Source: Ferroacidibacillus organovorans
Lineage (GTDB): Bacteria > Bacillota > Bacilli > Alicyclobacillales > SLC66
Assembly: GCF_001642725.1 (NCBI RefSeq)
Contig: NZ_LSUQ01000015.1
Span: forward strand, 1 to 54,191
DNA: 54,191 nucleotides
Direction of reading: 5' to 3'
In this document: piece after piece, positions 1 through 54,191 of the stretch
How the letters are laid out: each line of letters opens with the position of its first letter
How positions within the stretch are numbered: the first letter of the stretch is position 1
The notes under the pieces: model-generated
What the model saw: the letters and a program-made list of their open reading frames with translations, nothing else
Told to the model about the DNA's origin: nothing
Databases searched by the model: none
Made by a program: the position numbers and the translations under genes

Positions 1-1
1 G

Positions 2-643
2 TCTCCCTATGCGGCACTCGGCACGAACAAGCTCGCGGGCACGTTCGCGTCATCGATCAGCACGCTCACGTACATGCGCTCGGGACGAATTCATTGGTCA
101 CTGATTCGCGGCATGATTCCCTTCACACTCGTCGGCGCGTGGCTCGGAGCGACTACAGTCCTGCACGTCAACCAACGCTATCTACAGTTGACCATTTTTT
201 TCGCCATCGTCATCATTGCCATTCTTACGCTGGTCAGGCGTTCCCTCGGAAAAACCAATGCGTTTGCAGGTGTGACGACCGGTATCCGGATCAGCTCATC
301 CATCGCGGCATTCGCACTCGGTTTTTATGACGGGTTCATCGGCCCTGGTACGGGCTCCTTTCTACTCTTTCTTTTTCTCAGCGCATACCGATTTGATTTT
401 GTCTTGGCGGCAGGCAATGGCAGAGTCCTCAATTTCGCGAGCAACATCGCCGCTCTGGTTTATTTTGCTTTGCACGGTGAAGTCGCGCTTTTGGAAGGGC
501 TGCCAATGGGCATCGCGATGATGATTGGCGCGCGCATCGGATCAAAGATGGCTGTCAAGCGTGGCGTTCCGTTTATCCGCCCACTGTTTGTCGTCGTTTC
601 GCTCGTGCTCGCGATCAAAATGGCGATCACTGTCTTTCATTGA
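2..643 (+). CDS. Sulfite exporter TauE/SafE (TSUP) family membrane protein, 5'-truncated by the window edge
   Basis: Frame open from position 2 (ALGTNKLAG motif); hydrophobic helices; GFYDGFIGPGTGSF signature. Confidence 0.9.
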   Translation, partial: SPYAALGTNKLAGTFASSISTLTYMRSGRIHWSLIRGMIPFTLVGAWLGATTVLHVNQRYLQLTIFFAIVIIAILTLVRRSLGKTNAFAGVTTGIRISSSIAAFALGFYDGFIGPGTGSFLLFLFLSAYRFDFVLAAGNGRVLNFASNIAALVYFALHGEVALLEGLPMGIAMMIGARIGSKMAVKRGVPFIRPLFVVVSLVLAIKMAITVFH

Positions 644-728
644 CGATTTGACGTTCCCCGTATAAGCTAAGAAAAATTGCGAGTGACGTGATCGAAGCGA
701 TACGAAATTTGCAGGAAGTGAGAGAGTC

Positions 729-2666
729 ATGGAAGAGAAAAAACATCCTCAAGAGATCGGATCAGCAAACGCAGGGAGACACGAACCCCTTATGGCGCGC
801 ATTGAGCGCGAGGTTTTGATTGCTGATGGCGCGATGGCGACGCAACTCTACCAAATGGGGACTCCCGTCGGAACTTGCTATGAGGCGCTCTGTATCGAGC
901 GACCAAACGCAGTGACGTCCGTCCATCGCTCCTACCTAGAAGCGGGCGCTCAGCTGCTTGAGACCAACACGTTTGGCGCCAATGCGTATGGCTTGGCTCG
1001 CTATGGGCTTGAAGGAAAAGTGGTCGAGATCAATCGCGCGGCTGTGCGCCTTGCGCGCAACGTTGCAGGAGAGCACGCGTATGTGGCAGGCACAGTCGGC
1101 TCGGTCCGCGGCGTGCGTCCAGCGGGGCCTGCGCGTGCAGAACTCGAAGCGATTTACCGCGAACAGATTGATGCACTGCTCACAGAGGGACCTGACGCGC
1201 TGCTTTTTGAAACGTTTTATGATTTGGATGAATTGGAGATTGCTCTTTACGTCGCACGCTCCTTGACCGCACTTCCGACGATTGCGCAACTGTCACTGAT
1301 TGATCTTGGAGTAACGCGCGACGGCGTCGCGCTCTCTGATGCGTTTGCAAGGCTCTATGAACACGGCGCGTCGGTCGTCGGCCTGAACTGTCGCTTCGGA
1401 CCTTCGGATATGCTGCGCGTGTTAGAAAAGGCCCGTTTGCGAGAGACCGATCGCATCTCCGTGTTTCCCAATGCCGGGTTGCTCAGCGTCACAGATGGCG
1501 CGTATCACTACCCGTCAGAGCCTGCCTACTTTGGCGAAATCGCACAGGCTTTTCACACGATGGGTGTGCGTATCCTTGGCGGATGTTGTGGAACGACGCC
1601 AGAGCACATTCGCGCGATGGCGCGCACTGTAGCCGGTAAGGCGCCAATGCCTGTCAAAGTAGGTGGGCAGACGGTGAGCGTCGGGGTAGGGGACGCGCCC
1701 CGTTCGCGCGTGACGGAGCGGATTGACGAGCGCCGGGACGATGCGCAAGTGCTGGTACACGAGAAGGCGCGGCACGATTACACGGTGATCGTCGAACTTG
1801 ATCCGCCGAAGGATCTCTCGCCAAACGTTTTTTTAGAAGGCGCGCGCGCGTTGAGCGATGCGGGTGCCGACGCGGTGACGCTCGCAGATAACTCACTCGC
1901 GGTGACGAGGATGAGCAACATGGCGCTTGGCGCGATGATGAGGCAAATGGACATTGAGCCGCTCCTTCACATGTCCTGTCGCGATCGCAACCTGATCGGC
2001 CAGCAATCCCATCTCATGGGACTCCACGCGCTGGGAATTCGCCAGGTGTTGGCAATCACGGGCGATCCCTCGCGCTTCGGTGATTTCCCTGGCGCTACGT
2101 CCGTGTTTGACGTGTCCTCTTTTGATTTGATCAAGATGATCAAGCAACTTAATGAGGGTCGTTCGTTTACAGGGCGGGCGCTTGATGAATGCGCGCGGTT
2201 TACGGTTGGCGCGGCGTTCAATCCACATGTCCGCCATCTCGACAAGGCGATTCGCCGCCTTGAGCGAAAGATTGAGGCGGGCGCAGATTTTATCATGACC
2301 CAGCCGATTTATGATCCGGAATTCTTTGACGTGCTCGCAGATCTGACGGCGCATCTGAATGTGCCTATCTTTGTCGGCGTCATGCCCCTTTTAAGCGCGC
2401 GTAACGCGGAGTTTTTGCACAATGAGGTGCCTGGCATTACACTGACAGACAATGTGCGAAAACGGATGGCGGAGGCAGGAACTGGCGCACACGCGCGAAG
2501 TGTGGGCGTCGAGATTGCGCGCGAGTTGGTCGATGCCGCCATGAAGCGGTTTCGCGGAATCTACCTCATCACGCCAATGATGCGCTATGAAATGACGGTC
2601 GATCTTGTAAAACATGTCGCGCGCGTGGCGCGTGAGGTGGATCAGGCGGGAGCGACGCCCGCGTAG
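729..2666 (+). CDS. yitJ: Bifunctional homocysteine S-methyltransferase / 5,10-methylenetetrahydrofolate reductase
   Basis: N-terminal ADGAMAT, ETNTFGAN, GLNC, GGCCGTTPEHI; C-terminal MTHFR-like VELDPP, CRDRN, ITGDP, MTQPIYD. Confidence 0.9.
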   Translation: MEEKKHPQEIGSANAGRHEPLMARIEREVLIADGAMATQLYQMGTPVGTCYEALCIERPNAVTSVHRSYLEAGAQLLETNTFGANAYGLARYGLEGKVVEINRAAVRLARNVAGEHAYVAGTVGSVRGVRPAGPARAELEAIYREQIDALLTEGPDALLFETFYDLDELEIALYVARSLTALPTIAQLSLIDLGVTRDGVALSDAFARLYEHGASVVGLNCRFGPSDMLRVLEKARLRETDRISVFPNAGLLSVTDGAYHYPSEPAYFGEIAQAFHTMGVRILGGCCGTTPEHIRAMARTVAGKAPMPVKVGGQTVSVGVGDAPRSRVTERIDERRDDAQVLVHEKARHDYTVIVELDPPKDLSPNVFLEGARALSDAGADAVTLADNSLAVTRMSNMALGAMMRQMDIEPLLHMSCRDRNLIGQQSHLMGLHALGIRQVLAITGDPSRFGDFPGATSVFDVSSFDLIKMIKQLNEGRSFTGRALDECARFTVGAAFNPHVRHLDKAIRRLERKIEAGADFIMTQPIYDPEFFDVLADLTAHLNVPIFVGVMPLLSARNAEFLHNEVPGITLTDNVRKRMAEAGTGAHARSVGVEIARELVDAAMKRFRGIYLITPMMRYEMTVDLVKHVARVAREVDQAGATPA

Positions 2667-2683
2667 GGGATGCTTTTCGATGC

Positions 2684-3142
2684 ATGCGTTTGGAGGAATG
2701 CGCGATCGATGAAATAAGTTTGGCGATTATACGGTTTTTGCAGCAGGATGGACGGATCTCCAATACGGAGATTGCTCACCGCCTAGAGATCTCAGAGGGC
2801 ACTGTGCGTGCGCGCATCAATAAGCTTATAAGCGATGGGGTACTGCGCATCGTTGCGGCGGTTGATCCGGTCAAGGTGGGAAAAAAGGCGCTCGCCATCA
2901 TTGGCCTCCAGACGTCGCTGCCAGAGCGCGAGCGTGTGGCGGAAAAATTATCGGCGTTTCCTGAGATCCGATTTATGGCATACACCACAGGGAATTACGA
3001 CATCATTGTGGAAGTATACGCTGAGTCAAATGAGCAATTGCTGGAGTTTGTGAACCAAAACCTGTCAACGATTGAAGGTATACAAAAGGCAGAACTATCT
3101 CTTCAACTAAAAATTGTCCGGGATTCATATACGTGGCTGTGA
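2684..3142 (+). CDS. Lrp/AsnC family transcriptional regulator
   Basis: LQQDGRISNTEIAHRLEISEGTVRARI HTH; TTGNYDI effector-domain motif; 152 aa. Confidence 0.9.
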   Translation: MRLEECAIDEISLAIIRFLQQDGRISNTEIAHRLEISEGTVRARINKLISDGVLRIVAAVDPVKVGKKALAIIGLQTSLPERERVAEKLSAFPEIRFMAYTTGNYDIIVEVYAESNEQLLEFVNQNLSTIEGIQKAELSLQLKIVRDSYTWL

Positions 3143-3200
3143 TGTCACGCAGGAGAATTGGATCTTGACGTTTCATAGGATGGGAACCGCTGTTCTACTA

Positions 3201-3234
3201 AAAAAGAAAGCCCGCGCAAAGGTGGGCTTTTTTT
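3201..3234 (+). terminator. Rho-independent terminator, possibly bidirectional
   Basis: AAAGCCCGC/GTGGGCTTT stem flanked by an A run and a T run. Confidence 0.75.
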
Positions 3235-3285
3235 ATGTTTGCTCTGTTGTATAATAGACGCTGACATTATAGAGGGGGAGAGCCG

Positions 3286-4590
3286 TTGTTAACAAAGCAC
3301 GATCAGATTTTGCAACATATTGAAGGGCTCCCGGTCGGATACAGAATTTCAGTGCGACAGATTGCGAAACAGTTAGGCGTGAGTGAAGGAACAGCTTATC
3401 GCGCGATTAAGGAAGCGGAAGGGCAGGGCCTGGTGTCCACGATTGAGCGAGTGGGTACCGTACGTATTGAGCGAAAGCAGCGCAGGGATATCGATCGTCT
3501 CACGTTTGCAGAGGTGGTCAACATCGTCGACGGATCGGTGTTAGGCGGACGTAGTGGACTTCACAAAACGCTTCACAAATTTGTCATTGGCGCGATGGAA
3601 CTCGAAGCGATGATGAAATATGTGGAGTCGGGTTCTTTGATGATTGTCGGCAATCGTCAGGAGGTTCACGTCGCAGCGCTGGAGATGGGGGCGGCGGTTC
3701 TCGTCACGGGCGGATTTACGGTCAGTACCCGCGTGGCTGAACTCGCTGATCGGCTCGAACTCCCGGTCATTTCGTCGACATATGACACCTTTTCTGTCGC
3801 CTCGATGATCAATCGGGCGATCTATGACAGGCTTATTAAAAAGGAAATTCTGCTCGTCGAAGACATCCTTGGGAATCATGTGCCTTCTGTGCTTTATGAC
3901 ACGCAGACGGTGGAAAACTATCGCGAGCTTGTCGATACGACGGGTCACTCGCGCTTCCCCGTTCTTCGCGAAGATGGCAAACTTACGGGTGTCATTGCGG
4001 CAAAGGATGTGTACGGACAAGAACCTGTGACGCTGATTGCGCGGGTGATGACGCGCCAACCGATCTCGGTGACGCCAAAGACGTCCGTCGCATCGGCCGC
4101 TCACCTCATGGTGTGGGAAGGCTTGGAACTGCTCCCGGTCATCGAGTTTCGCCGCCTGGTTGGCGTGATCAGTCGCCAAGATGTCATTCGCGCGCTTCAA
4201 TATAATCAAAAGCAGCCGCAGATGGGCGAGACGCTTGAGGATGTCGTTCTCAGTCGCTTTGCTGAGACGTACGAGGAGCAGACGCTCTCACTCGCGGGCG
4301 AGGTGACACCACAAATGTCGACGACGCACGGGGGACTCTCGCCGGGTGCGTTTATGACAATCGTAGGTGAGGCGGCTATGAATGTTTTGCGCAGACATCG
4401 CGACACGAACATGCTGATTGAAAACGCCACACTTTATTTTCTGAAACCCGTTCAGATTGATCAACGTGTCGAGGCGCGCGCGCGCGTGGTAGATGTCGGT
4501 CGCAAGATGGGAAAGGTGGATGTCGAGCTTTTCCGTCAAAATGAATTGGTGGGAAAAGCGCTGCTGACCGTTCAAATGTTAGAGCGGTAA
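3286..4590 (+). CDS. ytoI: YtoI-like protein (HTH + DRTGG + CBS pair + hotdog/thioesterase domain)
   Basis: MLTKHDQILQHI start, GTAYRAIK HTH, VGNR..VTGGF DRTGG, HSRFPV CBS; upstream of dnaE as in Bacillales; RBS GAGGGGGAG; TATAAT at 3250-3255. Confidence 0.85.
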   Translation: MLTKHDQILQHIEGLPVGYRISVRQIAKQLGVSEGTAYRAIKEAEGQGLVSTIERVGTVRIERKQRRDIDRLTFAEVVNIVDGSVLGGRSGLHKTLHKFVIGAMELEAMMKYVESGSLMIVGNRQEVHVAALEMGAAVLVTGGFTVSTRVAELADRLELPVISSTYDTFSVASMINRAIYDRLIKKEILLVEDILGNHVPSVLYDTQTVENYRELVDTTGHSRFPVLREDGKLTGVIAAKDVYGQEPVTLIARVMTRQPISVTPKTSVASAAHLMVWEGLELLPVIEFRRLVGVISRQDVIRALQYNQKQPQMGETLEDVVLSRFAETYEEQTLSLAGEVTPQMSTTHGGLSPGAFMTIVGEAAMNVLRRHRDTNMLIENATLYFLKPVQIDQRVEARARVVDVGRKMGKVDVELFRQNELVGKALLTVQMLER

Positions 4591-4677
4591 TCGACAGGAT
4601 TCGCGGCGCGTATCGAAGTGATCCGATCTCTGGTGTAGACTGCGCGTGGTTTGAGAGGATAGGGAGACGAAAGACCG

Positions 4678-7600
4678 ATGATTCATCTGCGAACATACAG
4701 TGAATATAGCCTGCTCTACAGCGCCGCGCGCGCCAGCGAGCTGGGCTCGTTTGCGTTTCGTCAAGGGATGGAGGCGCTCGGAGTCGTTGATCGCTTTCAA
4801 CTTTTTGGCTTGCCCGCGGTCGCGCGTGCGCTTGAAGATCAGCAGGTGCGTCCGCTCCTTGGCATGACGGTGCGTATCGCGCCGACGCTTGAGGAGCGAG
4901 ACCGCAGGCGTGCGCTTTTGCAAATTAGTGAAGTGAGCGTGCTTGCGCAGTCAGATGAGGGATACCGTCAACTCATGCGGCTCGCATCTTCTGTGTCCCT
5001 TGATCCGCTCGATTTGAAGCGCATCAGTGAGCAGACGCTGTTTGAAAATACCCGCGGCCTGCTTTGCTTGACGGGGGATCGCGAGGGGCCTGTGGAAGTG
5101 GCGCTTTCGCAAAATGAAGAGCAGCGCGCGCTGCGCAGTCTCTCAGCGCTCATAGAGGCGTTTGGTCGCGATGCGGTCTATATCGAGATGGCGAGAAGTG
5201 GACAGGCTGACGAGCGGGAGCGCGGAGAGCGATTGCAGGCGCTTGCACGAAAGATCGGATTACCCATTGTTGGGACGAGCCCGGTGCGTCACATGACACC
5301 GCCTGACATCCGTCTGCTTGATGTGCTGGCAGGCGTCGAACAGGGCATCACGCTCGCGGAGGCGGCGGCGCTGCGCCCGCGCGGCGCGAGCTTCCATTTT
5401 CGCTCGCAAGAAGAGATGGAGACGCTTTTTGCGGATTGCCCGGCGGCGCTCGCGACAACTGTCGAGGTGGCGGATCGCTGTCGAGCCATGATCCCGTCGC
5501 AATCGTTCGCCATGCCGCGCTACGCCCTGCCCGAGCGGATGACCGAGGCGCAAGCGCTCGAAAAACTCGCATATGATCGTTTGACTCGCCGCGTCACCCA
5601 GCCAACGGATGTCTACACAGAACGGCTCCGCTATGAGCTCGCGGTGATTGAGCGGATGGGGTTTTCCGGATATTTTCTCATCGTCTGGGATTTTATGCGC
5701 TTTGCTCGACGGCAAGGCATCACGACAGGCCCTGGGCGTGGATCGGCGGCCGGCAGTCTGGTTTCATACGTGTTGTCGATTACGGATGTGGACCCGATTG
5801 TGCACGACTTGTTGTTCGAGCGTTTTTTGAATCCGGAGCGCGTTTCTTGGCCAGATATCGACATCGACTTTGAGACGGAGCGCCGCCACGAAGTGGTTTC
5901 GTATGTCGCGATGACATACGGGCTCGATCACGTCGCACATATCGGGACGCTTGGAACGTTTGCTTCGCGCGCCGCCGTGCGTGACGTTGCGCGCGTGCTC
6001 GGCGTAGCCGCTGGGTCCCTGCAACCGCTGCTCGACGCGCTTCCGTCGATACCGGGGACAACGCTTGCGGGCGCACTGCGTGAAGACGCAGCGCTCGCGC
6101 AGCGCGTCGCGCGCGATCCGACCATGCAGCGCGTTGTACAGTTTGCCCTCGGAATTGAGGGCCTTCCCCGCCACACATCGATCCATGCGGCAGGTGTCGT
6201 CATTTCACCGCGCCCGCTTACCGATTTGGTTCCACTGATGGCTGGGGCGGATGAAGTGCGGGTCACACAGTATGCCATGGAAGATGTTGAGGCGTTGGGA
6301 CTCTTAAAGATGGATTTTCTAGGACTCAAAACGCTTACACTGTGTGATCGCACCATTCGCTACATTCGCGATGTGCGAGGGGAGAGCGTGCACGTCGAGG
6401 CGTTGACACTTAACGAGGCGACGATTGAATTGCTCTCACAAGGGGATACAGACGGTTGTTTCCAACTCGAATCACCTGGCGTTAAACATGTGTTGCGCGA
6501 GATGAAACCGCGCAACCTAGAGGATTTGATCGCTGTCATCTCCTTGTACCGGCCCGGACCCATGGAGCAGATTCCTGCGTTTTTACGCGCGCGAAGCGGG
6601 ACCGTCGCGCCGCGCTACGAGGTGCCGGAACTTGAGCCGATCTTGCGTTCGACGTTTGGCATTCTCGTTTATCAAGAGCAGATCATGCAGATTGCGTCGC
6701 GCCTTGCCGGATTCTCTCTGGGCGAGGCAGACGTTTTGCGCCGCGCGGTATCAAAAAAGAAACGTGACGTTCTGGATGAGTGGCGCGGAAGATTTTTAGA
6801 AGGATGTGCGTCCAGAGGTGTTATTGCGCTTCACGCAGAGCGGGTGTATGACCTGATCGTGCGCTTTGCGGACTATGGGTTTAATCGTTCGCACGCGGCA
6901 GCCTATGCGCTGCTCGCGGTGCGCACCGCGGCGCTCAAGGCGAATTATCGCCCGGAATTCATGTCGGCGCTGATGAACGAGCAGATGGCCCGCCCTGACA
7001 AGTTGGCGCACTACGCGAGTGCCTGTCGGCGCGCGGGGATCGCGGTTCTGCCGCCTGACATCAACTTGAGTGGAGAGGAATGCCGACCGGAGCGCACATT
7101 GTCTGGCGCGGTCGCGATTCGCTTGAGTCTTGAGGCGATCAAATACGTGGGGAATGCGGCTGTACGCCACCTGCTTGAATTGCGTGAAGCGGGGGCGTTT
7201 TTATCGGTGCGCGATTTGCTTTTGCGATCGGATAGCCGGGTGCTGACACGGCGAGTGACCGAAAGTCTGGTGCAGGCGGGTGCGCTCGATTCGCTCGGAG
7301 GGCGAAATGCGATGCTTTACGCGGTGAAACAATGGTTTGATGAGCGGGAGTTGCCAAGTTCGCGGGGGAAAACACGGTTGACAAAAAACGCTTCGGAGTC
7401 AGCGCTGTCCCTTTTTGATGATGACGTGCGCGAGGCGCTACGCGATAACCCCGCTGAGGCTGCTGTTGGAAAGGTCGTGGCGAACGATCCGGTCACGCTT
7501 GAACTTCCGGAGCAGTGTGACGCGTGGGAGCGGGAATTGATCGGATTTGTCGTTAGCCGCGATCCGTTTTCAGAACTGATCATGCTGCGCGAAACTGCAC

Positions 7601-8184
7601 GACTCCCAGATCTCGCGCGGGCAAAGGAGCGCGCAAAAAAGGAACCGACGGATGTCGTGGCGCGTCTCCTACACGTGCGTCAGACAAAGACCCGACGCGG
7701 AGAACCGATGGCTTTTTTGCAAGTGGAAGATGAATCGGATCGCGCGGAGGTCGTCTTGTTTCCGTCTCTCTTTCGGACGCTCCGGGAGGAACCGACCAGC
7801 GGTCGACTCTGCTTTTTGCAGATGCGCACCGATGCGCGCTCCTCAGGACTTGTCGCAATGCGCTTCTCGTACACCCCCCCGGAAGGCGTAGGGGTGTCGG
7901 TGAGTTCACCTCCTGTTGCGCTGACGCAGGTGGTGGATGCGCGCGCGACTTCAGCAAAACGCCTTTGGTTGCGCATCGATCAGGAGCTTGATCACTCCGT
8001 TGAAAGCTTGCGCGCACTGCGCGAGATTCTGGTGCGTTATCCAGGGGATGTCCCCGTAATCCTCAGCTATTCATCCGGTCAAAATCGGCTGCTGGAGTCT
8101 GTTCGCGTCGATCTCTCAAAGGCCTTGGCGCGCGAATTGCTTACGCTTTTGTCGAAGAACGCAATCCGCGTAACAGATGAATAG
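4678..8184 (+). CDS. dnaE: DNA polymerase III alpha subunit
   Basis: GPGRGSAAGSLV, FERFLNPER, PDIDIDF, KMDFLGL, YGFNRSHA motifs; C-terminal OB fold. Confidence 0.95.
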   Translation: MIHLRTYSEYSLLYSAARASELGSFAFRQGMEALGVVDRFQLFGLPAVARALEDQQVRPLLGMTVRIAPTLEERDRRRALLQISEVSVLAQSDEGYRQLMRLASSVSLDPLDLKRISEQTLFENTRGLLCLTGDREGPVEVALSQNEEQRALRSLSALIEAFGRDAVYIEMARSGQADERERGERLQALARKIGLPIVGTSPVRHMTPPDIRLLDVLAGVEQGITLAEAAALRPRGASFHFRSQEEMETLFADCPAALATTVEVADRCRAMIPSQSFAMPRYALPERMTEAQALEKLAYDRLTRRVTQPTDVYTERLRYELAVIERMGFSGYFLIVWDFMRFARRQGITTGPGRGSAAGSLVSYVLSITDVDPIVHDLLFERFLNPERVSWPDIDIDFETERRHEVVSYVAMTYGLDHVAHIGTLGTFASRAAVRDVARVLGVAAGSLQPLLDALPSIPGTTLAGALREDAALAQRVARDPTMQRVVQFALGIEGLPRHTSIHAAGVVISPRPLTDLVPLMAGADEVRVTQYAMEDVEALGLLKMDFLGLKTLTLCDRTIRYIRDVRGESVHVEALTLNEATIELLSQGDTDGCFQLESPGVKHVLREMKPRNLEDLIAVISLYRPGPMEQIPAFLRARSGTVAPRYEVPELEPILRSTFGILVYQEQIMQIASRLAGFSLGEADVLRRAVSKKKRDVLDEWRGRFLEGCASRGVIALHAERVYDLIVRFADYGFNRSHAAAYALLAVRTAALKANYRPEFMSALMNEQMARPDKLAHYASACRRAGIAVLPPDINLSGEECRPERTLSGAVAIRLSLEAIKYVGNAAVRHLLELREAGAFLSVRDLLLRSDSRVLTRRVTESLVQAGALDSLGGRNAMLYAVKQWFDERELPSSRGKTRLTKNASESALSLFDDDVREALRDNPAEAAVGKVVANDPVTLELPEQCDAWERELIGFVVSRDPFSELIMLRETARLPDLARAKERAKKEPTDVVARLLHVRQTKTRRGEPMAFLQVEDESDRAEVVLFPSLFRTLREEPTSGRLCFLQMRTDARSSGLVAMRFSYTPPEGVGVSVSSPPVALTQVVDARATSAKRLWLRIDQELDHSVESLRALREILVRYPGDVPVILSYSSGQNRLLESVRVDLSKALARELLTLLSKNAIRVTDE

Positions 8185-8192
8185 ATAAAAAA

Positions 8193-8250
8193 ATGACATC
8201 TTTCAGAAGCGTGCTATAATAACTTCACAATTTATGCGTAAGCGTTTGCG
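8193..8250 (+). promoter_or_regulatory. SigA-type promoter with a possible cre (CcpA) site
   Basis: ATGACA (8193-8198), extended -10 TGCTATAAT (8212-8220); CGTAAGCGTTTGCG (8237-8250) approximates the cre consensus TGWAARCGYTWNCW. Confidence 0.5.
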
Positions 8251-8282
8251 AGAGTGGACGTTGTGAGAGGGCGGATTGATGT

Positions 8283-9509
8283 ATGGCGTTGCGGGATGAC
8301 GCACTGAAGTTACACAAGGATGCGGTGGGGAAGATTGCGCTCTCCCCGAAAGTAAAGGTCGTCACGAAAGAAGACTTGAGTCTCGCTTATTCACCTGGTG
8401 TGGCGGAGCCTTGCAAAGAGATCCACCGTGAACCCGAACGCGTGTACGAGTACACCTCGAAATCGAATCTTGTCGCAGTTGTCAGCAATGGCACCGCAGT
8501 GCTTGGCTTAGGAGACATCGGCCCAGCCGCGGCCATGCCCGTCATGGAAGGGAAAGCGGTATTGTTCAAATCGTTTGCAGGGGTTGACGCTTGGCCGCTT
8601 TGCATCGATGCACAGACGGTCGATGAGGTGGTTGCATTTGTGAAAGCGGTTGCCCCAACCTTTGGCGGGATCAATTTGGAAGATATTGCGGCGCCCGCCT
8701 GTTTTGAGATCGAGGAACGCTTAAAAGCGGAACTTGACATTCCGGTTTTTCACGATGATCAGCATGGAACGGCGATTGTCACAATGGCGGCGGTGTTAAA
8801 CGCCTTGATTGTGGCAGGAAAGCGGCTTGAGGACGTCCGTATTGTCGTAAGCGGGGCTGGCGCTGCGGGGATCGCGACGGTCAATCTCCTGTTGTCGGCT
8901 GGCGCCAAGCATGTCGTCATGTGCGACACGAAGGGCGCGATCTATGAGGGGCGCGGTGATCTAAACACGTTGAAGCATAAGATTGCAGCGGTGACCAATC
9001 CTGATCGGATCGTGGGAGATTTGGCACGCGTCCTTGAAGGCGCCGATCTTTTTATTGGTGTCTCGGCGGCGAATGCAGTCACGAAAGAGATGGTGCACTC
9101 TATGAATCGCGATCCGATCCTCTTTGCGATGGCGAATCCTGACCCGGAGATCACACCGGCGGATGCGCTCGCTGCTGGGGCGTTGGTGATTGGGACGGGG
9201 CGCTCGGATTATCCGAATCAGGTCAACAATGTATTGGCGTTTCCGGGAATGTTTCGCGGCGCGCTTGATACGCGTGCGAAGGAAATCAACGAGGCTATGA
9301 AGGTGGCGGCGGCGCACGCGATTGCGAATCTGGTGACGGCTGATGAGTTGTCAGCCGATTATGTGATCCCGCGTCCGTTTGATCCGCGTGTGGCGCCTGC
9401 AGTGGCACAGGCGGTGGCCGAGGCGGCGCTTGCGACAGGTGTTGCGCGAATTCGCGTCGAACCGTCAGAGATCGCTTTGCGCACGCGACTTTTGTCGAGC
9501 ATTCGCTAG
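8283..9509 (+). CDS. ytsJ: NAD(P)-dependent malic enzyme (YtsJ-like)
   Basis: LSLAYSPGVAEPC, GTAVLGLGDIG, FHDDQHGTA, GAGAAG, GRSDYPNQVNN; synteny dnaE-ytsJ-accDA. Confidence 0.9.
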   Translation: MALRDDALKLHKDAVGKIALSPKVKVVTKEDLSLAYSPGVAEPCKEIHREPERVYEYTSKSNLVAVVSNGTAVLGLGDIGPAAAMPVMEGKAVLFKSFAGVDAWPLCIDAQTVDEVVAFVKAVAPTFGGINLEDIAAPACFEIEERLKAELDIPVFHDDQHGTAIVTMAAVLNALIVAGKRLEDVRIVVSGAGAAGIATVNLLLSAGAKHVVMCDTKGAIYEGRGDLNTLKHKIAAVTNPDRIVGDLARVLEGADLFIGVSAANAVTKEMVHSMNRDPILFAMANPDPEITPADALAAGALVIGTGRSDYPNQVNNVLAFPGMFRGALDTRAKEINEAMKVAAAHAIANLVTADELSADYVIPRPFDPRVAPAVAQAVAEAALATGVARIRVEPSEIALRTRLLSSIR

Positions 9510-9582
9510 GCTTTCTTTCTTGCACGTCTTCTTTTTGCCGTGTTAAGATGGACGATGAGATAGGGTAGCGAGGTGATGCGCA

Positions 9583-9783
9583 ATGTGGACGGTGATCTAT
9601 ATCGCCCATACGTTGCGCCTTGCGGAGCAGATTCAGAGCCGCTTGACGACGGATGGTTTTCTAGTGAAGTTGCGAGCGGCAAACGGTATGCACCAGCAGT
9701 ATGAGATCCTCGTCCCGGAGACGGAACTGGAAGACGTGCGAGATACGCTTCGGGAGATTTTGCACTCTTCCTTGCTCGGATAG
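9583..9783 (+). CDS. Small hypothetical protein upstream of accD
   Basis: 66 aa with a good RBS (GAGGTGA); fills the gap between malic enzyme and accD. Confidence 0.7.
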   Translation: MWTVIYIAHTLRLAEQIQSRLTTDGFLVKLRAANGMHQQYEILVPETELEDVRDTLREILHSSLLG

Positions 9784-9843
9784 AGTCGTAATGAATCCAT
9801 GATGTGTCTGAGCCGAATGAAGCGTTGATGATGAGGTGACCTG

Positions 9844-10725
9844 TTGTTAAAGGATTTGTTTCCTAAGAAAAGAAAGTTTGCAACCATTTCACCAAACCAG
9901 GGCGCTAAGGATCGAGTTCCTGAGGGACTCATGAATAAGTGCAAACGGTGTGGTGAAATTCTTCTTTCGCGGGAATTGGAGAAAAACGTAAAGACGTGTC
10001 CGCACTGTGGGTATCACTTTTCAATGACGGCTCCTGAACGCATTGACGCGACGCTTGACGAAGGGAGCTTCGTTGAGTTTGACGCGCATCTGCTCACTGG
10101 AGATCCCCTCTCTTTTCCGGATTATCCTGAGAAAGTCCAAAAGGCGCGTGAAATGTCAGGCCTTGATGAGGCGATTGTGTCAGGCTATGGGACCATCGCT
10201 GGTTTTCCGCTCTACATCGCTGTCATGGATTTCCGATTTATTATGGGAAGCATGGGCTCGGTTGTCGGGGAGCGACTCGCCCGAACGGTCGAACGAGCGA
10301 CGGATGACGGGGTGCCTGTCGTTATCTTCACTGTTTCGGGTGGAGCGCGGATGCAGGAGGGGATTTTTTCGCTCATGCAGATGGCGAAGGTTTCGGCCGC
10401 GTTGCGGCGTCACGCGGATGCGGGGCGACTGTACATTGCGGTGTGCACAAACCCGACGACGGGGGGCGTGACAGCGAGCTTTGCGATGCAGGGCGATTTG
10501 AACCTCGCGGAGCCGGGCGCGATGATTGGGTTTGCGGGCAGGCGGATTATTGAATCGACCATTCGCCAACAGCTCCCGGAAGAGTTTCAGACTGCAGAAT
10601 TCTTACTCGAACATGGCATGTTGGATGAAGTTGTGCACCGCAAGGATATGAAACCTTATCTGGCGACCGTCCTCGCGATGCATTCGAAACGGGGTGAACC
10701 GAATGGCCACAGAACTGCCTTTTGA
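9844..10725 (+). CDS. accD: Acetyl-CoA carboxylase carboxyltransferase beta subunit
   Basis: CKRC..CPHC zinc finger, [29 protein letters not shown]. Confidence 0.95.
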
Positions 10726-11701
10726 GAAGCCGCTTGTTGAGCTTCGCGTGAAGATCGATGAACTGAAACGCTTTACGGAAGAAAAAGGGATCGATATGAG
10801 CGAAGAGGTGGCGACGCTAGAAGCAAAGGCGAAGACGCTCGCGGAATCAATTTACCGCGATCTAAAGCCGTGGCAGAAAGTGCAGATTGCGCGCCATCCG
10901 GAACGCCCCACTGCGCTCGATTACATTCGCGCGATGTGTGGCGACTTTATTGAACTGCATGGCGACCGAAACTTTCGCGATGATCCAGCGATGGTCGGCG
11001 GCGTGGGGTTGTTTCGCGGACGTCCCGTCACACTGATCGGAACGCAAAAGGGCAAAGACACGAAAGACAATATACACCGCAATTTTGGAATGGCTCACCC
11101 GGAAGGTTATCGCAAGGCGCTTCGCTTGATGAAACAGGCGGAAAAGTTCCAGCGACCTGTCTTTACATTTATCGATACGGCGGGCGCTTATCCGGGCGCC
11201 GGGGCGGAAGAGCGAGGACAGGGCGAGGCGATTGCGCGCAACCTGATTGAAATGGCGGGTCTGCGCGTTCCTGTCGTCTGTGTTGTGACGGGTGAAGGTG
11301 GAAGTGGCGGAGCACTCGGCCTCGGTGTCGCGGATGAAATTTTGATGTTTGAGCACGCGTATTACTCAGTGATCTCGCCTGAGAGCGCGGCGGCGCTGCT
11401 CTGGAAGGATGCGACGCAAGGACAGCGCGCGGCGGACACGATGTGCATTACGGCGCAGGATCTAAAAGCGTTTGGCATTGTGGATCAGATCGTGCCCGAA
11501 CCGTTTGGTGGTGTGCAACGCGACCGCGCGGAAGCGGTGAGCGCGCTTAGCGATGCGTTTGCACAAGCGCTTGATCGATTGGATGCGTTGGGGATGGATG
11601 CACTCCTTGAAAGACGTTATGACAAGTATCGAAAGATCGGGAATTATCGCGAAATGACGGAAGAACTGCCTAAACATTCTGTTGCGATGCAGGAATCGTG
11701 A
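10703..11701 (+). CDS. accA: Acetyl-CoA carboxylase carboxyltransferase alpha subunit
   Basis: LPFEKP start, [30 protein letters not shown]; overlaps the end of accD. Confidence 0.95.
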
Positions 11702-11800
11702 CGTTCGCGTAGAATCCTTTTCATAAGGATTGGGCGGACGTCCAGTTTCTTCACACTATGTGGGACGCATTTAGTCCCGCGTGGACGAAATGCGTCTTAG

Positions 11801-12868
<1,068 letters not shown>

Positions 12869-12888
12869 TCTGAGGAGGAAGTGAACGG

Positions 12889-14640
12889 ATGAGAAAAAGC
12901 AAAATTGTTTGTACGATGGGGCCTGCATCCAATCAATTGGAGACGCTTCGCGAAATGATTCGAGCGGGGATGGACGTTGCGCGTTTAAATTTTTCGCACG
13001 GAACGCATGACGATCATCGCCGCGTCATTGAAACGGTGCGCGATGCAGCGCGTCTTGAAGGTAAAGCGATCGGGATCATGCTTGATATTAAAGGTCCGAA
13101 AATTCGTACGGGTCTCATTGAGGGAGACGAAGTCGAACTCATTGACGGAGAAACCATCATCTTGACCACGGATGCTGTACTTGGGACGAAGCAGCGTGTC
13201 TCGATTAGCTATGAAGGTCTGCCAGAAGATGTGACGGTAGGCTCGGTAATTCGCATCGATGACGGACTGATCGGGCTTCGCGTCTTGCAGGTTGTCGGAC
13301 ATGACATTCACTGCACCATTACCAATGGTGGTACGTTAAAAAATCGCAAGGGCATCAATGCGCCAGGTGTGCGCCTGCGCTTGCCTGGCGTGACGGAAAA
13401 AGACATCGAAGATATCAAGTTTGGCATTGAGCAAGGCGTCGATATCATCGCGGCATCCTTTGTGCGCAAAGCATCGGATGTCTTGGAAATTCGCGAATTG
13501 CTTGAAAATCATCACGTCAAGATGGACATCATCTCGAAGATCGAGGCGCAGGAAGGCATCGATTGCATCAGTGAGATCCTTGCGGTGTCCGACGGTCTCA
13601 TGGTGGCGCGCGGCGATCTCGGCGTGGAGATTCCTACAGAAGAGGTTCCGATTGTACAAAAGCAACTGATCGAACTCTGCAATCGCGCGGGAAAGGTCGT
13701 CATTACGGCGACGCAGATGCTTGACTCCATGCAGCGCAATCCGCGACCGACGCGCGCAGAGGCGACTGATATCGCAAACGCGATTTTTGACGGGTCTGAC
13801 GCGATTATGCTCAGCGGCGAGACGGCGGCAGGTCGCTATCCGATTGAGTCGGTGCGCACGATGGCAGAAATCGCAGAGCGGGCTGAGCGGGCGATCCTTG
13901 AGCGCGTCGTGATGGGGCGCCATCGCGACATCGTTGAAAATACGCAGACGGATGCGATCAGCTCCGCGGTGCAGCGAATTGCCGATGAGTTGCAAGCCAA
14001 AGCGGTGATAACCTCGACGGAGTCAGGATTCACTGCGCGGATGATCGCGAAACATCGTCCGTGCTGCGCGATCGTCGCGGTGACACCGTATGCGGCGGTA
14101 GCGCGTCGCTTGGCGCTTTGCTATGGCGTCTATCCTGTGTTGGTGAAAAAGACGCATACGACCGATGAAATGCTTTCTGTCGCAGTCGACGGAGCGCTTG
14201 CGTCTGGCTATGTTCAGAGTGGCGATCTCGTCGTCATCACGGCAGGCGTACCGGTCGGTGAGACGGGGACGACCAATATGTTGAAGATTCACACAATTGG
14301 GGATTCGATCGGCAAAGGTGTTGGCGTTGGGACGAGGAGTCTTGTCGGCCGCGCGGTGGTTGCAACGAATGTGAGTGACGCCTTGGCGCGTGTGGAGGAC
14401 GGTGATATTCTGGTGACTGTGGCGACCGATCGCGACTTCATGCCAGCGCTTCAGAAGGCGGGCGCGCTTGTGACCGAAGATGGCGGCGTAACGTCGCATG
14501 CCGCAGTCGTAGGCCTCTCGCTTGGAATTCCTGTCATTGTCGGCCTCGCTGGCGCGACGCGTCTCGTGAAAGATGGGGAGACAGTGACGGTCGACGCCAT
14601 TCGCGGACTCCTCTACCGTGGAAAAACGCACGTGCTTTAA
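12889..14640 (+). CDS. pyk: Pyruvate kinase with C-terminal PEP-utilising domain
   Basis: KIVCTMGPAS, RLNFSHG, MVARGDLGVE, ATQMLDSM, MLSGETA; C-terminal TSHAAVV. Confidence 0.95.
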   Translation: MRKSKIVCTMGPASNQLETLREMIRAGMDVARLNFSHGTHDDHRRVIETVRDAARLEGKAIGIMLDIKGPKIRTGLIEGDEVELIDGETIILTTDAVLGTKQRVSISYEGLPEDVTVGSVIRIDDGLIGLRVLQVVGHDIHCTITNGGTLKNRKGINAPGVRLRLPGVTEKDIEDIKFGIEQGVDIIAASFVRKASDVLEIRELLENHHVKMDIISKIEAQEGIDCISEILAVSDGLMVARGDLGVEIPTEEVPIVQKQLIELCNRAGKVVITATQMLDSMQRNPRPTRAEATDIANAIFDGSDAIMLSGETAAGRYPIESVRTMAEIAERAERAILERVVMGRHRDIVENTQTDAISSAVQRIADELQAKAVITSTESGFTARMIAKHRPCCAIVAVTPYAAVARRLALCYGVYPVLVKKTHTTDEMLSVAVDGALASGYVQSGDLVVITAGVPVGETGTTNMLKIHTIGDSIGKGVGVGTRSLVGRAVVATNVSDALARVEDGDILVTVATDRDFMPALQKAGALVTEDGGVTSHAAVVGLSLGIPVIVGLAGATRLVKDGETVTVDAIRGLLYRGKTHVL

Positions 14641-14689
14641 GATGATTGACGAATGGATTTGACCTTGTGACAAGAGTGGAGATTGGACG

Positions 14690-15109
14690 ATGAGCAAAAA
14701 GAGTGTCACAACGGTTCGCGTTCGCTATGCAGAGACGGATCAGATGGGTGTGGCGTGGCACGGCAATTATATCGCGTGGTTTGAGGCGGGGCGCACCGAT
14801 TGGATTCGCGCGGCGGGTCTGTCGTATCGCCAGCTTGAAGAAGAAGGCGTCCTCCTCCCGGTGCTGCGCGTCGAAGCGGAGTACTTGAAGGCTACACACT
14901 TTGACGATGAACTGACGATTGAGACGCAACTCGCGTCGTATGAAGGGGTTCGCGTGTCGTTTGGGTATGTTGTCTACGCGGTCGATGGACAGTGCATGGC
15001 AAAGGGCAAAACGGAGCACGCGTTCGTCTCGCGTGAGATGAAACCGCTGCGAATTCCGCGCCATCGCCCTGATCTGCACGACATTTTTATCCGCAGACAG
15101 GAAGCGTGA
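14690..15109 (+). CDS. Acyl-CoA thioesterase (YbgC/FadM hotdog family)
   Basis: VRYAETDQMGVAWHGNY..WFEAGR motif. Confidence 0.85.
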   Translation: MSKKSVTTVRVRYAETDQMGVAWHGNYIAWFEAGRTDWIRAAGLSYRQLEEEGVLLPVLRVEAEYLKATHFDDELTIETQLASYEGVRVSFGYVVYAVDGQCMAKGKTEHAFVSREMKPLRIPRHRPDLHDIFIRRQEA

Positions 15110-15117
15110 CGTAACAC

Positions 15118-16038
15118 ATGAGCCACACCACGCCGCGATTTGCGTATGCGCTGCTGTTTCTCGCCATTTTCTCTGTGTCATTCGCGGCCATTCTGATTAA
15201 ACTTACAAACGCCCCAGCTGAAGTGACAGCATTCTATCGCATGAGCATCACGGCAGTTCTGCTCGCGCCTTTTGCTGCGCGGGGACTGCGCGCGCAGATC
15301 AGCTTGTTGACACGTCGCGATTGGGGCTTGCTCGCGATCAGTGGGGCATGTCTGGCGATTCACTTTGTTTTCTGGATCGGTTCGCTCTTCTACACGTCTG
15401 TCGCGAGTTCGACCCTCTTCTTGTCCCTTCAGCCCATTTTTGCGATGATCGGAAGTTTCGTATTCTTTCGAGAGAAAACGCGCGGGGCTGCGTGGCTATA
15501 CGCGAGCATTGCAGTTCTAGGAACCGCGCTCATTGGCTGGCAAGATCTTCACCTGGGTGGACGAGCGGCGTATGGCGATCTGCTTTCCGTCCTTGGTACG
15601 CTGTCGGTGGTCGGTTACATGCTTGCCGGGCAGCGCCTGCGCCAGAAACTTTCATTTCTCCACTACAGTTTTCTTGTGTATTGCATCTGTTCCGCGCTTC
15701 TCTTCATCTACAGCGTTGGACGAGGCGATCAACTCACAGGTTATGCGGGTTCTGACGTCCGTGCATTTTTACTTCTCGCCATCATTCCGACGATCTTCGG
15801 GCACACGATGTTCAACTTTCTCCTGCGTTTCTTTAAAGCACCCACCATCGCAATGACGATTGTGGGAGAACCGCTCATTGCGACTGCGCTCGCCTATCTC
15901 TTTTTCGGAACCAGAGTTCACACCATTTGGTTTTTGGGGGCGACACTCGCCGTTTTTGGCATCATTCAGTTCATGAGAAACACGTTGCAATCTAAAACTT
16001 CGGTGCGCGCACCCTCAGGGGTTGATCTTGAGATGTGA
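15118..16038 (+). CDS. DMT/EamA family transporter
   Basis: About 10 hydrophobic segments in two repeats; AFYR, HFVFW, GHTMFN, GEP motifs. Confidence 0.85.
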   Translation: MSHTTPRFAYALLFLAIFSVSFAAILIKLTNAPAEVTAFYRMSITAVLLAPFAARGLRAQISLLTRRDWGLLAISGACLAIHFVFWIGSLFYTSVASSTLFLSLQPIFAMIGSFVFFREKTRGAAWLYASIAVLGTALIGWQDLHLGGRAAYGDLLSVLGTLSVVGYMLAGQRLRQKLSFLHYSFLVYCICSALLFIYSVGRGDQLTGYAGSDVRAFLLLAIIPTIFGHTMFNFLLRFFKAPTIAMTIVGEPLIATALAYLFFGTRVHTIWFLGATLAVFGIIQFMRNTLQSKTSVRAPSGVDLEM

Positions 16039-16125
16039 TGCTGGACGCTGAGAGAGTAACTGTCTTACAAAAAAACCGCGGCTGTATTGCAAGCCGTGCA
16101 ATGCGTCTCTTTTTCGACAATCGCG

Positions 16126-16167
16126 AGAGCGTTTGGCCAACGGCGTTTGGCCAACGCTCTTATTTTT
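16126..16167 (+). terminator. Terminator-like hairpin containing a tandem 14-bp duplication
   Basis: AGAGCGTT...AACGCTCT stem plus TATTTTT; GCGTTTGGCCAACG repeated at 16129-16142 and 16143-16156. Confidence 0.55.
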
Positions 16168-16371
16168 GCCAAAAGCCCTTACTGTGCGTGCGATTGTATG
16201 ATGTATGCGCCGTAAATTGTCGGCCGTAGATGTCGAATTTCCCGGGAAATTGTCACACGCTGTTCCCGGATGTTCGTGCTACTTGCAAACTGTTTGTTGC
16301 CTGGAAAGATCCTGTGCTATGATGGGGAATGTAACGTATTCATGGGTGCTTTTTCGAAAGGGGCTAGTCCA

Positions 16372-17667
16372 TTGTCTCTCTTTAAGCAACTTGAAATGCC
16401 GAAGCACGGCGAAAAGATTTCCATGCAATCATCCGGGTTACATGTACCCGACCATCCAGTCATTCCGTTTATCGAGGGTGACGGAACGGGTCGCGACATT
16501 TGGCGGGCATCCGTACGTGTCCTCGACGCGGCAGTCGAAAAATTGTACGGTGGAAAACGCAAAATTGAATGGTTCGAAGTGTATGCCGGAGAAAAAGCGT
16601 TCACACAGTTTGGGGAATGGTTGCCTGACGACACGCTTGTTGCGCTTCGCGAATACTTGGTCAGCATTAAAGGTCCACTCACCACACCGATTGGCGGCGG
16701 ATTTCGCAGTTTGAACGTCGCGCTTCGACAGGAGTTGGACCTTTATGTATGTCTGCGTCCTGTGCGCCATTTTGCGGGAGTGCCTTCTCCTGTGAAACGG
16801 CCCGATCTTGTCGATATGGTAATTTTCCGGGAAAATTCGGAGGATATCTACGCGGGTATTGAGTGGGCAGCAGGAACGCCAGAAGTTCAAAAAGTGATCC
16901 GTTTCTTGCAAGAGGAGATGGGCGTTAAGAAGATCCGCTTTCCAGAGACGTCAGGGATCGGCATCAAGCCGATTTCGAAAGAGGGGACGGATCGGCTGAT
17001 TCGCTCGGCGATCGAGTACGCGATTGCGCATCAACGGAAGTCGGTCACGATTGTCCACAAAGGGAACATTATGAAATTCACGGAGGGCGGCTTTAAAAAC
17101 TGGGCTTATGAATTGGCGGAGCGCGAGTTTGGCGATCGCGTCTTTACGTGGGCGCAGTACGACCGCATCAAAGCGGACAAAGGATCTGCGGCGGCTGATC
17201 AAGCGCAAAAGGATGCAGAGACGTCTGGAAAGATCATCGTGAAGGATACGATTGCGGATATCTTCTTGCAGCAGATTTTGACGAGGCCTGCGGAGTTTGA
17301 CGTGGTTGCGACGATGAACCTAAACGGTGACTACATCTCGGATGCGCTCGCGGCGCAAGTCGGCGGAATCGGGATCGCACCTGGCGCAAACATTAACTAT
17401 GTCACAGGGCACGCCGTGTTTGAGGCGACGCACGGCACGGCACCGAAGTATGCAGATCTCGACAAGGTGAATCCTGGTTCGGTCATTCTTTCTGGCGTGA
17501 TGATGCTTGAACATTTGGGCTGGCAGGAGGCGGCTGACGCGATTGTCGCGTCACTGCAGGCAACGATTAATCAGAAGGTCGTCACGTATGACTTCGCGCG
17601 TTTGATGGAAGGCGCAACGGAAGTAAAGACGTCCGAGTTTGCGGATGCGCTGATCAAGAATTTGTAA
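16372..17667 (+). CDS. icd: NADP-dependent isocitrate dehydrogenase
   Basis: [54 protein letters not shown] start chosen after RBS AAGGGG. Confidence 0.95.
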
Positions 17668-17858
17668 ATGAAATCAATAAGTGTTGAAGTCGATTTGCGC
17701 TGAAATGGAGGCGTCCCGCAGGGGGCGCCTTCTTCTACTTTTCGGCTGCGGACCGCGTCGATGTGAGGCAATCGAGCAATGTACATGGTACAATCATGGT
17801 CAATGGAAGGTTCGGCTGCGAGGTCGGAGGATCGTCGCATAGAGAGGATTGACCGTGC

Positions 17859-20741
17859 ATGACCGATGGGACGAAGCGCCCCAAACTACTCCTGATTGAC
17901 GGGAACAGCGTGCTCTATCGCGCGTTTTTTGCCGTTCCCCTGTTATCAAACTCGCAGGGTGCCTATACAAACGCCGTATATGGATTCGCTCAGATGATTC
18001 TAAACGTGTTGAATCAGGAACAACCGACGCATATCGCGGTGGCGTTCGACAAAGGGAAAGCGACATTTCGCCACCAGGTTTATGAAGCGTATAAAGGGAA
18101 ACGCGCGAAGACGCCGCCGGAGCTTAGCGGCCAGTTTGAAATGGCGAGAATGCTGCTCGACCAGTTTCACATGCGCTATCTTGAGGCGGAGGATTATGAG
18201 GCGGACGATTTGATCGGGACGCTTGCGCGCGTCGGCGAAGAAGCCAACTTTGATGTGATGATCGTGACTGGCGACAAGGACTTGTTGCAACTCGTTTCGA
18301 ACCGGGTGACGACGTGCCTCACGAAAAAGGGAACAACCGACTTGACGCGCTATGACCCTGAGGGCGTGCGCGAGCGTTTCTCGCTCGACCCGCTTCAAGT
18401 GATCGACTTGAAAGGGTTGATGGGAGATGCGTCGGACAATATTCCGGGCGTACCGGGCGTCGGCGAGAAAACGGCGATTAAGCTCTTGACACAGTACGGC
18501 AGTGTGGAAGCTGTGCTCGACCATATTGATGAGATCAGCGGTGCAAAACTTCAGGAGCGCCTGCGTGAACACCGCGAGCTTGCATTGCTCTCGAAACGTT
18601 TGGCGACCATTGAGCAACATGCGCCGCTCTCTCTGTCGCTTGACGATCTGTCGTTTACGGGATTTGCGCAAGAGGATGTCACGGCGGCGTTTCGCGCGCT
18701 TGAATTCAAATCACTTTTGGCGCGTGTCAGAGACTGGCAAGGCATCTTTCAAGATACGCCGAAAAAGAGTGAGCAGCGCTCCTCAATCGTAGAGGATGAC
18801 ACTTCGCTGCCTACCAATAAGATGAATGGAAGCGACGGCGACGCGGATGGAAGCGCGGCTGCCAATGCGGATCGAGTGGAAGGTCGCGAGTATGGCGAAG
18901 CCGATGTGCGGATCGCGTCGCTCGCCGAACTTCCGGAGGTCATTGCGTCGCTTGAGGGGCCAATCGCGATTCTGGCAGATGGATTGCGGCACTATCACAC
19001 AGACCGGCTCGCAGGCGTGGCGTTCGCAACGAGTGACCACGCGGTGTATGTGAGAATCGTTGCAGACGAGGTGCTGGCTGATGGAGGGATTGGCGCGGGG
19101 AAGGGCGATCAAGCTGCAGATGAGAGCGATCTTGCCGCGAATGAGCGTGTCATGGCGCTCTCACGGCAACTCGCGCCACTGGTTGATCTGCTCTGTGACG
19201 AAACGCGCGAGAAGGTCGTGTTTGACGCAAAAGCGTGGCGGGTTGGACTCTATGCGCACGGTGTGAGGGCGGTGGTAGAGCGACCGTTTGCGCAGGCGCT
19301 TGATGCGCTGCTCGGCACGTATTTGTTGCGCGCTTCAGAGGGCGTGCCGGAACTCGCAGATGCGATCATCTATGCGGTCCCTGAACTGCCGATTCCAGAG
19401 TCGCTCTACGCAGCGCGCGAGATGAACGGGGAACCGTATCAGATCGGGCTTGCGCAGTGGGCGCGGATGCTTGCGCGCGCGCGCGCGGCGATGATAGACC
19501 AACTGAAGTCGAAGAACCTCTGGTCACTCTATGAGGACGTCGAGGTTCCACTGTCTTATGTGCTCGCTGATATGGAAATTTATGGTGTAAAAATTGATGC
19601 GTCACGCCTTGAGGCGATTGGCGCGGAACTGGCGGTTGAGATTGAGCGTCTGACGAAGCGAATCTACGAACTCGCGGGGACGACCTTTAACATCAACTCC
19701 ACGAAGCAGCTCGGGGAAATTTTGTTTGAAAAGATGGGATTGCCTCCCGTCAAAAAGACGAAGACTGGTTATTCGACGAGTGCCGACGTGCTTGAGAAAC
19801 TCGCGCCGCAGAGTGAGATGGTCACGGAGATTCTGCGCTATCGCATTCTGACGAAGCTTCAATCCACCTATATTGAGGGGTTGCTTCGCGAGATTCGCAT
19901 GCCGTCATCGCGAATCCACACGTCGTTTCACCAGGCAAAAACGGCGACCGGCCGACTCTCAAGCGAGGAGCCGAATCTGCAGAACATTCCGATCCGCATG
20001 GAGGAGGGAAGGCGGCTTCGACACGCGTTTGTCCCGTCGCTGGACGGATGGAAGATGGTGGCGGCTGACTACTCTCAGGTGGAACTTCGCATCATGGCTC
20101 ACCTGTCGCGTGATGAGGCGCTCGTCGACGCGTTTATGACGGGGGTGGACGTTCACACGCGCACCGCGAGTCAAGTGTTTGGTGTGCCGGAGTCTGAAGT
20201 GACGTCGCTGATGCGGCGGCAGGCGAAAGCGGTCAACTTTGGGATCATCTATGGCATCAGCGATTTCGGACTCTCGCAGAATCTGAACGTCTCTCGCGCA
20301 CAGGCGGGCGCGTTCATCGAGCAGTATTTCGCGAAGTTTCCGGGTGTGCGCAGCTACATGGATCAGGCTGTCGCGTTTGCCAAAGAGCACGGCTATACAG
20401 AGACGGTGCTTGGACGGCGGCGCGATCTGCCGGGCATCCACAGTCGCAACTTTAATGAGCGGAGCTTTGCGGAGCGGACGGCGATGAACACGCCGATTCA
20501 GGGAACGGCGGCAGACATGATCAAAGTGGCGATGATTCGCTTGGCGGAACGGCTGCGCGCAGATAGACTTGAGGCACGGATGTTGCTGCAGGTGCACGAC
20601 GAGTTGATCGTCGAGTGCCCTGCGCGTGAGGTGGAGGCGGTTTCGCGTCACATGGCGGAGGCGATGGAGCAGGCGATTGAACTCAGTGTGCCGCTGCGCG
20701 TTGATTTGCACGTGGGCGATACGTGGTACGATGCGAAGTGA
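17859..20741 (+). CDS. polA: DNA polymerase I
   Basis: 5'-3' exonuclease (LIDGNS, EADDLIG, GDASDNIPGV) and polymerase motifs (ADYSQVELR, KAVNFGIIYG, QVHDEL). Confidence 0.95.
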   Translation: MTDGTKRPKLLLIDGNSVLYRAFFAVPLLSNSQGAYTNAVYGFAQMILNVLNQEQPTHIAVAFDKGKATFRHQVYEAYKGKRAKTPPELSGQFEMARMLLDQFHMRYLEAEDYEADDLIGTLARVGEEANFDVMIVTGDKDLLQLVSNRVTTCLTKKGTTDLTRYDPEGVRERFSLDPLQVIDLKGLMGDASDNIPGVPGVGEKTAIKLLTQYGSVEAVLDHIDEISGAKLQERLREHRELALLSKRLATIEQHAPLSLSLDDLSFTGFAQEDVTAAFRALEFKSLLARVRDWQGIFQDTPKKSEQRSSIVEDDTSLPTNKMNGSDGDADGSAAANADRVEGREYGEADVRIASLAELPEVIASLEGPIAILADGLRHYHTDRLAGVAFATSDHAVYVRIVADEVLADGGIGAGKGDQAADESDLAANERVMALSRQLAPLVDLLCDETREKVVFDAKAWRVGLYAHGVRAVVERPFAQALDALLGTYLLRASEGVPELADAIIYAVPELPIPESLYAAREMNGEPYQIGLAQWARMLARARAAMIDQLKSKNLWSLYEDVEVPLSYVLADMEIYGVKIDASRLEAIGAELAVEIERLTKRIYELAGTTFNINSTKQLGEILFEKMGLPPVKKTKTGYSTSADVLEKLAPQSEMVTEILRYRILTKLQSTYIEGLLREIRMPSSRIHTSFHQAKTATGRLSSEEPNLQNIPIRMEEGRRLRHAFVPSLDGWKMVAADYSQVELRIMAHLSRDEALVDAFMTGVDVHTRTASQVFGVPESEVTSLMRRQAKAVNFGIIYGISDFGLSQNLNVSRAQAGAFIEQYFAKFPGVRSYMDQAVAFAKEHGYTETVLGRRRDLPGIHSRNFNERSFAERTAMNTPIQGTAADMIKVAMIRLAERLRADRLEARMLLQVHDELIVECPAREVEAVSRHMAEAMEQAIELSVPLRVDLHVGDTWYDAK

Positions 20742-20773
20742 GGCTGTCTTTGAGGTGGGAAGGGTGAACGGAT

Positions 20774-21637
20774 GTGCCTGAATTGCCTGAGGTGGAAACG
20801 GTGCGCAGAGGGCTTGACTCGCTTCTGGCGGGACGCGTCATCCTCGATGTACATGTTCATCTCGCGCGAATCGTACGCCAGCCGGACGTGGATACGTTTA
20901 CGACGCTCTTGCGTGGGAAGCGCATTGAGAGAGTGCGTCGGCGCGGGAAGTATCTGTTGATCGATCTCGACGGGTGGACGCTGGTTTCTCATTTACGCAT
21001 GGAGGGACGCTATGGGGTCTTCGCGGCAGATGGGGAGGTCGCACCGCACACACATGTGCGCTTCAGGCTAGATCGCGGTGAAGAACTGCGCTATCGGGAT
21101 GTTCGCCAGTTTGGAACGATGGATCTTTTGCCGACGGTAGAACTCGATGTGCATCGCGGCCTCGCAGCGCTTGGGGTGGAGCCGCTCGCTGACGCGTTTG
21201 ATGAGACGGAGCTTGAAGGAAAGTTGCGGTCGCGCTCGGGGGCGATCAAGGGTGCGCTTCTGGATCAATCGGTGGTGGCCGGGATCGGTAATATCTATGC
21301 GGATGAGATCCTCTTTGCGGCAAAGGTTCATCCGGAGCGCGCGGCCAATCGGCTCACGCGAAATCAGACGCGCGAAATCGTTCGCGCCACAAAGTTGATT
21401 TTAGCCGCTTCGATTGAACAGGGTGGAAGCTCAGTCAAATCGTATGTGGACGGGTTTGGTGAACAGGGGCAGTTCCAATTCGCGCTACGCGTCTATGGAC
21501 GTGACGGGTTGCCGTGTGATTACTGCGGCAGTCTCATACGAAAAGGGCGAGTGGCCGGGCGCGGCACGCACGTTTGTGTCGCCTGTCAAACGCCGCCTCG
21601 CGGTGCGCGTATCACATCTCGAACGGGTTCGGAGTGA
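20774..21637 (+). CDS. mutM: Formamidopyrimidine-DNA glycosylase
   Basis: PELPEVET N-terminus, HLRMEG, GIGNIYADE, C-terminal zinc finger. Confidence 0.95.
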   Translation: MPELPEVETVRRGLDSLLAGRVILDVHVHLARIVRQPDVDTFTTLLRGKRIERVRRRGKYLLIDLDGWTLVSHLRMEGRYGVFAADGEVAPHTHVRFRLDRGEELRYRDVRQFGTMDLLPTVELDVHRGLAALGVEPLADAFDETELEGKLRSRSGAIKGALLDQSVVAGIGNIYADEILFAAKVHPERAANRLTRNQTREIVRATKLILAASIEQGGSSVKSYVDGFGEQGQFQFALRVYGRDGLPCDYCGSLIRKGRVAGRGTHVCVACQTPPRGARITSRTGSE

Positions 21638-21643
21638 ACAATT

Positions 21644-22315
21644 TTGTTGGTTGGGCTTACTGGCGGAATTGCAACAGGAAAAAGCACCGTTTCTACGCTC
21701 CTTATCGCGCGCGGAATTCCGGTTCTTGACGCGGACCGCATTGCGCGGGAGGTCGTCATGCCGGGAACAGAGACACTCAAGGCGCTTGTGGAGGCGTTTG
21801 GCGACGGAATTTTGACAGATGACGGAACGCTCGATCGCGCTGCGCTCGGACGTTTCGTGTTTCACGATGTGGCTGCGAGGGAACGCGTGAATGCGATCAC
21901 GCACCCGGCGATTCGGTCGCTTATGGTGTCGCGCGCGAGAGAATTGGAGGCGGGCGTGCGGGCGCGCCCGATTATTCTTGATGTGCCGTTATTGTTTGAG
22001 GGAGAAACGCATAAAGTAGTCGATGTGACGGTGCTTGTCTATGCGAGCCGACCGATTCAATTGCAGCGGCTGATGCAGCGCAATCCGCTCACGGTGTCAG
22101 AAGCGAACGCGCGCATTGACGCGCAGATGAGTACGGAGGCGAAGCGCCGTCTGGCAACGATCGTTATCGAGAATGACGGGTCGCTCTCTGAATTGGAAGC
22201 GCGTGTGGATCGCTTGTGTGAAATTCTTGGGAAACTTGCGCGCGAAGACGAGATGGGCGAGGTGCAATCCGATATAAACTCGCGGAGCACACGTCCTCAG
22301 GTGGTGATTTCATGA
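21644..22315 (+). CDS. coaE: Dephospho-CoA kinase
   Basis: GLTGGIATGKST P-loop, DAD, THP, DVPLLFE; polA-mutM-coaE synteny. Confidence 0.93.
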   Translation: MLVGLTGGIATGKSTVSTLLIARGIPVLDADRIAREVVMPGTETLKALVEAFGDGILTDDGTLDRAALGRFVFHDVAARERVNAITHPAIRSLMVSRARELEAGVRARPIILDVPLLFEGETHKVVDVTVLVYASRPIQLQRLMQRNPLTVSEANARIDAQMSTEAKRRLATIVIENDGSLSELEARVDRLCEILGKLAREDEMGEVQSDINSRSTRPQVVIS

Positions 22316-22353
22316 GATCTTCAGGTACACCCTCACGCAAAGAGGAGGGTGGG

Positions 22354-23007
22354 ATGGCTTCGCGTGATCATCGCGGGCTACGTGTGGGACGCATTCGCGC
22401 ACGCTCGAATCGATCGGGTCAATCTCCGCGGGGAGGAAGTACATTGAAACGTACACGATGGGCGCGCTGGCGCGTCGTGCTTTCGGTGGTCTTGCTTGCG
22501 GGTCTGATGGATCTGGTGTTTCGACCGGACTTTCTCCAGTTTGTCTATCCAATCTACTATCAGCCGATCATCGAGCACGAGGCTACCGCGGCGAATGTCG
22601 ACCCGATGCTTGTCGCGGCGATCACGCGCGTTGAGAGCCATTTTCGAGAGGATGACATTTCGCACGCCGGTGCAGTCGGCCTCATGCAACTGCTGCCGGG
22701 AACCGCTTCGTGGATTGCGGTACAGATCGGGATGCCCCAGCCGACCGCGATTCAACTTGCTCAGCCTTCGATCAATATCCGGTTTGGCACCTGGTATATC
22801 AGCTATCTCCTCAAGATGTTTCACGGACGTTTGCCGGAAGCCATCGCCGCGTACAATGCGGGACCAAACCGCGTGAGCGGCTGGCTGCAGTCAAACGTGT
22901 GGTCGGGCGACGAAGTATCCATCGAGGACATTCCGGTGCTTGAAACGCGCCACTTCGTTGCGCGCGTGTTGTATACGTATCGCCTGTTCCATCAACTCTA
23001 CGAGTGA
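22354..23007 (+). CDS. Lytic transglycosylase (SLT domain) with N-terminal membrane anchor
   Basis: ITRVESHF, GAVGLMQL, AAYNAG, ETRHFV; RBS AGGAGG before ATG 22354. Confidence 0.9.
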   Translation: MASRDHRGLRVGRIRARSNRSGQSPRGGSTLKRTRWARWRVVLSVVLLAGLMDLVFRPDFLQFVYPIYYQPIIEHEATAANVDPMLVAAITRVESHFREDDISHAGAVGLMQLLPGTASWIAVQIGMPQPTAIQLAQPSINIRFGTWYISYLLKMFHGRLPEAIAAYNAGPNRVSGWLQSNVWSGDEVSIEDIPVLETRHFVARVLYTYRLFHQLYE

Positions 23008-23126
23008 GCTAGCTCCCTCGGCGCGGATTCAGTGTTAAATGGAAGGGTAACATTGGCGATAGATGGGGACGAGTTTGACGCAGATCGCGGTGCTACTTTT
23101 TCAGCAGTCTATTTCCGCGACATCTC

Positions 23127-23155
23127 TTGCGTAGATGTCCAGGTTGTGCTATATT
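23127..23155 (+). promoter_or_regulatory. SigA-type promoter of tRNA-Leu
   Basis: TTGCGT, 17-nt spacer, TATATT with extended TG. Confidence 0.6.
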
Positions 23156-23192
23156 ATTTTCGTTGACCTCAGAAGAAGAATGCACCATCCAT

Positions 23193-23277
23193 GTCGGGGT
23201 GGCGGAATTGGCAGACGCGCACGTTTGAGGGGCGTGTGGGGTAACCCGTGCGGGTTCAAGTCCCGCTCTCGACACCA
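23193..23277 (+). tRNA. tRNA-Leu(GAG)
   Basis: Acceptor GTCGGGG/TCTCGAC + ACCA, D-arm GGCGGAATTGGCAGACGC, anticodon loop TTGAGGG, long variable arm, T-loop GTTCAAGTC. Confidence 0.95.
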
Positions 23278-23303
23278 AAAATCGTAGAAAAGCCTTACTG
23301 CAT

Positions 23304-23340
23304 AAGGGTTTTGGAGCCTTTTCGCTCCGAAGCCCTTTTT
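23304..23340 (+). terminator. Terminator after tRNA-Leu
   Basis: 14-bp stem AAGGGTTTTGGAGC/GCTCCGAAGCCCTT ending in a T run. Confidence 0.75.
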
Positions 23341-23381
23341 CGCGTAAAAACGCTCAAAACCAGGGGGTCCGTCACCAAGAT

Positions 23382-23435
23382 GTGTGTGATCACACACTTC
23401 ATGATGTGTGCTTGACGTGTCCGACAGCACACATC
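23382..23435. repeat. Palindrome cluster upstream of integrase 1
   Basis: Perfect GTGTGTGATCACACAC (23382-23397) and 10-bp inverted repeat GATGTGTGCT/AGCACACATC (23403-23412/23426-23435). Confidence 0.85.
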
Positions 23436-23458
23436 TGGAAAAAGGGGACGTGTGCACC

Positions 23459-24430
23459 ATGCCCAGACGTCGTCAAAATATCGTGTCCTTTGGGACCGCG
23501 TTGGATCAGGACGAAACGCCGAAAAAAACCGTTTGGTCACTCGCAGAAGCCAAAACCTTGTTTCTGGAGGACATTCGCAATTTGGCCATGCATACCCAAC
23601 GTTGGCATCGGGAAAACCTAAACGCGCTTGAAAAAGTGCTGGAGAAGCAGGGAATCGTTGTGCAAGACATGCGCGAATTGACGATGCCGCTTTTGAAAAA
23701 CAATTTTGTGTTTTACATGCGTGACACCATGCATTTAAAAACGAACACCATCAACGGTCGTGTGCGCACGGTGCGCGCCCTTCTTCACTTTGTGTACGAA
23801 CAAGGGTACGTGGCGCGCGATCCTGGCGCGGATGTGCCTTTGTTGCGCCCCGAACGGGTGATGATTCAAACCTTTTCAGAAGAGCAGATTACCCATCTCT
23901 TGCGTCAGCCGGATCGGCATACATTTACGGGACTGCGTGATTATACGATGATGCTTTTGCTGCTTGAAACCGGAATTCGACTCTCCGAGTGTGAAGGCAT
24001 TACGCTTTCGGATGTGAATCTTCAAGAGGGCACGATTCTCGTGCATGGAAAAGGTTCGAAGGATCGGACGGTTCCCTTTCAGAGCAAAATGAAAAAGGTT
24101 CTGCAAACGTACATCGAGGCACGCGGAGCCGCGCAAACCGATCGGCTCTTTGTGACCCTCGAACGAAAGACGATGAGCCGGCGGTACATCCAGGAACTGA
24201 TCAGCCAGTACGGTGAAGCGGCGCAGATTCGCGGTGTGCGCGTATCGCCGCATACCTTTCGGCACACGATGGCAAAATTTTATGTGTTGGCAGGGGGGGA
24301 CATTTTTAGTCTGCAACGCATTCTTGGCCACAGTTCACTTGAGACGGTTCGAATCTATGTGGAGATGTTCTCCCATGAGGTGCAGCATCAGCATCAAAAG
24401 TTCAGCTTTGTCGAGCATCGCTTTCGATAA
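23459..24430 (+). CDS. Tyrosine recombinase/integrase 1 (XerC/D-like, 323 aa)
   Basis: Catalytic R (TGIRLSE), K (HGKG), HxxR (SPHTFRH), H (LGHS), Y (VRIYV); RBS AAGGGG before ATG 23459. Confidence 0.92.
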   Translation: MPRRRQNIVSFGTALDQDETPKKTVWSLAEAKTLFLEDIRNLAMHTQRWHRENLNALEKVLEKQGIVVQDMRELTMPLLKNNFVFYMRDTMHLKTNTINGRVRTVRALLHFVYEQGYVARDPGADVPLLRPERVMIQTFSEEQITHLLRQPDRHTFTGLRDYTMMLLLLETGIRLSECEGITLSDVNLQEGTILVHGKGSKDRTVPFQSKMKKVLQTYIEARGAAQTDRLFVTLERKTMSRRYIQELISQYGEAAQIRGVRVSPHTFRHTMAKFYVLAGGDIFSLQRILGHSSLETVRIYVEMFSHEVQHQHQKFSFVEHRFR

Positions 24431-24490
24431 ACCGTCTCACACGCTTTGTGTTTCGAGATAAGGCGCATGGCGTAGATATGGGAAAAACGA

Positions 24491-24516
24491 TGAGCCTGTC
24501 GATGCGGACGGGCTCA
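24491..24516 (+). terminator. Hairpin after integrase 1
   Basis: 10-bp stem TGAGCCTGTC/GACGGGCTCA; no strong T tail on +. Confidence 0.45.
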
Positions 24517-24617
24517 AGGTTGAACTTTAAATTTTCGTGAGGGTCATGGCACCGAAGGGTGGAACAGGGGATCAGTGATGGACCTAGAAGAAAACGAAAA
24601 AAATTTCTATGAAGGGC

Positions 24618-24645
24618 TTGACAGGCCTAGGAGTAGCGTTACAAT
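24618..24645 (+). promoter_or_regulatory. SigA-type promoter with no convincing ORF directly downstream
   Basis: TTGACA (24618-24623), 16-nt spacer, TACAAT (24640-24645), A-rich upstream region. Confidence 0.65.
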
Positions 24646-24651
24646 GGAGGT

Positions 24652-24935
24652 GTTTCAAGGATTGTCTGACACCTAGATAATCCTGTCGATGACAAGCGTG
24701 AGATCCCTAGCTGATCAAGGCCCACCATGCCTCAGCGACTCACTGCTCGAGACTGGGGCCGTAAAGCATACGGGAAATGGTAGTCCATTCGTTTTTTATA
24801 CTCCAAGCTTTTGACGAATGGCAACGGTCCGGGTGAAGGAGTTATATCCTCGGCTTACATGATAAACGACAGCGAAGTATCTGTCGTCAAACCCAACGGA
24901 TACGGGATCCTTGCGTCTTCAAATGCATCGAAAAG
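24652..24935 (+). ncRNA. Candidate large structured non-coding RNA, family not recognised
   Basis: 5' hairpin 24658-24667/24675-24684; long-range closing stems 24686-24707/24904-24931; internal stems 24719-24723/24756-24760, 24785-24793/24813-24821, 24829-24833/24849-24853, 24866-24872/24881-24887; G-U pairs favour the + strand. Confidence 0.55.
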
Positions 24936-25311
24936 TGAAACTGGATTTGATCCATAACTTGTCCCATCCCCGGGATGAGATAGACCACAAAAGCCTCCGA
25001 CAGAACATGTGTATACCCCAAACGACACGGGATTGTCCGTGTGAAATTTTCCTTTCACCCAAAAAACATTCGTATGAAAAAAAACGAAGCTCGTTTAGAT
25101 TTCGTGTATGGATTGAATCGATGATATTGCGTGGATCTGTAAGTCGGTCCGTGCCAAAAACCTGGAATGCTTGCGATGGAAGGGTCTGATCCTTCCTTTT
25201 TTGTATTTTCTGTTTTTAATCTCCGTTTTACTGCATGCGATTTGTGTCTTGCTTTTGCTTGTTCGTTTTTCCTGTCCGGATGATATCTACCTTGCAAGGA
25301 GTGGAATCTGT

Positions 25312-26304
25312 ATGACCCGTCGGCAAAATCAATTACTCGTTGTTCAGAATCCGCAACACAATGCGATCGCAAAGCGTCAGGCATCGGTAGCACTTGTGGA
25401 TGCCATTGCGGCCTATCTGGAGTGGCACACGCTGCATGGTAGTTCAATGTACACCATCAAGCACGAGAGGGAGAATCTGCAAGCTGCGCGGAACTACCTG
25501 GGCGAGTTTGTGCTGGATCAATTGGCGCCCGCTGACATCGAGGTCAGATTTATTGGCTTTATGCGCGCAAAAGGTCTGAGTGGTAATACCATCAATTTAC
25601 GATTAAAGACCCTGAAGCGATTCTACAAATTTGTAGTGCAACAAAAATGGGTCGCGTTTGACCCCGTGGCATCCGTCGCCAAAGTGAGATCGGTCTCGAC
25701 AGAGATCCCGTCGTTAACGATGGAGCAATTGACGTGCCTCCTTGCACAACCGAACCGGACAACGTTTACCGGCGAGCGCGATTACACGTTCATCTGTTTG
25801 GCGGTTGATACAGGCCTTCGTTTACGGGAGATGCTCGATCTAACCGTCGCGCAAATCGACATCAAAAATCGCGTGATTAAAGGCGTGCTGGGCAAAAACC
25901 AAAAGCGTGAAACCATCACCTTGACTCGCGCCATGTGTGAGCAACTCCAAGTTTATCTCGACGTAAGGGGAGCGCATGTAGCGACCGACCATCTCTTTGT
26001 TAATTTGGATGGCGGAGCATTGCACCGAAAGACAGTTCAGGATCGGATCAAAGCTTATGGAACAAAGGCAAAAATCACGGATGTGCGTGTCAGTCCACAC
26101 ACGTTGCGACACACGTTCGCCAAGCAATGGATCTTAGGGGGCGGCGATGTGTTTTCGTTGCAGCGCATGCTCCGGCATTCCACCATGGATCAGGTCAGAC
26201 AGTATGTGTATCTGTGGGGCAGAGAGATCCAGAATCAACACGACAAATTTTCACCGTTGGTAAAGCTTCAGTTGTCGCAAAAAGATCGAAACTCAGGAGT
26301 CTAG
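25312..26304 (+). CDS. Tyrosine recombinase/integrase 2 (330 aa), paralog of integrase 1
   Basis: TGLRLRE, LGKN, SPHTLRH, LRHST, VRQYV; RBS AAGGAG before ATG 25312. Confidence 0.92.
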   Translation: MTRRQNQLLVVQNPQHNAIAKRQASVALVDAIAAYLEWHTLHGSSMYTIKHERENLQAARNYLGEFVLDQLAPADIEVRFIGFMRAKGLSGNTINLRLKTLKRFYKFVVQQKWVAFDPVASVAKVRSVSTEIPSLTMEQLTCLLAQPNRTTFTGERDYTFICLAVDTGLRLREMLDLTVAQIDIKNRVIKGVLGKNQKRETITLTRAMCEQLQVYLDVRGAHVATDHLFVNLDGGALHRKTVQDRIKAYGTKAKITDVRVSPHTLRHTFAKQWILGGGDVFSLQRMLRHSTMDQVRQYVYLWGREIQNQHDKFSPLVKLQLSQKDRNSGV

Positions 26305-26391
26305 TTGCAAATAAAGTTTTGTAACCTTTTTTGTTCGAGAAGAAGTATATCAAGTATTAGGAGCAAGCAACCAAAGCGATGGTGCTGCATT

Positions 26392-26568
26392 ATGACAAAA
26401 AACGGCAAAGTACATGCCAAGTCTACCCTTAAACTCCCTCCGGGGTATTGGGACGATTTGGAAGGAAAACTCAGTAAAATTACGGCAACCCCGGATGGAA
26501 TGTCTAAGAGAGTGATCTTGGATTTCCTAAAGGAGGCGAAACGTAAGTGGGGAGAGGATCCGGAATGA
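26392..26568 (+). CDS. Small hypothetical protein (58 aa)
   Basis: Basic protein; stop codon overlaps the next start (ATGA at 26565-26568). Confidence 0.5.
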   Translation: MTKNGKVHAKSTLKLPPGYWDDLEGKLSKITATPDGMSKRVILDFLKEAKRKWGEDPE

Positions 26569-26759
26569 AAGAGTCATCGGAGTATCTGTGGCCAAGAGAA
26601 TTCCCAGCGAGTGACTGCATCACACTGACAATCCATCGTCATCGTGACGGGACAACGACGCGTCATGAGTCGTATCAGATCGCCATGGAGTTCACGGATA
26701 ACGATGATCAAGCGAGAGAGATCCTGGCGGATAGTTCTAAGCTGGCGGGGGCAAAATAA
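26565..26759 (+). CDS. Small hypothetical protein (64 aa)
   Basis: RBS GGAGAGG and ATGA coupling to the previous ORF. Confidence 0.5.
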   Translation: MKESSEYLWPREFPASDCITLTIHRHRDGTTTRHESYQIAMEFTDNDDQAREILADSSKLAGAK

Positions 26760-26782
26760 CCCATCCGTGGGGGTGGGCTATT

Positions 26783-26989
26783 TTGAGAAAAACTCCTAAA
26801 TTAACAAAGCTAACATTTATGGAAGTCGATCATCGCCATGACGTTACAGAACGCTGGATGCGTAGGATCATCCAACGCATCCTGATCCAGGCTTTGGAAC
26901 TTCCCACGCAGGATGTGGCCGATTTTTTGTGGAGTTCTCGTCAAGACAACAATCAGGCTGATGCTCATATTAGTGCAAAAGAGCATTGA
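26783..26989 (+). CDS. Small hypothetical protein (68 aa)
   Basis: TTG start after GGGGGTGG; co-directional with the recombinase cluster. Confidence 0.45.
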   Translation: MRKTPKLTKLTFMEVDHRHDVTERWMRRIIQRILIQALELPTQDVADFLWSSRQDNNQADAHISAKEH

Positions 26990-27034
26990 TAAAGCCGGAC
27001 TTAATGGAGTAACTCGATCTAGGAGGTTATCAAT

Positions 27035-27460
27035 GTGAGTAATGTATTAAAAGTAGCGCATTACACTCGTACCGTTGGTTCTTCGCAAAGTCTACGAATC
27101 CAAATAGAGGCTGCTCGATCAACGCTCAGTTCATATTCAATGGATCGAATTGTATTGTTCACTGATCGTGGTAGTGCGCGCCAGGGTAGAGGCCTTGATG
27201 CTCAACCGCAATTGAATCAGATGCTCGAGATGATTAAAGATGGAAAAATTGGCACAGTCGTCGTGTATGATCGCATGCGTTTAGCCGGAAATGTCGAAAC
27301 CTACTCGGGAATCATTAAGTTGTTCTATCGTTATCGCATCCATGTCCTATTTGTATCAAACTATGAAAGGCCTTTTCATCAGTCGAATCTCGCAGAATTA
27401 ATGGAATCGGCGATTTTACATGAGCAATTGCGTAGAATTGTGCGTCCCATGAAAGCATAG
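27035..27460 (+). CDS. Stand-alone serine recombinase (resolvase) catalytic-type domain lacking the catalytic Ser
   Basis: HYTRTVG (canonical YxRVS), FTDRGSAR, VVVYDRMRLAG; RBS AGGAGG; 141 aa. Confidence 0.75.
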   Translation: MSNVLKVAHYTRTVGSSQSLRIQIEAARSTLSSYSMDRIVLFTDRGSARQGRGLDAQPQLNQMLEMIKDGKIGTVVVYDRMRLAGNVETYSGIIKLFYRYRIHVLFVSNYERPFHQSNLAELMESAILHEQLRRIVRPMKA

Positions 27461-27520
27461 AGGCATCTGTACTTATGCTCACCGTGTACCGAATTTTCTG
27501 ATGTGGGGATGTGTCGTGAA

Positions 27521-28897
27521 ATGGGGAACCTAGGTATAGCGTTGTACATTCGTGTTAGCACAGCACAACAGAATATCGCGATGCAAGAGGGATCTGCTGG
27601 CTCGATACTGAGCCAGTTCCCCGCATCGCAGATTCATCGATTTATTGATGAAGGGGTTTCTGCTACAAAAACAAAATTACGTGAGCGTCCCGGATTGCAG
27701 AAGTTAATCCAATCCATTCAACACAGGGAAATTGGTACGGTTGTGGTGTATGATCGATCACGAATCTCGAGAAATACGTACGAGTATATCGCTTTTGTAA
27801 AAATCATCCAATCATATAACGTGCGAGTGATCTTTACTGGAGATAAGGAACCTGCATTTACTTCATCCCATTTCATTGAGGCTTTTTACGCGTTACATGC
27901 ACAGGGTGAAGGAAAAAAAATCAGGCAACGTGCGTTAGACGCGCAAAGACACTTTCCTTCCAAGTTAATTGGGTACATAAAAATAGAGGAAAATGGACAG
28001 GTGCGATATATACGTGATGAACCAAGGGCGACGTACATTCAATCCTTATTTGAAAAAATGGCGAATGTCTCAACAACCGTGGAAATGGAATCGGTTTTTT
28101 TGCAATATCGAGCAAAGATAAAGCGCCCATACCTACGTCTGTTTAAAATCCTTAATACTCCTTTTTATAGTGCGATCGTACTTAATGAAAATCAGTGCCA
28201 ACAGTTGGAGTATGTGGAGCCGATCACAACACAAGATCTTTACAATCGAGTTAAACAAAATTTGAATGTCATCGCAAGCGCAGATCAGCAAGTTAAAACG
28301 GAGCAACTAAGTTATCGCATGATGCCGGTATGCGGATATTGTGGAGAACCGATGAGCGTGCAATCCGGTGACTATTTTCATCGGAAAATGGCGACGTATG
28401 TGTGCAAAACAAAAATCCATAGGAGAAATGCGATTTCTATTCAAGAATATGAGAATGAAATTATGAGCATTATTTATGATTATTTGAAATCGATCGATAT
28501 AAAGAAAATGGAGAAGATGTGTTTTCAGTATATTAGGGAACAGGAAATGAAGTCTAAAAATAAAAAAAGGTCTTTGGAGCAAGCATTAGTTCAAATAAAT
28601 GTTGAGATCGTAACGTTTCTTGCGATTAAGAAAAGAACGGATGCCCTCTTAAAAAGGAAGGAACAACTTCAGGTGGCTTTACGGGATCAGGATGCAATGA
28701 TTAAACGTTTGGATGACATTAAGGTTAACTTTTCAGAAATGGCATATTTAATAAAGGTTCGTTTAATTTCGGATCTGATTCAAGACAGTGATCTGTGGGA
28801 CTTGGCGGAAGACTTGATTTGTCAAATTTCTGTTTTTAAATCAGAAATTAAGATGGTGTTACGATGCAAAACATTTATTCGAGAGGGTGCGTTCTAA
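27521..28897 (+). CDS. Large serine recombinase A (458 aa)
   Basis: YIRVSTAQQ, DEGVSA, RPGLQKL, DRSRISR; zinc ribbon CGYCG..YVC; coiled coil. Confidence 0.88.
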   Translation: MGNLGIALYIRVSTAQQNIAMQEGSAGSILSQFPASQIHRFIDEGVSATKTKLRERPGLQKLIQSIQHREIGTVVVYDRSRISRNTYEYIAFVKIIQSYNVRVIFTGDKEPAFTSSHFIEAFYALHAQGEGKKIRQRALDAQRHFPSKLIGYIKIEENGQVRYIRDEPRATYIQSLFEKMANVSTTVEMESVFLQYRAKIKRPYLRLFKILNTPFYSAIVLNENQCQQLEYVEPITTQDLYNRVKQNLNVIASADQQVKTEQLSYRMMPVCGYCGEPMSVQSGDYFHRKMATYVCKTKIHRRNAISIQEYENEIMSIIYDYLKSIDIKKMEKMCFQYIREQEMKSKNKKRSLEQALVQINVEIVTFLAIKKRTDALLKRKEQLQVALRDQDAMIKRLDDIKVNFSEMAYLIKVRLISDLIQDSDLWDLAEDLICQISVFKSEIKMVLRCKTFIREGAF

Positions 28898-28898
28898 A

Positions 28899-30386
28899 AT
28901 GCAGCAAGCGATTGGGTATTGTCGGAGATCAGATGCAAAACAGGAAAATAACCACTCGATTGAGATTCAAATGATGTCAATAAAGGATGCTGCTAAACGT
29001 TTTAACGTCGAAATTGTTGAGTTTTATGTTGACGATGCAGTGAGTGCCTATGCATATAACGCCAAGGAAAGATTAGCAATGAAACGTTTGAAAGATCGCG
29101 TGATCAATGATCATAACATTAAAGTTGTCTTATTTTATGACGAATCCAGAATATCAAGGCAAATCGATGATTTTGTGAATGATGTTTTCTCTGAAATAAA
29201 AGAATTAAGATCTGATGTTATATTCTATAGCACTGATAGCTCAACTCAAAAAGCTTGGGATCCGAATGATTTTGAGACGATGTTGCAGCTATTGCTGGCC
29301 AATGAAGAATCTACGAAAAAATCATCGCGTGCCATGGATTCTCAAAAGAATGCCTTGAGAAAAAATAAGCCGGTTCGACCTGGATCTAAAGCGCCGTATG
29401 GCTTTACTAAAGAAGGAAATACTTTGGTGCATAATGATCAGGCGCCAATAGTTTACTTTATTTTCCATATGGCGAGTTACGGGTACTCTGAAGAGCAGAT
29501 TGCTCAATATCTAAACCGAGCTGAAATTCCATCGCCATCCAATGGCTTATGGGCCCCTAGCAGTATCAATATGATCGTAACAAAGCGAGTATACGTTGGG
29601 GATCTCGAATGGTACGTGCGGAAAAATCGGAGAAATGGCGCAAGAAGCGATTCCACGCAGATTTCGTTGTTTCCCGCTATCTATGAGCCTATTATACCTT
29701 TAGATTTATGGGCCTTGGTACAAGAATTAAAAATGGAAAAAAAGACAACTAAACGCAAAATGAATTCACAATATATTTTACAGGGCTTGCTTAAATGTGG
29801 CCATTGTTTTGAAATACTCAATCACAAAAATTACACGCCAGGAAAGGCAAAAAAGCAATATGCAAACTATTCGTGCGAAAGTTGTGGTTATCGAATGGAT
29901 TCTCGAGACGTAGAGGAACGAATTGTTAAAATGATCGCTAAAGATTGGGAAATTCATCCCGATGATTTTGTGCGACAAGCTAGTGGCATGCTGAAGGATT
30001 GGATTAAATCACTGGAAAAGGAAATTTCGACTAAAGGGAAATATCTGCAATACGCAGAAGCTGAGTCGAAAAATACACCTCTAAGTCCGGAAATAAATGA
30101 TTCAATTGAGGCTGTACATCAATTAATCAATGATAAGGAGAAGTTAAAAACACAAATTTCTTTGTTTCTTTCTACAGAAGATGTGATCTGGAAAACACGG
30201 TTTGGCGACAAGATCGATATACAAAGTTTGAATACGACGGAGCGTCGAACGTTTTTATTTCAGATCGTGGAGGAAGTTCAAATTCGTAAAAACGCGAATG
30301 GGGGTTTTACGCCTAAAATTGTATACCGCGAAACCCCATTTATCTACTATAATAAAGTAATGAAGCCATCAGAAGAAACTTTATGA
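28899..30386 (+). CDS. Large serine recombinase B (495 aa)
   Basis: YCRRSDAKQ, DDAVSA, DESRISR, APYGF, YEPIIP recombinase domain, LLKCGHC..YSCESC zinc ribbon. Confidence 0.9.
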   Translation: MQQAIGYCRRSDAKQENNHSIEIQMMSIKDAAKRFNVEIVEFYVDDAVSAYAYNAKERLAMKRLKDRVINDHNIKVVLFYDESRISRQIDDFVNDVFSEIKELRSDVIFYSTDSSTQKAWDPNDFETMLQLLLANEESTKKSSRAMDSQKNALRKNKPVRPGSKAPYGFTKEGNTLVHNDQAPIVYFIFHMASYGYSEEQIAQYLNRAEIPSPSNGLWAPSSINMIVTKRVYVGDLEWYVRKNRRNGARSDSTQISLFPAIYEPIIPLDLWALVQELKMEKKTTKRKMNSQYILQGLLKCGHCFEILNHKNYTPGKAKKQYANYSCESCGYRMDSRDVEERIVKMIAKDWEIHPDDFVRQASGMLKDWIKSLEKEISTKGKYLQYAEAESKNTPLSPEINDSIEAVHQLINDKEKLKTQISLFLSTEDVIWKTRFGDKIDIQSLNTTERRTFLFQIVEEVQIRKNANGGFTPKIVYRETPFIYYNKVMKPSEETL

Positions 30387-30881
30387 ATTTGAAAGGTCAT
30401 CTATTGGAATAAATAATCATTTACATTTTGAACACGGCATTTCGTAAACCGAAAAAATTCCATGCGAATTGCAAATAAGGTAGGCCTCAAGGTTAATTAA
30501 AATAATAAACAAAATTATTAAAAACGATAAATTATATCTGAATTAAAAGCTTAGATGAATTACGCATATTATTTGACGTCTCGAATGGCAATGCTCAACG
30601 ATGTCAAGGTTATGTGATGCTTACGAGAAGAAGAAAATGATGATACATAACGAAGGGAAATATTCATACCTATTCATATTTTCGGTAGATGAAAAGGTGA
30701 AAACGTAGCAGATAGATGGGAACGATTAAAAGTCATAAAACGTTAAATATTCAATAATTATAATATTTGCGATCAATTAATTCGTCGATCTTTTGAAATT
30801 TAAAATGCATAATTATTCGCGGATATTTTGATCTTAATATTCTGTGATAAATTCGGGTTAGTGCCCAATATAACTATTTAG

Positions 30882-30933
30882 TTTTCGGTAAAGTACTTGT
30901 CTAAGGATCCTTAGACAAGTACTTTACCGAAAA
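30882..30933. repeat. Perfect 52-bp palindrome with no spacer
   Basis: TTTTCGGTAAAGTACTTGTCTAAGGA|TCCTTAGACAAGTACTTTACCGAAAA; 26-bp arms are exact reverse complements. Confidence 0.97.
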
Positions 30934-31290
30934 AAAGGCTTGAGAAAGCCTTGTATTAGCGGGATTCTTAGGACCTCCGTTTTGGGGTGATCGCTCAGTC
31001 AATCGGATGTTTCGGTTTAGCGACCAATCAAAAAAGCCGTATATTGACCGTTTATTCCGATAATAATGAGATAGGTATGGAATATTTGTATAAATATACG
31101 GTTCGATTTGCGAAAATAATCGGGGTTATGACAATATATTGCAGGAGATTAACGGATAAGACAATAAACGCCAAAATATTTTTTTTACAACTATGCTCGG
31201 CCGTAAGGATAAATTGGAGTTAGCTCCATTGACCCCAGGGAAGTTCCGCTGTCCTCGCAGTATCGCTCAGCAGAATGTGGTTTTCCGAAG

Positions 31291-31556
31291 TTTCGAAACC
31301 ATCGACTGGAACGACTTTTAAAGGAGATTGGACGCATGCAACTGTTCATTTTGGATGAGTGGGGCTCCGTAATCACGGACGACCAGATGGCGGCAGCGAT
31401 GATTGACCGTGTGGTCCATCATGGGCACCTGTTAAATTTCGGAGGAGTGAGTTACCACATGAAGGACGCGCTGATGAAACAGCGCTAAAAATTCCCTGTC
31501 AGGGGCATGGAGAATTACCAATGACAATAACGGGTATTTTAGCTTGACAAAATACA
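31291..31556 (+). pseudogene. istB: IS21-family istB remnant with internal deletion, plus IS21 terminal repeat region
   Basis: RLERLLKEIGRMQLFILDEWG joined to SVITDDQMAAAMIDRVVHHGHLLNFGGVSYH (stop 31488); end ...TTGACAAAATACA. Confidence 0.8.
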
Positions 31557-31920
31557 CAACCGCAGCATCGGTTCTCAATCGGGAAAGATGCGCATGACTC
31601 GCTCACGACGGCGAATTAAATTCTCTCGTTTAACCGCTCTACATTGTTCGTCGTTCGCAACTTCCGACCCAAAGTTGCGGGTAATGCCAAGACCGCAATC
31701 GCATCCTAAATCCTTCTTCCAACACTTTGATCATCTTGAAAAAGGGACTGCAATAGATCGAGATTTATCGTAAACTATGGTTGAGACCAATGGATTCTTC
31801 TTCTGTGAATAAGTGCTTGACACAACTATTCTACCAGAGGAAATCGAATGGCTCATCTTATTTAATAGAGTCTCGACAGCCTCGAGTTTGCGCACTTTTA
31901 CACATAATACCGGACATAAT
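31557..31920 (-). mobile_element. Internally deleted, degenerate IS256-family element
   Basis: IS256-like end GTCCGGTATTATGTGTAAAAGT on - strand; broken frames give AVLALP..RKLRTTNNVERLNE..IRRRERVMRIFP. Confidence 0.7.
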
Positions 31921-32260
31921 TCTGACGAATAGTATTCTCTACTCACGACGATAACTTTGCAGTACTCCTCACAATAAAGTTGCGTAGTCGCGATGTGGTT
32001 CAGTACAAATTGGACGGTTACGGAAAGCAAGGGTCTTACATCATTTGGGTCAGATGATTTGGGCTTCAGTGTGTGATTTCATGCGAATGTCATTTAACTT
32101 ATTTAAGACAGTGCTCTTTACCATGTATAGCTGCTTGACGTTCCATTCGGGTTTGACGGGCTAGATGATAAACCTGATTCTGTCAAGAAGTTCGAATATA
32201 TACATCAACTTAATTGATATCATCTATGAAACTTCATTTTATTGAGAGGAACATTATGAA

Positions 32261-33697
32261 ATGCGAAAAGCATACGATACATTTTTGCAATCCGAAGTAT
32301 CTGCGGATTTAGCTACCAAAGCTGGTAGTTTTGAACCGTATCGTTATGAGTGCGCACATTGTGGCGAAGAAGTTCGATTTGCTGCGGTGGGAAGCAATAG
32401 TATGGTTCCGCATTTCAGACATCGCAGCGGGAATAGTGATGTTGAATGCGAGTATTATCTTGGGCAGTATCGTGCTTTTAGCACGGATGCACGTTCAAGA
32501 AAAAGCAAAAGCGAAAGAGCCGAATTCTACTTTGATAACAATACAAAGATGTTTTATCTTGGGTTACGGTTAAGTGACGACGAGATTTCCGATTACGAAC
32601 TACGGTCTACTACTTTTGAGTTGAGAACCATGCCACATGCGGCCGCATTCTATTCATTGCGCATCAATGGCAGAAACTTTAGCCCTGATGTTCAGAGAAT
32701 GATACCTATAGAAGAATTTTCATACAACTATTTTTTATCTAATACACTGAATGACGTTAAGCGAAAATACGAGGTTTTCAATAATGCTAGAAATGGTGCA
32801 CCCACTTTTTTTAAGATGCAAATTGGGGATAGAGATTACAGGGCAAAATTGGTTCGCAGTTCTGTTCTCTATACTAACATCCCTTACCTTGTAGTATATC
32901 AGAGTCAGTATTGGGTTCCAGGAAATGTTCACTTGCCGAATGAAATCAACATTGAAAGTTCCTTCAAGTTTGAAACCATGGGCAGAAAATTCTTAGGAAA
33001 GGTTTTGACTATAACTTCGAAAACTGCACAAGTTGATTCATTATTGTTGTCTTGGGGATATCAGTTAGAATTCTCAGAAGAGCTAACACTGTTATGGCCG
33101 CCTTCGCCACTTGTTGACGAATCAATACTCGTTAATGCTGACAGTGCATATCTGTTCTCAACTTTTGAACTGCAAGCGCAGGGTAACATAAATGCTCATT
33201 CGCAGGACCTTAAGAAGATCGCCGACGGCATTTCAAAAGTACCGGTTCGGTCCAGGACGAAGGTGTATAGGAAAAACGCCGAACTGATGATTGAAAAGCG
33301 TGAACAGGCATCGGATTCTTATTCAGCTATTCCTGTGGCGCGTAAAGTTTCAAGAACTTATATTGTGCAGGATGACAGCACTTTTTTATTCAACCGTTCA
33401 GGTGTTTCACACTTAAATAAAGGTATGGCTGTCTTGCTGACCCCAGAAAGCGAAATAAGGCATTTTACATTTGGGTATCTTGATGGGTGCGTTACTCCTT
33501 CAAGTCATGATGCATTGGCAGGAGATCTTTTGCTTCAAGACCTTCTTATGTACTATAAGAGAAAGGAAACCTTTAAATGGGATGACTATGAATCGCTTGA
33601 ACTTAGTCAAACCGCCTTTCAGTACATCGAATCATGCGAAAAATCAGAACTGATAAACTCTGCGGCAAAATGCTTCATCGAGGAGGAGCGTATATGA
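32261..33697 (+). CDS. Defence operon gene 1: N-terminal CoiA-like zinc ribbon protein (DruB-like)
   Basis: YECAHCGEEV...PHFRH..C motif; RBS GAGAGG; first of five coupled genes; DruB assignment is from architecture and position only. Confidence 0.6.
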   Translation: MRKAYDTFLQSEVSADLATKAGSFEPYRYECAHCGEEVRFAAVGSNSMVPHFRHRSGNSDVECEYYLGQYRAFSTDARSRKSKSERAEFYFDNNTKMFYLGLRLSDDEISDYELRSTTFELRTMPHAAAFYSLRINGRNFSPDVQRMIPIEEFSYNYFLSNTLNDVKRKYEVFNNARNGAPTFFKMQIGDRDYRAKLVRSSVLYTNIPYLVVYQSQYWVPGNVHLPNEINIESSFKFETMGRKFLGKVLTITSKTAQVDSLLLSWGYQLEFSEELTLLWPPSPLVDESILVNADSAYLFSTFELQAQGNINAHSQDLKKIADGISKVPVRSRTKVYRKNAELMIEKREQASDSYSAIPVARKVSRTYIVQDDSTFLFNRSGVSHLNKGMAVLLTPESEIRHFTFGYLDGCVTPSSHDALAGDLLLQDLLMYYKRKETFKWDDYESLELSQTAFQYIESCEKSELINSAAKCFIEEERI

Positions 33698-35280
33698 AAT
33701 ACCTTCCTATGATGACAGAAGATGAAATCCGATATGTTTGCTCTGTTTTACCGCTTCGAGAGTCGGTGTTGTACTTCAAGCGCTATCCGAAAGATTTTGG
33801 AAAGGTCATGCCTGGTTTCAGGGCTACAAGCCTGAAGAGCCAAGAACAAGTTAGTGGCGTTTTGTTTAGAAGCCGCAATCAGCACTTTATCTCGTCGTTC
33901 ATAGAAAAACACATCATCCAGTGGATTGACGATATAGGCACGTCCATATCTGAAGAAATGGCCGCTGGCGCAAGCAAAGAATCTGCTTGGCTTCAAGTTT
34001 TGCCGCACTGTTTCTTTGTTGACAAGATTGGACTGTATTTTAAGCTGACGGGTGAAGAGCATTCTGAAGAGTTTATCGCAATACTCGGTGCAAGCATAAA
34101 GTTAACCAAGGATTCCGAAAAGGAACGCAAGCGTATGGAGGTTGTCCTCAAAGATAAGTCTTCTGAGGTCAGACGTGTTGAGGCAGAATTTGAGCGCGTT
34201 CAGTCAGAATATAATGAAACAAGAAAAAAACTGAGTGAACGTATTGGTGAAATAGAGGTCCTTAAGCGTACCAGTGCCGGCCTTGAAAATCTGAAAGAGA
34301 CTATCCAGTCCCTAGAACAGGCGATTGAAAGATTGAAGCAGAAAGCGCAAGAGCGTGAGGTCTATATACAAGGGCTAAAGGGTGAGTTGCTTTCTGCGAG
34401 AGACGAGCAACATCATCTTAAAGAGAAAATCAGAGAGAGCATTGAGAAACAACGGGCAAAGGAGTATATCGAGCAAGAGGTCTTTCGAAAACCAAGATGT
34501 CCAAAAGACATTGACGAATTTAAGGATTATTTGGGATATAACCTGCAAGACCTTGGTGTACCAACAGATGCTGACTATTACGTCCTCCTCAAGGATTATC
34601 TGGGTGAGGTATTGTTTCAAGGGAAGCCTGTTATTGTGAGCAGAAACACAGGAATGTCCCTAATGAAATGTGTGTCAAATACACTGATCAATACGACCGA
34701 TGTGCCAACGCTGGTTTTTGCTTCTGATATAACAGAAAGAGCAATTGATTCTTTCTTATCGCGGAGCAAGCGCATTGTTTGCTTGGATAATTTTATTGGA
34801 AATTATAATGAAACGACTCTGATAACAATTAGCGATAGGCATAAAGATAAGGTTATTTTCTTAACTGTCGCCTATGACCGAACGCTCCGCTATGTCCCAA
34901 ATGAGCTAATGAAATATTGTCATTACTTAAATCTTAACCGCATTGAGGAATTTACTGCTAATAAGGAATTGTCAGAGGACCCGTCTATCGTAGATGAAAC
35001 TGAAGTATCTAACGATATATTCACCCCGGATTCACGGTGGTCACAGCTGTTGAGAGAATTGCTTGATGAGTTCGGTATACGTGGTGCTTTGTCTGCATAC
35101 AAAAGCGCTCGTGTTTCTGATGAAATGAGCCTTTCCCGTTTATTGGCTTTTGATGTTCTCCCTTACTGCGTGGATGTTCTTCAGATTGCTCCGTTTAATA
35201 CTTCTGAGCGGTTAGTAAAGTATGCTGGAGATGGAGGCAGATGCTCCCATAAGGATTTGTTCAAGAGGTGGTTTGCGTGA
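33694..35280 (+). CDS. Defence operon gene 2: coiled-coil protein (DruC-like, 528 aa)
   Basis: Long E/K/R-rich heptad region; ATGA overlap and RBS GGAGGAG; possible degenerate NTPase C-terminus. Confidence 0.55.
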   Translation: MKYLPMMTEDEIRYVCSVLPLRESVLYFKRYPKDFGKVMPGFRATSLKSQEQVSGVLFRSRNQHFISSFIEKHIIQWIDDIGTSISEEMAAGASKESAWLQVLPHCFFVDKIGLYFKLTGEEHSEEFIAILGASIKLTKDSEKERKRMEVVLKDKSSEVRRVEAEFERVQSEYNETRKKLSERIGEIEVLKRTSAGLENLKETIQSLEQAIERLKQKAQEREVYIQGLKGELLSARDEQHHLKEKIRESIEKQRAKEYIEQEVFRKPRCPKDIDEFKDYLGYNLQDLGVPTDADYYVLLKDYLGEVLFQGKPVIVSRNTGMSLMKCVSNTLINTTDVPTLVFASDITERAIDSFLSRSKRIVCLDNFIGNYNETTLITISDRHKDKVIFLTVAYDRTLRYVPNELMKYCHYLNLNRIEEFTANKELSEDPSIVDETEVSNDIFTPDSRWSQLLRELLDEFGIRGALSAYKSARVSDEMSLSRLLAFDVLPYCVDVLQIAPFNTSERLVKYAGDGGRCSHKDLFKRWFA

Positions 35281-36296
35281 TGAATGACTTGTTGAGCACG
35301 ATGTCTATTGATATGGGCATCCCACCTTTCCGCAATGAAACCGAAGAGTCCTTTGTTTATAGACTCTGCTACTCAGCGTTAGGGCAATGGTGCCTGACTA
35401 CTGCGCGAAACTCGTTGGGCAATATTATTGGCACAACTAAGCATAATCAGACGATTGTGCTTAATGGCCTATTGGCAAGGTTCACAGAGTTATTCCCTTA
35501 CATTGCTCACAGATTTACTGATATCGGCAAACAGCAAGCAAGTCTTGCTGTCAGCATTCGTAGGGCGTACGAGGAAACAGGGTATTTGCTGACGCATGTC
35601 GATAATCATAATAAAATAGCAGACTTCGGTAGAAGTATTCAAATTGGGGACAAAGCGCTATTCTTTGGATTACCCAATACAACTATAGAGGTCAATGGAC
35701 TTGGGGTCTATGCAAACTCCACGGAGTATTTGGTTGATTTGAAAGACTTTCTGATTAGAGACACTCTAACGAGTGAGGAGTATTTTTGGTCACGGTTTGA
35801 CCCAATTGATTTTTACGAAAGAGACATTAGCTTAACCGATTTAGAATTTTTCAATCCAAAGTCAAATAATGTTCCGTCAATGTCATGGCGCAAGAAGCCG
35901 GAGACGGATTGTACCGTAGCACGAAAAACTGAAACGGGACCGTTCTACCGAATTATGAGAATTGACGATACGTTTCATTTTGCTGATGAACCAGTCGAGC
36001 AGCAAAATGACAGCTTCACCTCGCATGAGTATAGGCGGTTGTACTTCGCGTTGAAAACGCATTACGACAATCCCCTGAAAGCTACAATCACAAAATTTGA
36101 CGAGTTGTACTCGAAAATCCGAGTGGGAGGGCACTTGCCAAACCGCGAATACTACCTGCTGTTGCTTATGTCGTGGCCGGAAAACAACGCCTTCGACAAG
36201 GTGAATTTTATAATAAGAAATGACTTACTGCCACCAGCAATCAACGCACTTGAGAACATGGGCATAAAAATTAAGGGAGGACAAACGAATGAATAA
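35280..36296 (+). CDS. Defence operon gene 3: hypothetical protein (DruD-like, 338 aa)
   Basis: Start overlaps the previous stop; [11 protein letters not shown]-terminal motif; size and position directly before the helicase. Confidence 0.55.
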
Positions 36297-39200
36297 TCCT
36301 AGCGGTGTCCGTGAATACTATCAGGCTATTCGAGATAGGCTAAAGAACTACATTAAATCAGATTACTTGGCCAATAGCGAAACACTATTGCTGTATGTCG
36401 ATGACCTACTCGGCGAGTTGAGTTCTGAATCTACGAACATTGCGCGTGAACCATATATTGAAACATCTGCCTCCTACAAGAAAATACAAGATGGTATCAA
36501 AAACTCTTCACGCATTGAGCAAGGAGTTAAAGAGTCTTTGATCAAATTGGTTTCTAACGGACTCGGCATCTTTCCTGACCCCTTTGAGCATCAGGTTATG
36601 TCACTGGAGTGCTTCCTTGCAGGTCGGGACTTGTTTGTTTCGACAGGTACTGGCTCAGGTAAGACCGAGTGCTTTCTCTGGCCAATTATTGCGAAATGTT
36701 TTGATGAAGCTAAGAATCACCCGAAGACTTTCAGGAACGAAGCTGTGCGGACTCTCATAATCTATCCCATGAATGCGCTTGTCTCTGACCAACTGGCTCG
36801 TTTTAGAAAAATCATCGGTAGCACAGAATTTGTGGATATTTTTACGCGAGATACACACGCAACGCGCATACCTCATTTTGGCATGTACACAGGCAGAACG
36901 CCTTACTCTGGAGATATGAAACCGGCAAGTAGTCGAGAACTGGCTAGGACTTTCCGTGACAATTATTTGATCGATGAAACCGCTGATGCAAATAAACAAA
37001 GAAGGCAAGCTAACAACATTGAGGGACTAAAAAGCATTAATAAATACCCAGCCAGATTTGGAGAAGACGGGCTTCGCATTTTTATCGAGAATCTCGAACG
37101 CAACATACACAGGCCGTCACAATACGACGCAGAATTGATTACTCGTTTTGAGATGCAGAATTGTCCACCGGACATCCTGATTACCAACTATTCAATGCTG
37201 GAATATATGCTTATGCGGCAACGCGAAGCTAACATTTGGGACAAAACAAAGGAATGGCTTGACGCTTCACCGGACAACAGACTTCTTATTGTCTTGGATG
37301 AAGCACATATGTACCGTGGTTCTGCCGGTGGAGAAATTGCTCTTCTGCTGGAAAGACTGTTCTATCGATTAGCCATTTCTGCGGAAAGGGTTCAATTTAT
37401 CCTAACGACAGCGAGTATGCCGCAAAACGAGAAAGAATCAATTAATGCTTTCTACACAGGGCTAACAGGGAAAGATTCTGCTTCTAGCGAATTTATCTTC
37501 GGATCAAAAGAACAGATACCAGACGAGCAAGAAGTAAGAACGGATATCGATTCATTGGCTTCGATAGGTTCTGACCAAGCCCAAGGAGATGAAATAACCA
37601 AACGGATTGTCGCTTTTGCGTCGTCCGTGTTCAAAACGGCTTTGCCTTCAGATATAAGTCAAAGCGACGCCAAAGTATGGCTTTATGACAATCTCCCGAA
37701 ATATGAGGCATTTGTTAATCTGAATAAACTCTGCCGTGATGGTGCGAAATCCTACAACGAAATTAGAAATGCACTTTTTGGAAGCGAAGCCAATAGCGGA
37801 AAGGCTCTTGACGCTCTGTTGGCATTAGTTTCGTTGGCTGCAAAAGATGACACTATTCTGTTCCCTGTCAGGCTACATATGTTCCTTCGCGGTTTACAAG
37901 GACTTTACGCTTGCTCCAATCCTAAGTGTACTTCTGCAAAGCACTCAGCGAGTGAGAAACTACCACTTGGAAGAGTAATCTCTATTCCAAAGGCCAAGTG
38001 TGAATGCGGCGGCAGAGTATACGAACTCGTCAACCACATTAAGTGCGGTGCGCTTTATTTCAGAGTTTACGTTCAGAAAAACGAAGGGCGCCCATTCTGG
38101 TATGTTTTCCCGCAACGCGGATTAAGCGGAGATGCCGGCTCGCTTAAAGAAATGTTGCTATATGTGATTCCGGAAAACTATCAAAAGGGGAAGAAAGACA
38201 AGATTGGGGCGCTCGACCCCCTAACGGGTAAGCTGTATTTAACTCCACAAGACGATGAGTCTTTACTTCATGTAGTCTACAACTTCGGGGTATGCCCCAA
38301 ATGCAAAAAGCCGATGCCCTTGAAGAAGCCTGTTGACTTGTCAACAAAGGGCAATATACCGTTTTATAATCTCACAAAGGCTCAGTTTGAACTTCAGTCT
38401 CCAAAATCAGACCTTATCAATCAAGGCAAAAAGGTCTTGTTATTCTCAGACTCGCGCCAGAACGCGGCCAAACTTGCATTAGACCTCTCAAAATCGTCGG
38501 ATGCAGATGCTTTCCGTCAAGCGGTGATGCTTGCGTCGCTGCTGTTGGAAGTGAATGGCAAAGAGCATTCTTTGGCAGACCTGTACCCTGCGTTTTTAGA
38601 TGTTTGTATCCAGTACAACCTTACTTTCTTTAGCGGAAAGAGCAAGGAAAAATTTTCTGACGATAAACGCAAGTTTGGTGCCTCAAAATCACGGGCAGAA
38701 AAACGTGGTCGAGCCGTTGAATATGCATCTCTTTCGTCAGAATACCGCTCTTTGCCCGATGAATATTACGAGCAACTACTTACATTCTTTACAGAAAGTC
38801 CGCGTTCGTTTAAGGATATTGGAATTGGTTTCTTGGCGCCAGTTTCCGCAGTTCTGGATGATTGCTTGTATGACTTAGAAGATGCCGAGATTAGTATTGG
38901 TAATACTATGTTGTATCAGTTACTTGTCCTGATGTTTTGGGATGTTATGGACGACAGTGCCGCCTTGGGAGAGACCATTCAAGATGATGTTCGAAAAGGA
39001 TTGCCTGGGCGGAGCAAAGGCCAGGTTTTTGGTTTGAGTTATGACTTTTCTACTTCCCTAGACAAGGCACTACTTCAGCGCATTCAGGAGTTACTTGCTC
39101 TTGATAACAGTTCAATGGGCAAGATTGTTGAAAAAGTTCGTGACTTGTTTTTTGCTTCATCGTCCACGAATCGGTTTTACATTAAATTGAGCGCAGTGAA

Positions 39201-41475
39201 GATTGAGTTAGCAAGCGCAGATTTTACATGGTACCGTTGCGTCAAATGCGGTAAAATGTCACCGTTCAAGATTGGAAATTACTGTGGTGCTTGTTTTGAT
39301 TCGGTTGACTTGGTTTCCATTGGAAAAAACGAACTTGCCCGTTTCGATTTCTGGCGAATTCCGGTTCTGAACGCACTGAAAAAAATCGAGAGTATTCACA
39401 CCATTGATACTGAGGAACATACTGCGCAGCTTTCCCATAAAGAAATTCGCAGTGACACTTGGAGTCGTACAGAAAAATATGAAATGCGGTTTCAAGACAT
39501 TAACGCAGGCGAAAATGGCGAAGATGCGATTGACGTGCTGAGTTGCACGACGACGATGGAAGTCGGTATTGACATTGGGTCTTTGACCGCTGTTGGGCTT
39601 CGCAATATACCGCCAATGAGGGAAAACTATCAGCAAAGGGCAGGGCGTGCTGGCCGTAAGAATACGGGGATATCCACAATCGTAACCTATGCTTCGGGCG
39701 GTACACACGACAGCCATTATTTCCAGCACCCAGATGAGATGATATCAGGGGCTCCGCGTAAACCGTGGATAGACCGAGACAATCCCAAAATCAAGCAGCG
39801 CCATGTAAATATGTTGGTGCTGAATGGATTTATGTCAACGCAAGATATGAGAAGTCAATTTGATGGCATCGTCGATATAGGAATCATCACATTCTGCGAA
39901 TCATACGGCGAGAACTTTGTTGAATTCGCGGAGCAATTTGCGCGTTGTGATACGGGTTTGCCAACAACCAAAACGATTGAACATTTCCGAGAAATATGCG
40001 GGCTTGTTTTAACAGAAGGCAGGCGTGACGAGTACATTAACGACAACAATGAGACACCGGCGTTTGATATCTTTTACCGAGAGGGTTTTATTCCTTCGTA
40101 TTCATTCCCGAAGAATGTCGTCAAGTTCTTCGTTGAAAAAGAATCTGAAAGAGGAAAGAATGCGCCAAGAGAAATTCAGTATGCTCCCGAGCGTGACATC
40201 GCCGTGGCACTCAGTGAATACGCGCCTGGGCGCTTTGTTACCATTGATAAGAAAATCTTCAAAAGCGGTGGGATTTACGCAAATCCCCGTCCACGTGGGT
40301 TTGAAGGGAATCAGGCTGAGTTTTACTTCAAGAATAATGACTACTACAAAGACATCTTGATCTGCTCCGAGTGCAATTGGTTTGCCTTACAGGAGGAGGC
40401 CCATCGTTCGAAATGTCCGTATTGCGGGTCTGATATTGTAAAAAACAAAATGTTGCGTCCTTGGGGTTTTTCCCCTATGAAAGGCGATGAGGTGAAGTTC
40501 AAGGATGAGGACGAACAGTATACCTACGCCGAAGCGCCGTATTACTCCTATGTGCCTGAAGATACACGGATGGATAGTTTCGGGCAGAGCAAAATACGCT
40601 TTGCCAATCTACCCGATCGAAAGGTATTAACTGTTAATATGGGCACGGGCAAGGACGGCTTCAACGTCTGCAAGAAGTGCGGCGGAGCAGAAGTTGCTGA
40701 CACTAACGGAAATGGCGTCTATTCATTTTCACAGCCTTACCATGATAATCATCCGATTTGTCGGCATGACGGGACGGTTGCCCCTGGTATCTATTTGGGA
40801 TATGAGTTCCTAACAGATATGTTTATGCTCGACATATCCTACGATTCAACAAAACTCGTTGGGAATAGAAGCGCGGAAGAAAAAAGCATTCTCCGTGCTG
40901 CCGTAACTACTCTGCATGAAGCTTTTAAAAAAGCCGTCTCACTTGTCTTGGATATCGATTATAACGAAATTAGCGGAGGTTGGCGTCCGAGAATCAAGAC
41001 TGACGGGAATTCACATATAGAGATGTTCTTCTATGATAATCTGACCAGTGGTGCGGGTTACTCTTCACTGATTGGCTCGATTTTGGACAGAGTTCTTGAG
41101 AGGGCGCGAATTATACTGACGGGCTGTGAGTGCTCATGTTCTTGCAGAAACTGCTTGGACAATTACTGGAATCAGAGACACCATCAGTTATTTGACCGTC
41201 ACCTGGGGTTGCAACTGCTCGACTACGCCCAATATGGGCATTTGCCCGGTGACTATGATATAGCAGAACAGCAAGAATATCTTCGCCCATTGCAGAAACT
41301 GATATACGAAGATTCAGGTTTGCCATCGAACCAATCCATCTCGTTTGAGGTTATTCCTGCAATGCGAAAGAAGCCAGACAACACACGAAGCCAACTTTAT
41401 CTTTATCCATACGATTTATCTGACTGGCTTCCAAATGCGTTTATGACATATAGAAATCTTGTGAACGAGGGGTAG
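36289..41475 (+). CDS. druE: Large DEAD/DEAH-box helicase with C-terminal DUF1998 domain (DruE-like, 1728 aa)
   Basis: [50 protein letters not shown]; several CxxC pairs; [12 protein letters not shown] and [14 protein letters not shown]1998 signature. Confidence 0.8.
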
Positions 41476-41479
41476 TAAT

Positions 41480-42322
41480 ATGGCTAAGTCGCTTTCGCCC
41501 CTTCGTTATCCGGGCGGAAAATCGAAAATCTACGAAAAAGTTAAGAACCTAATCATTGCTAATGGCTATGAAGACAGAACCTATGTCGAGCCTTTTGCCG
41601 GCGGTTTTGGTATAGGGATTGGTTTGCTATGCGAAGGCATAGTGAAGGTGGCCATTCTGAACGATTTCGATGTGCATATTTATCATTTTTGGCACTCCGT
41701 TTTGAATGACACGGAAAACCTCCTTCGCTTGATTACTGATACGCCGATAACGATTGAAGAACGAGAAAGGCAAAAGCTGAATTACAGAGATGTGGACGCA
41801 GACCCTTTGAGCGATGGATTCGCAACGCTATTTTTGAACCGCGTTAATTTTTCCGGAGTTATTAAAGGCGGACCTATTGGGGGTTTGGCTCAAACAGGAA
41901 CCTATAAGGTTGACTGCCGCTTCAACAAAGCAGATATACGTAGTAAAATCGAGACAATCGCCAAGCTTAAAGGGAAAATAAAGCTGTACAACAAAGATGC
42001 TGGTTATCTTATAAGAATGAGTTTGATGAAGATGAAAGCACCGATGTTTCTTAACATTGATCCACCATATGTTGTAAAGGGCAGTCAGCTTTATACAAAT
42101 TTTTTCACTGAAGGAGACCATCTTAACCTTCAGCGAGTTATCATCAGGCACTTGGGTGAAGAGTTCCCTTGGATAATTACTTATGATGTATGCAATTTGG
42201 TCAGGGATTTATACAAGCGATTTCATATGCAAGAATATGGGATTACTCACAACGCCGGAGGTACCGTTCAGGGAAAAGAGATTGTTATTACAAATATCCC
42301 GACGGGCAGATTTGTATGGTGA
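41480..42322 (+). CDS. Dam-family (D12 class) N6-adenine DNA methyltransferase
   Basis: SPLRYPGGKS, YVEPFAGG, LNDFD, FLNRVNFSG, DPPY; starts 4 bp after the helicase stop. Confidence 0.9.
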   Translation: MAKSLSPLRYPGGKSKIYEKVKNLIIANGYEDRTYVEPFAGGFGIGIGLLCEGIVKVAILNDFDVHIYHFWHSVLNDTENLLRLITDTPITIEERERQKLNYRDVDADPLSDGFATLFLNRVNFSGVIKGGPIGGLAQTGTYKVDCRFNKADIRSKIETIAKLKGKIKLYNKDAGYLIRMSLMKMKAPMFLNIDPPYVVKGSQLYTNFFTEGDHLNLQRVIIRHLGEEFPWIITYDVCNLVRDLYKRFHMQEYGITHNAGGTVQGKEIVITNIPTGRFVW

Positions 42323-42420
42323 AGCCAAGCGGAGGAGGTTACGAATGGTAGAAAAGCTGTGATCTATATACGAAACGTTCCTTACCTGTTGCGGCGTGCC
42401 CAAACTGTTTTCGCGCATAC

Positions 42421-43653
42421 TAGTATAACATTTCATAAATAATGATATTACGAAGAGGAACCGGTCGCGGATTGCATTTTATACTTCCACCAGAAGGTTA
42501 CAGGGTTCCGATTTACCTCTTCCAAGTAGAGCAGAATGCGTTCTCTCAGTTCTTCTTTGGATTGGACCCGTATGCATGCTCTTCGTCATCTTAGTAAAAA
42601 AGGATTCAATTATATTGAGCTATGATGCATGCTTTGGGGTGAAAACAAATTCAAACCGATTCGGCACGGTTTGCAGATAAGCCCTCGTTTCTTTTGAGGT
42701 ATGGGCGGAGTGATTGTCCAAAATAAATTGAATTTTGGCGGTGTTCGGATATTCTTCATTAAATTTCTTGAGATAGGCTACGAATTCACAACTGCGATGG
42801 CGATCCTCAACACTCCCGATAACTCGCCCCGTCATGAGATCAATGCCTGCCAATAGGCTGAGCGTGCCGTAGCGTACGTACTCATGATCCCTCTGTACGG
42901 TAGCATGTTTGCCCGGTACAGGCGGCAAGTCTGGTGCCGTGTTGCCAATGGCTTGAATGCCCGGCTTCTCATCGTACGAGACGACGACCATCTCCCGCGT
43001 TTGAGCAGACCCATCCTGAAGGCACCACTCAACCTGTTGGTACACGATCAATACCTGCGCCATCTTCTCATCGAAGTCTGGATCTCGCCGCTCCAAGTAG
43101 TACTCAACCTTGTGCGGTTTAATGTCCTGCCCTGACAAAAGGCGGGATATCGTTGCAGAACCAATGTTTACAGCGCTGGGATGCCCCGCATAAAGCGCCT
43201 TTTCCCTCACGTGACGACTCAATAAACGCGTTGTCCATACTTCATAGGAATACCCAAGATCCTTTGGTTTCTGACAGGCCAAGGAGGTGATCCAAGCGTG
43301 TGCATCCGGCGTAATTTCAGGGGGTCTGCCCGATCGTTTAAGATCATCCAATGCTGCAATCGGTCCAAGTTCCAGCGCCTTATTCAGCAGACGATAGATC
43401 TTAAGGGTCTTCATGCTCAACTGTTTACCGATCTCGTTTGGATGCTGCCCTTCGTCCAACAACAAAAGCAGTTTCGCTCGTTCTACACGGCGAGCTTGGT
43501 CGGTGCGAGAACTGGAAACGCGAGATAGAACATCATGTTGATCCTGCGTGATTTCAAGTTGGGTTTTGGATCGCTGAAAGGGCATAGGGATTCCTCCTTA
43601 CCCTAGGTTCCATATCCAGCATATAATATCGATATTTATGGATCGATCTACTA
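42421..43653 (-). mobile_element. IS630-family insertion sequence
   Basis: Imperfect terminal IRs (TAGTA......CATAAATA..GATATTA), each end within CTAG (TA target); encloses a transposase. Confidence 0.8.
42447..43585 (-). pseudogene. IS630 transposase with a premature stop and downstream frameshift
   Basis: RSGRPP, DEKPGIQA, HEYVRYGT, ILDNHSAH; TPKHAS then TAG where W is expected; homology continues as LNIIESFF..RVQSKEELRERI. Confidence 0.8.
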
Positions 43654-43657
43654 GATA

Positions 43658-45280
43658 GTTACCCCTGAAAAAGTCGGGCATTTTTTGACAAAACAAAAAG
43701 GAATTCGGCACCTCAAAATGGAAATTGTTATTGTCGAGACAACAAAGTTCCAAACCCCGAGGGAAGAATTCCTTTTGTTAGGAATTCAACGCAAAGCCTC
43801 GGGAATCCTTCCTTGAGGTGAAGAAAATGTTGAAACTTCGCGACGTACAACTTACGATGTGGGACGCTATTCTGCTGGAAGCTGTACGTGCACTTCCTGC
43901 CGAACTTGCGATCATCGACGCGCTTTTGGATGACGAACGTTTTCTTCAGCCGTTCGTTAAGCTACACCCGAAGGGTAAGAAAAGCGGCCGTCCCACGTTC
44001 GCTATTGAAAAGTATGTACGTCTCATGGTGCTTAAGCACAAATACAATTTGGGTTACGAATCGCTGGTAAAGGAAGTTGGCGACAGCATCACCTGGCGGA
44101 TGTTTTGCCGGATCGCAATCGATGAACTCATGCCGGATCCATCCACGCTCATCTATGCTCGCAAACGCTACGGCAACAAGATCGTCGAAGATGTCAACGC
44201 CGCATTGGTAAAGCAACTCGAGGAAAAAGCGATTCTGAAAACCCGTAAATTCCGGACCGACACAACGGTAGTGGAATCCGACATCCATCACCCGACAGAC
44301 GCCACGCTGCTACAAGATGGTGTAAAAGTCATGAGCCGAATCATTCGAAAAATCCGTAAGGTCGCTTCTCATGCCGTTCAAGGAATGGAGGATCGCACCT
44401 TGGAAATCAAAGAAAAGATTCTGTCCATTGCCAAGGTCCTTCGTCGGCGCACTCGCGAATCATGGGAAGAAGTCGACAAGATTACGCAAAGCGTGATCGA
44501 AATAACCGAAAACGTCGTTTCTCAAGCCCATGCCGTCATCGAGAAATTACAAAACCAAAGGAAGACCATTGTTCAGCAAAAGAAAGAACGTCTCGTTACC
44601 GCGGTTCAGCTTACGGAGAAGCTGCTGGATCAAGCGAGGCAGGTCGTTTCCGGTAACCGAATCATTGCAGATCGCATGGTTAGTTTCTTTGACCCGGAAG
44701 CAAGACCGATCAAAAAAGGGAAGCTCGCGAAAGGTACCGAGTTCGGGTACAAAGTTCGGATCGACGAGACAGAAAGCGGCTTCGTTACCGGCTATGCCGT
44801 GTATGAAGGAAATCCGTCGGATGATGAATTGCTCGTTCCTGCCATTGAAGAGCACATCAAGCAGTTCGGAAAAGCACCGCAGGCCGTAGCCACTGACCGC
44901 GGTTTTTCGAGTAAGAAAAACGAAATCGCGATGACTGAACTTGGTGTTAAACGGGCCAGCCTACCAAAAAAAGGTAAGAAAGGCGCTGCCCGAACGGAAT
45001 ATGAAAATGAAAAATGGTTCAAGGACTTGCAGCGTTACCGTGCAGCTGGAGAAGCGAAGATTAGCCTTCTCAAGCGGAAGTACGGTTTGAACCGCAGCAG
45101 GTACCGGGGATTTGCTGGCTCAAAATGCTGGATCGGATTCGGAATTCTGACCCATAACTTGCAAAGGGCGGCAAAGATGCTCCAAAACTAAGGTAAATAC
45201 GGAAAAACGGGGAGAATCCCCCCAAAAATCAGTGCGGCAGGAAGATGCATTTTTGAAATTCATACTTTTTCAGGAGCAAC
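43658..45280 (+). mobile_element. ISNCY/IS5-like insertion sequence, apparently intact
   Basis: IRs GTTACCCCTGAAAAAGT / ACTTTTTCAGGAGCAAC; flanking direct repeat TAGATA (43652-43657, 45281-45286). Confidence 0.85.
43818..45191 (+). CDS. DDE transposase (ISNCY/IS5-like)
   Basis: GRPT, PDPST, DTTVVESDIHHPTD, RPIKKGK..EFGYK, TDRGF, RAAGEAKISLLKR. Confidence 0.9.
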   Translation: MKKMLKLRDVQLTMWDAILLEAVRALPAELAIIDALLDDERFLQPFVKLHPKGKKSGRPTFAIEKYVRLMVLKHKYNLGYESLVKEVGDSITWRMFCRIAIDELMPDPSTLIYARKRYGNKIVEDVNAALVKQLEEKAILKTRKFRTDTTVVESDIHHPTDATLLQDGVKVMSRIIRKIRKVASHAVQGMEDRTLEIKEKILSIAKVLRRRTRESWEEVDKITQSVIEITENVVSQAHAVIEKLQNQRKTIVQQKKERLVTAVQLTEKLLDQARQVVSGNRIIADRMVSFFDPEARPIKKGKLAKGTEFGYKVRIDETESGFVTGYAVYEGNPSDDELLVPAIEEHIKQFGKAPQAVATDRGFSSKKNEIAMTELGVKRASLPKKGKKGAARTEYENEKWFKDLQRYRAAGEAKISLLKRKYGLNRSRYRGFAGSKCWIGFGILTHNLQRAAKMLQN

Positions 45281-45289
45281 TAGATAGTT

Positions 45290-46177
45290 TCACCATTTTA
45301 CGGATTTATAAATTGAATTCCACGACTTTAGCAATCCCACGAGGCTGTCCCCTTTGATTACGTGTAGGTAAGGGAAAGGGTGTCTCGCCACCTCCATAAG
45401 CGTCTGGTATCCATAACTCCCAATACCAATGTAAGATCCGGAGAAGCTAACACCGTCACTAAATTCCACTGTAGTTAGCATTGGACCGTAGGAAATCGAA
45501 TCGTTGTGCTGAGTTTTCCGAAATATTGGGTACGGTAAACTAGGTATCCCAGGGACAACCTCGCGGCCAAATAGAGTTTCGTCAAAGTAATAGGAAAAGA
45601 CTATTGCAAAAGAACCAAACGCGCGTTTCCAACGGGAATTTAGCGGATGGTGCGACATTGATATTCTTGCATACATATTGCCGTCTGTACCCACGGTGTA
45701 CGCTGTAATTCGGTTAATTATTGGCAAAGAAGCGACGGGAGGATCCCATGCAGTTGCGTATACTAGTGGAGCGGCTTGAGAAAGTGCGGTTAACGCCGCG
45801 AATTTGCAATCCGCCAAGGCTTCGCTAATAGTAACAGGACGTAACCCTCCCGCCTTACTTACGTTTGCAATAAAGGATGCCTCTGGATAGGTAACATGGA
45901 ATATCACTTTTCCCATGATAGCATAGCCATAAAGTATCGTCTGAAGGAATTGCTCTTCGGACATGCCATATTTTTTATGAAAAGTTGAAGCTTCATTTGG
46001 ATTTAAAAATTGCGACATTGACATGTGAGCCACAGTTAAGAAAGCATCCACTTCCTTCCTGCTCGCGTTCTTACCTAATCCGCCATAATGAGATGCTGCT
46101 ATAGAAGGCTGGGGCGGGAAGCATTCGATTAACAGTAAGCAAATCACCAAAACCGCAACTACCCGTATCTTTTTCAT
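45290..46177 (-). CDS. Hypothetical exported protein (295 aa)
   Basis: MKKIR plus hydrophobic stretch plus IAA signal-peptide pattern; RBS AAGGAG; no recognised domain. Confidence 0.7.
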   Translation of the reverse strand: MKKIRVVAVLVICLLLIECFPPQPSIAASHYGGLGKNASRKEVDAFLTVAHMSMSQFLNPNEASTFHKKYGMSEEQFLQTILYGYAIMGKVIFHVTYPEASFIANVSKAGGLRPVTISEALADCKFAALTALSQAAPLVYATAWDPPVASLPIINRITAYTVGTDGNMYARISMSHHPLNSRWKRAFGSFAIVFSYYFDETLFGREVVPGIPSLPYPIFRKTQHNDSISYGPMLTTVEFSDGVSFSGSYIGIGSYGYQTLMEVARHPFPYLHVIKGDSLVGLLKSWNSIYKSVKW

Positions 46178-46429
46178 GGTGTCCCGCTCCTTGCAGCAGT
46201 CTCTCTATACGTCACCTTTATCGGTTTTGAACAACGTTTCCACTAGTCGAAGTTAACTAAAGCTCACCACTATATTACTATATTTTCTTAGTTGGGGAAA
46301 TAGTCTCTTTTCATGTCGGGCCTCTGCCTCTGTCTTGTCGCATCCTGTGGTACGACGCGGGAGCATGTGGTATTATGTCAATAGAGTAGACACCGCGAAT
46401 TGAGAGAAATTTTCCACTGACCGGTGCTT

Positions 46430-46570
46430 GTTGTACTGTACCATTCTCGTATTCCTCCCAGTAGATCAGTTGTTGACAAACTCATTCTACCAAAGAGGGA
46501 CGAGGTGCCACTTTTACATTATGTCAACTAGTGCGTTCACTGAATTTACACCAATTATACGGACTCAACT
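46430..46570. mobile_element. IS256-family end fragments
   Basis: Reverse complement of 46542-46570 reads GAGTCCGTATAATTGGTGTAAATT (IS256-type IR); adjacent - strand left end with TGTAAAAGT, TGGTAGAAT, GGAGG and a truncated MVQY start. Confidence 0.5.
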
Positions 46571-46815
46571 CAGGTGGATGGCTGCCCAATTGGCATATAA
46601 TAGTCTTTCATCTTGGTGTACAATAATGGCAACCGGTGCCTCGTTTAGCCATTTTTCTACTTTTTCCGACGAAATACTCGAGCCCTTTTTCACAGAGCAT
46701 CCACGCCTTTCTTCCATGTTGTAAAAATTGATAAAAAGGTGATCCTTATGACTTCTTTTTTTTCATTGATTACATTAAAGCGATTATCTGTAGAGAAACG
46801 AATTTTGAGTTTAAT

Positions 46816-48473
46816 TAGGGACTGCTTAACGGCACTAAACGGCCAACCCGGTTTCCTCACGGATGATCAGAAAGAGTGGACAGAATTGACGACAAAAAAG
46901 AAGCCGTAATCTCCTCTCCAGGTTCATCACCAGCAGTTGGATAGCAATCACCGTCGCGCTCGTGTTTGCCAGTCGCGCTTTAATAAGACCAAGCCCGTAG
47001 ATTCGCTTGCCTTCGCCAAATTTTCCTTCGACGGCATTGCGCTCCGCCGCATCAAGCTTCGCCTGTCGTTTCTGTTCTTTGCGCTCTCCCTTCGCAGGCC
47101 TTCCAAGCGCCGGGCCACTCAATCGAATCTCGTGTGTCTTGCAGTACTGGAGATTTTCTCGTGTCCGGTAGATCTTGTCTGCCAACACCGCCTCTGGATA
47201 ACAGCCGTACCGTTCTCGGTACTGTTCAACCGATGCCTTGAGTGTGGTGCCTTCGTTGTAACTGTCCCACTGCAAGCTCTCCATTCGGGCAAAGCCGTCC
47301 ACAACGCTGATCGACACTTTCGCGCCAAATTCCACCGCAGCCTTCGCTTTTCCTCGCACAATCGGTCGCACATGCGGCTGTGAAAGATTGACGATCCGAT
47401 CCTCGATCCGATGGATTCGCTTGCTGTGCATTTCTTTCTGTTGTCGGTAAAGCTCCGAGATCACCAACAACAGTTTGTAGTTTCGCGCGCTCAGGGATGT
47501 CAGGCCGACGTGTTCCTTAAGCTTCTCCACGATGCGCAAATCTCGATCCACAAACCGCAGTTGCTGACCGACCGCCTTTCTGATCGTACGCTCGCTCGCA
47601 CGGCGCTGTTTGGCGACGACCAAATACGCTTTGCGCGCAACCTCTCGGTATGTGCGTGGTTTCGGCACCTCTTTACGCAAGGGGGCATGCAGGAGATCGA
47701 TGAAATGCTCAAGCTTCTCACGCGCTTCGTTGAGCAAAGACAGATCCGTCGGATACGCGATGTCTGCCGGCGTGCAAGTGGCGTCAAGCAACAACTTTCC
47801 TTGATTGGGCGCGTCCTCGGTCGCTTCATGTTCTAGTTCTGCTGGTGGGACAACTTCTATTTTCGTTGCTTCCATGCCGCTGTCATGATCGTTTTCCTTG
47901 TCGACGCTGCCTCCATCTTCATCACAAGTCTTTGGATCGTCCTTCTCATCGTCGCCTGCGATGATCCAGTCGTTAACCTGGTTGATCACATCATCAGGGA
48001 AACGTTTGCGAAAATGAACCAGAGAGCTTGGGTGAAACGGGGGCTCTTCTTGAAACTGGGGCAACCCAATAAAGTACTGGAGGTATGGGTTTTCCGTGAT
48101 CTGTCGAACCGTCTCACGGTCACTCAGATGGAGTCGCTGCTGGATGATGAGCGCACCAAGCGCAATACGTACAGACATGGCTTGTTCCCCTGTGTTAGAG
48201 GGTTTGAACGAATGGGCATAGTGAGCTTCAATTTTCCACCAAGGAATGAGGAAAGCGAGTTGAACCCACCGATTCTCCTTATTCAATTTCCCGCCAAAAG
48301 GTAGGAAAAAATCGTCTGGCATCACGAATTGAAGCTCTGTATATTTGTACATGTCGCCCTCCATGTGCAAGGATTTAACCAGCTACTCCTTAGAAACCCA
48401 TGCATACAGATTCGACATAAAGCCTCATAAATCCTTGTATTTATTGTGATTATGAAACCATCAGCAGTCCCTA
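46816..48473 (-). mobile_element. IS5-family insertion sequence
   Basis: Perfect 11-bp terminal IR TAGGGACTGCT / AGCAGTCCCTA enclosing a full transposase. Confidence 0.88.
46835..48352 (-). CDS. IS5-family transposase
   Basis: FFLPFGGKL, ENPYLQYFIG, LDATC.PADI.YPTD, RPIVRGK..EFGAK, ADKIY, RNAVEGKFG.GKR; start after RBS GGAGGG. Confidence 0.92.
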   Translation of the reverse strand: MYKYTELQFVMPDDFFLPFGGKLNKENRWVQLAFLIPWWKIEAHYAHSFKPSNTGEQAMSVRIALGALIIQQRLHLSDRETVRQITENPYLQYFIGLPQFQEEPPFHPSSLVHFRKRFPDDVINQVNDWIIAGDDEKDDPKTCDEDGGSVDKENDHDSGMEATKIEVVPPAELEHEATEDAPNQGKLLLDATCTPADIAYPTDLSLLNEAREKLEHFIDLLHAPLRKEVPKPRTYREVARKAYLVVAKQRRASERTIRKAVGQQLRFVDRDLRIVEKLKEHVGLTSLSARNYKLLLVISELYRQQKEMHSKRIHRIEDRIVNLSQPHVRPIVRGKAKAAVEFGAKVSISVVDGFARMESLQWDSYNEGTTLKASVEQYRERYGCYPEAVLADKIYRTRENLQYCKTHEIRLSGPALGRPAKGERKEQKRQAKLDAAERNAVEGKFGEGKRIYGLGLIKARLANTSATVIAIQLLVMNLERRLRLLFCRQFCPLFLIIREETGLAV

Positions 48474-48479
48474 TATAGA

Positions 48480-48523
48480 GATGAATCATCGCTGATTCAT
48501 CATGCTGTTCTTTTTGTTATAAT
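48480..48523 (+). promoter_or_regulatory. Operator-like inverted repeat and extended -10 promoter of the TA-like pair
   Basis: GATGAATCA-TCGC-TGATTCATC (48480-48501); TGTTATAAT (48515-48523). Confidence 0.55.
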
Positions 48524-48541
48524 GGAAATACGAGGTGAGTG

Positions 48542-48817
48542 ATGATGGGTAATTTAAAAAAGGTCTCTTTAGACCCATCTGTCCAGGAAAGCTTGTGGAA
48601 ATTACTCCAGGATCAAAATGATGTCGTGGCAAATGTGATGGGAAGGGAAGTGCACTTGTCCATCATCGATTCCGGTTTCGACGAGATTGCTCATGAAATT
48701 GATTCCGACCCGGAATTGCGCGAGGTCTTGTTAGCGTCGGAAGAAGACATTAAAGAAGGACGCACCTATACAACGCAGGAAGCGATTGATTACATCTTAA
48801 AGGAACATTCGCTTTGA
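48542..48817 (+). CDS. Putative antitoxin (acidic small protein)
   Basis: C-terminal LLASEEDIKEGRTYTTQEAI pattern typical of RelB/ParD-type antitoxin tails; TTGA overlap with the next gene. Confidence 0.55.
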   Translation: MMGNLKKVSLDPSVQESLWKLLQDQNDVVANVMGREVHLSIIDSGFDEIAHEIDSDPELREVLLASEEDIKEGRTYTTQEAIDYILKEHSL

Positions 48818-49098
48818 CCCGTCGAATCACTTTTTCTCAGTCCGCTTTGAAACAGATATCCCGAATTCAAAGTGAGCGGTTTTCCGTTGCGGAGACTGCC
48901 GATTTTCAGGTGCGACTGATTCAGGAAATAGAGAACCGCTTGATAAATGTCGGGTCAGAAGAAGGACTCCGTGAACATTACCACGGGTCGTGGGCAAATA
49001 CGAGAAGAGTAATCGTCTTTGGTTACCGAGTCTATTACGTTTGGGAAGCTGATGAGAGAGTTACGGTCCGGGGCTTGAAGGCGCCAGGAATGAAATAA
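48814..49098 (+). CDS. Putative RelE/ParE-superfamily toxin
   Basis: RITFSQSALKQI N-terminus and RRVIVFGYRVYY beta-strand pattern; 94 aa; coupled to the upstream acidic ORF. Confidence 0.55.
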   Translation: MTRRITFSQSALKQISRIQSERFSVAETADFQVRLIQEIENRLINVGSEEGLREHYHGSWANTRRVIVFGYRVYYVWEADERVTVRGLKAPGMK

Positions 49099-49150
49099 AG
49101 CCCTCGGCCCTATTCGTCAAGGAATTTTTGATGAGATACATTGCCACAAA

Positions 49151-49206
49151 GCGACAAACGGGCGGTTGCCATTCGTGGTGATTGCCCGTTTGTCGTTACC
49201 TTTTTT
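49151..49206 (+). terminator. Long terminator-like hairpin
   Basis: 21-bp stem (49151-49171/49176-49196) with TTCG loop, then a T run. Confidence 0.7.
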
Positions 49207-49345
49207 GATATCTGTCCAGCATTTTGGGACTGACTAGATCGGGAGAATGCCGACGGCAAGGTCTTCAGTGTCGATAAAGTACGAACCGAGCTCTTGGCTG
49301 GAGCGGATTCTCTCGCGAAATGGGCTAGTGAGCGGGGAGATCGTT
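49204..49345 (+). pseudogene. DUF4411 (PIN-like) protein fragment
   Basis: Reads FDICPAFWD*LDRENADGKVFSVDKVRTELLAGADSLAKWA with an in-frame stop. Confidence 0.55.
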
Positions 49346-49409
49346 TCGCTTCTTCGCCGTTTAGCGTGTCATAGAACTACCCAAACATGGAGCGGTTTCA
49401 TCGGCTACT

Positions 49410-49640
49410 GATGAAAGATGGGTGTTTATCGACTTCGACAGTTACGGGTTAATCCGCTTGGATCTACATTTGCGGCGGAGAGGTATCGAGACTCTCGTGT
49501 TGTATGATATCGCTACTGGTAACGGCGTATACACGCCCGCACGGGAAGCATATCAGCATGCGACTGATGTTGTGACAGGACTTTTATGAATACGACTATG
49601 TCTTGAAGCACATCTTTTCAAGGCAGAAGAAGCCGTGTAG
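49410..49640 (+). pseudogene. Isochorismatase-family (cysteine hydrolase) fragment
   Basis: [34 protein letters not shown] resembles the family core. Confidence 0.55.
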
Positions 49641-49679
49641 CGGACAAAATTGTGAATGCTTTGAAGCAGGGGTGAGTGA

Positions 49680-50462
49680 ATGGAATCGATCGATTTGCAG
49701 GGGATACATGTTGTAGTAACCGGAGCGTCGAGTGGACTTGGACTTGCTATGGCGGAAGCACTGCTTCAATCCGGCGCATCAGTTGCTTTGGCGTCTCGGT
49801 CTGGGGAGAAGCTGGATGACGAAGTGGGGCGACTGAAAGCAACCGGATATGATGCGTTCAAACTGTCACTTGACGTGCGATTCGAGCATTCCGTAAGCGA
49901 TGCAGTCAGGTGGGTTCGGAAGACATGGGGCAAGTTGGATGTACTTGTAAACAACGCCGGGATCGGGATGAGAACGGTCAATCCCAAGTTCATGATGGAA
50001 CCACAGCCGTTTTTTGAAGTAACGTCTGAGGGATTTCGAAATGTGATTAACACGAATCTGACTGGATACTTCCTTGTGGCTCGTGGCTTTGCGCCAATGA
50101 TGGTCGATCAGGGTCACGGAAAGATTATCAACATTTCGATGAACCACGAAACGATGCGTCGGCGTGGTTTTGTCCCGTATGGGCCGTCTCGTGCCGGAGC
50201 GGAATCACTATCGTACATCATGGCCGAGGACTTGCTGCCTTATGGGGTCACGGTCAACATGTTGCTGCCGGGCGGAGCAACCGAAACTGGTATGATCCCG
50301 GAAGAGTTGAAGGCACAACTGATAATGCCATTACTTCGGCCAGACGTGATGGCGGAACCGATTGTCTTTTTGGCATCGGAACAGTCGGATGGGATCACGG
50401 GTGAAAGAATTGTAGCCAACAAGTTTGCGGAGTGGTACAAGAGCAAGATTAGAATAACCTGA
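49680..50462 (+). CDS. Short-chain dehydrogenase/reductase
   Basis: TGASSGLG, NNAG, NIS, YGPSR (YxxxR variant), LPGG. Confidence 0.9.
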   Translation: MESIDLQGIHVVVTGASSGLGLAMAEALLQSGASVALASRSGEKLDDEVGRLKATGYDAFKLSLDVRFEHSVSDAVRWVRKTWGKLDVLVNNAGIGMRTVNPKFMMEPQPFFEVTSEGFRNVINTNLTGYFLVARGFAPMMVDQGHGKIINISMNHETMRRRGFVPYGPSRAGAESLSYIMAEDLLPYGVTVNMLLPGGATETGMIPEELKAQLIMPLLRPDVMAEPIVFLASEQSDGITGERIVANKFAEWYKSKIRIT

Positions 50463-50885
50463 GACCGCTCGTAGTGAACCGCGAGTCTCCAGTGGGAGTC
50501 TCACGGTGACTTGGTATCAGAATGGGGATGAAAGGCCAACAGAGCGCGCTCCTGCAAGCACGGGAGGAGACTCGCTACGCAAACCCGCTCCTAAACTAGC
50601 TGACAGGCATACGGAGCTATAGACGAGGGTATGAAAACGAACATGCTTACGAACCAGGAGATATACCAGAGCTTGTAAGCCATCGATCCGAGGTTCATGT
50701 CGCTTAGCCAAGTTGAGGAGATCATTTATCACCAGGGGTATGAGGCGGCCAAGGACAACTTCGACTTCTACCACAGCAAGGTAAGGTATCTGATGGTATC
50801 CGAATACGCATACCACGCCTTGAGATTCTCGCTAAGTAACTAAAGTTACTTGCCGAAGTCGTATCATTGATAGAGCTGGATGTTT

Positions 50886-51626
50886 CTAGCCTCTCAGCTG
50901 AATCTCATAATCTGCGACAACTTTTCCGTCGTACTGAATCATTTGGCCATTTTGATTCTTGTCAGACAGGATAATGTCGGTACACATTTTTCCAGCGGCT
51001 TCAGGAGATTTGACGAAGCCGCCGTGTGCACCAGCTTCCATGCCGTTCAAGTCGGTCGCGACAGCACCAGGCATAATGCCGAAAATCTGGCGGTGGCTGC
51101 CCATTTTTTCAAACTCGTAAGCGTAAGTCAGTGTCATCACGTTGAGTGCTGCTTTGCTCGTGATGTAAGCCAGGGGATGCCAAAAGTCGGTCGGCGAAAT
51201 CGGAACGGTGATGTTAACGATTTTCGCGTTGTCTGTCAGAACGGACAGCAGGTTTTTCATGAGTTCGTGTGTACCGAGAAAATTCGTTTCCATCGTCGTG
51301 CGTAAATCCTCAGTTGTATAGTCAAATGTGTGCTTTGTGAGGTCAAGCGCCGCGCGCCCAGGCTTGACACGATCAGGAATTCCAGCATTATTGACCAACA
51401 CATCGAGCGAATCAATCATTTTACCTGCTGTGTACAAGCTATCAAGACCATTCAAATCAATCTTGATGAACGTCGCTGATATGGCTTCTGCGGCAAGTTT
51501 TTCGACTGCTGCCTGCCCACGGGCTTCATCACGCGCCCCGACGAGAATGTCATAGCCACGCTTTCCAAGATTTCGAGCGATTTCAAAACCGATTCCTTTA
51601 TTTGCGCCTGTAACGAGTGCTTTCAT
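50886..51626 (-). CDS. Short-chain dehydrogenase/reductase (carbonyl reductase-like)
   Basis: TGANKGIG, NNAG, ETNFLG, YITSK, PGAVATDLN; RBS AAGGAG. Confidence 0.9.
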   Translation of the reverse strand: MKALVTGANKGIGFEIARNLGKRGYDILVGARDEARGQAAVEKLAAEAISATFIKIDLNGLDSLYTAGKMIDSLDVLVNNAGIPDRVKPGRAALDLTKHTFDYTTEDLRTTMETNFLGTHELMKNLLSVLTDNAKIVNITVPISPTDFWHPLAYITSKAALNVMTLTYAYEFEKMGSHRQIFGIMPGAVATDLNGMEAGAHGGFVKSPEAAGKMCTDIILSDKNQNGQMIQYDGKVVADYEIQLRG

Positions 51627-51734
51627 AAGCGAGCTCCTTTTCGTTTTTACTTGACACACACACATTATAACGTAACGACAGAATCATCATCGAGGTGGAT
51701 AAGATGGCAAAGTGATTCGATACGGCGCTTTTTC

Positions 51735-51885
51735 TTGACCCGCGCCAGCAACGTGTCTCTTAATGAAATTCGCGCGGTGTGGGAGACTAACGTGTTTGGC
51801 GTCCTGCCATCTATCAGGCGATGCTTCCGATTTTGCGAGAGGTGTCTGCAGCCCGCAATGTGTTAAGTGGCGTCGGTTCGTTGAT
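51735..51885 (+). pseudogene. Frameshifted SDR fragment
   Basis: RASNVSLNEIRAVWETNVFGVL then, in another frame, YQAMLPILRE..AAR..SGVGSL. Confidence 0.55.
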
Positions 51886-51929
51886 GAGAAGGCAGACCGA
51901 GCTATGCGTATCGAAAGTATTTCAGAGGA

Positions 51930-52230
51930 GATTACGGCTCCTTTTTTTGATCGCCCATGAAGATGGACACCACGGCGCACTGCAGGCACAGCTGGAGCAG
52001 GCAGCAAGCCGAGCCTGTGACGTGCCAGGCGCAGACCAAAAGCGTTTCTCCATTCGCACACCCAAGCGGTACATGGCGCTTTACGATAAAGGTGGACTTG
52101 ACGCGTTGCATAACGCGCTTCGCCAGATCATTCGCGTTATCCGCCAGGAACTGTTAACTCCCATATCCCATCTGCATCAAAATGACATGAATCCGTTTGA
52201 GAATCTCAGCAACACTTCTCCCGTTGGCTT
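51930..52230. pseudogene. Fused transposase fragments (HTH part of a DDE integrase on +; possible IS1634-like C-terminus on -)
   Basis: + DVPGADQKRFSIRTPKRYMALYDKGGLDAL; - PTGEVLL..LKRIHVILMQ; weak by-eye similarity. Confidence 0.35.
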
Positions 52231-52541
52231 GTAGTTTCGGGGGCTGTTTAGAAGGTCAAGCCCGCAATTATGTATAACTTCGTGTAATTTAGTTTTTGGT
52301 CTGTCGATGGGGGGTCTTACCCTTTCATTCACGCAATTGCATAGTACGGGAAGTGAGCCAGTATTAGCAATGTTCGAGTCAGTGCCCATACATTCCGGCG
52401 TTATTTCAGGGTATGGATTACGAGCGATGATGACTGCTTAACGGTTGTTGCTTTGAACCCGAAGACCATCTAAGAACATGTACTGTGACGGCCCATCGCT
52501 GTATAATGAATGCATGGAATTGAGGAGGTGACAGAGGGACT

Positions 52542-52811
52542 ATGGAAGTCATTCATACCCCACATGAACTGATGGAACGAATTGAAAAGTTAGACAAGGA
52601 GCACTCTGTGTGCCAGGTCTTCATTCCTGGAAAGGGACAGGTCACGATTGTATTTCAAGCCAATGATGTGGATACCATCGCTTCCGAAGTGCAGGCTGAC
52701 CCTCAGCTAGGAGAATTGATTCATAGTAGTCGGAATGCATACCAACGAGGAGATGTCATGACAACGTCCGAATTGCTTACATCTTTATCCTCGAAGGATT
52801 TTGCTCAGTGA
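52542..52811 (+). CDS. Putative antitoxin related to 48542-48817
   Basis: IASEVQADPQLGELIHSSRNAYQRGDVMTT aligns with IAHEIDSDPELREVLLASEEDIKEGRTYTT; RBS present. Confidence 0.6.
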   Translation: MEVIHTPHELMERIEKLDKEHSVCQVFIPGKGQVTIVFQANDVDTIASEVQADPQLGELIHSSRNAYQRGDVMTTSELLTSLSSKDFAQ

Positions 52812-52962
52812 CAACCCGAAGAATCATCTGGCCTTTTCCTATTCGGTTAAAATTGCTTACCTTGGAATTTCTCGCATTGTGATTCGAAAATTCAGGGTTT
52901 ATTTTGAGGTATCAGGTCATGATGTCGTGATCCTTGCTATAAAGTTTCCGGGTGAAGCATGA
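52808..52962 (+). pseudogene. Internally deleted, frameshifted RelE/ParE-like toxin
   Basis: GTGA overlap; MTTRRIIWPFPIRLKLL then another frame GISRIVIRKFRVYFEV..VVILAIKFPGEA*, paralleling RRITF..RRVIVFGYRVYY..GLKAPGMK. Confidence 0.6.
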
Positions 52963-53140
52963 TAATATGGAAACTGTCTGAGAGCGAAGCGAGATCCAAG
53001 TCTACTCCGCTTTTTCCTCGTTCACGTCGTCAAATTGAGTAATACTAACGGTTCCTCCGTCGAAAAAATCCCCCAAGAAGTTCACTCTCAAATACGAATC
53101 GATTCGAACAGCGTTTTATGATAAAACGGCAAAAATGCTA

Positions 53141-53320
53141 CTAAAACGTGTGCTCGAAAAATATGGCGAGAAGGCCCCAAGGCGTTCGATGTGTTGGAAA
53201 GAGGGCTTGTGGATGCGAAGGCGGTCTTGGCATTACCTGCATCGTTTCGTCGAAATTTGCGGACGACGAACAATATAGAGCAGTTAAACGAGAAAATACG
53301 ACGTCGTGAGCGAATGATTC
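53141..53320 (+). pseudogene. IS256-family transposase C-terminal fragment
   Basis: VLEKYGEKAP..AFDVLERG..AVLALP..LRTTNNIEQLNEKIRRRER. Confidence 0.75.
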
Positions 53321-53781
53321 AATCGTTGTTATTTACTCTTTTTCCTTGCTCGAGTCTGTGCGAGGGCAGAACCTGCCACGCTTTTAGAGGCTGCACTGAA
53401 TCGTTTGTCACGCAGAATGCGGGAGGCCTCTGAAGCAACCGATTTGCTTGTGACCTTACGAGTGCTACTTTTTATGGCACATACCCCATATTATATTGCA
53501 GAAATAATACAATGTTACATTAAATCCGCCAATTAGGCGTGCCAGCGTATCACTGGCTAATAAAACGATTTCTATGGCGTAGCCATTCCTATTATTATCC
53601 ATCCCGATGGAGGTATATTTCACAGGAAATTCGTACACACTTCTATATGATCACACATCTTTGGACGTGATACCTCGCTTTTGTCAGATCGAGTTTTGCG
53701 GACGTGTGCATAGTTCCGAGAATTGCGCACTCAAAAATCGCGATAAAGCCTTATGCAGTCTACGATTCTGGGTTTTCTCTG

Positions 53782-54191
53782 TGTTTGTCAATCGAAAAGT
53801 TGACCATGTTGCTAACTGAAGAGTTGACCACCCCGGCATAATAAAAAACTCTTGTTCTAGGCTGTTACACCAGACCTTTGTTGGCTTTCTCGAAACCGGT
53901 ACGACTCTGCGTCAAACAACAGGATGTGCGAATGGTGGGTGAGTCGGTCAAGAAGCGCAGTCGTTAGTGTCGCATCATGAAATACGTCAACCCAACGGGA
54001 AAATTCTAAGTTCGTCGTCATCAGAAGACTGCCCTTTTCATATCGATCCGCAATGAACTGGAAGAGTAGCGTGCCGCCCTGCGACAAGGAAACGTAACCT
54101 AATTCGTCGAGGCAGACCAAGTCGTATTTGTCCCAATTCCTCAAATAGCGTGGCAGTCGAAACTCCGCTTCTGCCTGTAGAAGTTCCTGCA
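53782..54191 (-). mobile_element. IS21-family element end, continuing beyond the window
   Basis: Terminus TGTTTGTCAA with repeated AGTTGACCA boxes; istB 3' end. Confidence 0.8.
53857..54191 (-). CDS. istB: IS21 helper ATPase IstB, 5' part outside the window
   Basis: LVCLDELGY Walker B, TTNLEFSRW, ALLDRLTHH, ESYR. Confidence 0.88.
   Translation of the reverse strand, partial: QELLQAEAEFRLPRYLRNWDKYDLVCLDELGYVSLSQGGTLLFQFIADRYEKGSLLMTTNLEFSRWVDVFHDATLTTALLDRLTHHSHILLFDAESYRFRESQQRSGVTA

Follow-up and report, generated by a model that had tools for sequence, protein, structure and literature searches.

A perfect 52-bp palindrome beside two large serine recombinase genes in Ferroacidibacillus organovorans is probably an unusually symmetric member of a family of recombinase core sites

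What is the role of a perfect 52-bp palindrome that lies downstream of a cluster of recombinase genes in Ferroacidibacillus organovorans? We analysed the 54,191-nt stretch of contig NZ_LSUQ01000015.1 that contains it, which is called the window throughout. An initial annotation, made from the letters of the window, had described a spacerless palindrome with 26-bp arms, a central AT within GGATCC and a smaller palindrome inside each arm. All of these features were reproduced. The two arms of 26 nt are 100% complementary, with 0 nt between them (left arm, TTTTCGGTAAAGTACTTGTCTAAGGA; right arm, TCCTTAGACAAGTACTTTACCGAAAA), the centre reads GGATCC, and AAGTACTT is present inside both arms. Restriction-type words such as GGATCC and AGTACT are uninformative here, since every spacerless palindrome has a palindromic central hexamer. 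The palindrome is located as follows.

30882-30907 and 30908-30933, no strand: left and right arms of the core palindrome, with the dyad centre between A (30907) and T (30908)

Across the whole genome (98 contigs, 3,034,429 bases), this is the longest spacerless perfect palindrome, and the runners-up have arms of 22 and 21. Palindromes with arms of at least 12 number 11 in the genome, against about 0.2 estimated by chance. The 22-nt half-site, with up to three mismatches allowed, is found nowhere in the window but in the two arms, and 100 shuffles gave an expectation of 0. A genome search for single half-sites, which had been proposed together with the first description, likewise gave none beyond the two arms at the same stringency. 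The exact 22-nt half-site has no match in the genome-contig and metagenome-contig collections, and a 914-bp region around the site has no match among plasmids. Among 40 relatives, the sole match to this region is an unrelated 70-bp piece in one genome. We ruled out an origin of the palindrome as an IS end or a MITE, because the genome holds no further copy. Other long perfect palindromes are found at G000:C11:27936-27979 (44 bp) and G000:C55:3935-3976 (42 bp), the latter resembling a bidirectional terminator with a G+C-rich stem between A-rich and T-rich runs. Two more, at G000:C30:24694-24727 and 24901-24926 (34 and 26 bp), each consist of the word TTATCCACA and its complement. We take this word to be the DnaA-box consensus, so that these two palindromes probably belong to the chromosomal replication origin.

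The genes around the palindrome are the following.

23193-23277, plus strand: tRNA-Leu(GAG), with two tyrosine integrases coming next
23408-24430: tyrosine integrase 1
25171-26304: tyrosine integrase 2
27035-27460, plus strand: SerA, 141 aa, catalytic domain only
27503-28897, plus strand: SerB, large serine recombinase, 464 aa
28887-30386, plus strand: SerC, large serine recombinase, 499 aa, with Pfam Resolvase and Recombinase domains
31351-31467, plus strand: C-terminal fragment of IstB (IS21), matching IstB_IS21 with E 4.4e-10 over profile positions 196-234 of 238
32261-42322, plus strand: Druantia type I genes in the order druB, a gene in the druC position, druD and druE, then a D12 adenine methyltransferase

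The cluster of five recombinases that had been placed upstream of the palindrome thus consists of two tyrosine integrases and three serine recombinases, with three small ORFs between the two groups. The tRNA-Leu(GAG) gene is the probable entry point of a low-GC island, and GC drops from 0.50-0.60 to 0.33-0.50 past about 25 kb. SerA resembles an incomplete copy of the SerB N-terminus, as 41 nt of serA (27233-27273) are 76% identical to the start of serB (27716-27756). SerB and SerC carry Recombinase and zinc-ribbon regions. A profile of the SerC family aligns end to end with the SPbeta integrase (positions 5-486, E 1e-28); for the A118 integrase, the match lies in the C-terminal domains (E 2.6e-11). 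The palindrome is located 495 bp after serC, and a scar zone at 31.0-32.26 kb, containing an IS-like 99-nt repeat at 31620-31718, separates it from druB. Within this zone, the minus strand at 31244-31306 gives a sub-threshold match to a group II intron domain (RF02005, 23.7 bits versus a gathering score of 49, E 3e-4), and 70 bp at this place matched one relative genome with 84% identity. The Druantia genes match their models strongly (DruB, E 2.3e-220; DruD, E 6.9e-160; DruE, E 0), while the gene in the druC position has no Druantia model match and only a weak LmuB match. We found no druA reading frame in 30934-32260, where IS scars occupy the region. The Druantia system may therefore be incomplete, its upstream 1.3 kb being taken up by the IstB fragment and the IS-like repeat.

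Could the two flanks have been falsely joined through the palindrome, as an assembly or fold-back artefact? We checked the junction on the Logan contigs of the source-sample runs X1 and X4. No contig of these runs bridges the palindrome: they end at 30908/30911 and restart at 30907/30904. The mean contig depth also differs between the left and right of the centre (465.4 versus 291 in X1 and 272.5 versus 141 in X4, or 1.6- and 1.9-fold). Both observations would suit an artefact. However, we reason that a k=31 graph of a true 52-bp palindrome would break at those very places, and the original 54-kb contig passes through the site. Moreover, contigs of relatives in another study's metagenome cross the centre from either side. 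One, from a relative of about 97% identity, extends from serC through the 430-bp spacer and crosses the centre of the core, reaching 30922. Another, more diverged, starts at 30894 and continues into the right flank. Comparable sites are also present in 36 other loci, and two of these, from unrelated sources, are perfect palindromes. An artefact is thus extremely improbable. A second copy of the recombinase side was sought in the assembly and not found, and no alternative junction is listed for 29800-32300.

These 36 loci come from three samples of SerC homologues: eight in 400 other genomes of the class, nine metagenome loci, and those of 34 of the 401 genomes of one order. A dyad of the same geometry follows nearly all of the homologues, and sites with a matrix score above 5 number 37 with the window, 36 of them distinct. 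A comparison with related islands had been suggested at the outset; it shows that the site is present elsewhere, mostly in imperfect form. Six of the eight class-level relatives have a full core, one a diverged core and one a lone half-site. Seven of the nine metagenome loci have a core, one of them being a near-copy of L016; an eighth, L030, extends to the end of its contig. Of the 30 order-level loci scanned, 26 have a site scoring above 5, and the distance from gene to site is 99-205 bp in 24 of the 30 and 736 bp in two. SerB and SerC are paired in seven of the eight relatives examined.

The sites share a dyad of about 46 bp with an invariant outer motif, TCGGT, 19-23 bp from the dyad centre. 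In the window this motif is located as follows.

30885-30889, plus strand: TCGGT, outer motif of the left half-site, mirrored by ACCGA at 30926-30930

In 28 arms from 14 sites, arm positions 4-6 are T, C and G in 28/28, position 7 is G in 26 and position 8 is T in 27. The inner part of the dyad is conserved as G.A/T.C, where the slash marks the centre. The centre-adjacent base is A in 28/28 arms, and A/T stands at the centre of all 37 recognised sites, although this invariance is partly built into the search, as an A/T centre was demanded in one scan and favoured in the order-level scan. In 12 of 13 loci, a third, lone half-site follows in the same orientation 32 bp beyond the far arm (+58/59). 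In the order sample of 30 loci, this third half-site exceeds a score of 5 in 17, and its mirror position exceeds 0 in none. Some loci have an extra lone half-site on the gene side, for example L017 at -101. A terminator hairpin lies between serC and the core in the relatives inspected by eye, and the fold is stronger on the gene side of the core in 31 of 36 loci by a crude measure.

The protein closest to SerC is P0002, named as Ferroacidibacillus organovorans, with 68% identity. Among plasmids and phages, we found only distant relatives, with less than 28% identity among the matches listed. No close relatives were found by peptide patterns in genome contigs, nor in 18 other genomes of the family or in viral contigs. 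A streptococcal phage region with a related recombinase pair has no core of this type. The site family and the two-recombinase module of defence islands that contains it are apparently undescribed. The parts of the literature available to us hold no description of perfect palindromes with large serine recombinases, or of this site beside adjacent recombinase pairs in Bacillus, and the accessible passages on accessory half-sites describe none like it.

Is the palindrome then functional as a nucleic-acid structure or as a binding site for a protein? A hairpin or cruciform might serve as a terminator or stabiliser, as a single-strand or transfer origin, or as a hairpin-telomere site of the protelomerase type. 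The perfect 24-bp stem is indeed very stable: the single-stranded palindrome folds with -31.2 kcal/mol, compared with -6.5 ± 2.0 for 200 shuffles, none of which equals it (z = -12.6). The arms also co-vary between loci, with an identity at variable positions of 0.63 within sites and 0.31 between sites, as base pairing would demand; arms would, however, also co-vary if every site followed the sequence preference of the recombinase that goes with it. Pairing is poorly kept in the family, as 33 of the 36 distinct sites have 3-9 mismatches per 23 positions. The 190 arm-to-arm mismatches are near random, with no wobble preference and no strand bias (116 transversions; transitions, 36 versus 38 between strands). 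The conserved lone half-sites have no partner arm at all. A T-run upstream of the stem and an A-run downstream give the reverse of a terminator, separate terminators adjoin the site, and a terminator scan picked 30935-30952, not the palindrome. Rfam returned only sub-threshold generic hairpins (28.9 bits or less, where the gathering scores are 50-119). In a Pfam scan of 19 proteins, the tyrosine recombinase domains are only of the integrase type, and no relaxase or replication-initiator domain was found.

Protelomerase tel sites, such as those of N15 (telRL) and phiKO2, share with the window site a length of about 50 bp, perfect symmetry and the lack of a spacer. Here, however, Pfam gave only domains of integrase and resolvase types, there is no sign of a linear replicon, and nearly all distinct sites of the family are imperfect. 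The hairpin-telomere and replication-origin alternatives, both raised in the initial annotation, are accordingly not borne out, as the cluster encodes only tyrosine-integrase and resolvase-type domains and most sites are poor palindromes. Altogether, a function as a hairpin is very unlikely. The imperfect sites and their unbiased mismatches argue that what is conserved is a protein-binding dyad of attP-like size.

If symmetry is dispensable in the family, why is it perfect in the window? Among the 36 distinct sites, all 23 positions are symmetric in three (the window, L024 and L015), 14-20 are symmetric in the other 33, and no site has 21 or 22. This gap argues for perfection in a single step. 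The perfect metagenome site L024 also has GGATCC at its centre. In all three perfect sites, symmetry is confined to the core, with asymmetric flanks on either side. It had been proposed that a symmetric AT dinucleotide would allow antiparallel joining of two identical half-sites. This agrees with the experiments on phiBT1 integrase, as far as the accessible part of Zhang et al. 2013 (PMC3836970) describes them, in which palindromic central dinucleotides gave products from antiparallel alignment. As a source of the perfection, however, the joining of two whole sites is ruled out by the flanks, which are not mirrored, so this part of the proposal leaves the symmetry unexplained. Perfection would rather have come about in one step confined to the core, and the function of the site would not need it. 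Quasi-palindromes are known to mutate by template switching. This route offers the simplest explanation, which we put forward tentatively, and the window palindrome would then be a natural example of a quasi-palindrome perfected in a single step. In itself, the perfection is probably no more than a curiosity of secondary origin.

Judging from comparative sequence data, the palindrome is probably the core binding site, and the probable crossover site, of SerB and SerC, as an unusually perfect member of its family. The dimensions fit such a role. A full-length integrase dimer of the A118 family is expected to contact 50 bp of attP according to the part of Rutherford et al. 2013 accessible to us, and TCGGT at 19-23 bp fits the attP register given there. 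We assume that this motif is read by the zinc domain of the recombinase. By analogy with large serine recombinases at attP, a recombinase dimer would occupy the two half-sites and cleave at the central AT. The AT is self-complementary, and the core alone would therefore lack polarity; directionality could come from the one-sided accessory half-sites, as it does in res sites. One locus, L021, bears directly on the crossover point. Here, a strong left half-site (score 21.3) ends in ...GGGA/T exactly at the centre and abuts unrelated DNA that runs into a small ORF; the serC homologue is decayed and serB is missing. L021 may thus represent a single natural break at the predicted crossover.

On the other hand, almost every chromosomal copy of the site is intact, which speaks against the crossover reading. 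Hybrid junctions of the attL/attR type are absent save in the decayed locus L021, and no attB was found. The intact copies indicate that the site is not the junction by which the islands entered. The original proposal of a recombination site for the adjacent serine recombinases is therefore upheld in part: the recurrent architecture, the attP-like length and register and the L021 break agree with it, but the site did not serve as the entry junction. Three pairs of closely related loci share a block of about 4 kb (7.2 kb in one pair), and this block stops 8-13 bp past the accessory half-site, at a distance of 59-67 bp from the centre. The module thus appears to be exchanged without visible use of the core centre. 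Candidate roles of the site are a spare attP of the SerBC module inside a tRNA-Leu island entered by means of a tyrosine integrase, a res-like resolution site and a docking site for defence cargo.

Some of these observations can also be read in terms of a regulatory operator. The recombinases, or another DNA-binding protein encoded in the module, would sit on the dyad and on the accessory half-sites and control transcription across the junction between serC and the genes after it, with no strand exchange. In favour of this reading, the site is intact in nearly all loci, and homology blocks stop past the accessory site and not at the centre. In several relatives the site lies between a terminator and a promoter-like sequence before the next gene. 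Pattern searches of five genomes gave at most one true site each, and an orphan site complex in genome G496 survives without serB and serC. However, the 46-52 bp of the dyad and the conserved motif 19-23 bp from its centre agree with what a dimer of a large serine recombinase would cover, and usual operators are far smaller. In addition, the L021 junction is exactly central, and the window site is followed by an IS scar zone and not by a gene. We therefore consider an operator unlikely.

Taking the palindrome as a SerB/SerC core site, we compared it with known systems. Like the attP sites of A118/LI, Bxb1, phiC31 and SPbeta SprA, it is a dyad of about 50 bp that adjoins a recombinase gene and has a distal conserved motif. 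Unlike them, it has a self-complementary central AT in place of the non-palindromic dinucleotide that sets polarity, which is atypical for serine integrases, as are lone accessory half-sites at a fixed distance. Furthermore, there are two recombinase genes instead of one, the site is intact in chromosomes, and no partner attB was found here. The res sites of Tn3/gamma-delta and Sin also combine a crossover-type dyad with one-sided accessory sites, a possible source of directionality. Site I of Tn3/gamma-delta has a central AT. The recombinases here are, however, full-length large serine recombinases and not small resolvases with a C-terminal HTH, the accessory elements are single half-sites and not dimer sites, and no replicon or transposon in need of resolution is evident.

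Two adjacent large serine recombinase genes among anti-phage defence genes are also characteristic of SCC/SCCmec, with ccrA and ccrB. Ccr recombinases mobilise tandem defence cassettes, as stated in the accessible part of Hossain et al. 2024 (PMC11470126). The defence neighbours in the window and its relatives include Druantia, type I restriction, GmrSD, HNH and OLD-family genes. In contrast to SCC, the recombinases fall far below the NCBIfam cut-offs (CcrA, 52.8 bits versus 700; CcrB, 57.9 bits versus 900), there is no rlmH target, and no such palindromic site is described for SCC in the literature passages available to us. The three co-oriented genes near an element end resemble the serine integrase triplets of streptococcal ICEs (Ambroset et al. 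2016, in the part accessible to us). In L016 and L018, the gene order is serB, serC, site, third recombinase and rumA, a gene that single serine integrases are known to target according to the same part of that paper. No site of this kind is mentioned there for the ICE triplets.

In the window, the arrangement around the core is peculiar. The elements concerned are the following.

30935-30952, minus strand: terminator-like hairpin AAGGCTT TCTC AAGCCTT plus a T-run, abutting the core on the side away from serC
31009-31034, plus strand: lone half-site-like motif GTTTCGGTTTAGCGACCAATCAAAAA at +127, the mirror of the -101 position of L017
30850-30875, plus strand: degenerate accessory half-site (TTCGGG...), weak, at the mirror of the +58 position of the relatives

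The leftward hairpin on the far side and the mirror-placed half-site-like motifs suggest, on sequence grounds, that the site complex of the window is inverted relative to serC. The motif GTTTCGGTTTAGCGACCAATCAAAAA scores 7.7, and scores of at least 7 occur at only 6 of about 44,000 positions in 23-45 kb of the window, but it is sub-threshold with a broader matrix and only suggestive. The degenerate half-site at 30850-30875 scores -5.1 at the mirror offset of +58 and -4.0 one base nearer to the core, compared with -16.8 on the other side, and related metagenome contigs have a G>T change at 30857 that restores TTCGGT. None of the 30 other family loci scored has the mirrored arrangement. The flank hairpin energies in the window (-14.4 versus -13.3 kcal/mol) are too crude for assigning an orientation. 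The window site may once have belonged to a different module that has since disappeared. A search for remains of serC on its right gave no match, with a best tblastn E of 0.55, an E of 11 at the expected place and nothing above 0 bits in a profile search.

The module sits just inside another integrase, which is a tyrosine integrase in L015 and L020 and a third serine recombinase beside rumA in L016 and L018. Past the shared block, the defence cargo varies between a ResIII helicase and HEPN plus HsdR, and the window has Druantia. In L063 and L064 (G516 and G415), the slot right after the module end is filled with an HNH endonuclease gene in one genome and a GmrSD gene in the other, followed in both by a shared YgjP-like gene and HsdR; no repeated site was found at the far end of this slot. 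One may imagine that SerB, SerC and the core form an orientation-blind platform for the docking and exchange of defence cargo, as a Bacillales counterpart of SCC/ccr or of integron attI. Exchange at the self-complementary AT would join DNA in either orientation. The flipped complex, the adjacent Druantia and the depth step would then be footprints of ongoing recombinase activity in this strain, in the course of which the recombinase side could be folded back or present in extra copies. We regard such a platform as quite unlikely.

If SerB and SerC do act on the site, they would define a widespread two-recombinase module of defence islands in spore-forming Firmicutes, found in 34 of 401 genomes of one order. 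The site would have been found by comparison alone, and the module would be directly testable. Its logic, with a symmetric crossover dinucleotide and one-sided accessory half-sites, would be unlike that of textbook serine integrases. It would have a bearing on what determines polarity in serine recombination and on the mobility of defence genes such as Druantia, and new recombinase/site tools could be gained from the module.

Several loci of the family show further variation. The serC homologue of L072 (G426:C14) is split by an insertion of about 2.4 kb into parts encoding residues 2-421 and 434-544. The orphan site complex without serB and serC, L071 (G496:C138, 7623-9423), is 98% identical to that of G432 and forms a 1.8-kb remnant flanked by two FtsX-type permease genes. 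In L023, L027 and L031, a conserved promoter-like stretch about 100-330 bp past the core is followed by a short sequence and a strong hairpin with a T-run, which may be a small RNA or the leader of a third recombinase gene.

Follow-up and report, generated by a model that had tools for sequence, protein, structure and literature searches.

A Druantia type I-like five-gene operon of Ferroacidibacillus organovorans that lacks DruA and ends in an N6-adenine methylase gene

The window, which is the whole stretch of 54,191 nucleotides that we analysed, carries five intact, translationally coupled genes on the + strand between positions 32261 and 42322. The first encodes a zinc-ribbon protein resembling DruB, the second a coiled-coil protein and the third a protein resembling DruD; a DruE1-type helicase of 1728 aa and an N6-adenine methylase of the D12/Dam family follow. 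The genes and the features around them are as follows.

23193..24430, + strand: tRNA-Leu(GAG), then a tyrosine integrase (ARAGORN; Pfam Phage_integrase)
30387..32260, no strand: upstream gap of 1.9 kb, with no intact ORF and no druA (six-frame stop-to-stop listing)
32261..33697, + strand: gene 1, DruB-like, 478 aa (PADLOC DruB1 PDLC00003)
33694..35280, + strand: gene 2, coiled-coil protein in the DruC position, 528 aa (weak coiled-coil matches)
35280..36296, + strand: gene 3, DruD-like, 338 aa (PADLOC DruD1 PDLC00008)
36289..41475, + strand: gene 4, DruE, YprA/MrfA-family SF2 helicase, 1728 aa (PADLOC DruE1 PDLC00013; Pfam)
41480..42322, + strand: gene 5, D12-class (Dam-family) N6-adenine DNA methyltransferase, 280 aa (Pfam MethyltransfD12)
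42620..45191: two transposase genes directly downstream, DDE_3 (- strand) and DDE_Tnp_1 (+ strand) (Pfam)

An earlier note had described five tightly coupled genes, and all five reading frames were indeed confirmed at these positions, with junctions that either overlap or leave a 4-base gap. Genes 1 and 2 meet in an ATGA overlap (TGA stop of gene 1 at 33695-33697, ATG of gene 2 at 33694); the stop of gene 2 (35278-35280) shares one base with the ATG of gene 3 at 35280; the stop of gene 3 (36294-36296) runs 8 bases into gene 4, whose ATG lies at 36289; and the stop of gene 4 (41473-41475) is followed by a gap of 4 bases and the ATG of gene 5 at 41480. Purine-rich Shine-Dalgarno-like stretches, judged by eye, precede genes 1, 2, 3 and 5. 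An alternative ATG at 33634 would give gene 2 a length of 548 aa rather than 528 aa; its orthologs in related loci begin at the gene 1 stop. For gene 3, a GTG at 35268 would yield 342 aa, while the ATG at 35280 reproduces the 338 aa first proposed. The initial descriptions of genes 1, 4 and 5 as zinc-ribbon protein, DEAH and DUF1998 helicase and DPPY methylase were also recovered as motifs or domains, and that of gene 2 as weak coiled-coil/SMC-type matches.

The tRNA-Leu(GAG) and integrase probably form the left end of a low-GC island bearing the operon. Up to about 25 kb the GC content is about 55%, and beyond that point it is 37-45%; a search for an att direct repeat found none. The gap upstream of gene 1 contains what appear by eye to be an IstB-like fragment (31213-31488, + strand) and an IS256-like fragment (about 31616-31705, - strand), which we take to be IS debris. 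No RNA run covering the locus was listed.

Druantia type I reportedly consists of DruA-DruB-DruC-DruD-DruE, and its canonical form is said to have been shown experimentally to act in defence (Doron et al. 2018). The order and sizes of the four genes downstream of DruA match those of genes 1 to 4, and PADLOC assigned genes 1, 3 and 4 to Druantia models (DruB1, DruD1 and DruE1) and to no other system, in keeping with the earlier reading of the operon. Gene 4 matches DruE1 (PDLC00013) with 1951.7 bits over positions 3-1775 of 1776, against 641-655 bits for the DruE2 models and at most 71 bits for the DrmA, DpdJ and BrxH models. It is a type I-clade DruE, with an SF2 core and the Pfam domains DEAD, Helicase_C and MZB (formerly DUF1998), and is 34-35% identical to canonical DruE over residues 1-1181. 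Matching solved chains are 9tu7 (E 3e-75), 9wae (E 1.5e-69) and YprA 6znp (E 2e-13). The helicase motifs are conserved among related sequences (GSGKT and QRAGRAGR in 29/29, DEAH in 28/29), and no Pfam nuclease was detected in the C-terminal tail.

Gene 1 is composed of an N-terminal zinc ribbon (CxxC-~15-HFRH-~8-C), a tandem beta-sandwich body and a C-terminal helical part. It matches PADLOC DruB1 (PDLC00003) over its full length (E 2.3e-220) and no Pfam or NCBIfam family. PDLC00003 is a lineage-specific DruB model, canonical DruB matching PDLC00005 instead, and the likeness of gene 1 to canonical DruB is limited to the N-terminal CxxC...HFxH...C motif, which it has in common with the DruB proteins of loci L009 and L010; no similarity was detectable beyond it. 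In the AF2 model (pLDDT 75), residues 1-85 score below 50, and fold searches returned generic Ig-like matches only (best Z 5.6). Gene 3 is likewise recognized by a PADLOC model, DruD1 (PDLC00008, E 6.9e-160), and also matches the canonical DruD model PDLC00009 over residues 248-336 (E 2.5e-5), as do 6 of 17 sampled distant members of its family. Comparison with canonical DruD by hhalign gave a best reciprocal pair over the C-terminal ~85 residues (E 1.2e-3). No Pfam family was found for gene 3, nor any match in fold searches (best Z 3.8) with its AF2 model of pLDDT 69.6.

Gene 2 is shorter than DruC (528 versus about 625 aa) and appears to correspond to it by position alone, not detectably by sequence. 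Its weak coiled-coil matches comprise LmuB/JetC, canonical DruC PDLC00006 (13.5 bits, E 0.004, within the coiled-coil region) and Rad50/SMC; hhalign against canonical DruC gave E 0.016 with a probability of 2.8%, blastp gave no match, and the ESM Atlas returned hypothetical clusters only. Residues 121-240 of gene 2 are the most variable stretch of the operon (31-33% mean pairwise identity). The earlier proposal of a DruBCDE core goes too far as to homology: relatedness to canonical proteins is detectable for DruE, for the C-terminal ~85 residues of DruD and for the zinc ribbon of DruB, but not for gene 2. The DruB, gene 2 and DruD proteins form a sequence lineage distinct from those associated with DruA. 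The suggestion of an undescribed subtype holds in part: no description of the five-gene architecture was found in the searchable literature, but PADLOC-DB v2 holds DruB (DruB1) and DruD (DruD1) models that were evidently built from this lineage. Apart from the weak coiled-coil matches above, no PADLOC model matched gene 2, and the methylase matched only the generic MTase_II and PD-Lambda-5_B.

What further separates the locus from Druantia type I is the lack of DruA, a GNAT-like DUF4338 protein, and the presence of gene 5. The gene 5 product matches Pfam MethyltransfD12 (PF02086; E 2.6e-16, 60.6 bits for a cut-off of 22), its motif I reads FAGGF (residue 39) and its motif IV DPPY (residue 194); together these identify a D12-class (Dam-family) N6-adenine methyltransferase. 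Its nearest solved chains are 7m6b and DpnM 2dpm. Since its score with the NCBIfam dam subfamily (57 bits) is below the cut-off of 114.85, gene 5 is no close Dam ortholog and specificity for GATC should not be assumed. Variation is evenly spread along the methylase, with no hypervariable target-recognition block and therefore no sign of specificity diversification. A conventional type II restriction-modification pair was rejected, as there is no conserved endonuclease neighbour and the next gene in the window encodes a transposase: from 42 ORFs listed downstream of 27 loci, we scanned 27, together with one ORF of the window; they proved heterogeneous, and no endonuclease family recurred among them.

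Other systems combine some of these elements. The methylase of Druantia type II is a cytosine methylase. Type II, composed of DruM-DruF-DruG-DruE (PMC10273834), resembles our locus as a Druantia system with a DNA methyltransferase, but it has the accessory genes DruF/DruG and a DruE2-clade helicase. We rejected membership of type II because the methylase here is an N6-adenine enzyme, the DruE2 scores are far below that of DruE1, and neither DruM, DruF nor DruG had a match among 12 window proteins scanned. PD-lambda-5 is described as a compacted, RM+Abi-like prophage system of two genes that has no helicase and whose cloning needed an mrr-deleted host (Vassallo et al. 2022, PMC9519451). Among the PADLOC families, gene 5 comes closest to its B component, the modification gene (PD-Lambda-5_B, PDLC04018, 323 bits over the full length; MTase_II, 249 bits). 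Membership was rejected, since PD-Lambda-5_A had no match among the 12 window proteins. DISARM, BREX and ARMADA are methylation-based systems, some of them with YprA-family helicases (PMC12458937 and PMC12904381). They too are multi-gene operons that unite a DNA methyltransferase and a large helicase, and their restriction step is unknown or non-classical; DrmA and ArmA are of the same YprA fold family as DruE. Unlike our locus, these systems have PglX-type or other methylases and other partner genes (DrmB/C/D, BrxHII).

To place the operon in its family, we collected 75 related loci from several phyla, in assemblies of Bacillota, Negativicutes and Flavobacteriaceae. The 37 loci that reach past DruE form the informative set, which collapses to 29 clusters once near-identical copies are merged. 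The five genes have the same order in all 37, an arrangement that is far beyond chance. A survey of 40 host relatives did not turn up the five-gene system, and several related loci lie on mobile elements with relaxase, recombinase or integrase genes: the distribution is patchy and horizontally transferred, and the operon is mobile as a unit. The flanks differ from locus to locus (housekeeping genes, mobile elements, other defence genes), and neither a sixth gene nor a restriction enzyme recurs in them; AbiE, RloB/AAA_21, Schlafen-AlbA_2, ResIII-PLD and RhuM genes are frequent neighbours, resembling the content of defence islands.

This setting bears on whether the five genes could form a functional unit with a role other than against phages, such as rivalry among mobile elements, the exclusion of plasmids, or DNA repair or the restart of replication with methylation read as a mark of strand or age. 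The YprA/MrfA family, which includes DruE, contains DNA-repair helicases (PMC12458937); this, the location of several loci on mobile elements and the failure to find an effector nuclease favour such a role. Against it stand the scores of DruE, by far the highest with Druantia type I models, the defence-island-type neighbours, the patchy, transferred distribution and the experimental demonstration of defence by canonical type I reported in a preprint (10.1101/2024.04.14.589459). We therefore regard a non-phage role as unlikely.

The linkage between helicase and methylase, whose conservation the earlier note had made a test of its reading, was found without exception: a methylase gene directly follows DruE in 37/37 informative loci and in 29/29 non-redundant clusters, and an intact four-gene core without it was found in 0/37. 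Every decayed copy has a broken gene on the helicase side. D12 methylases are often found as orphans. Gene 5 might be a hitch-hiking orphan or a regulatory Dam-like enzyme, kept beside DruE through shared descent and with no role in the helicase system. Indeed, the related loci share ancestry and belong to one lineage, so that 37/37 does not mean 37 independent events and inheritance, rather than selection, could explain the linkage. Moreover, distances of the methylase follow those of the core genes with Spearman coefficients of 0.39-0.61 (permutation p <= 0.003), below the 0.74-0.85 seen among the core genes themselves, which would also fit a looser association. However, the linkage holds while DruB identity between loci drops to 33.5%, the spacing between DruE and the methylase is 1-12 bases in 34/37 loci although the flanks are otherwise unconserved, and FxGG and DPPY are kept in 29/29 gene 5-family sequences. 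In addition, L002 and the near-identical pair L055/L057 carry in the same place, after a spacer of 104-493 bases, a different D12 enzyme (40-43% identity), so that methylase function appears to have been retained through replacement. These observations make a methylase without a role in the system quite improbable.

DruA shows the opposite behaviour. No DruA was found by tblastn in the 75 related loci, and PF14236 had no match among 96 upstream ORFs from 30 loci, although this model does detect the DruA of L009 and L010 (272-281 bits). PF14236 also had no match in the host assembly (96.8% complete), a result that is weak alone because the controls of that search were silent too. The absence of DruA from the upstream regions of relatives, several of which lie beside housekeeping genes (adjoining DruB in L001 and L005), indicates that it is native and not IS-mediated; the earlier note had named druA upstream of intact loci as a refutation of its reading. 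An ordinary DruA-B-C-D-E system that lost druA here through upstream IS activity and adjoins an unrelated methylase by chance, for which the debris in the ORF-free gap and the downstream transposases could be cited, is extremely improbable in view of this native absence and of the distinct lineage of DruB, gene 2 and DruD. Conversely, four DruA-type Druantia I loci display the reverse pattern, with DruA and no methylase; the DruA-type examples compared include Ralstonia pUW163a and P. putida pKF715A.

We conclude that the locus is likely an intact representative of a distinct Druantia type I-like defence lineage that moves horizontally, and whose five-gene unit natively lacks DruA and includes a methylase that would provide the self mark. 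The constant last position of the methylase and the constant lack of DruA suggest that self and foreign DNA are told apart by methylation. The anti-phage activity and the following division of labour are proposed from sequence comparisons. The methylase would mark a short motif of the host DNA with m6A. DruE, an ATP-driven YprA-family helicase that probably moves 3'-to-5', by homology to the solved type III DruE, would engage unmethylated incoming DNA with the three accessory proteins and block its replication. For sensing or scaffolding, the likeliest parts would be the zinc-ribbon/beta-sandwich DruB and the coiled-coil protein, which evolves fast. Domain and fold searches of the five proteins identified neither a nuclease nor any other effector; restriction may thus rely on the unwinding or sequestration of DNA or on a nuclease recruited from the host.

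Published work bears on how Druantia type I discriminates self from foreign DNA. In one preprint, by Ojima, expression of canonical Druantia I leads to an m6A signal at CAGCTGNC in a single unreplicated PacBio observation, for which the authors could name no methylase gene (10.1101/2024.04.14.589459). A 2026 review lists Druantia as methylation-based with an unknown restriction mechanism (PMC12904381). Type III Druantia, according to another source, works without any host methylation (10.64898/2026.05.12.722862), and DruE helicases would thus need no epigenetic mark. None of the Druantia I lineages sampled combines the two genes: each carries either DruA or an N6-adenine methylase. The D12 methylase and DruA could then be alternative modification modules of one system type, DruA being the enzyme or specificity subunit behind the canonical "m6A" signal; we hold this to be an unlikely reading. 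If it were true, DruA might place a non-methyl group (e.g. acyl) on adenine N6, and the methylase-bearing lineage would be a natural experiment exposing its role.

Of the broad-range phage defences tested in E. coli, Druantia type I is one of the strongest. In the sister lineage reported here, DruA is swapped for a textbook adenine methylase, which is kept in every copy sampled, and annotation rules that demand DruA will miss or mislabel it. As comparative evidence, the lineage speaks for an epigenetic, restriction-modification-like nature of type I-like Druantia systems. As its modification enzyme is obvious, it constitutes a simpler experimental model than canonical type I, in which methylation as a self mark, and with it the role of canonical DruA, become directly testable.

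The operon at 32261-42322 on the forward strand comprises five co-directional genes, as found in the ORF listing:

32261-33697 (+), gene 1, DruB-like protein
33694-35280 (+), gene 2, coiled-coil protein in the DruC position
35268/35280-36296 (+), gene 3, DruD-like protein
36289-41475 (+), gene 4, DruE helicase
41480-42322 (+), gene 5, D12 methylase

Their junctions are as tight as the earlier note had described. The stop codon of gene 1 and the start codon of gene 2 overlap in an ATGA, and the ATG of gene 3 at 35280 overlaps the stop codon of gene 2 by 1 base, giving a protein of 338 aa (an alternative GTG start at 35268 gives 342 aa). The overlap between genes 3 and 4 is 8 bases long, and genes 4 and 5 lie 4 bases apart. 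A promoter and terminator scan was uninformative, with counts at or below the shuffled expectation. PADLOC-DB models identified gene 1 as DruB1 (PDLC00003, E 2.3e-220), gene 3 as DruD1 (PDLC00008, E 6.9e-160) and gene 4 as DruE1 (PDLC00013, 1951.7 bits), the best DruE2, DruE3 and DruE4 models scoring at most 655 bits on gene 4. These matches support the proposed assignment to a Druantia type I-like system, some corrections aside.

The GC content is 37-45% at the operon's stretch versus about 55% further left in the window. This low-GC stretch, which also carries several transposases, starts just after a tRNA-Leu and an integrase, and looks like an integrated island; an att repeat was sought and none was found. 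Its head, at 23193-30386, is unusually rich in recombinases:

23193-23277, tRNA-Leu
23408-24430 and 25171-26304, two tyrosine integrase genes
27035-27460, 27503-28897 and 28887-30386, three serine-recombinase genes in tandem

An ORF of 295 aa (45290-46177, minus strand), lying between two transposase genes, had no Pfam or PADLOC match. No near-identical DNA was matched in the collections of E. coli genomes and plasmids. No RNA run containing the locus was listed, and three metagenome runs contain 0.20-0.57 of the sampled words, from which no conclusion is drawn.

AlphaFold models of genes 1 and 3 were computed from alignments of 42 and 37 sequences, respectively. The gene 1 model is confident and beta-rich over residues 86-478; no other part of the protein is as conserved as the zinc-ribbon region, despite the low model confidence there. 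Fold searches with the whole model of more than 400 residues (Foldseek against the PDB, VIA-align wide) returned generic Ig-like matches only, the best with a Z of 5.6 over 74 residues, and a profile search against PDB sequences returned none. The guess that gene 1 resembles CoiA-type nucleases found no tool support and was dropped. The gene 3 model is alpha/beta and of moderate quality. It matched no solved fold by the same two methods (best Z 3.8), and the profile search of gene 3 against PDB sequences gave a single match at E 0.11. Gene 2 showed only weak coiled-coil matches (LmuB, JetC, Rad50): no PADLOC model scored significantly on it in a scan at E <= 10, the canonical DruC model PDLC00006 reached 13.5 bits, and in the ESM Atlas it fell into unnamed clusters only.

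The helicase and the methylase are the only enzymes visible in the operon. Gene 4 contains the Pfam domains DEAD, Helicase_C and MZB (former DUF1998), and matches the solved DruE-size helicases 9tu7 and 9wae as well as YprA (6znp). In the sections covered here, Bell et al. (PMC12458937) count DruE among the YprA-family helicases; for its type I form, an inactivated Vsr domain is predicted. Scanning DruE in segments with Pfam at E <= 1 detected no C-terminal nuclease, and no nuclease was recognised in any of the five proteins, the DruE tail included. Gene 5 is a D12-class N6-adenine methyltransferase (PF02086) with FAGGF and DPPY motifs, which aligns with DpnM and 7m6b; no hypervariable target-recognition region was seen in it. 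Its best PADLOC family is PD-Lambda-5_B (323 bits). Because it scores below the cut-off of the NCBI dam subfamily, GATC specificity should not be assumed.

We compared the operon with canonical, DruA-headed Druantia type I. Full-length DruE1-type helicases were found on Ralstonia, Pseudomonas, Nitrosococcus and Haloplanus plasmids, and in each case an annotated DruA heads the operon. The PLSDB gene tables, which are incomplete, list no DNA methylase within 8-9 kb in these four loci, where the window's methylase had no tblastn match either. The DruE proteins of Ralstonia and Pseudomonas are 34-35% identical to that of the window. Canonical DruD is related to gene 3 only in the C-terminal ~85 residues (blastp E 0.003-0.007; hhalign E 1.2e-3), in addition to the match of the canonical DruD model PDLC00009 to gene 3 at E 2.5e-5. 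Canonical DruB has in common with gene 1 only the N-terminal zinc-ribbon signature (CxxC, ~15 residues, HFxH, ~8 residues, C-E-x-[YF]), and the DruC proteins of Ralstonia and Pseudomonas have no detectable relation to gene 2. The homology behind the "DruBCDE core" proposed in the earlier note is thus detectable for DruE, the DruD C-terminus and the DruB zinc ribbon only, and gene 2 corresponds to DruC by its position. The DruA-type relatives themselves vary in architecture. The Nitrosococcus plasmid pNWAT01 encodes DruA, a 955-aa protein in which DruB and DruC may be fused, a 360-aa protein and DruE. The Haloplanus plasmid encodes a divergently transcribed 705-aa DruA followed by proteins of 484 and 611 aa and DruE, with no separate DruD-size gene.

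In PADLOC-DB the two lineages have separate models (PDLC00002, 00005, 00006 and 00009 for the canonical one, PDLC00003 and 00008 for that of the window); as far as models go, DruB1 and DruD1 have thus already absorbed the window's lineage. The DruD alignment, used in an exhaustive profile search, returned 351 cluster representatives, of which 184 reach E <= 1e-10 and 53 reach E <= 1e-30. PDLC00008 was the best model for all 17 representatives sampled, 6 of which also touch PDLC00009, which shows that the lineage is much wider than the loci sampled here. Two of its distant DruD members (P0075 and P0059) had no tblastn match in plasmids.

The absence of DruA (DUF4338, PF14236) was examined in the window and in 75 related loci. 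Scanning one genome per species with gene 1 yielded eight of them, in assemblies of Christensenellaceae, other Bacillota, Negativicutes and Flavobacteriaceae, and a metagenome scan with a gene 1 alignment yielded the other 67. In the window, the 1.9 kb upstream of gene 1 contain no intact ORF. Reading this non-coding stretch (30387-32260) by eye, we take 31213-31488 (+) to be an IstB-like C-terminal fragment and ~31616-31705 (-) to be the tail of an IS256-like transposase. The earlier note had considered that intact relatives might carry druA upstream and that insertion sequences had removed it here; none of 96 ORFs scanned in the 4 kb before DruB, from 30 loci, contained PF14236. Canonical DruA proteins had no tblastn match in the 75 loci, and PF14236 was absent from a Pfam scan of 21 flanking ORFs. 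The same model gives 272-281 bits on real DruA proteins. It also had no match in the host assembly, which is weak evidence alone since the pipeline's controls also matched nowhere. The genes upstream of DruB are unrelated between loci and include a MurC-like ligase, GatB, argininosuccinate lyase, pyruvate:ferredoxin oxidoreductase, AbiE pairs, RhuM, relaxases and recombinases. That DruA is missing from the relatives decides the question: its absence is native to the window's lineage, in line with the operon without DruA first described.

The expectation that a dam-family gene would be conserved beside the helicase homologs proved correct. We considered a locus informative when it contained the DruE C-terminus and at least 150 further bases, which 37 of the 75 loci do; the other 38 are contigs ending too early or decayed copies. 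A D12 methylase comes next after DruE in 37/37 informative loci, or 29/29 when loci with DruB regions of 97% identity or more are counted once. In one further locus (L014), which has 147 bases past DruE, the start of the methylase is visible at the contig end. The spacing is ~1-12 bases in 34 of the 37 loci. In the other three, another D12 enzyme takes the slot, sharing just 40-43% identity with that of the window:

L002:15745-16536, spacer of 493 bases
L055:9615-10439, spacer of 104 bases
L057:11950-12774, spacer of 104 bases

This suggests that the modification module has been exchanged in these loci. Over 29 sequences, the four core genes show strongly correlated distances (Spearman 0.74-0.85); the correlation of the methylase with them is weaker but still significant (0.39-0.61, permutation p <= 0.003). 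The mean pairwise identities are 78% (DruE), 65% (methylase), 64% (DruD), 54% (DruB) and 50% (gene 2). All 29 sequences retain the motifs GSGKT, DEAH (one DESH), QRAGRAGR, FxGG and DPPY. The downstream genes scanned are heterogeneous among loci and include no recurring endonuclease; on this evidence the methylase is not one half of a conventional type II pair.

Several loci are independent decayed copies, all damaged on the helicase side:

L008/L052, DruB 1-250 fused to methylase 84-280
L037, DruB 1-313 fused to methylase 47-211
L066, DruB 1-305 joined to DruE from residue 76
L014, DruE without about residues 354-1444
L029, internal deletion in gene 2
L076, 4.4-kb insertion in DruB

An intact core without methylase was found in none of the 37 informative loci. 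This asymmetry, in small numbers, is as one would expect of a methylase that shields the host from the other genes. Three of the breakpoints fall within DruB residues 250-313.

Among the neighbours of the related loci, only RhuM-family genes (PF13310) were noted as recurring. They adjoin the module in six loci, downstream in L003, L005 and L064 and upstream in L036, L041 and L060. Other genes of defence type also adjoin the module. L022 and L028 have AbiEi/AbiEii pairs upstream, L028 also has RloB with AAA_21 downstream, and L026 has AbiEii upstream, preceded by a DUF6088 gene. In L018 the methylase end overlaps with a Schlafen AlbA_2 ATPase, and L056 contains a second N6_N4 methylase (11293-11895).

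In the literature searched, we found no account of a Druantia that lacks DruA and has an adenine methylase. In the parts considered, the PADLOC paper (PMC8565338) adds type IV only, and according to PMC10273834 the Doron-type systems that contain a methylase are type II and Hma. "Dam", "adenine" and "DUF4338" are absent from the main text of PMC12458937; in the supplement passages covered, "Dam" and "D12" appear only as parts of strain names or accession numbers, and supplement file 1 gives helicases by class without their neighbours. As to the suggestion of an undescribed subtype, PADLOC's DruB1 and DruD1 models already cover the lineage.

DruA was found only in the canonical loci (4/4) and the methylase only in loci of the window's lineage (37/37). 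This complementarity is striking, but it represents two deep clades, hence roughly one evolutionary switch and not many independent ones. According to the portion of Ojima et al. consulted (10.1101/2024.04.14.589459), expression of canonical Druantia I leads to an m6A signal at CAGCTGNC, from a gene unknown to these authors, in a system that "lacks a Methylase domain". A single passage of PMC10853773, on which the fold assignment of DruA rests, describes DUF4338 as a GNAT-like acetyltransferase domain. The complementarity motivates a reading of this GNAT-like DruA as the DNA-modifying module of the canonical system, which we regard as improbable. For type III, the part of Hu et al. used here (10.64898/2026.05.12.722862) reports no host methylation, and a DruE that is a 3'-to-5' helicase requiring a 3' overhang.

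The best-supported reading of the window operon, in which we infer function and mechanism, is an epigenetic, restriction-modification-like variant of Druantia I. The methylase would mark self DNA, and the machine formed by DruB, the coiled-coil protein, DruD and DruE would act on DNA that is unmarked.
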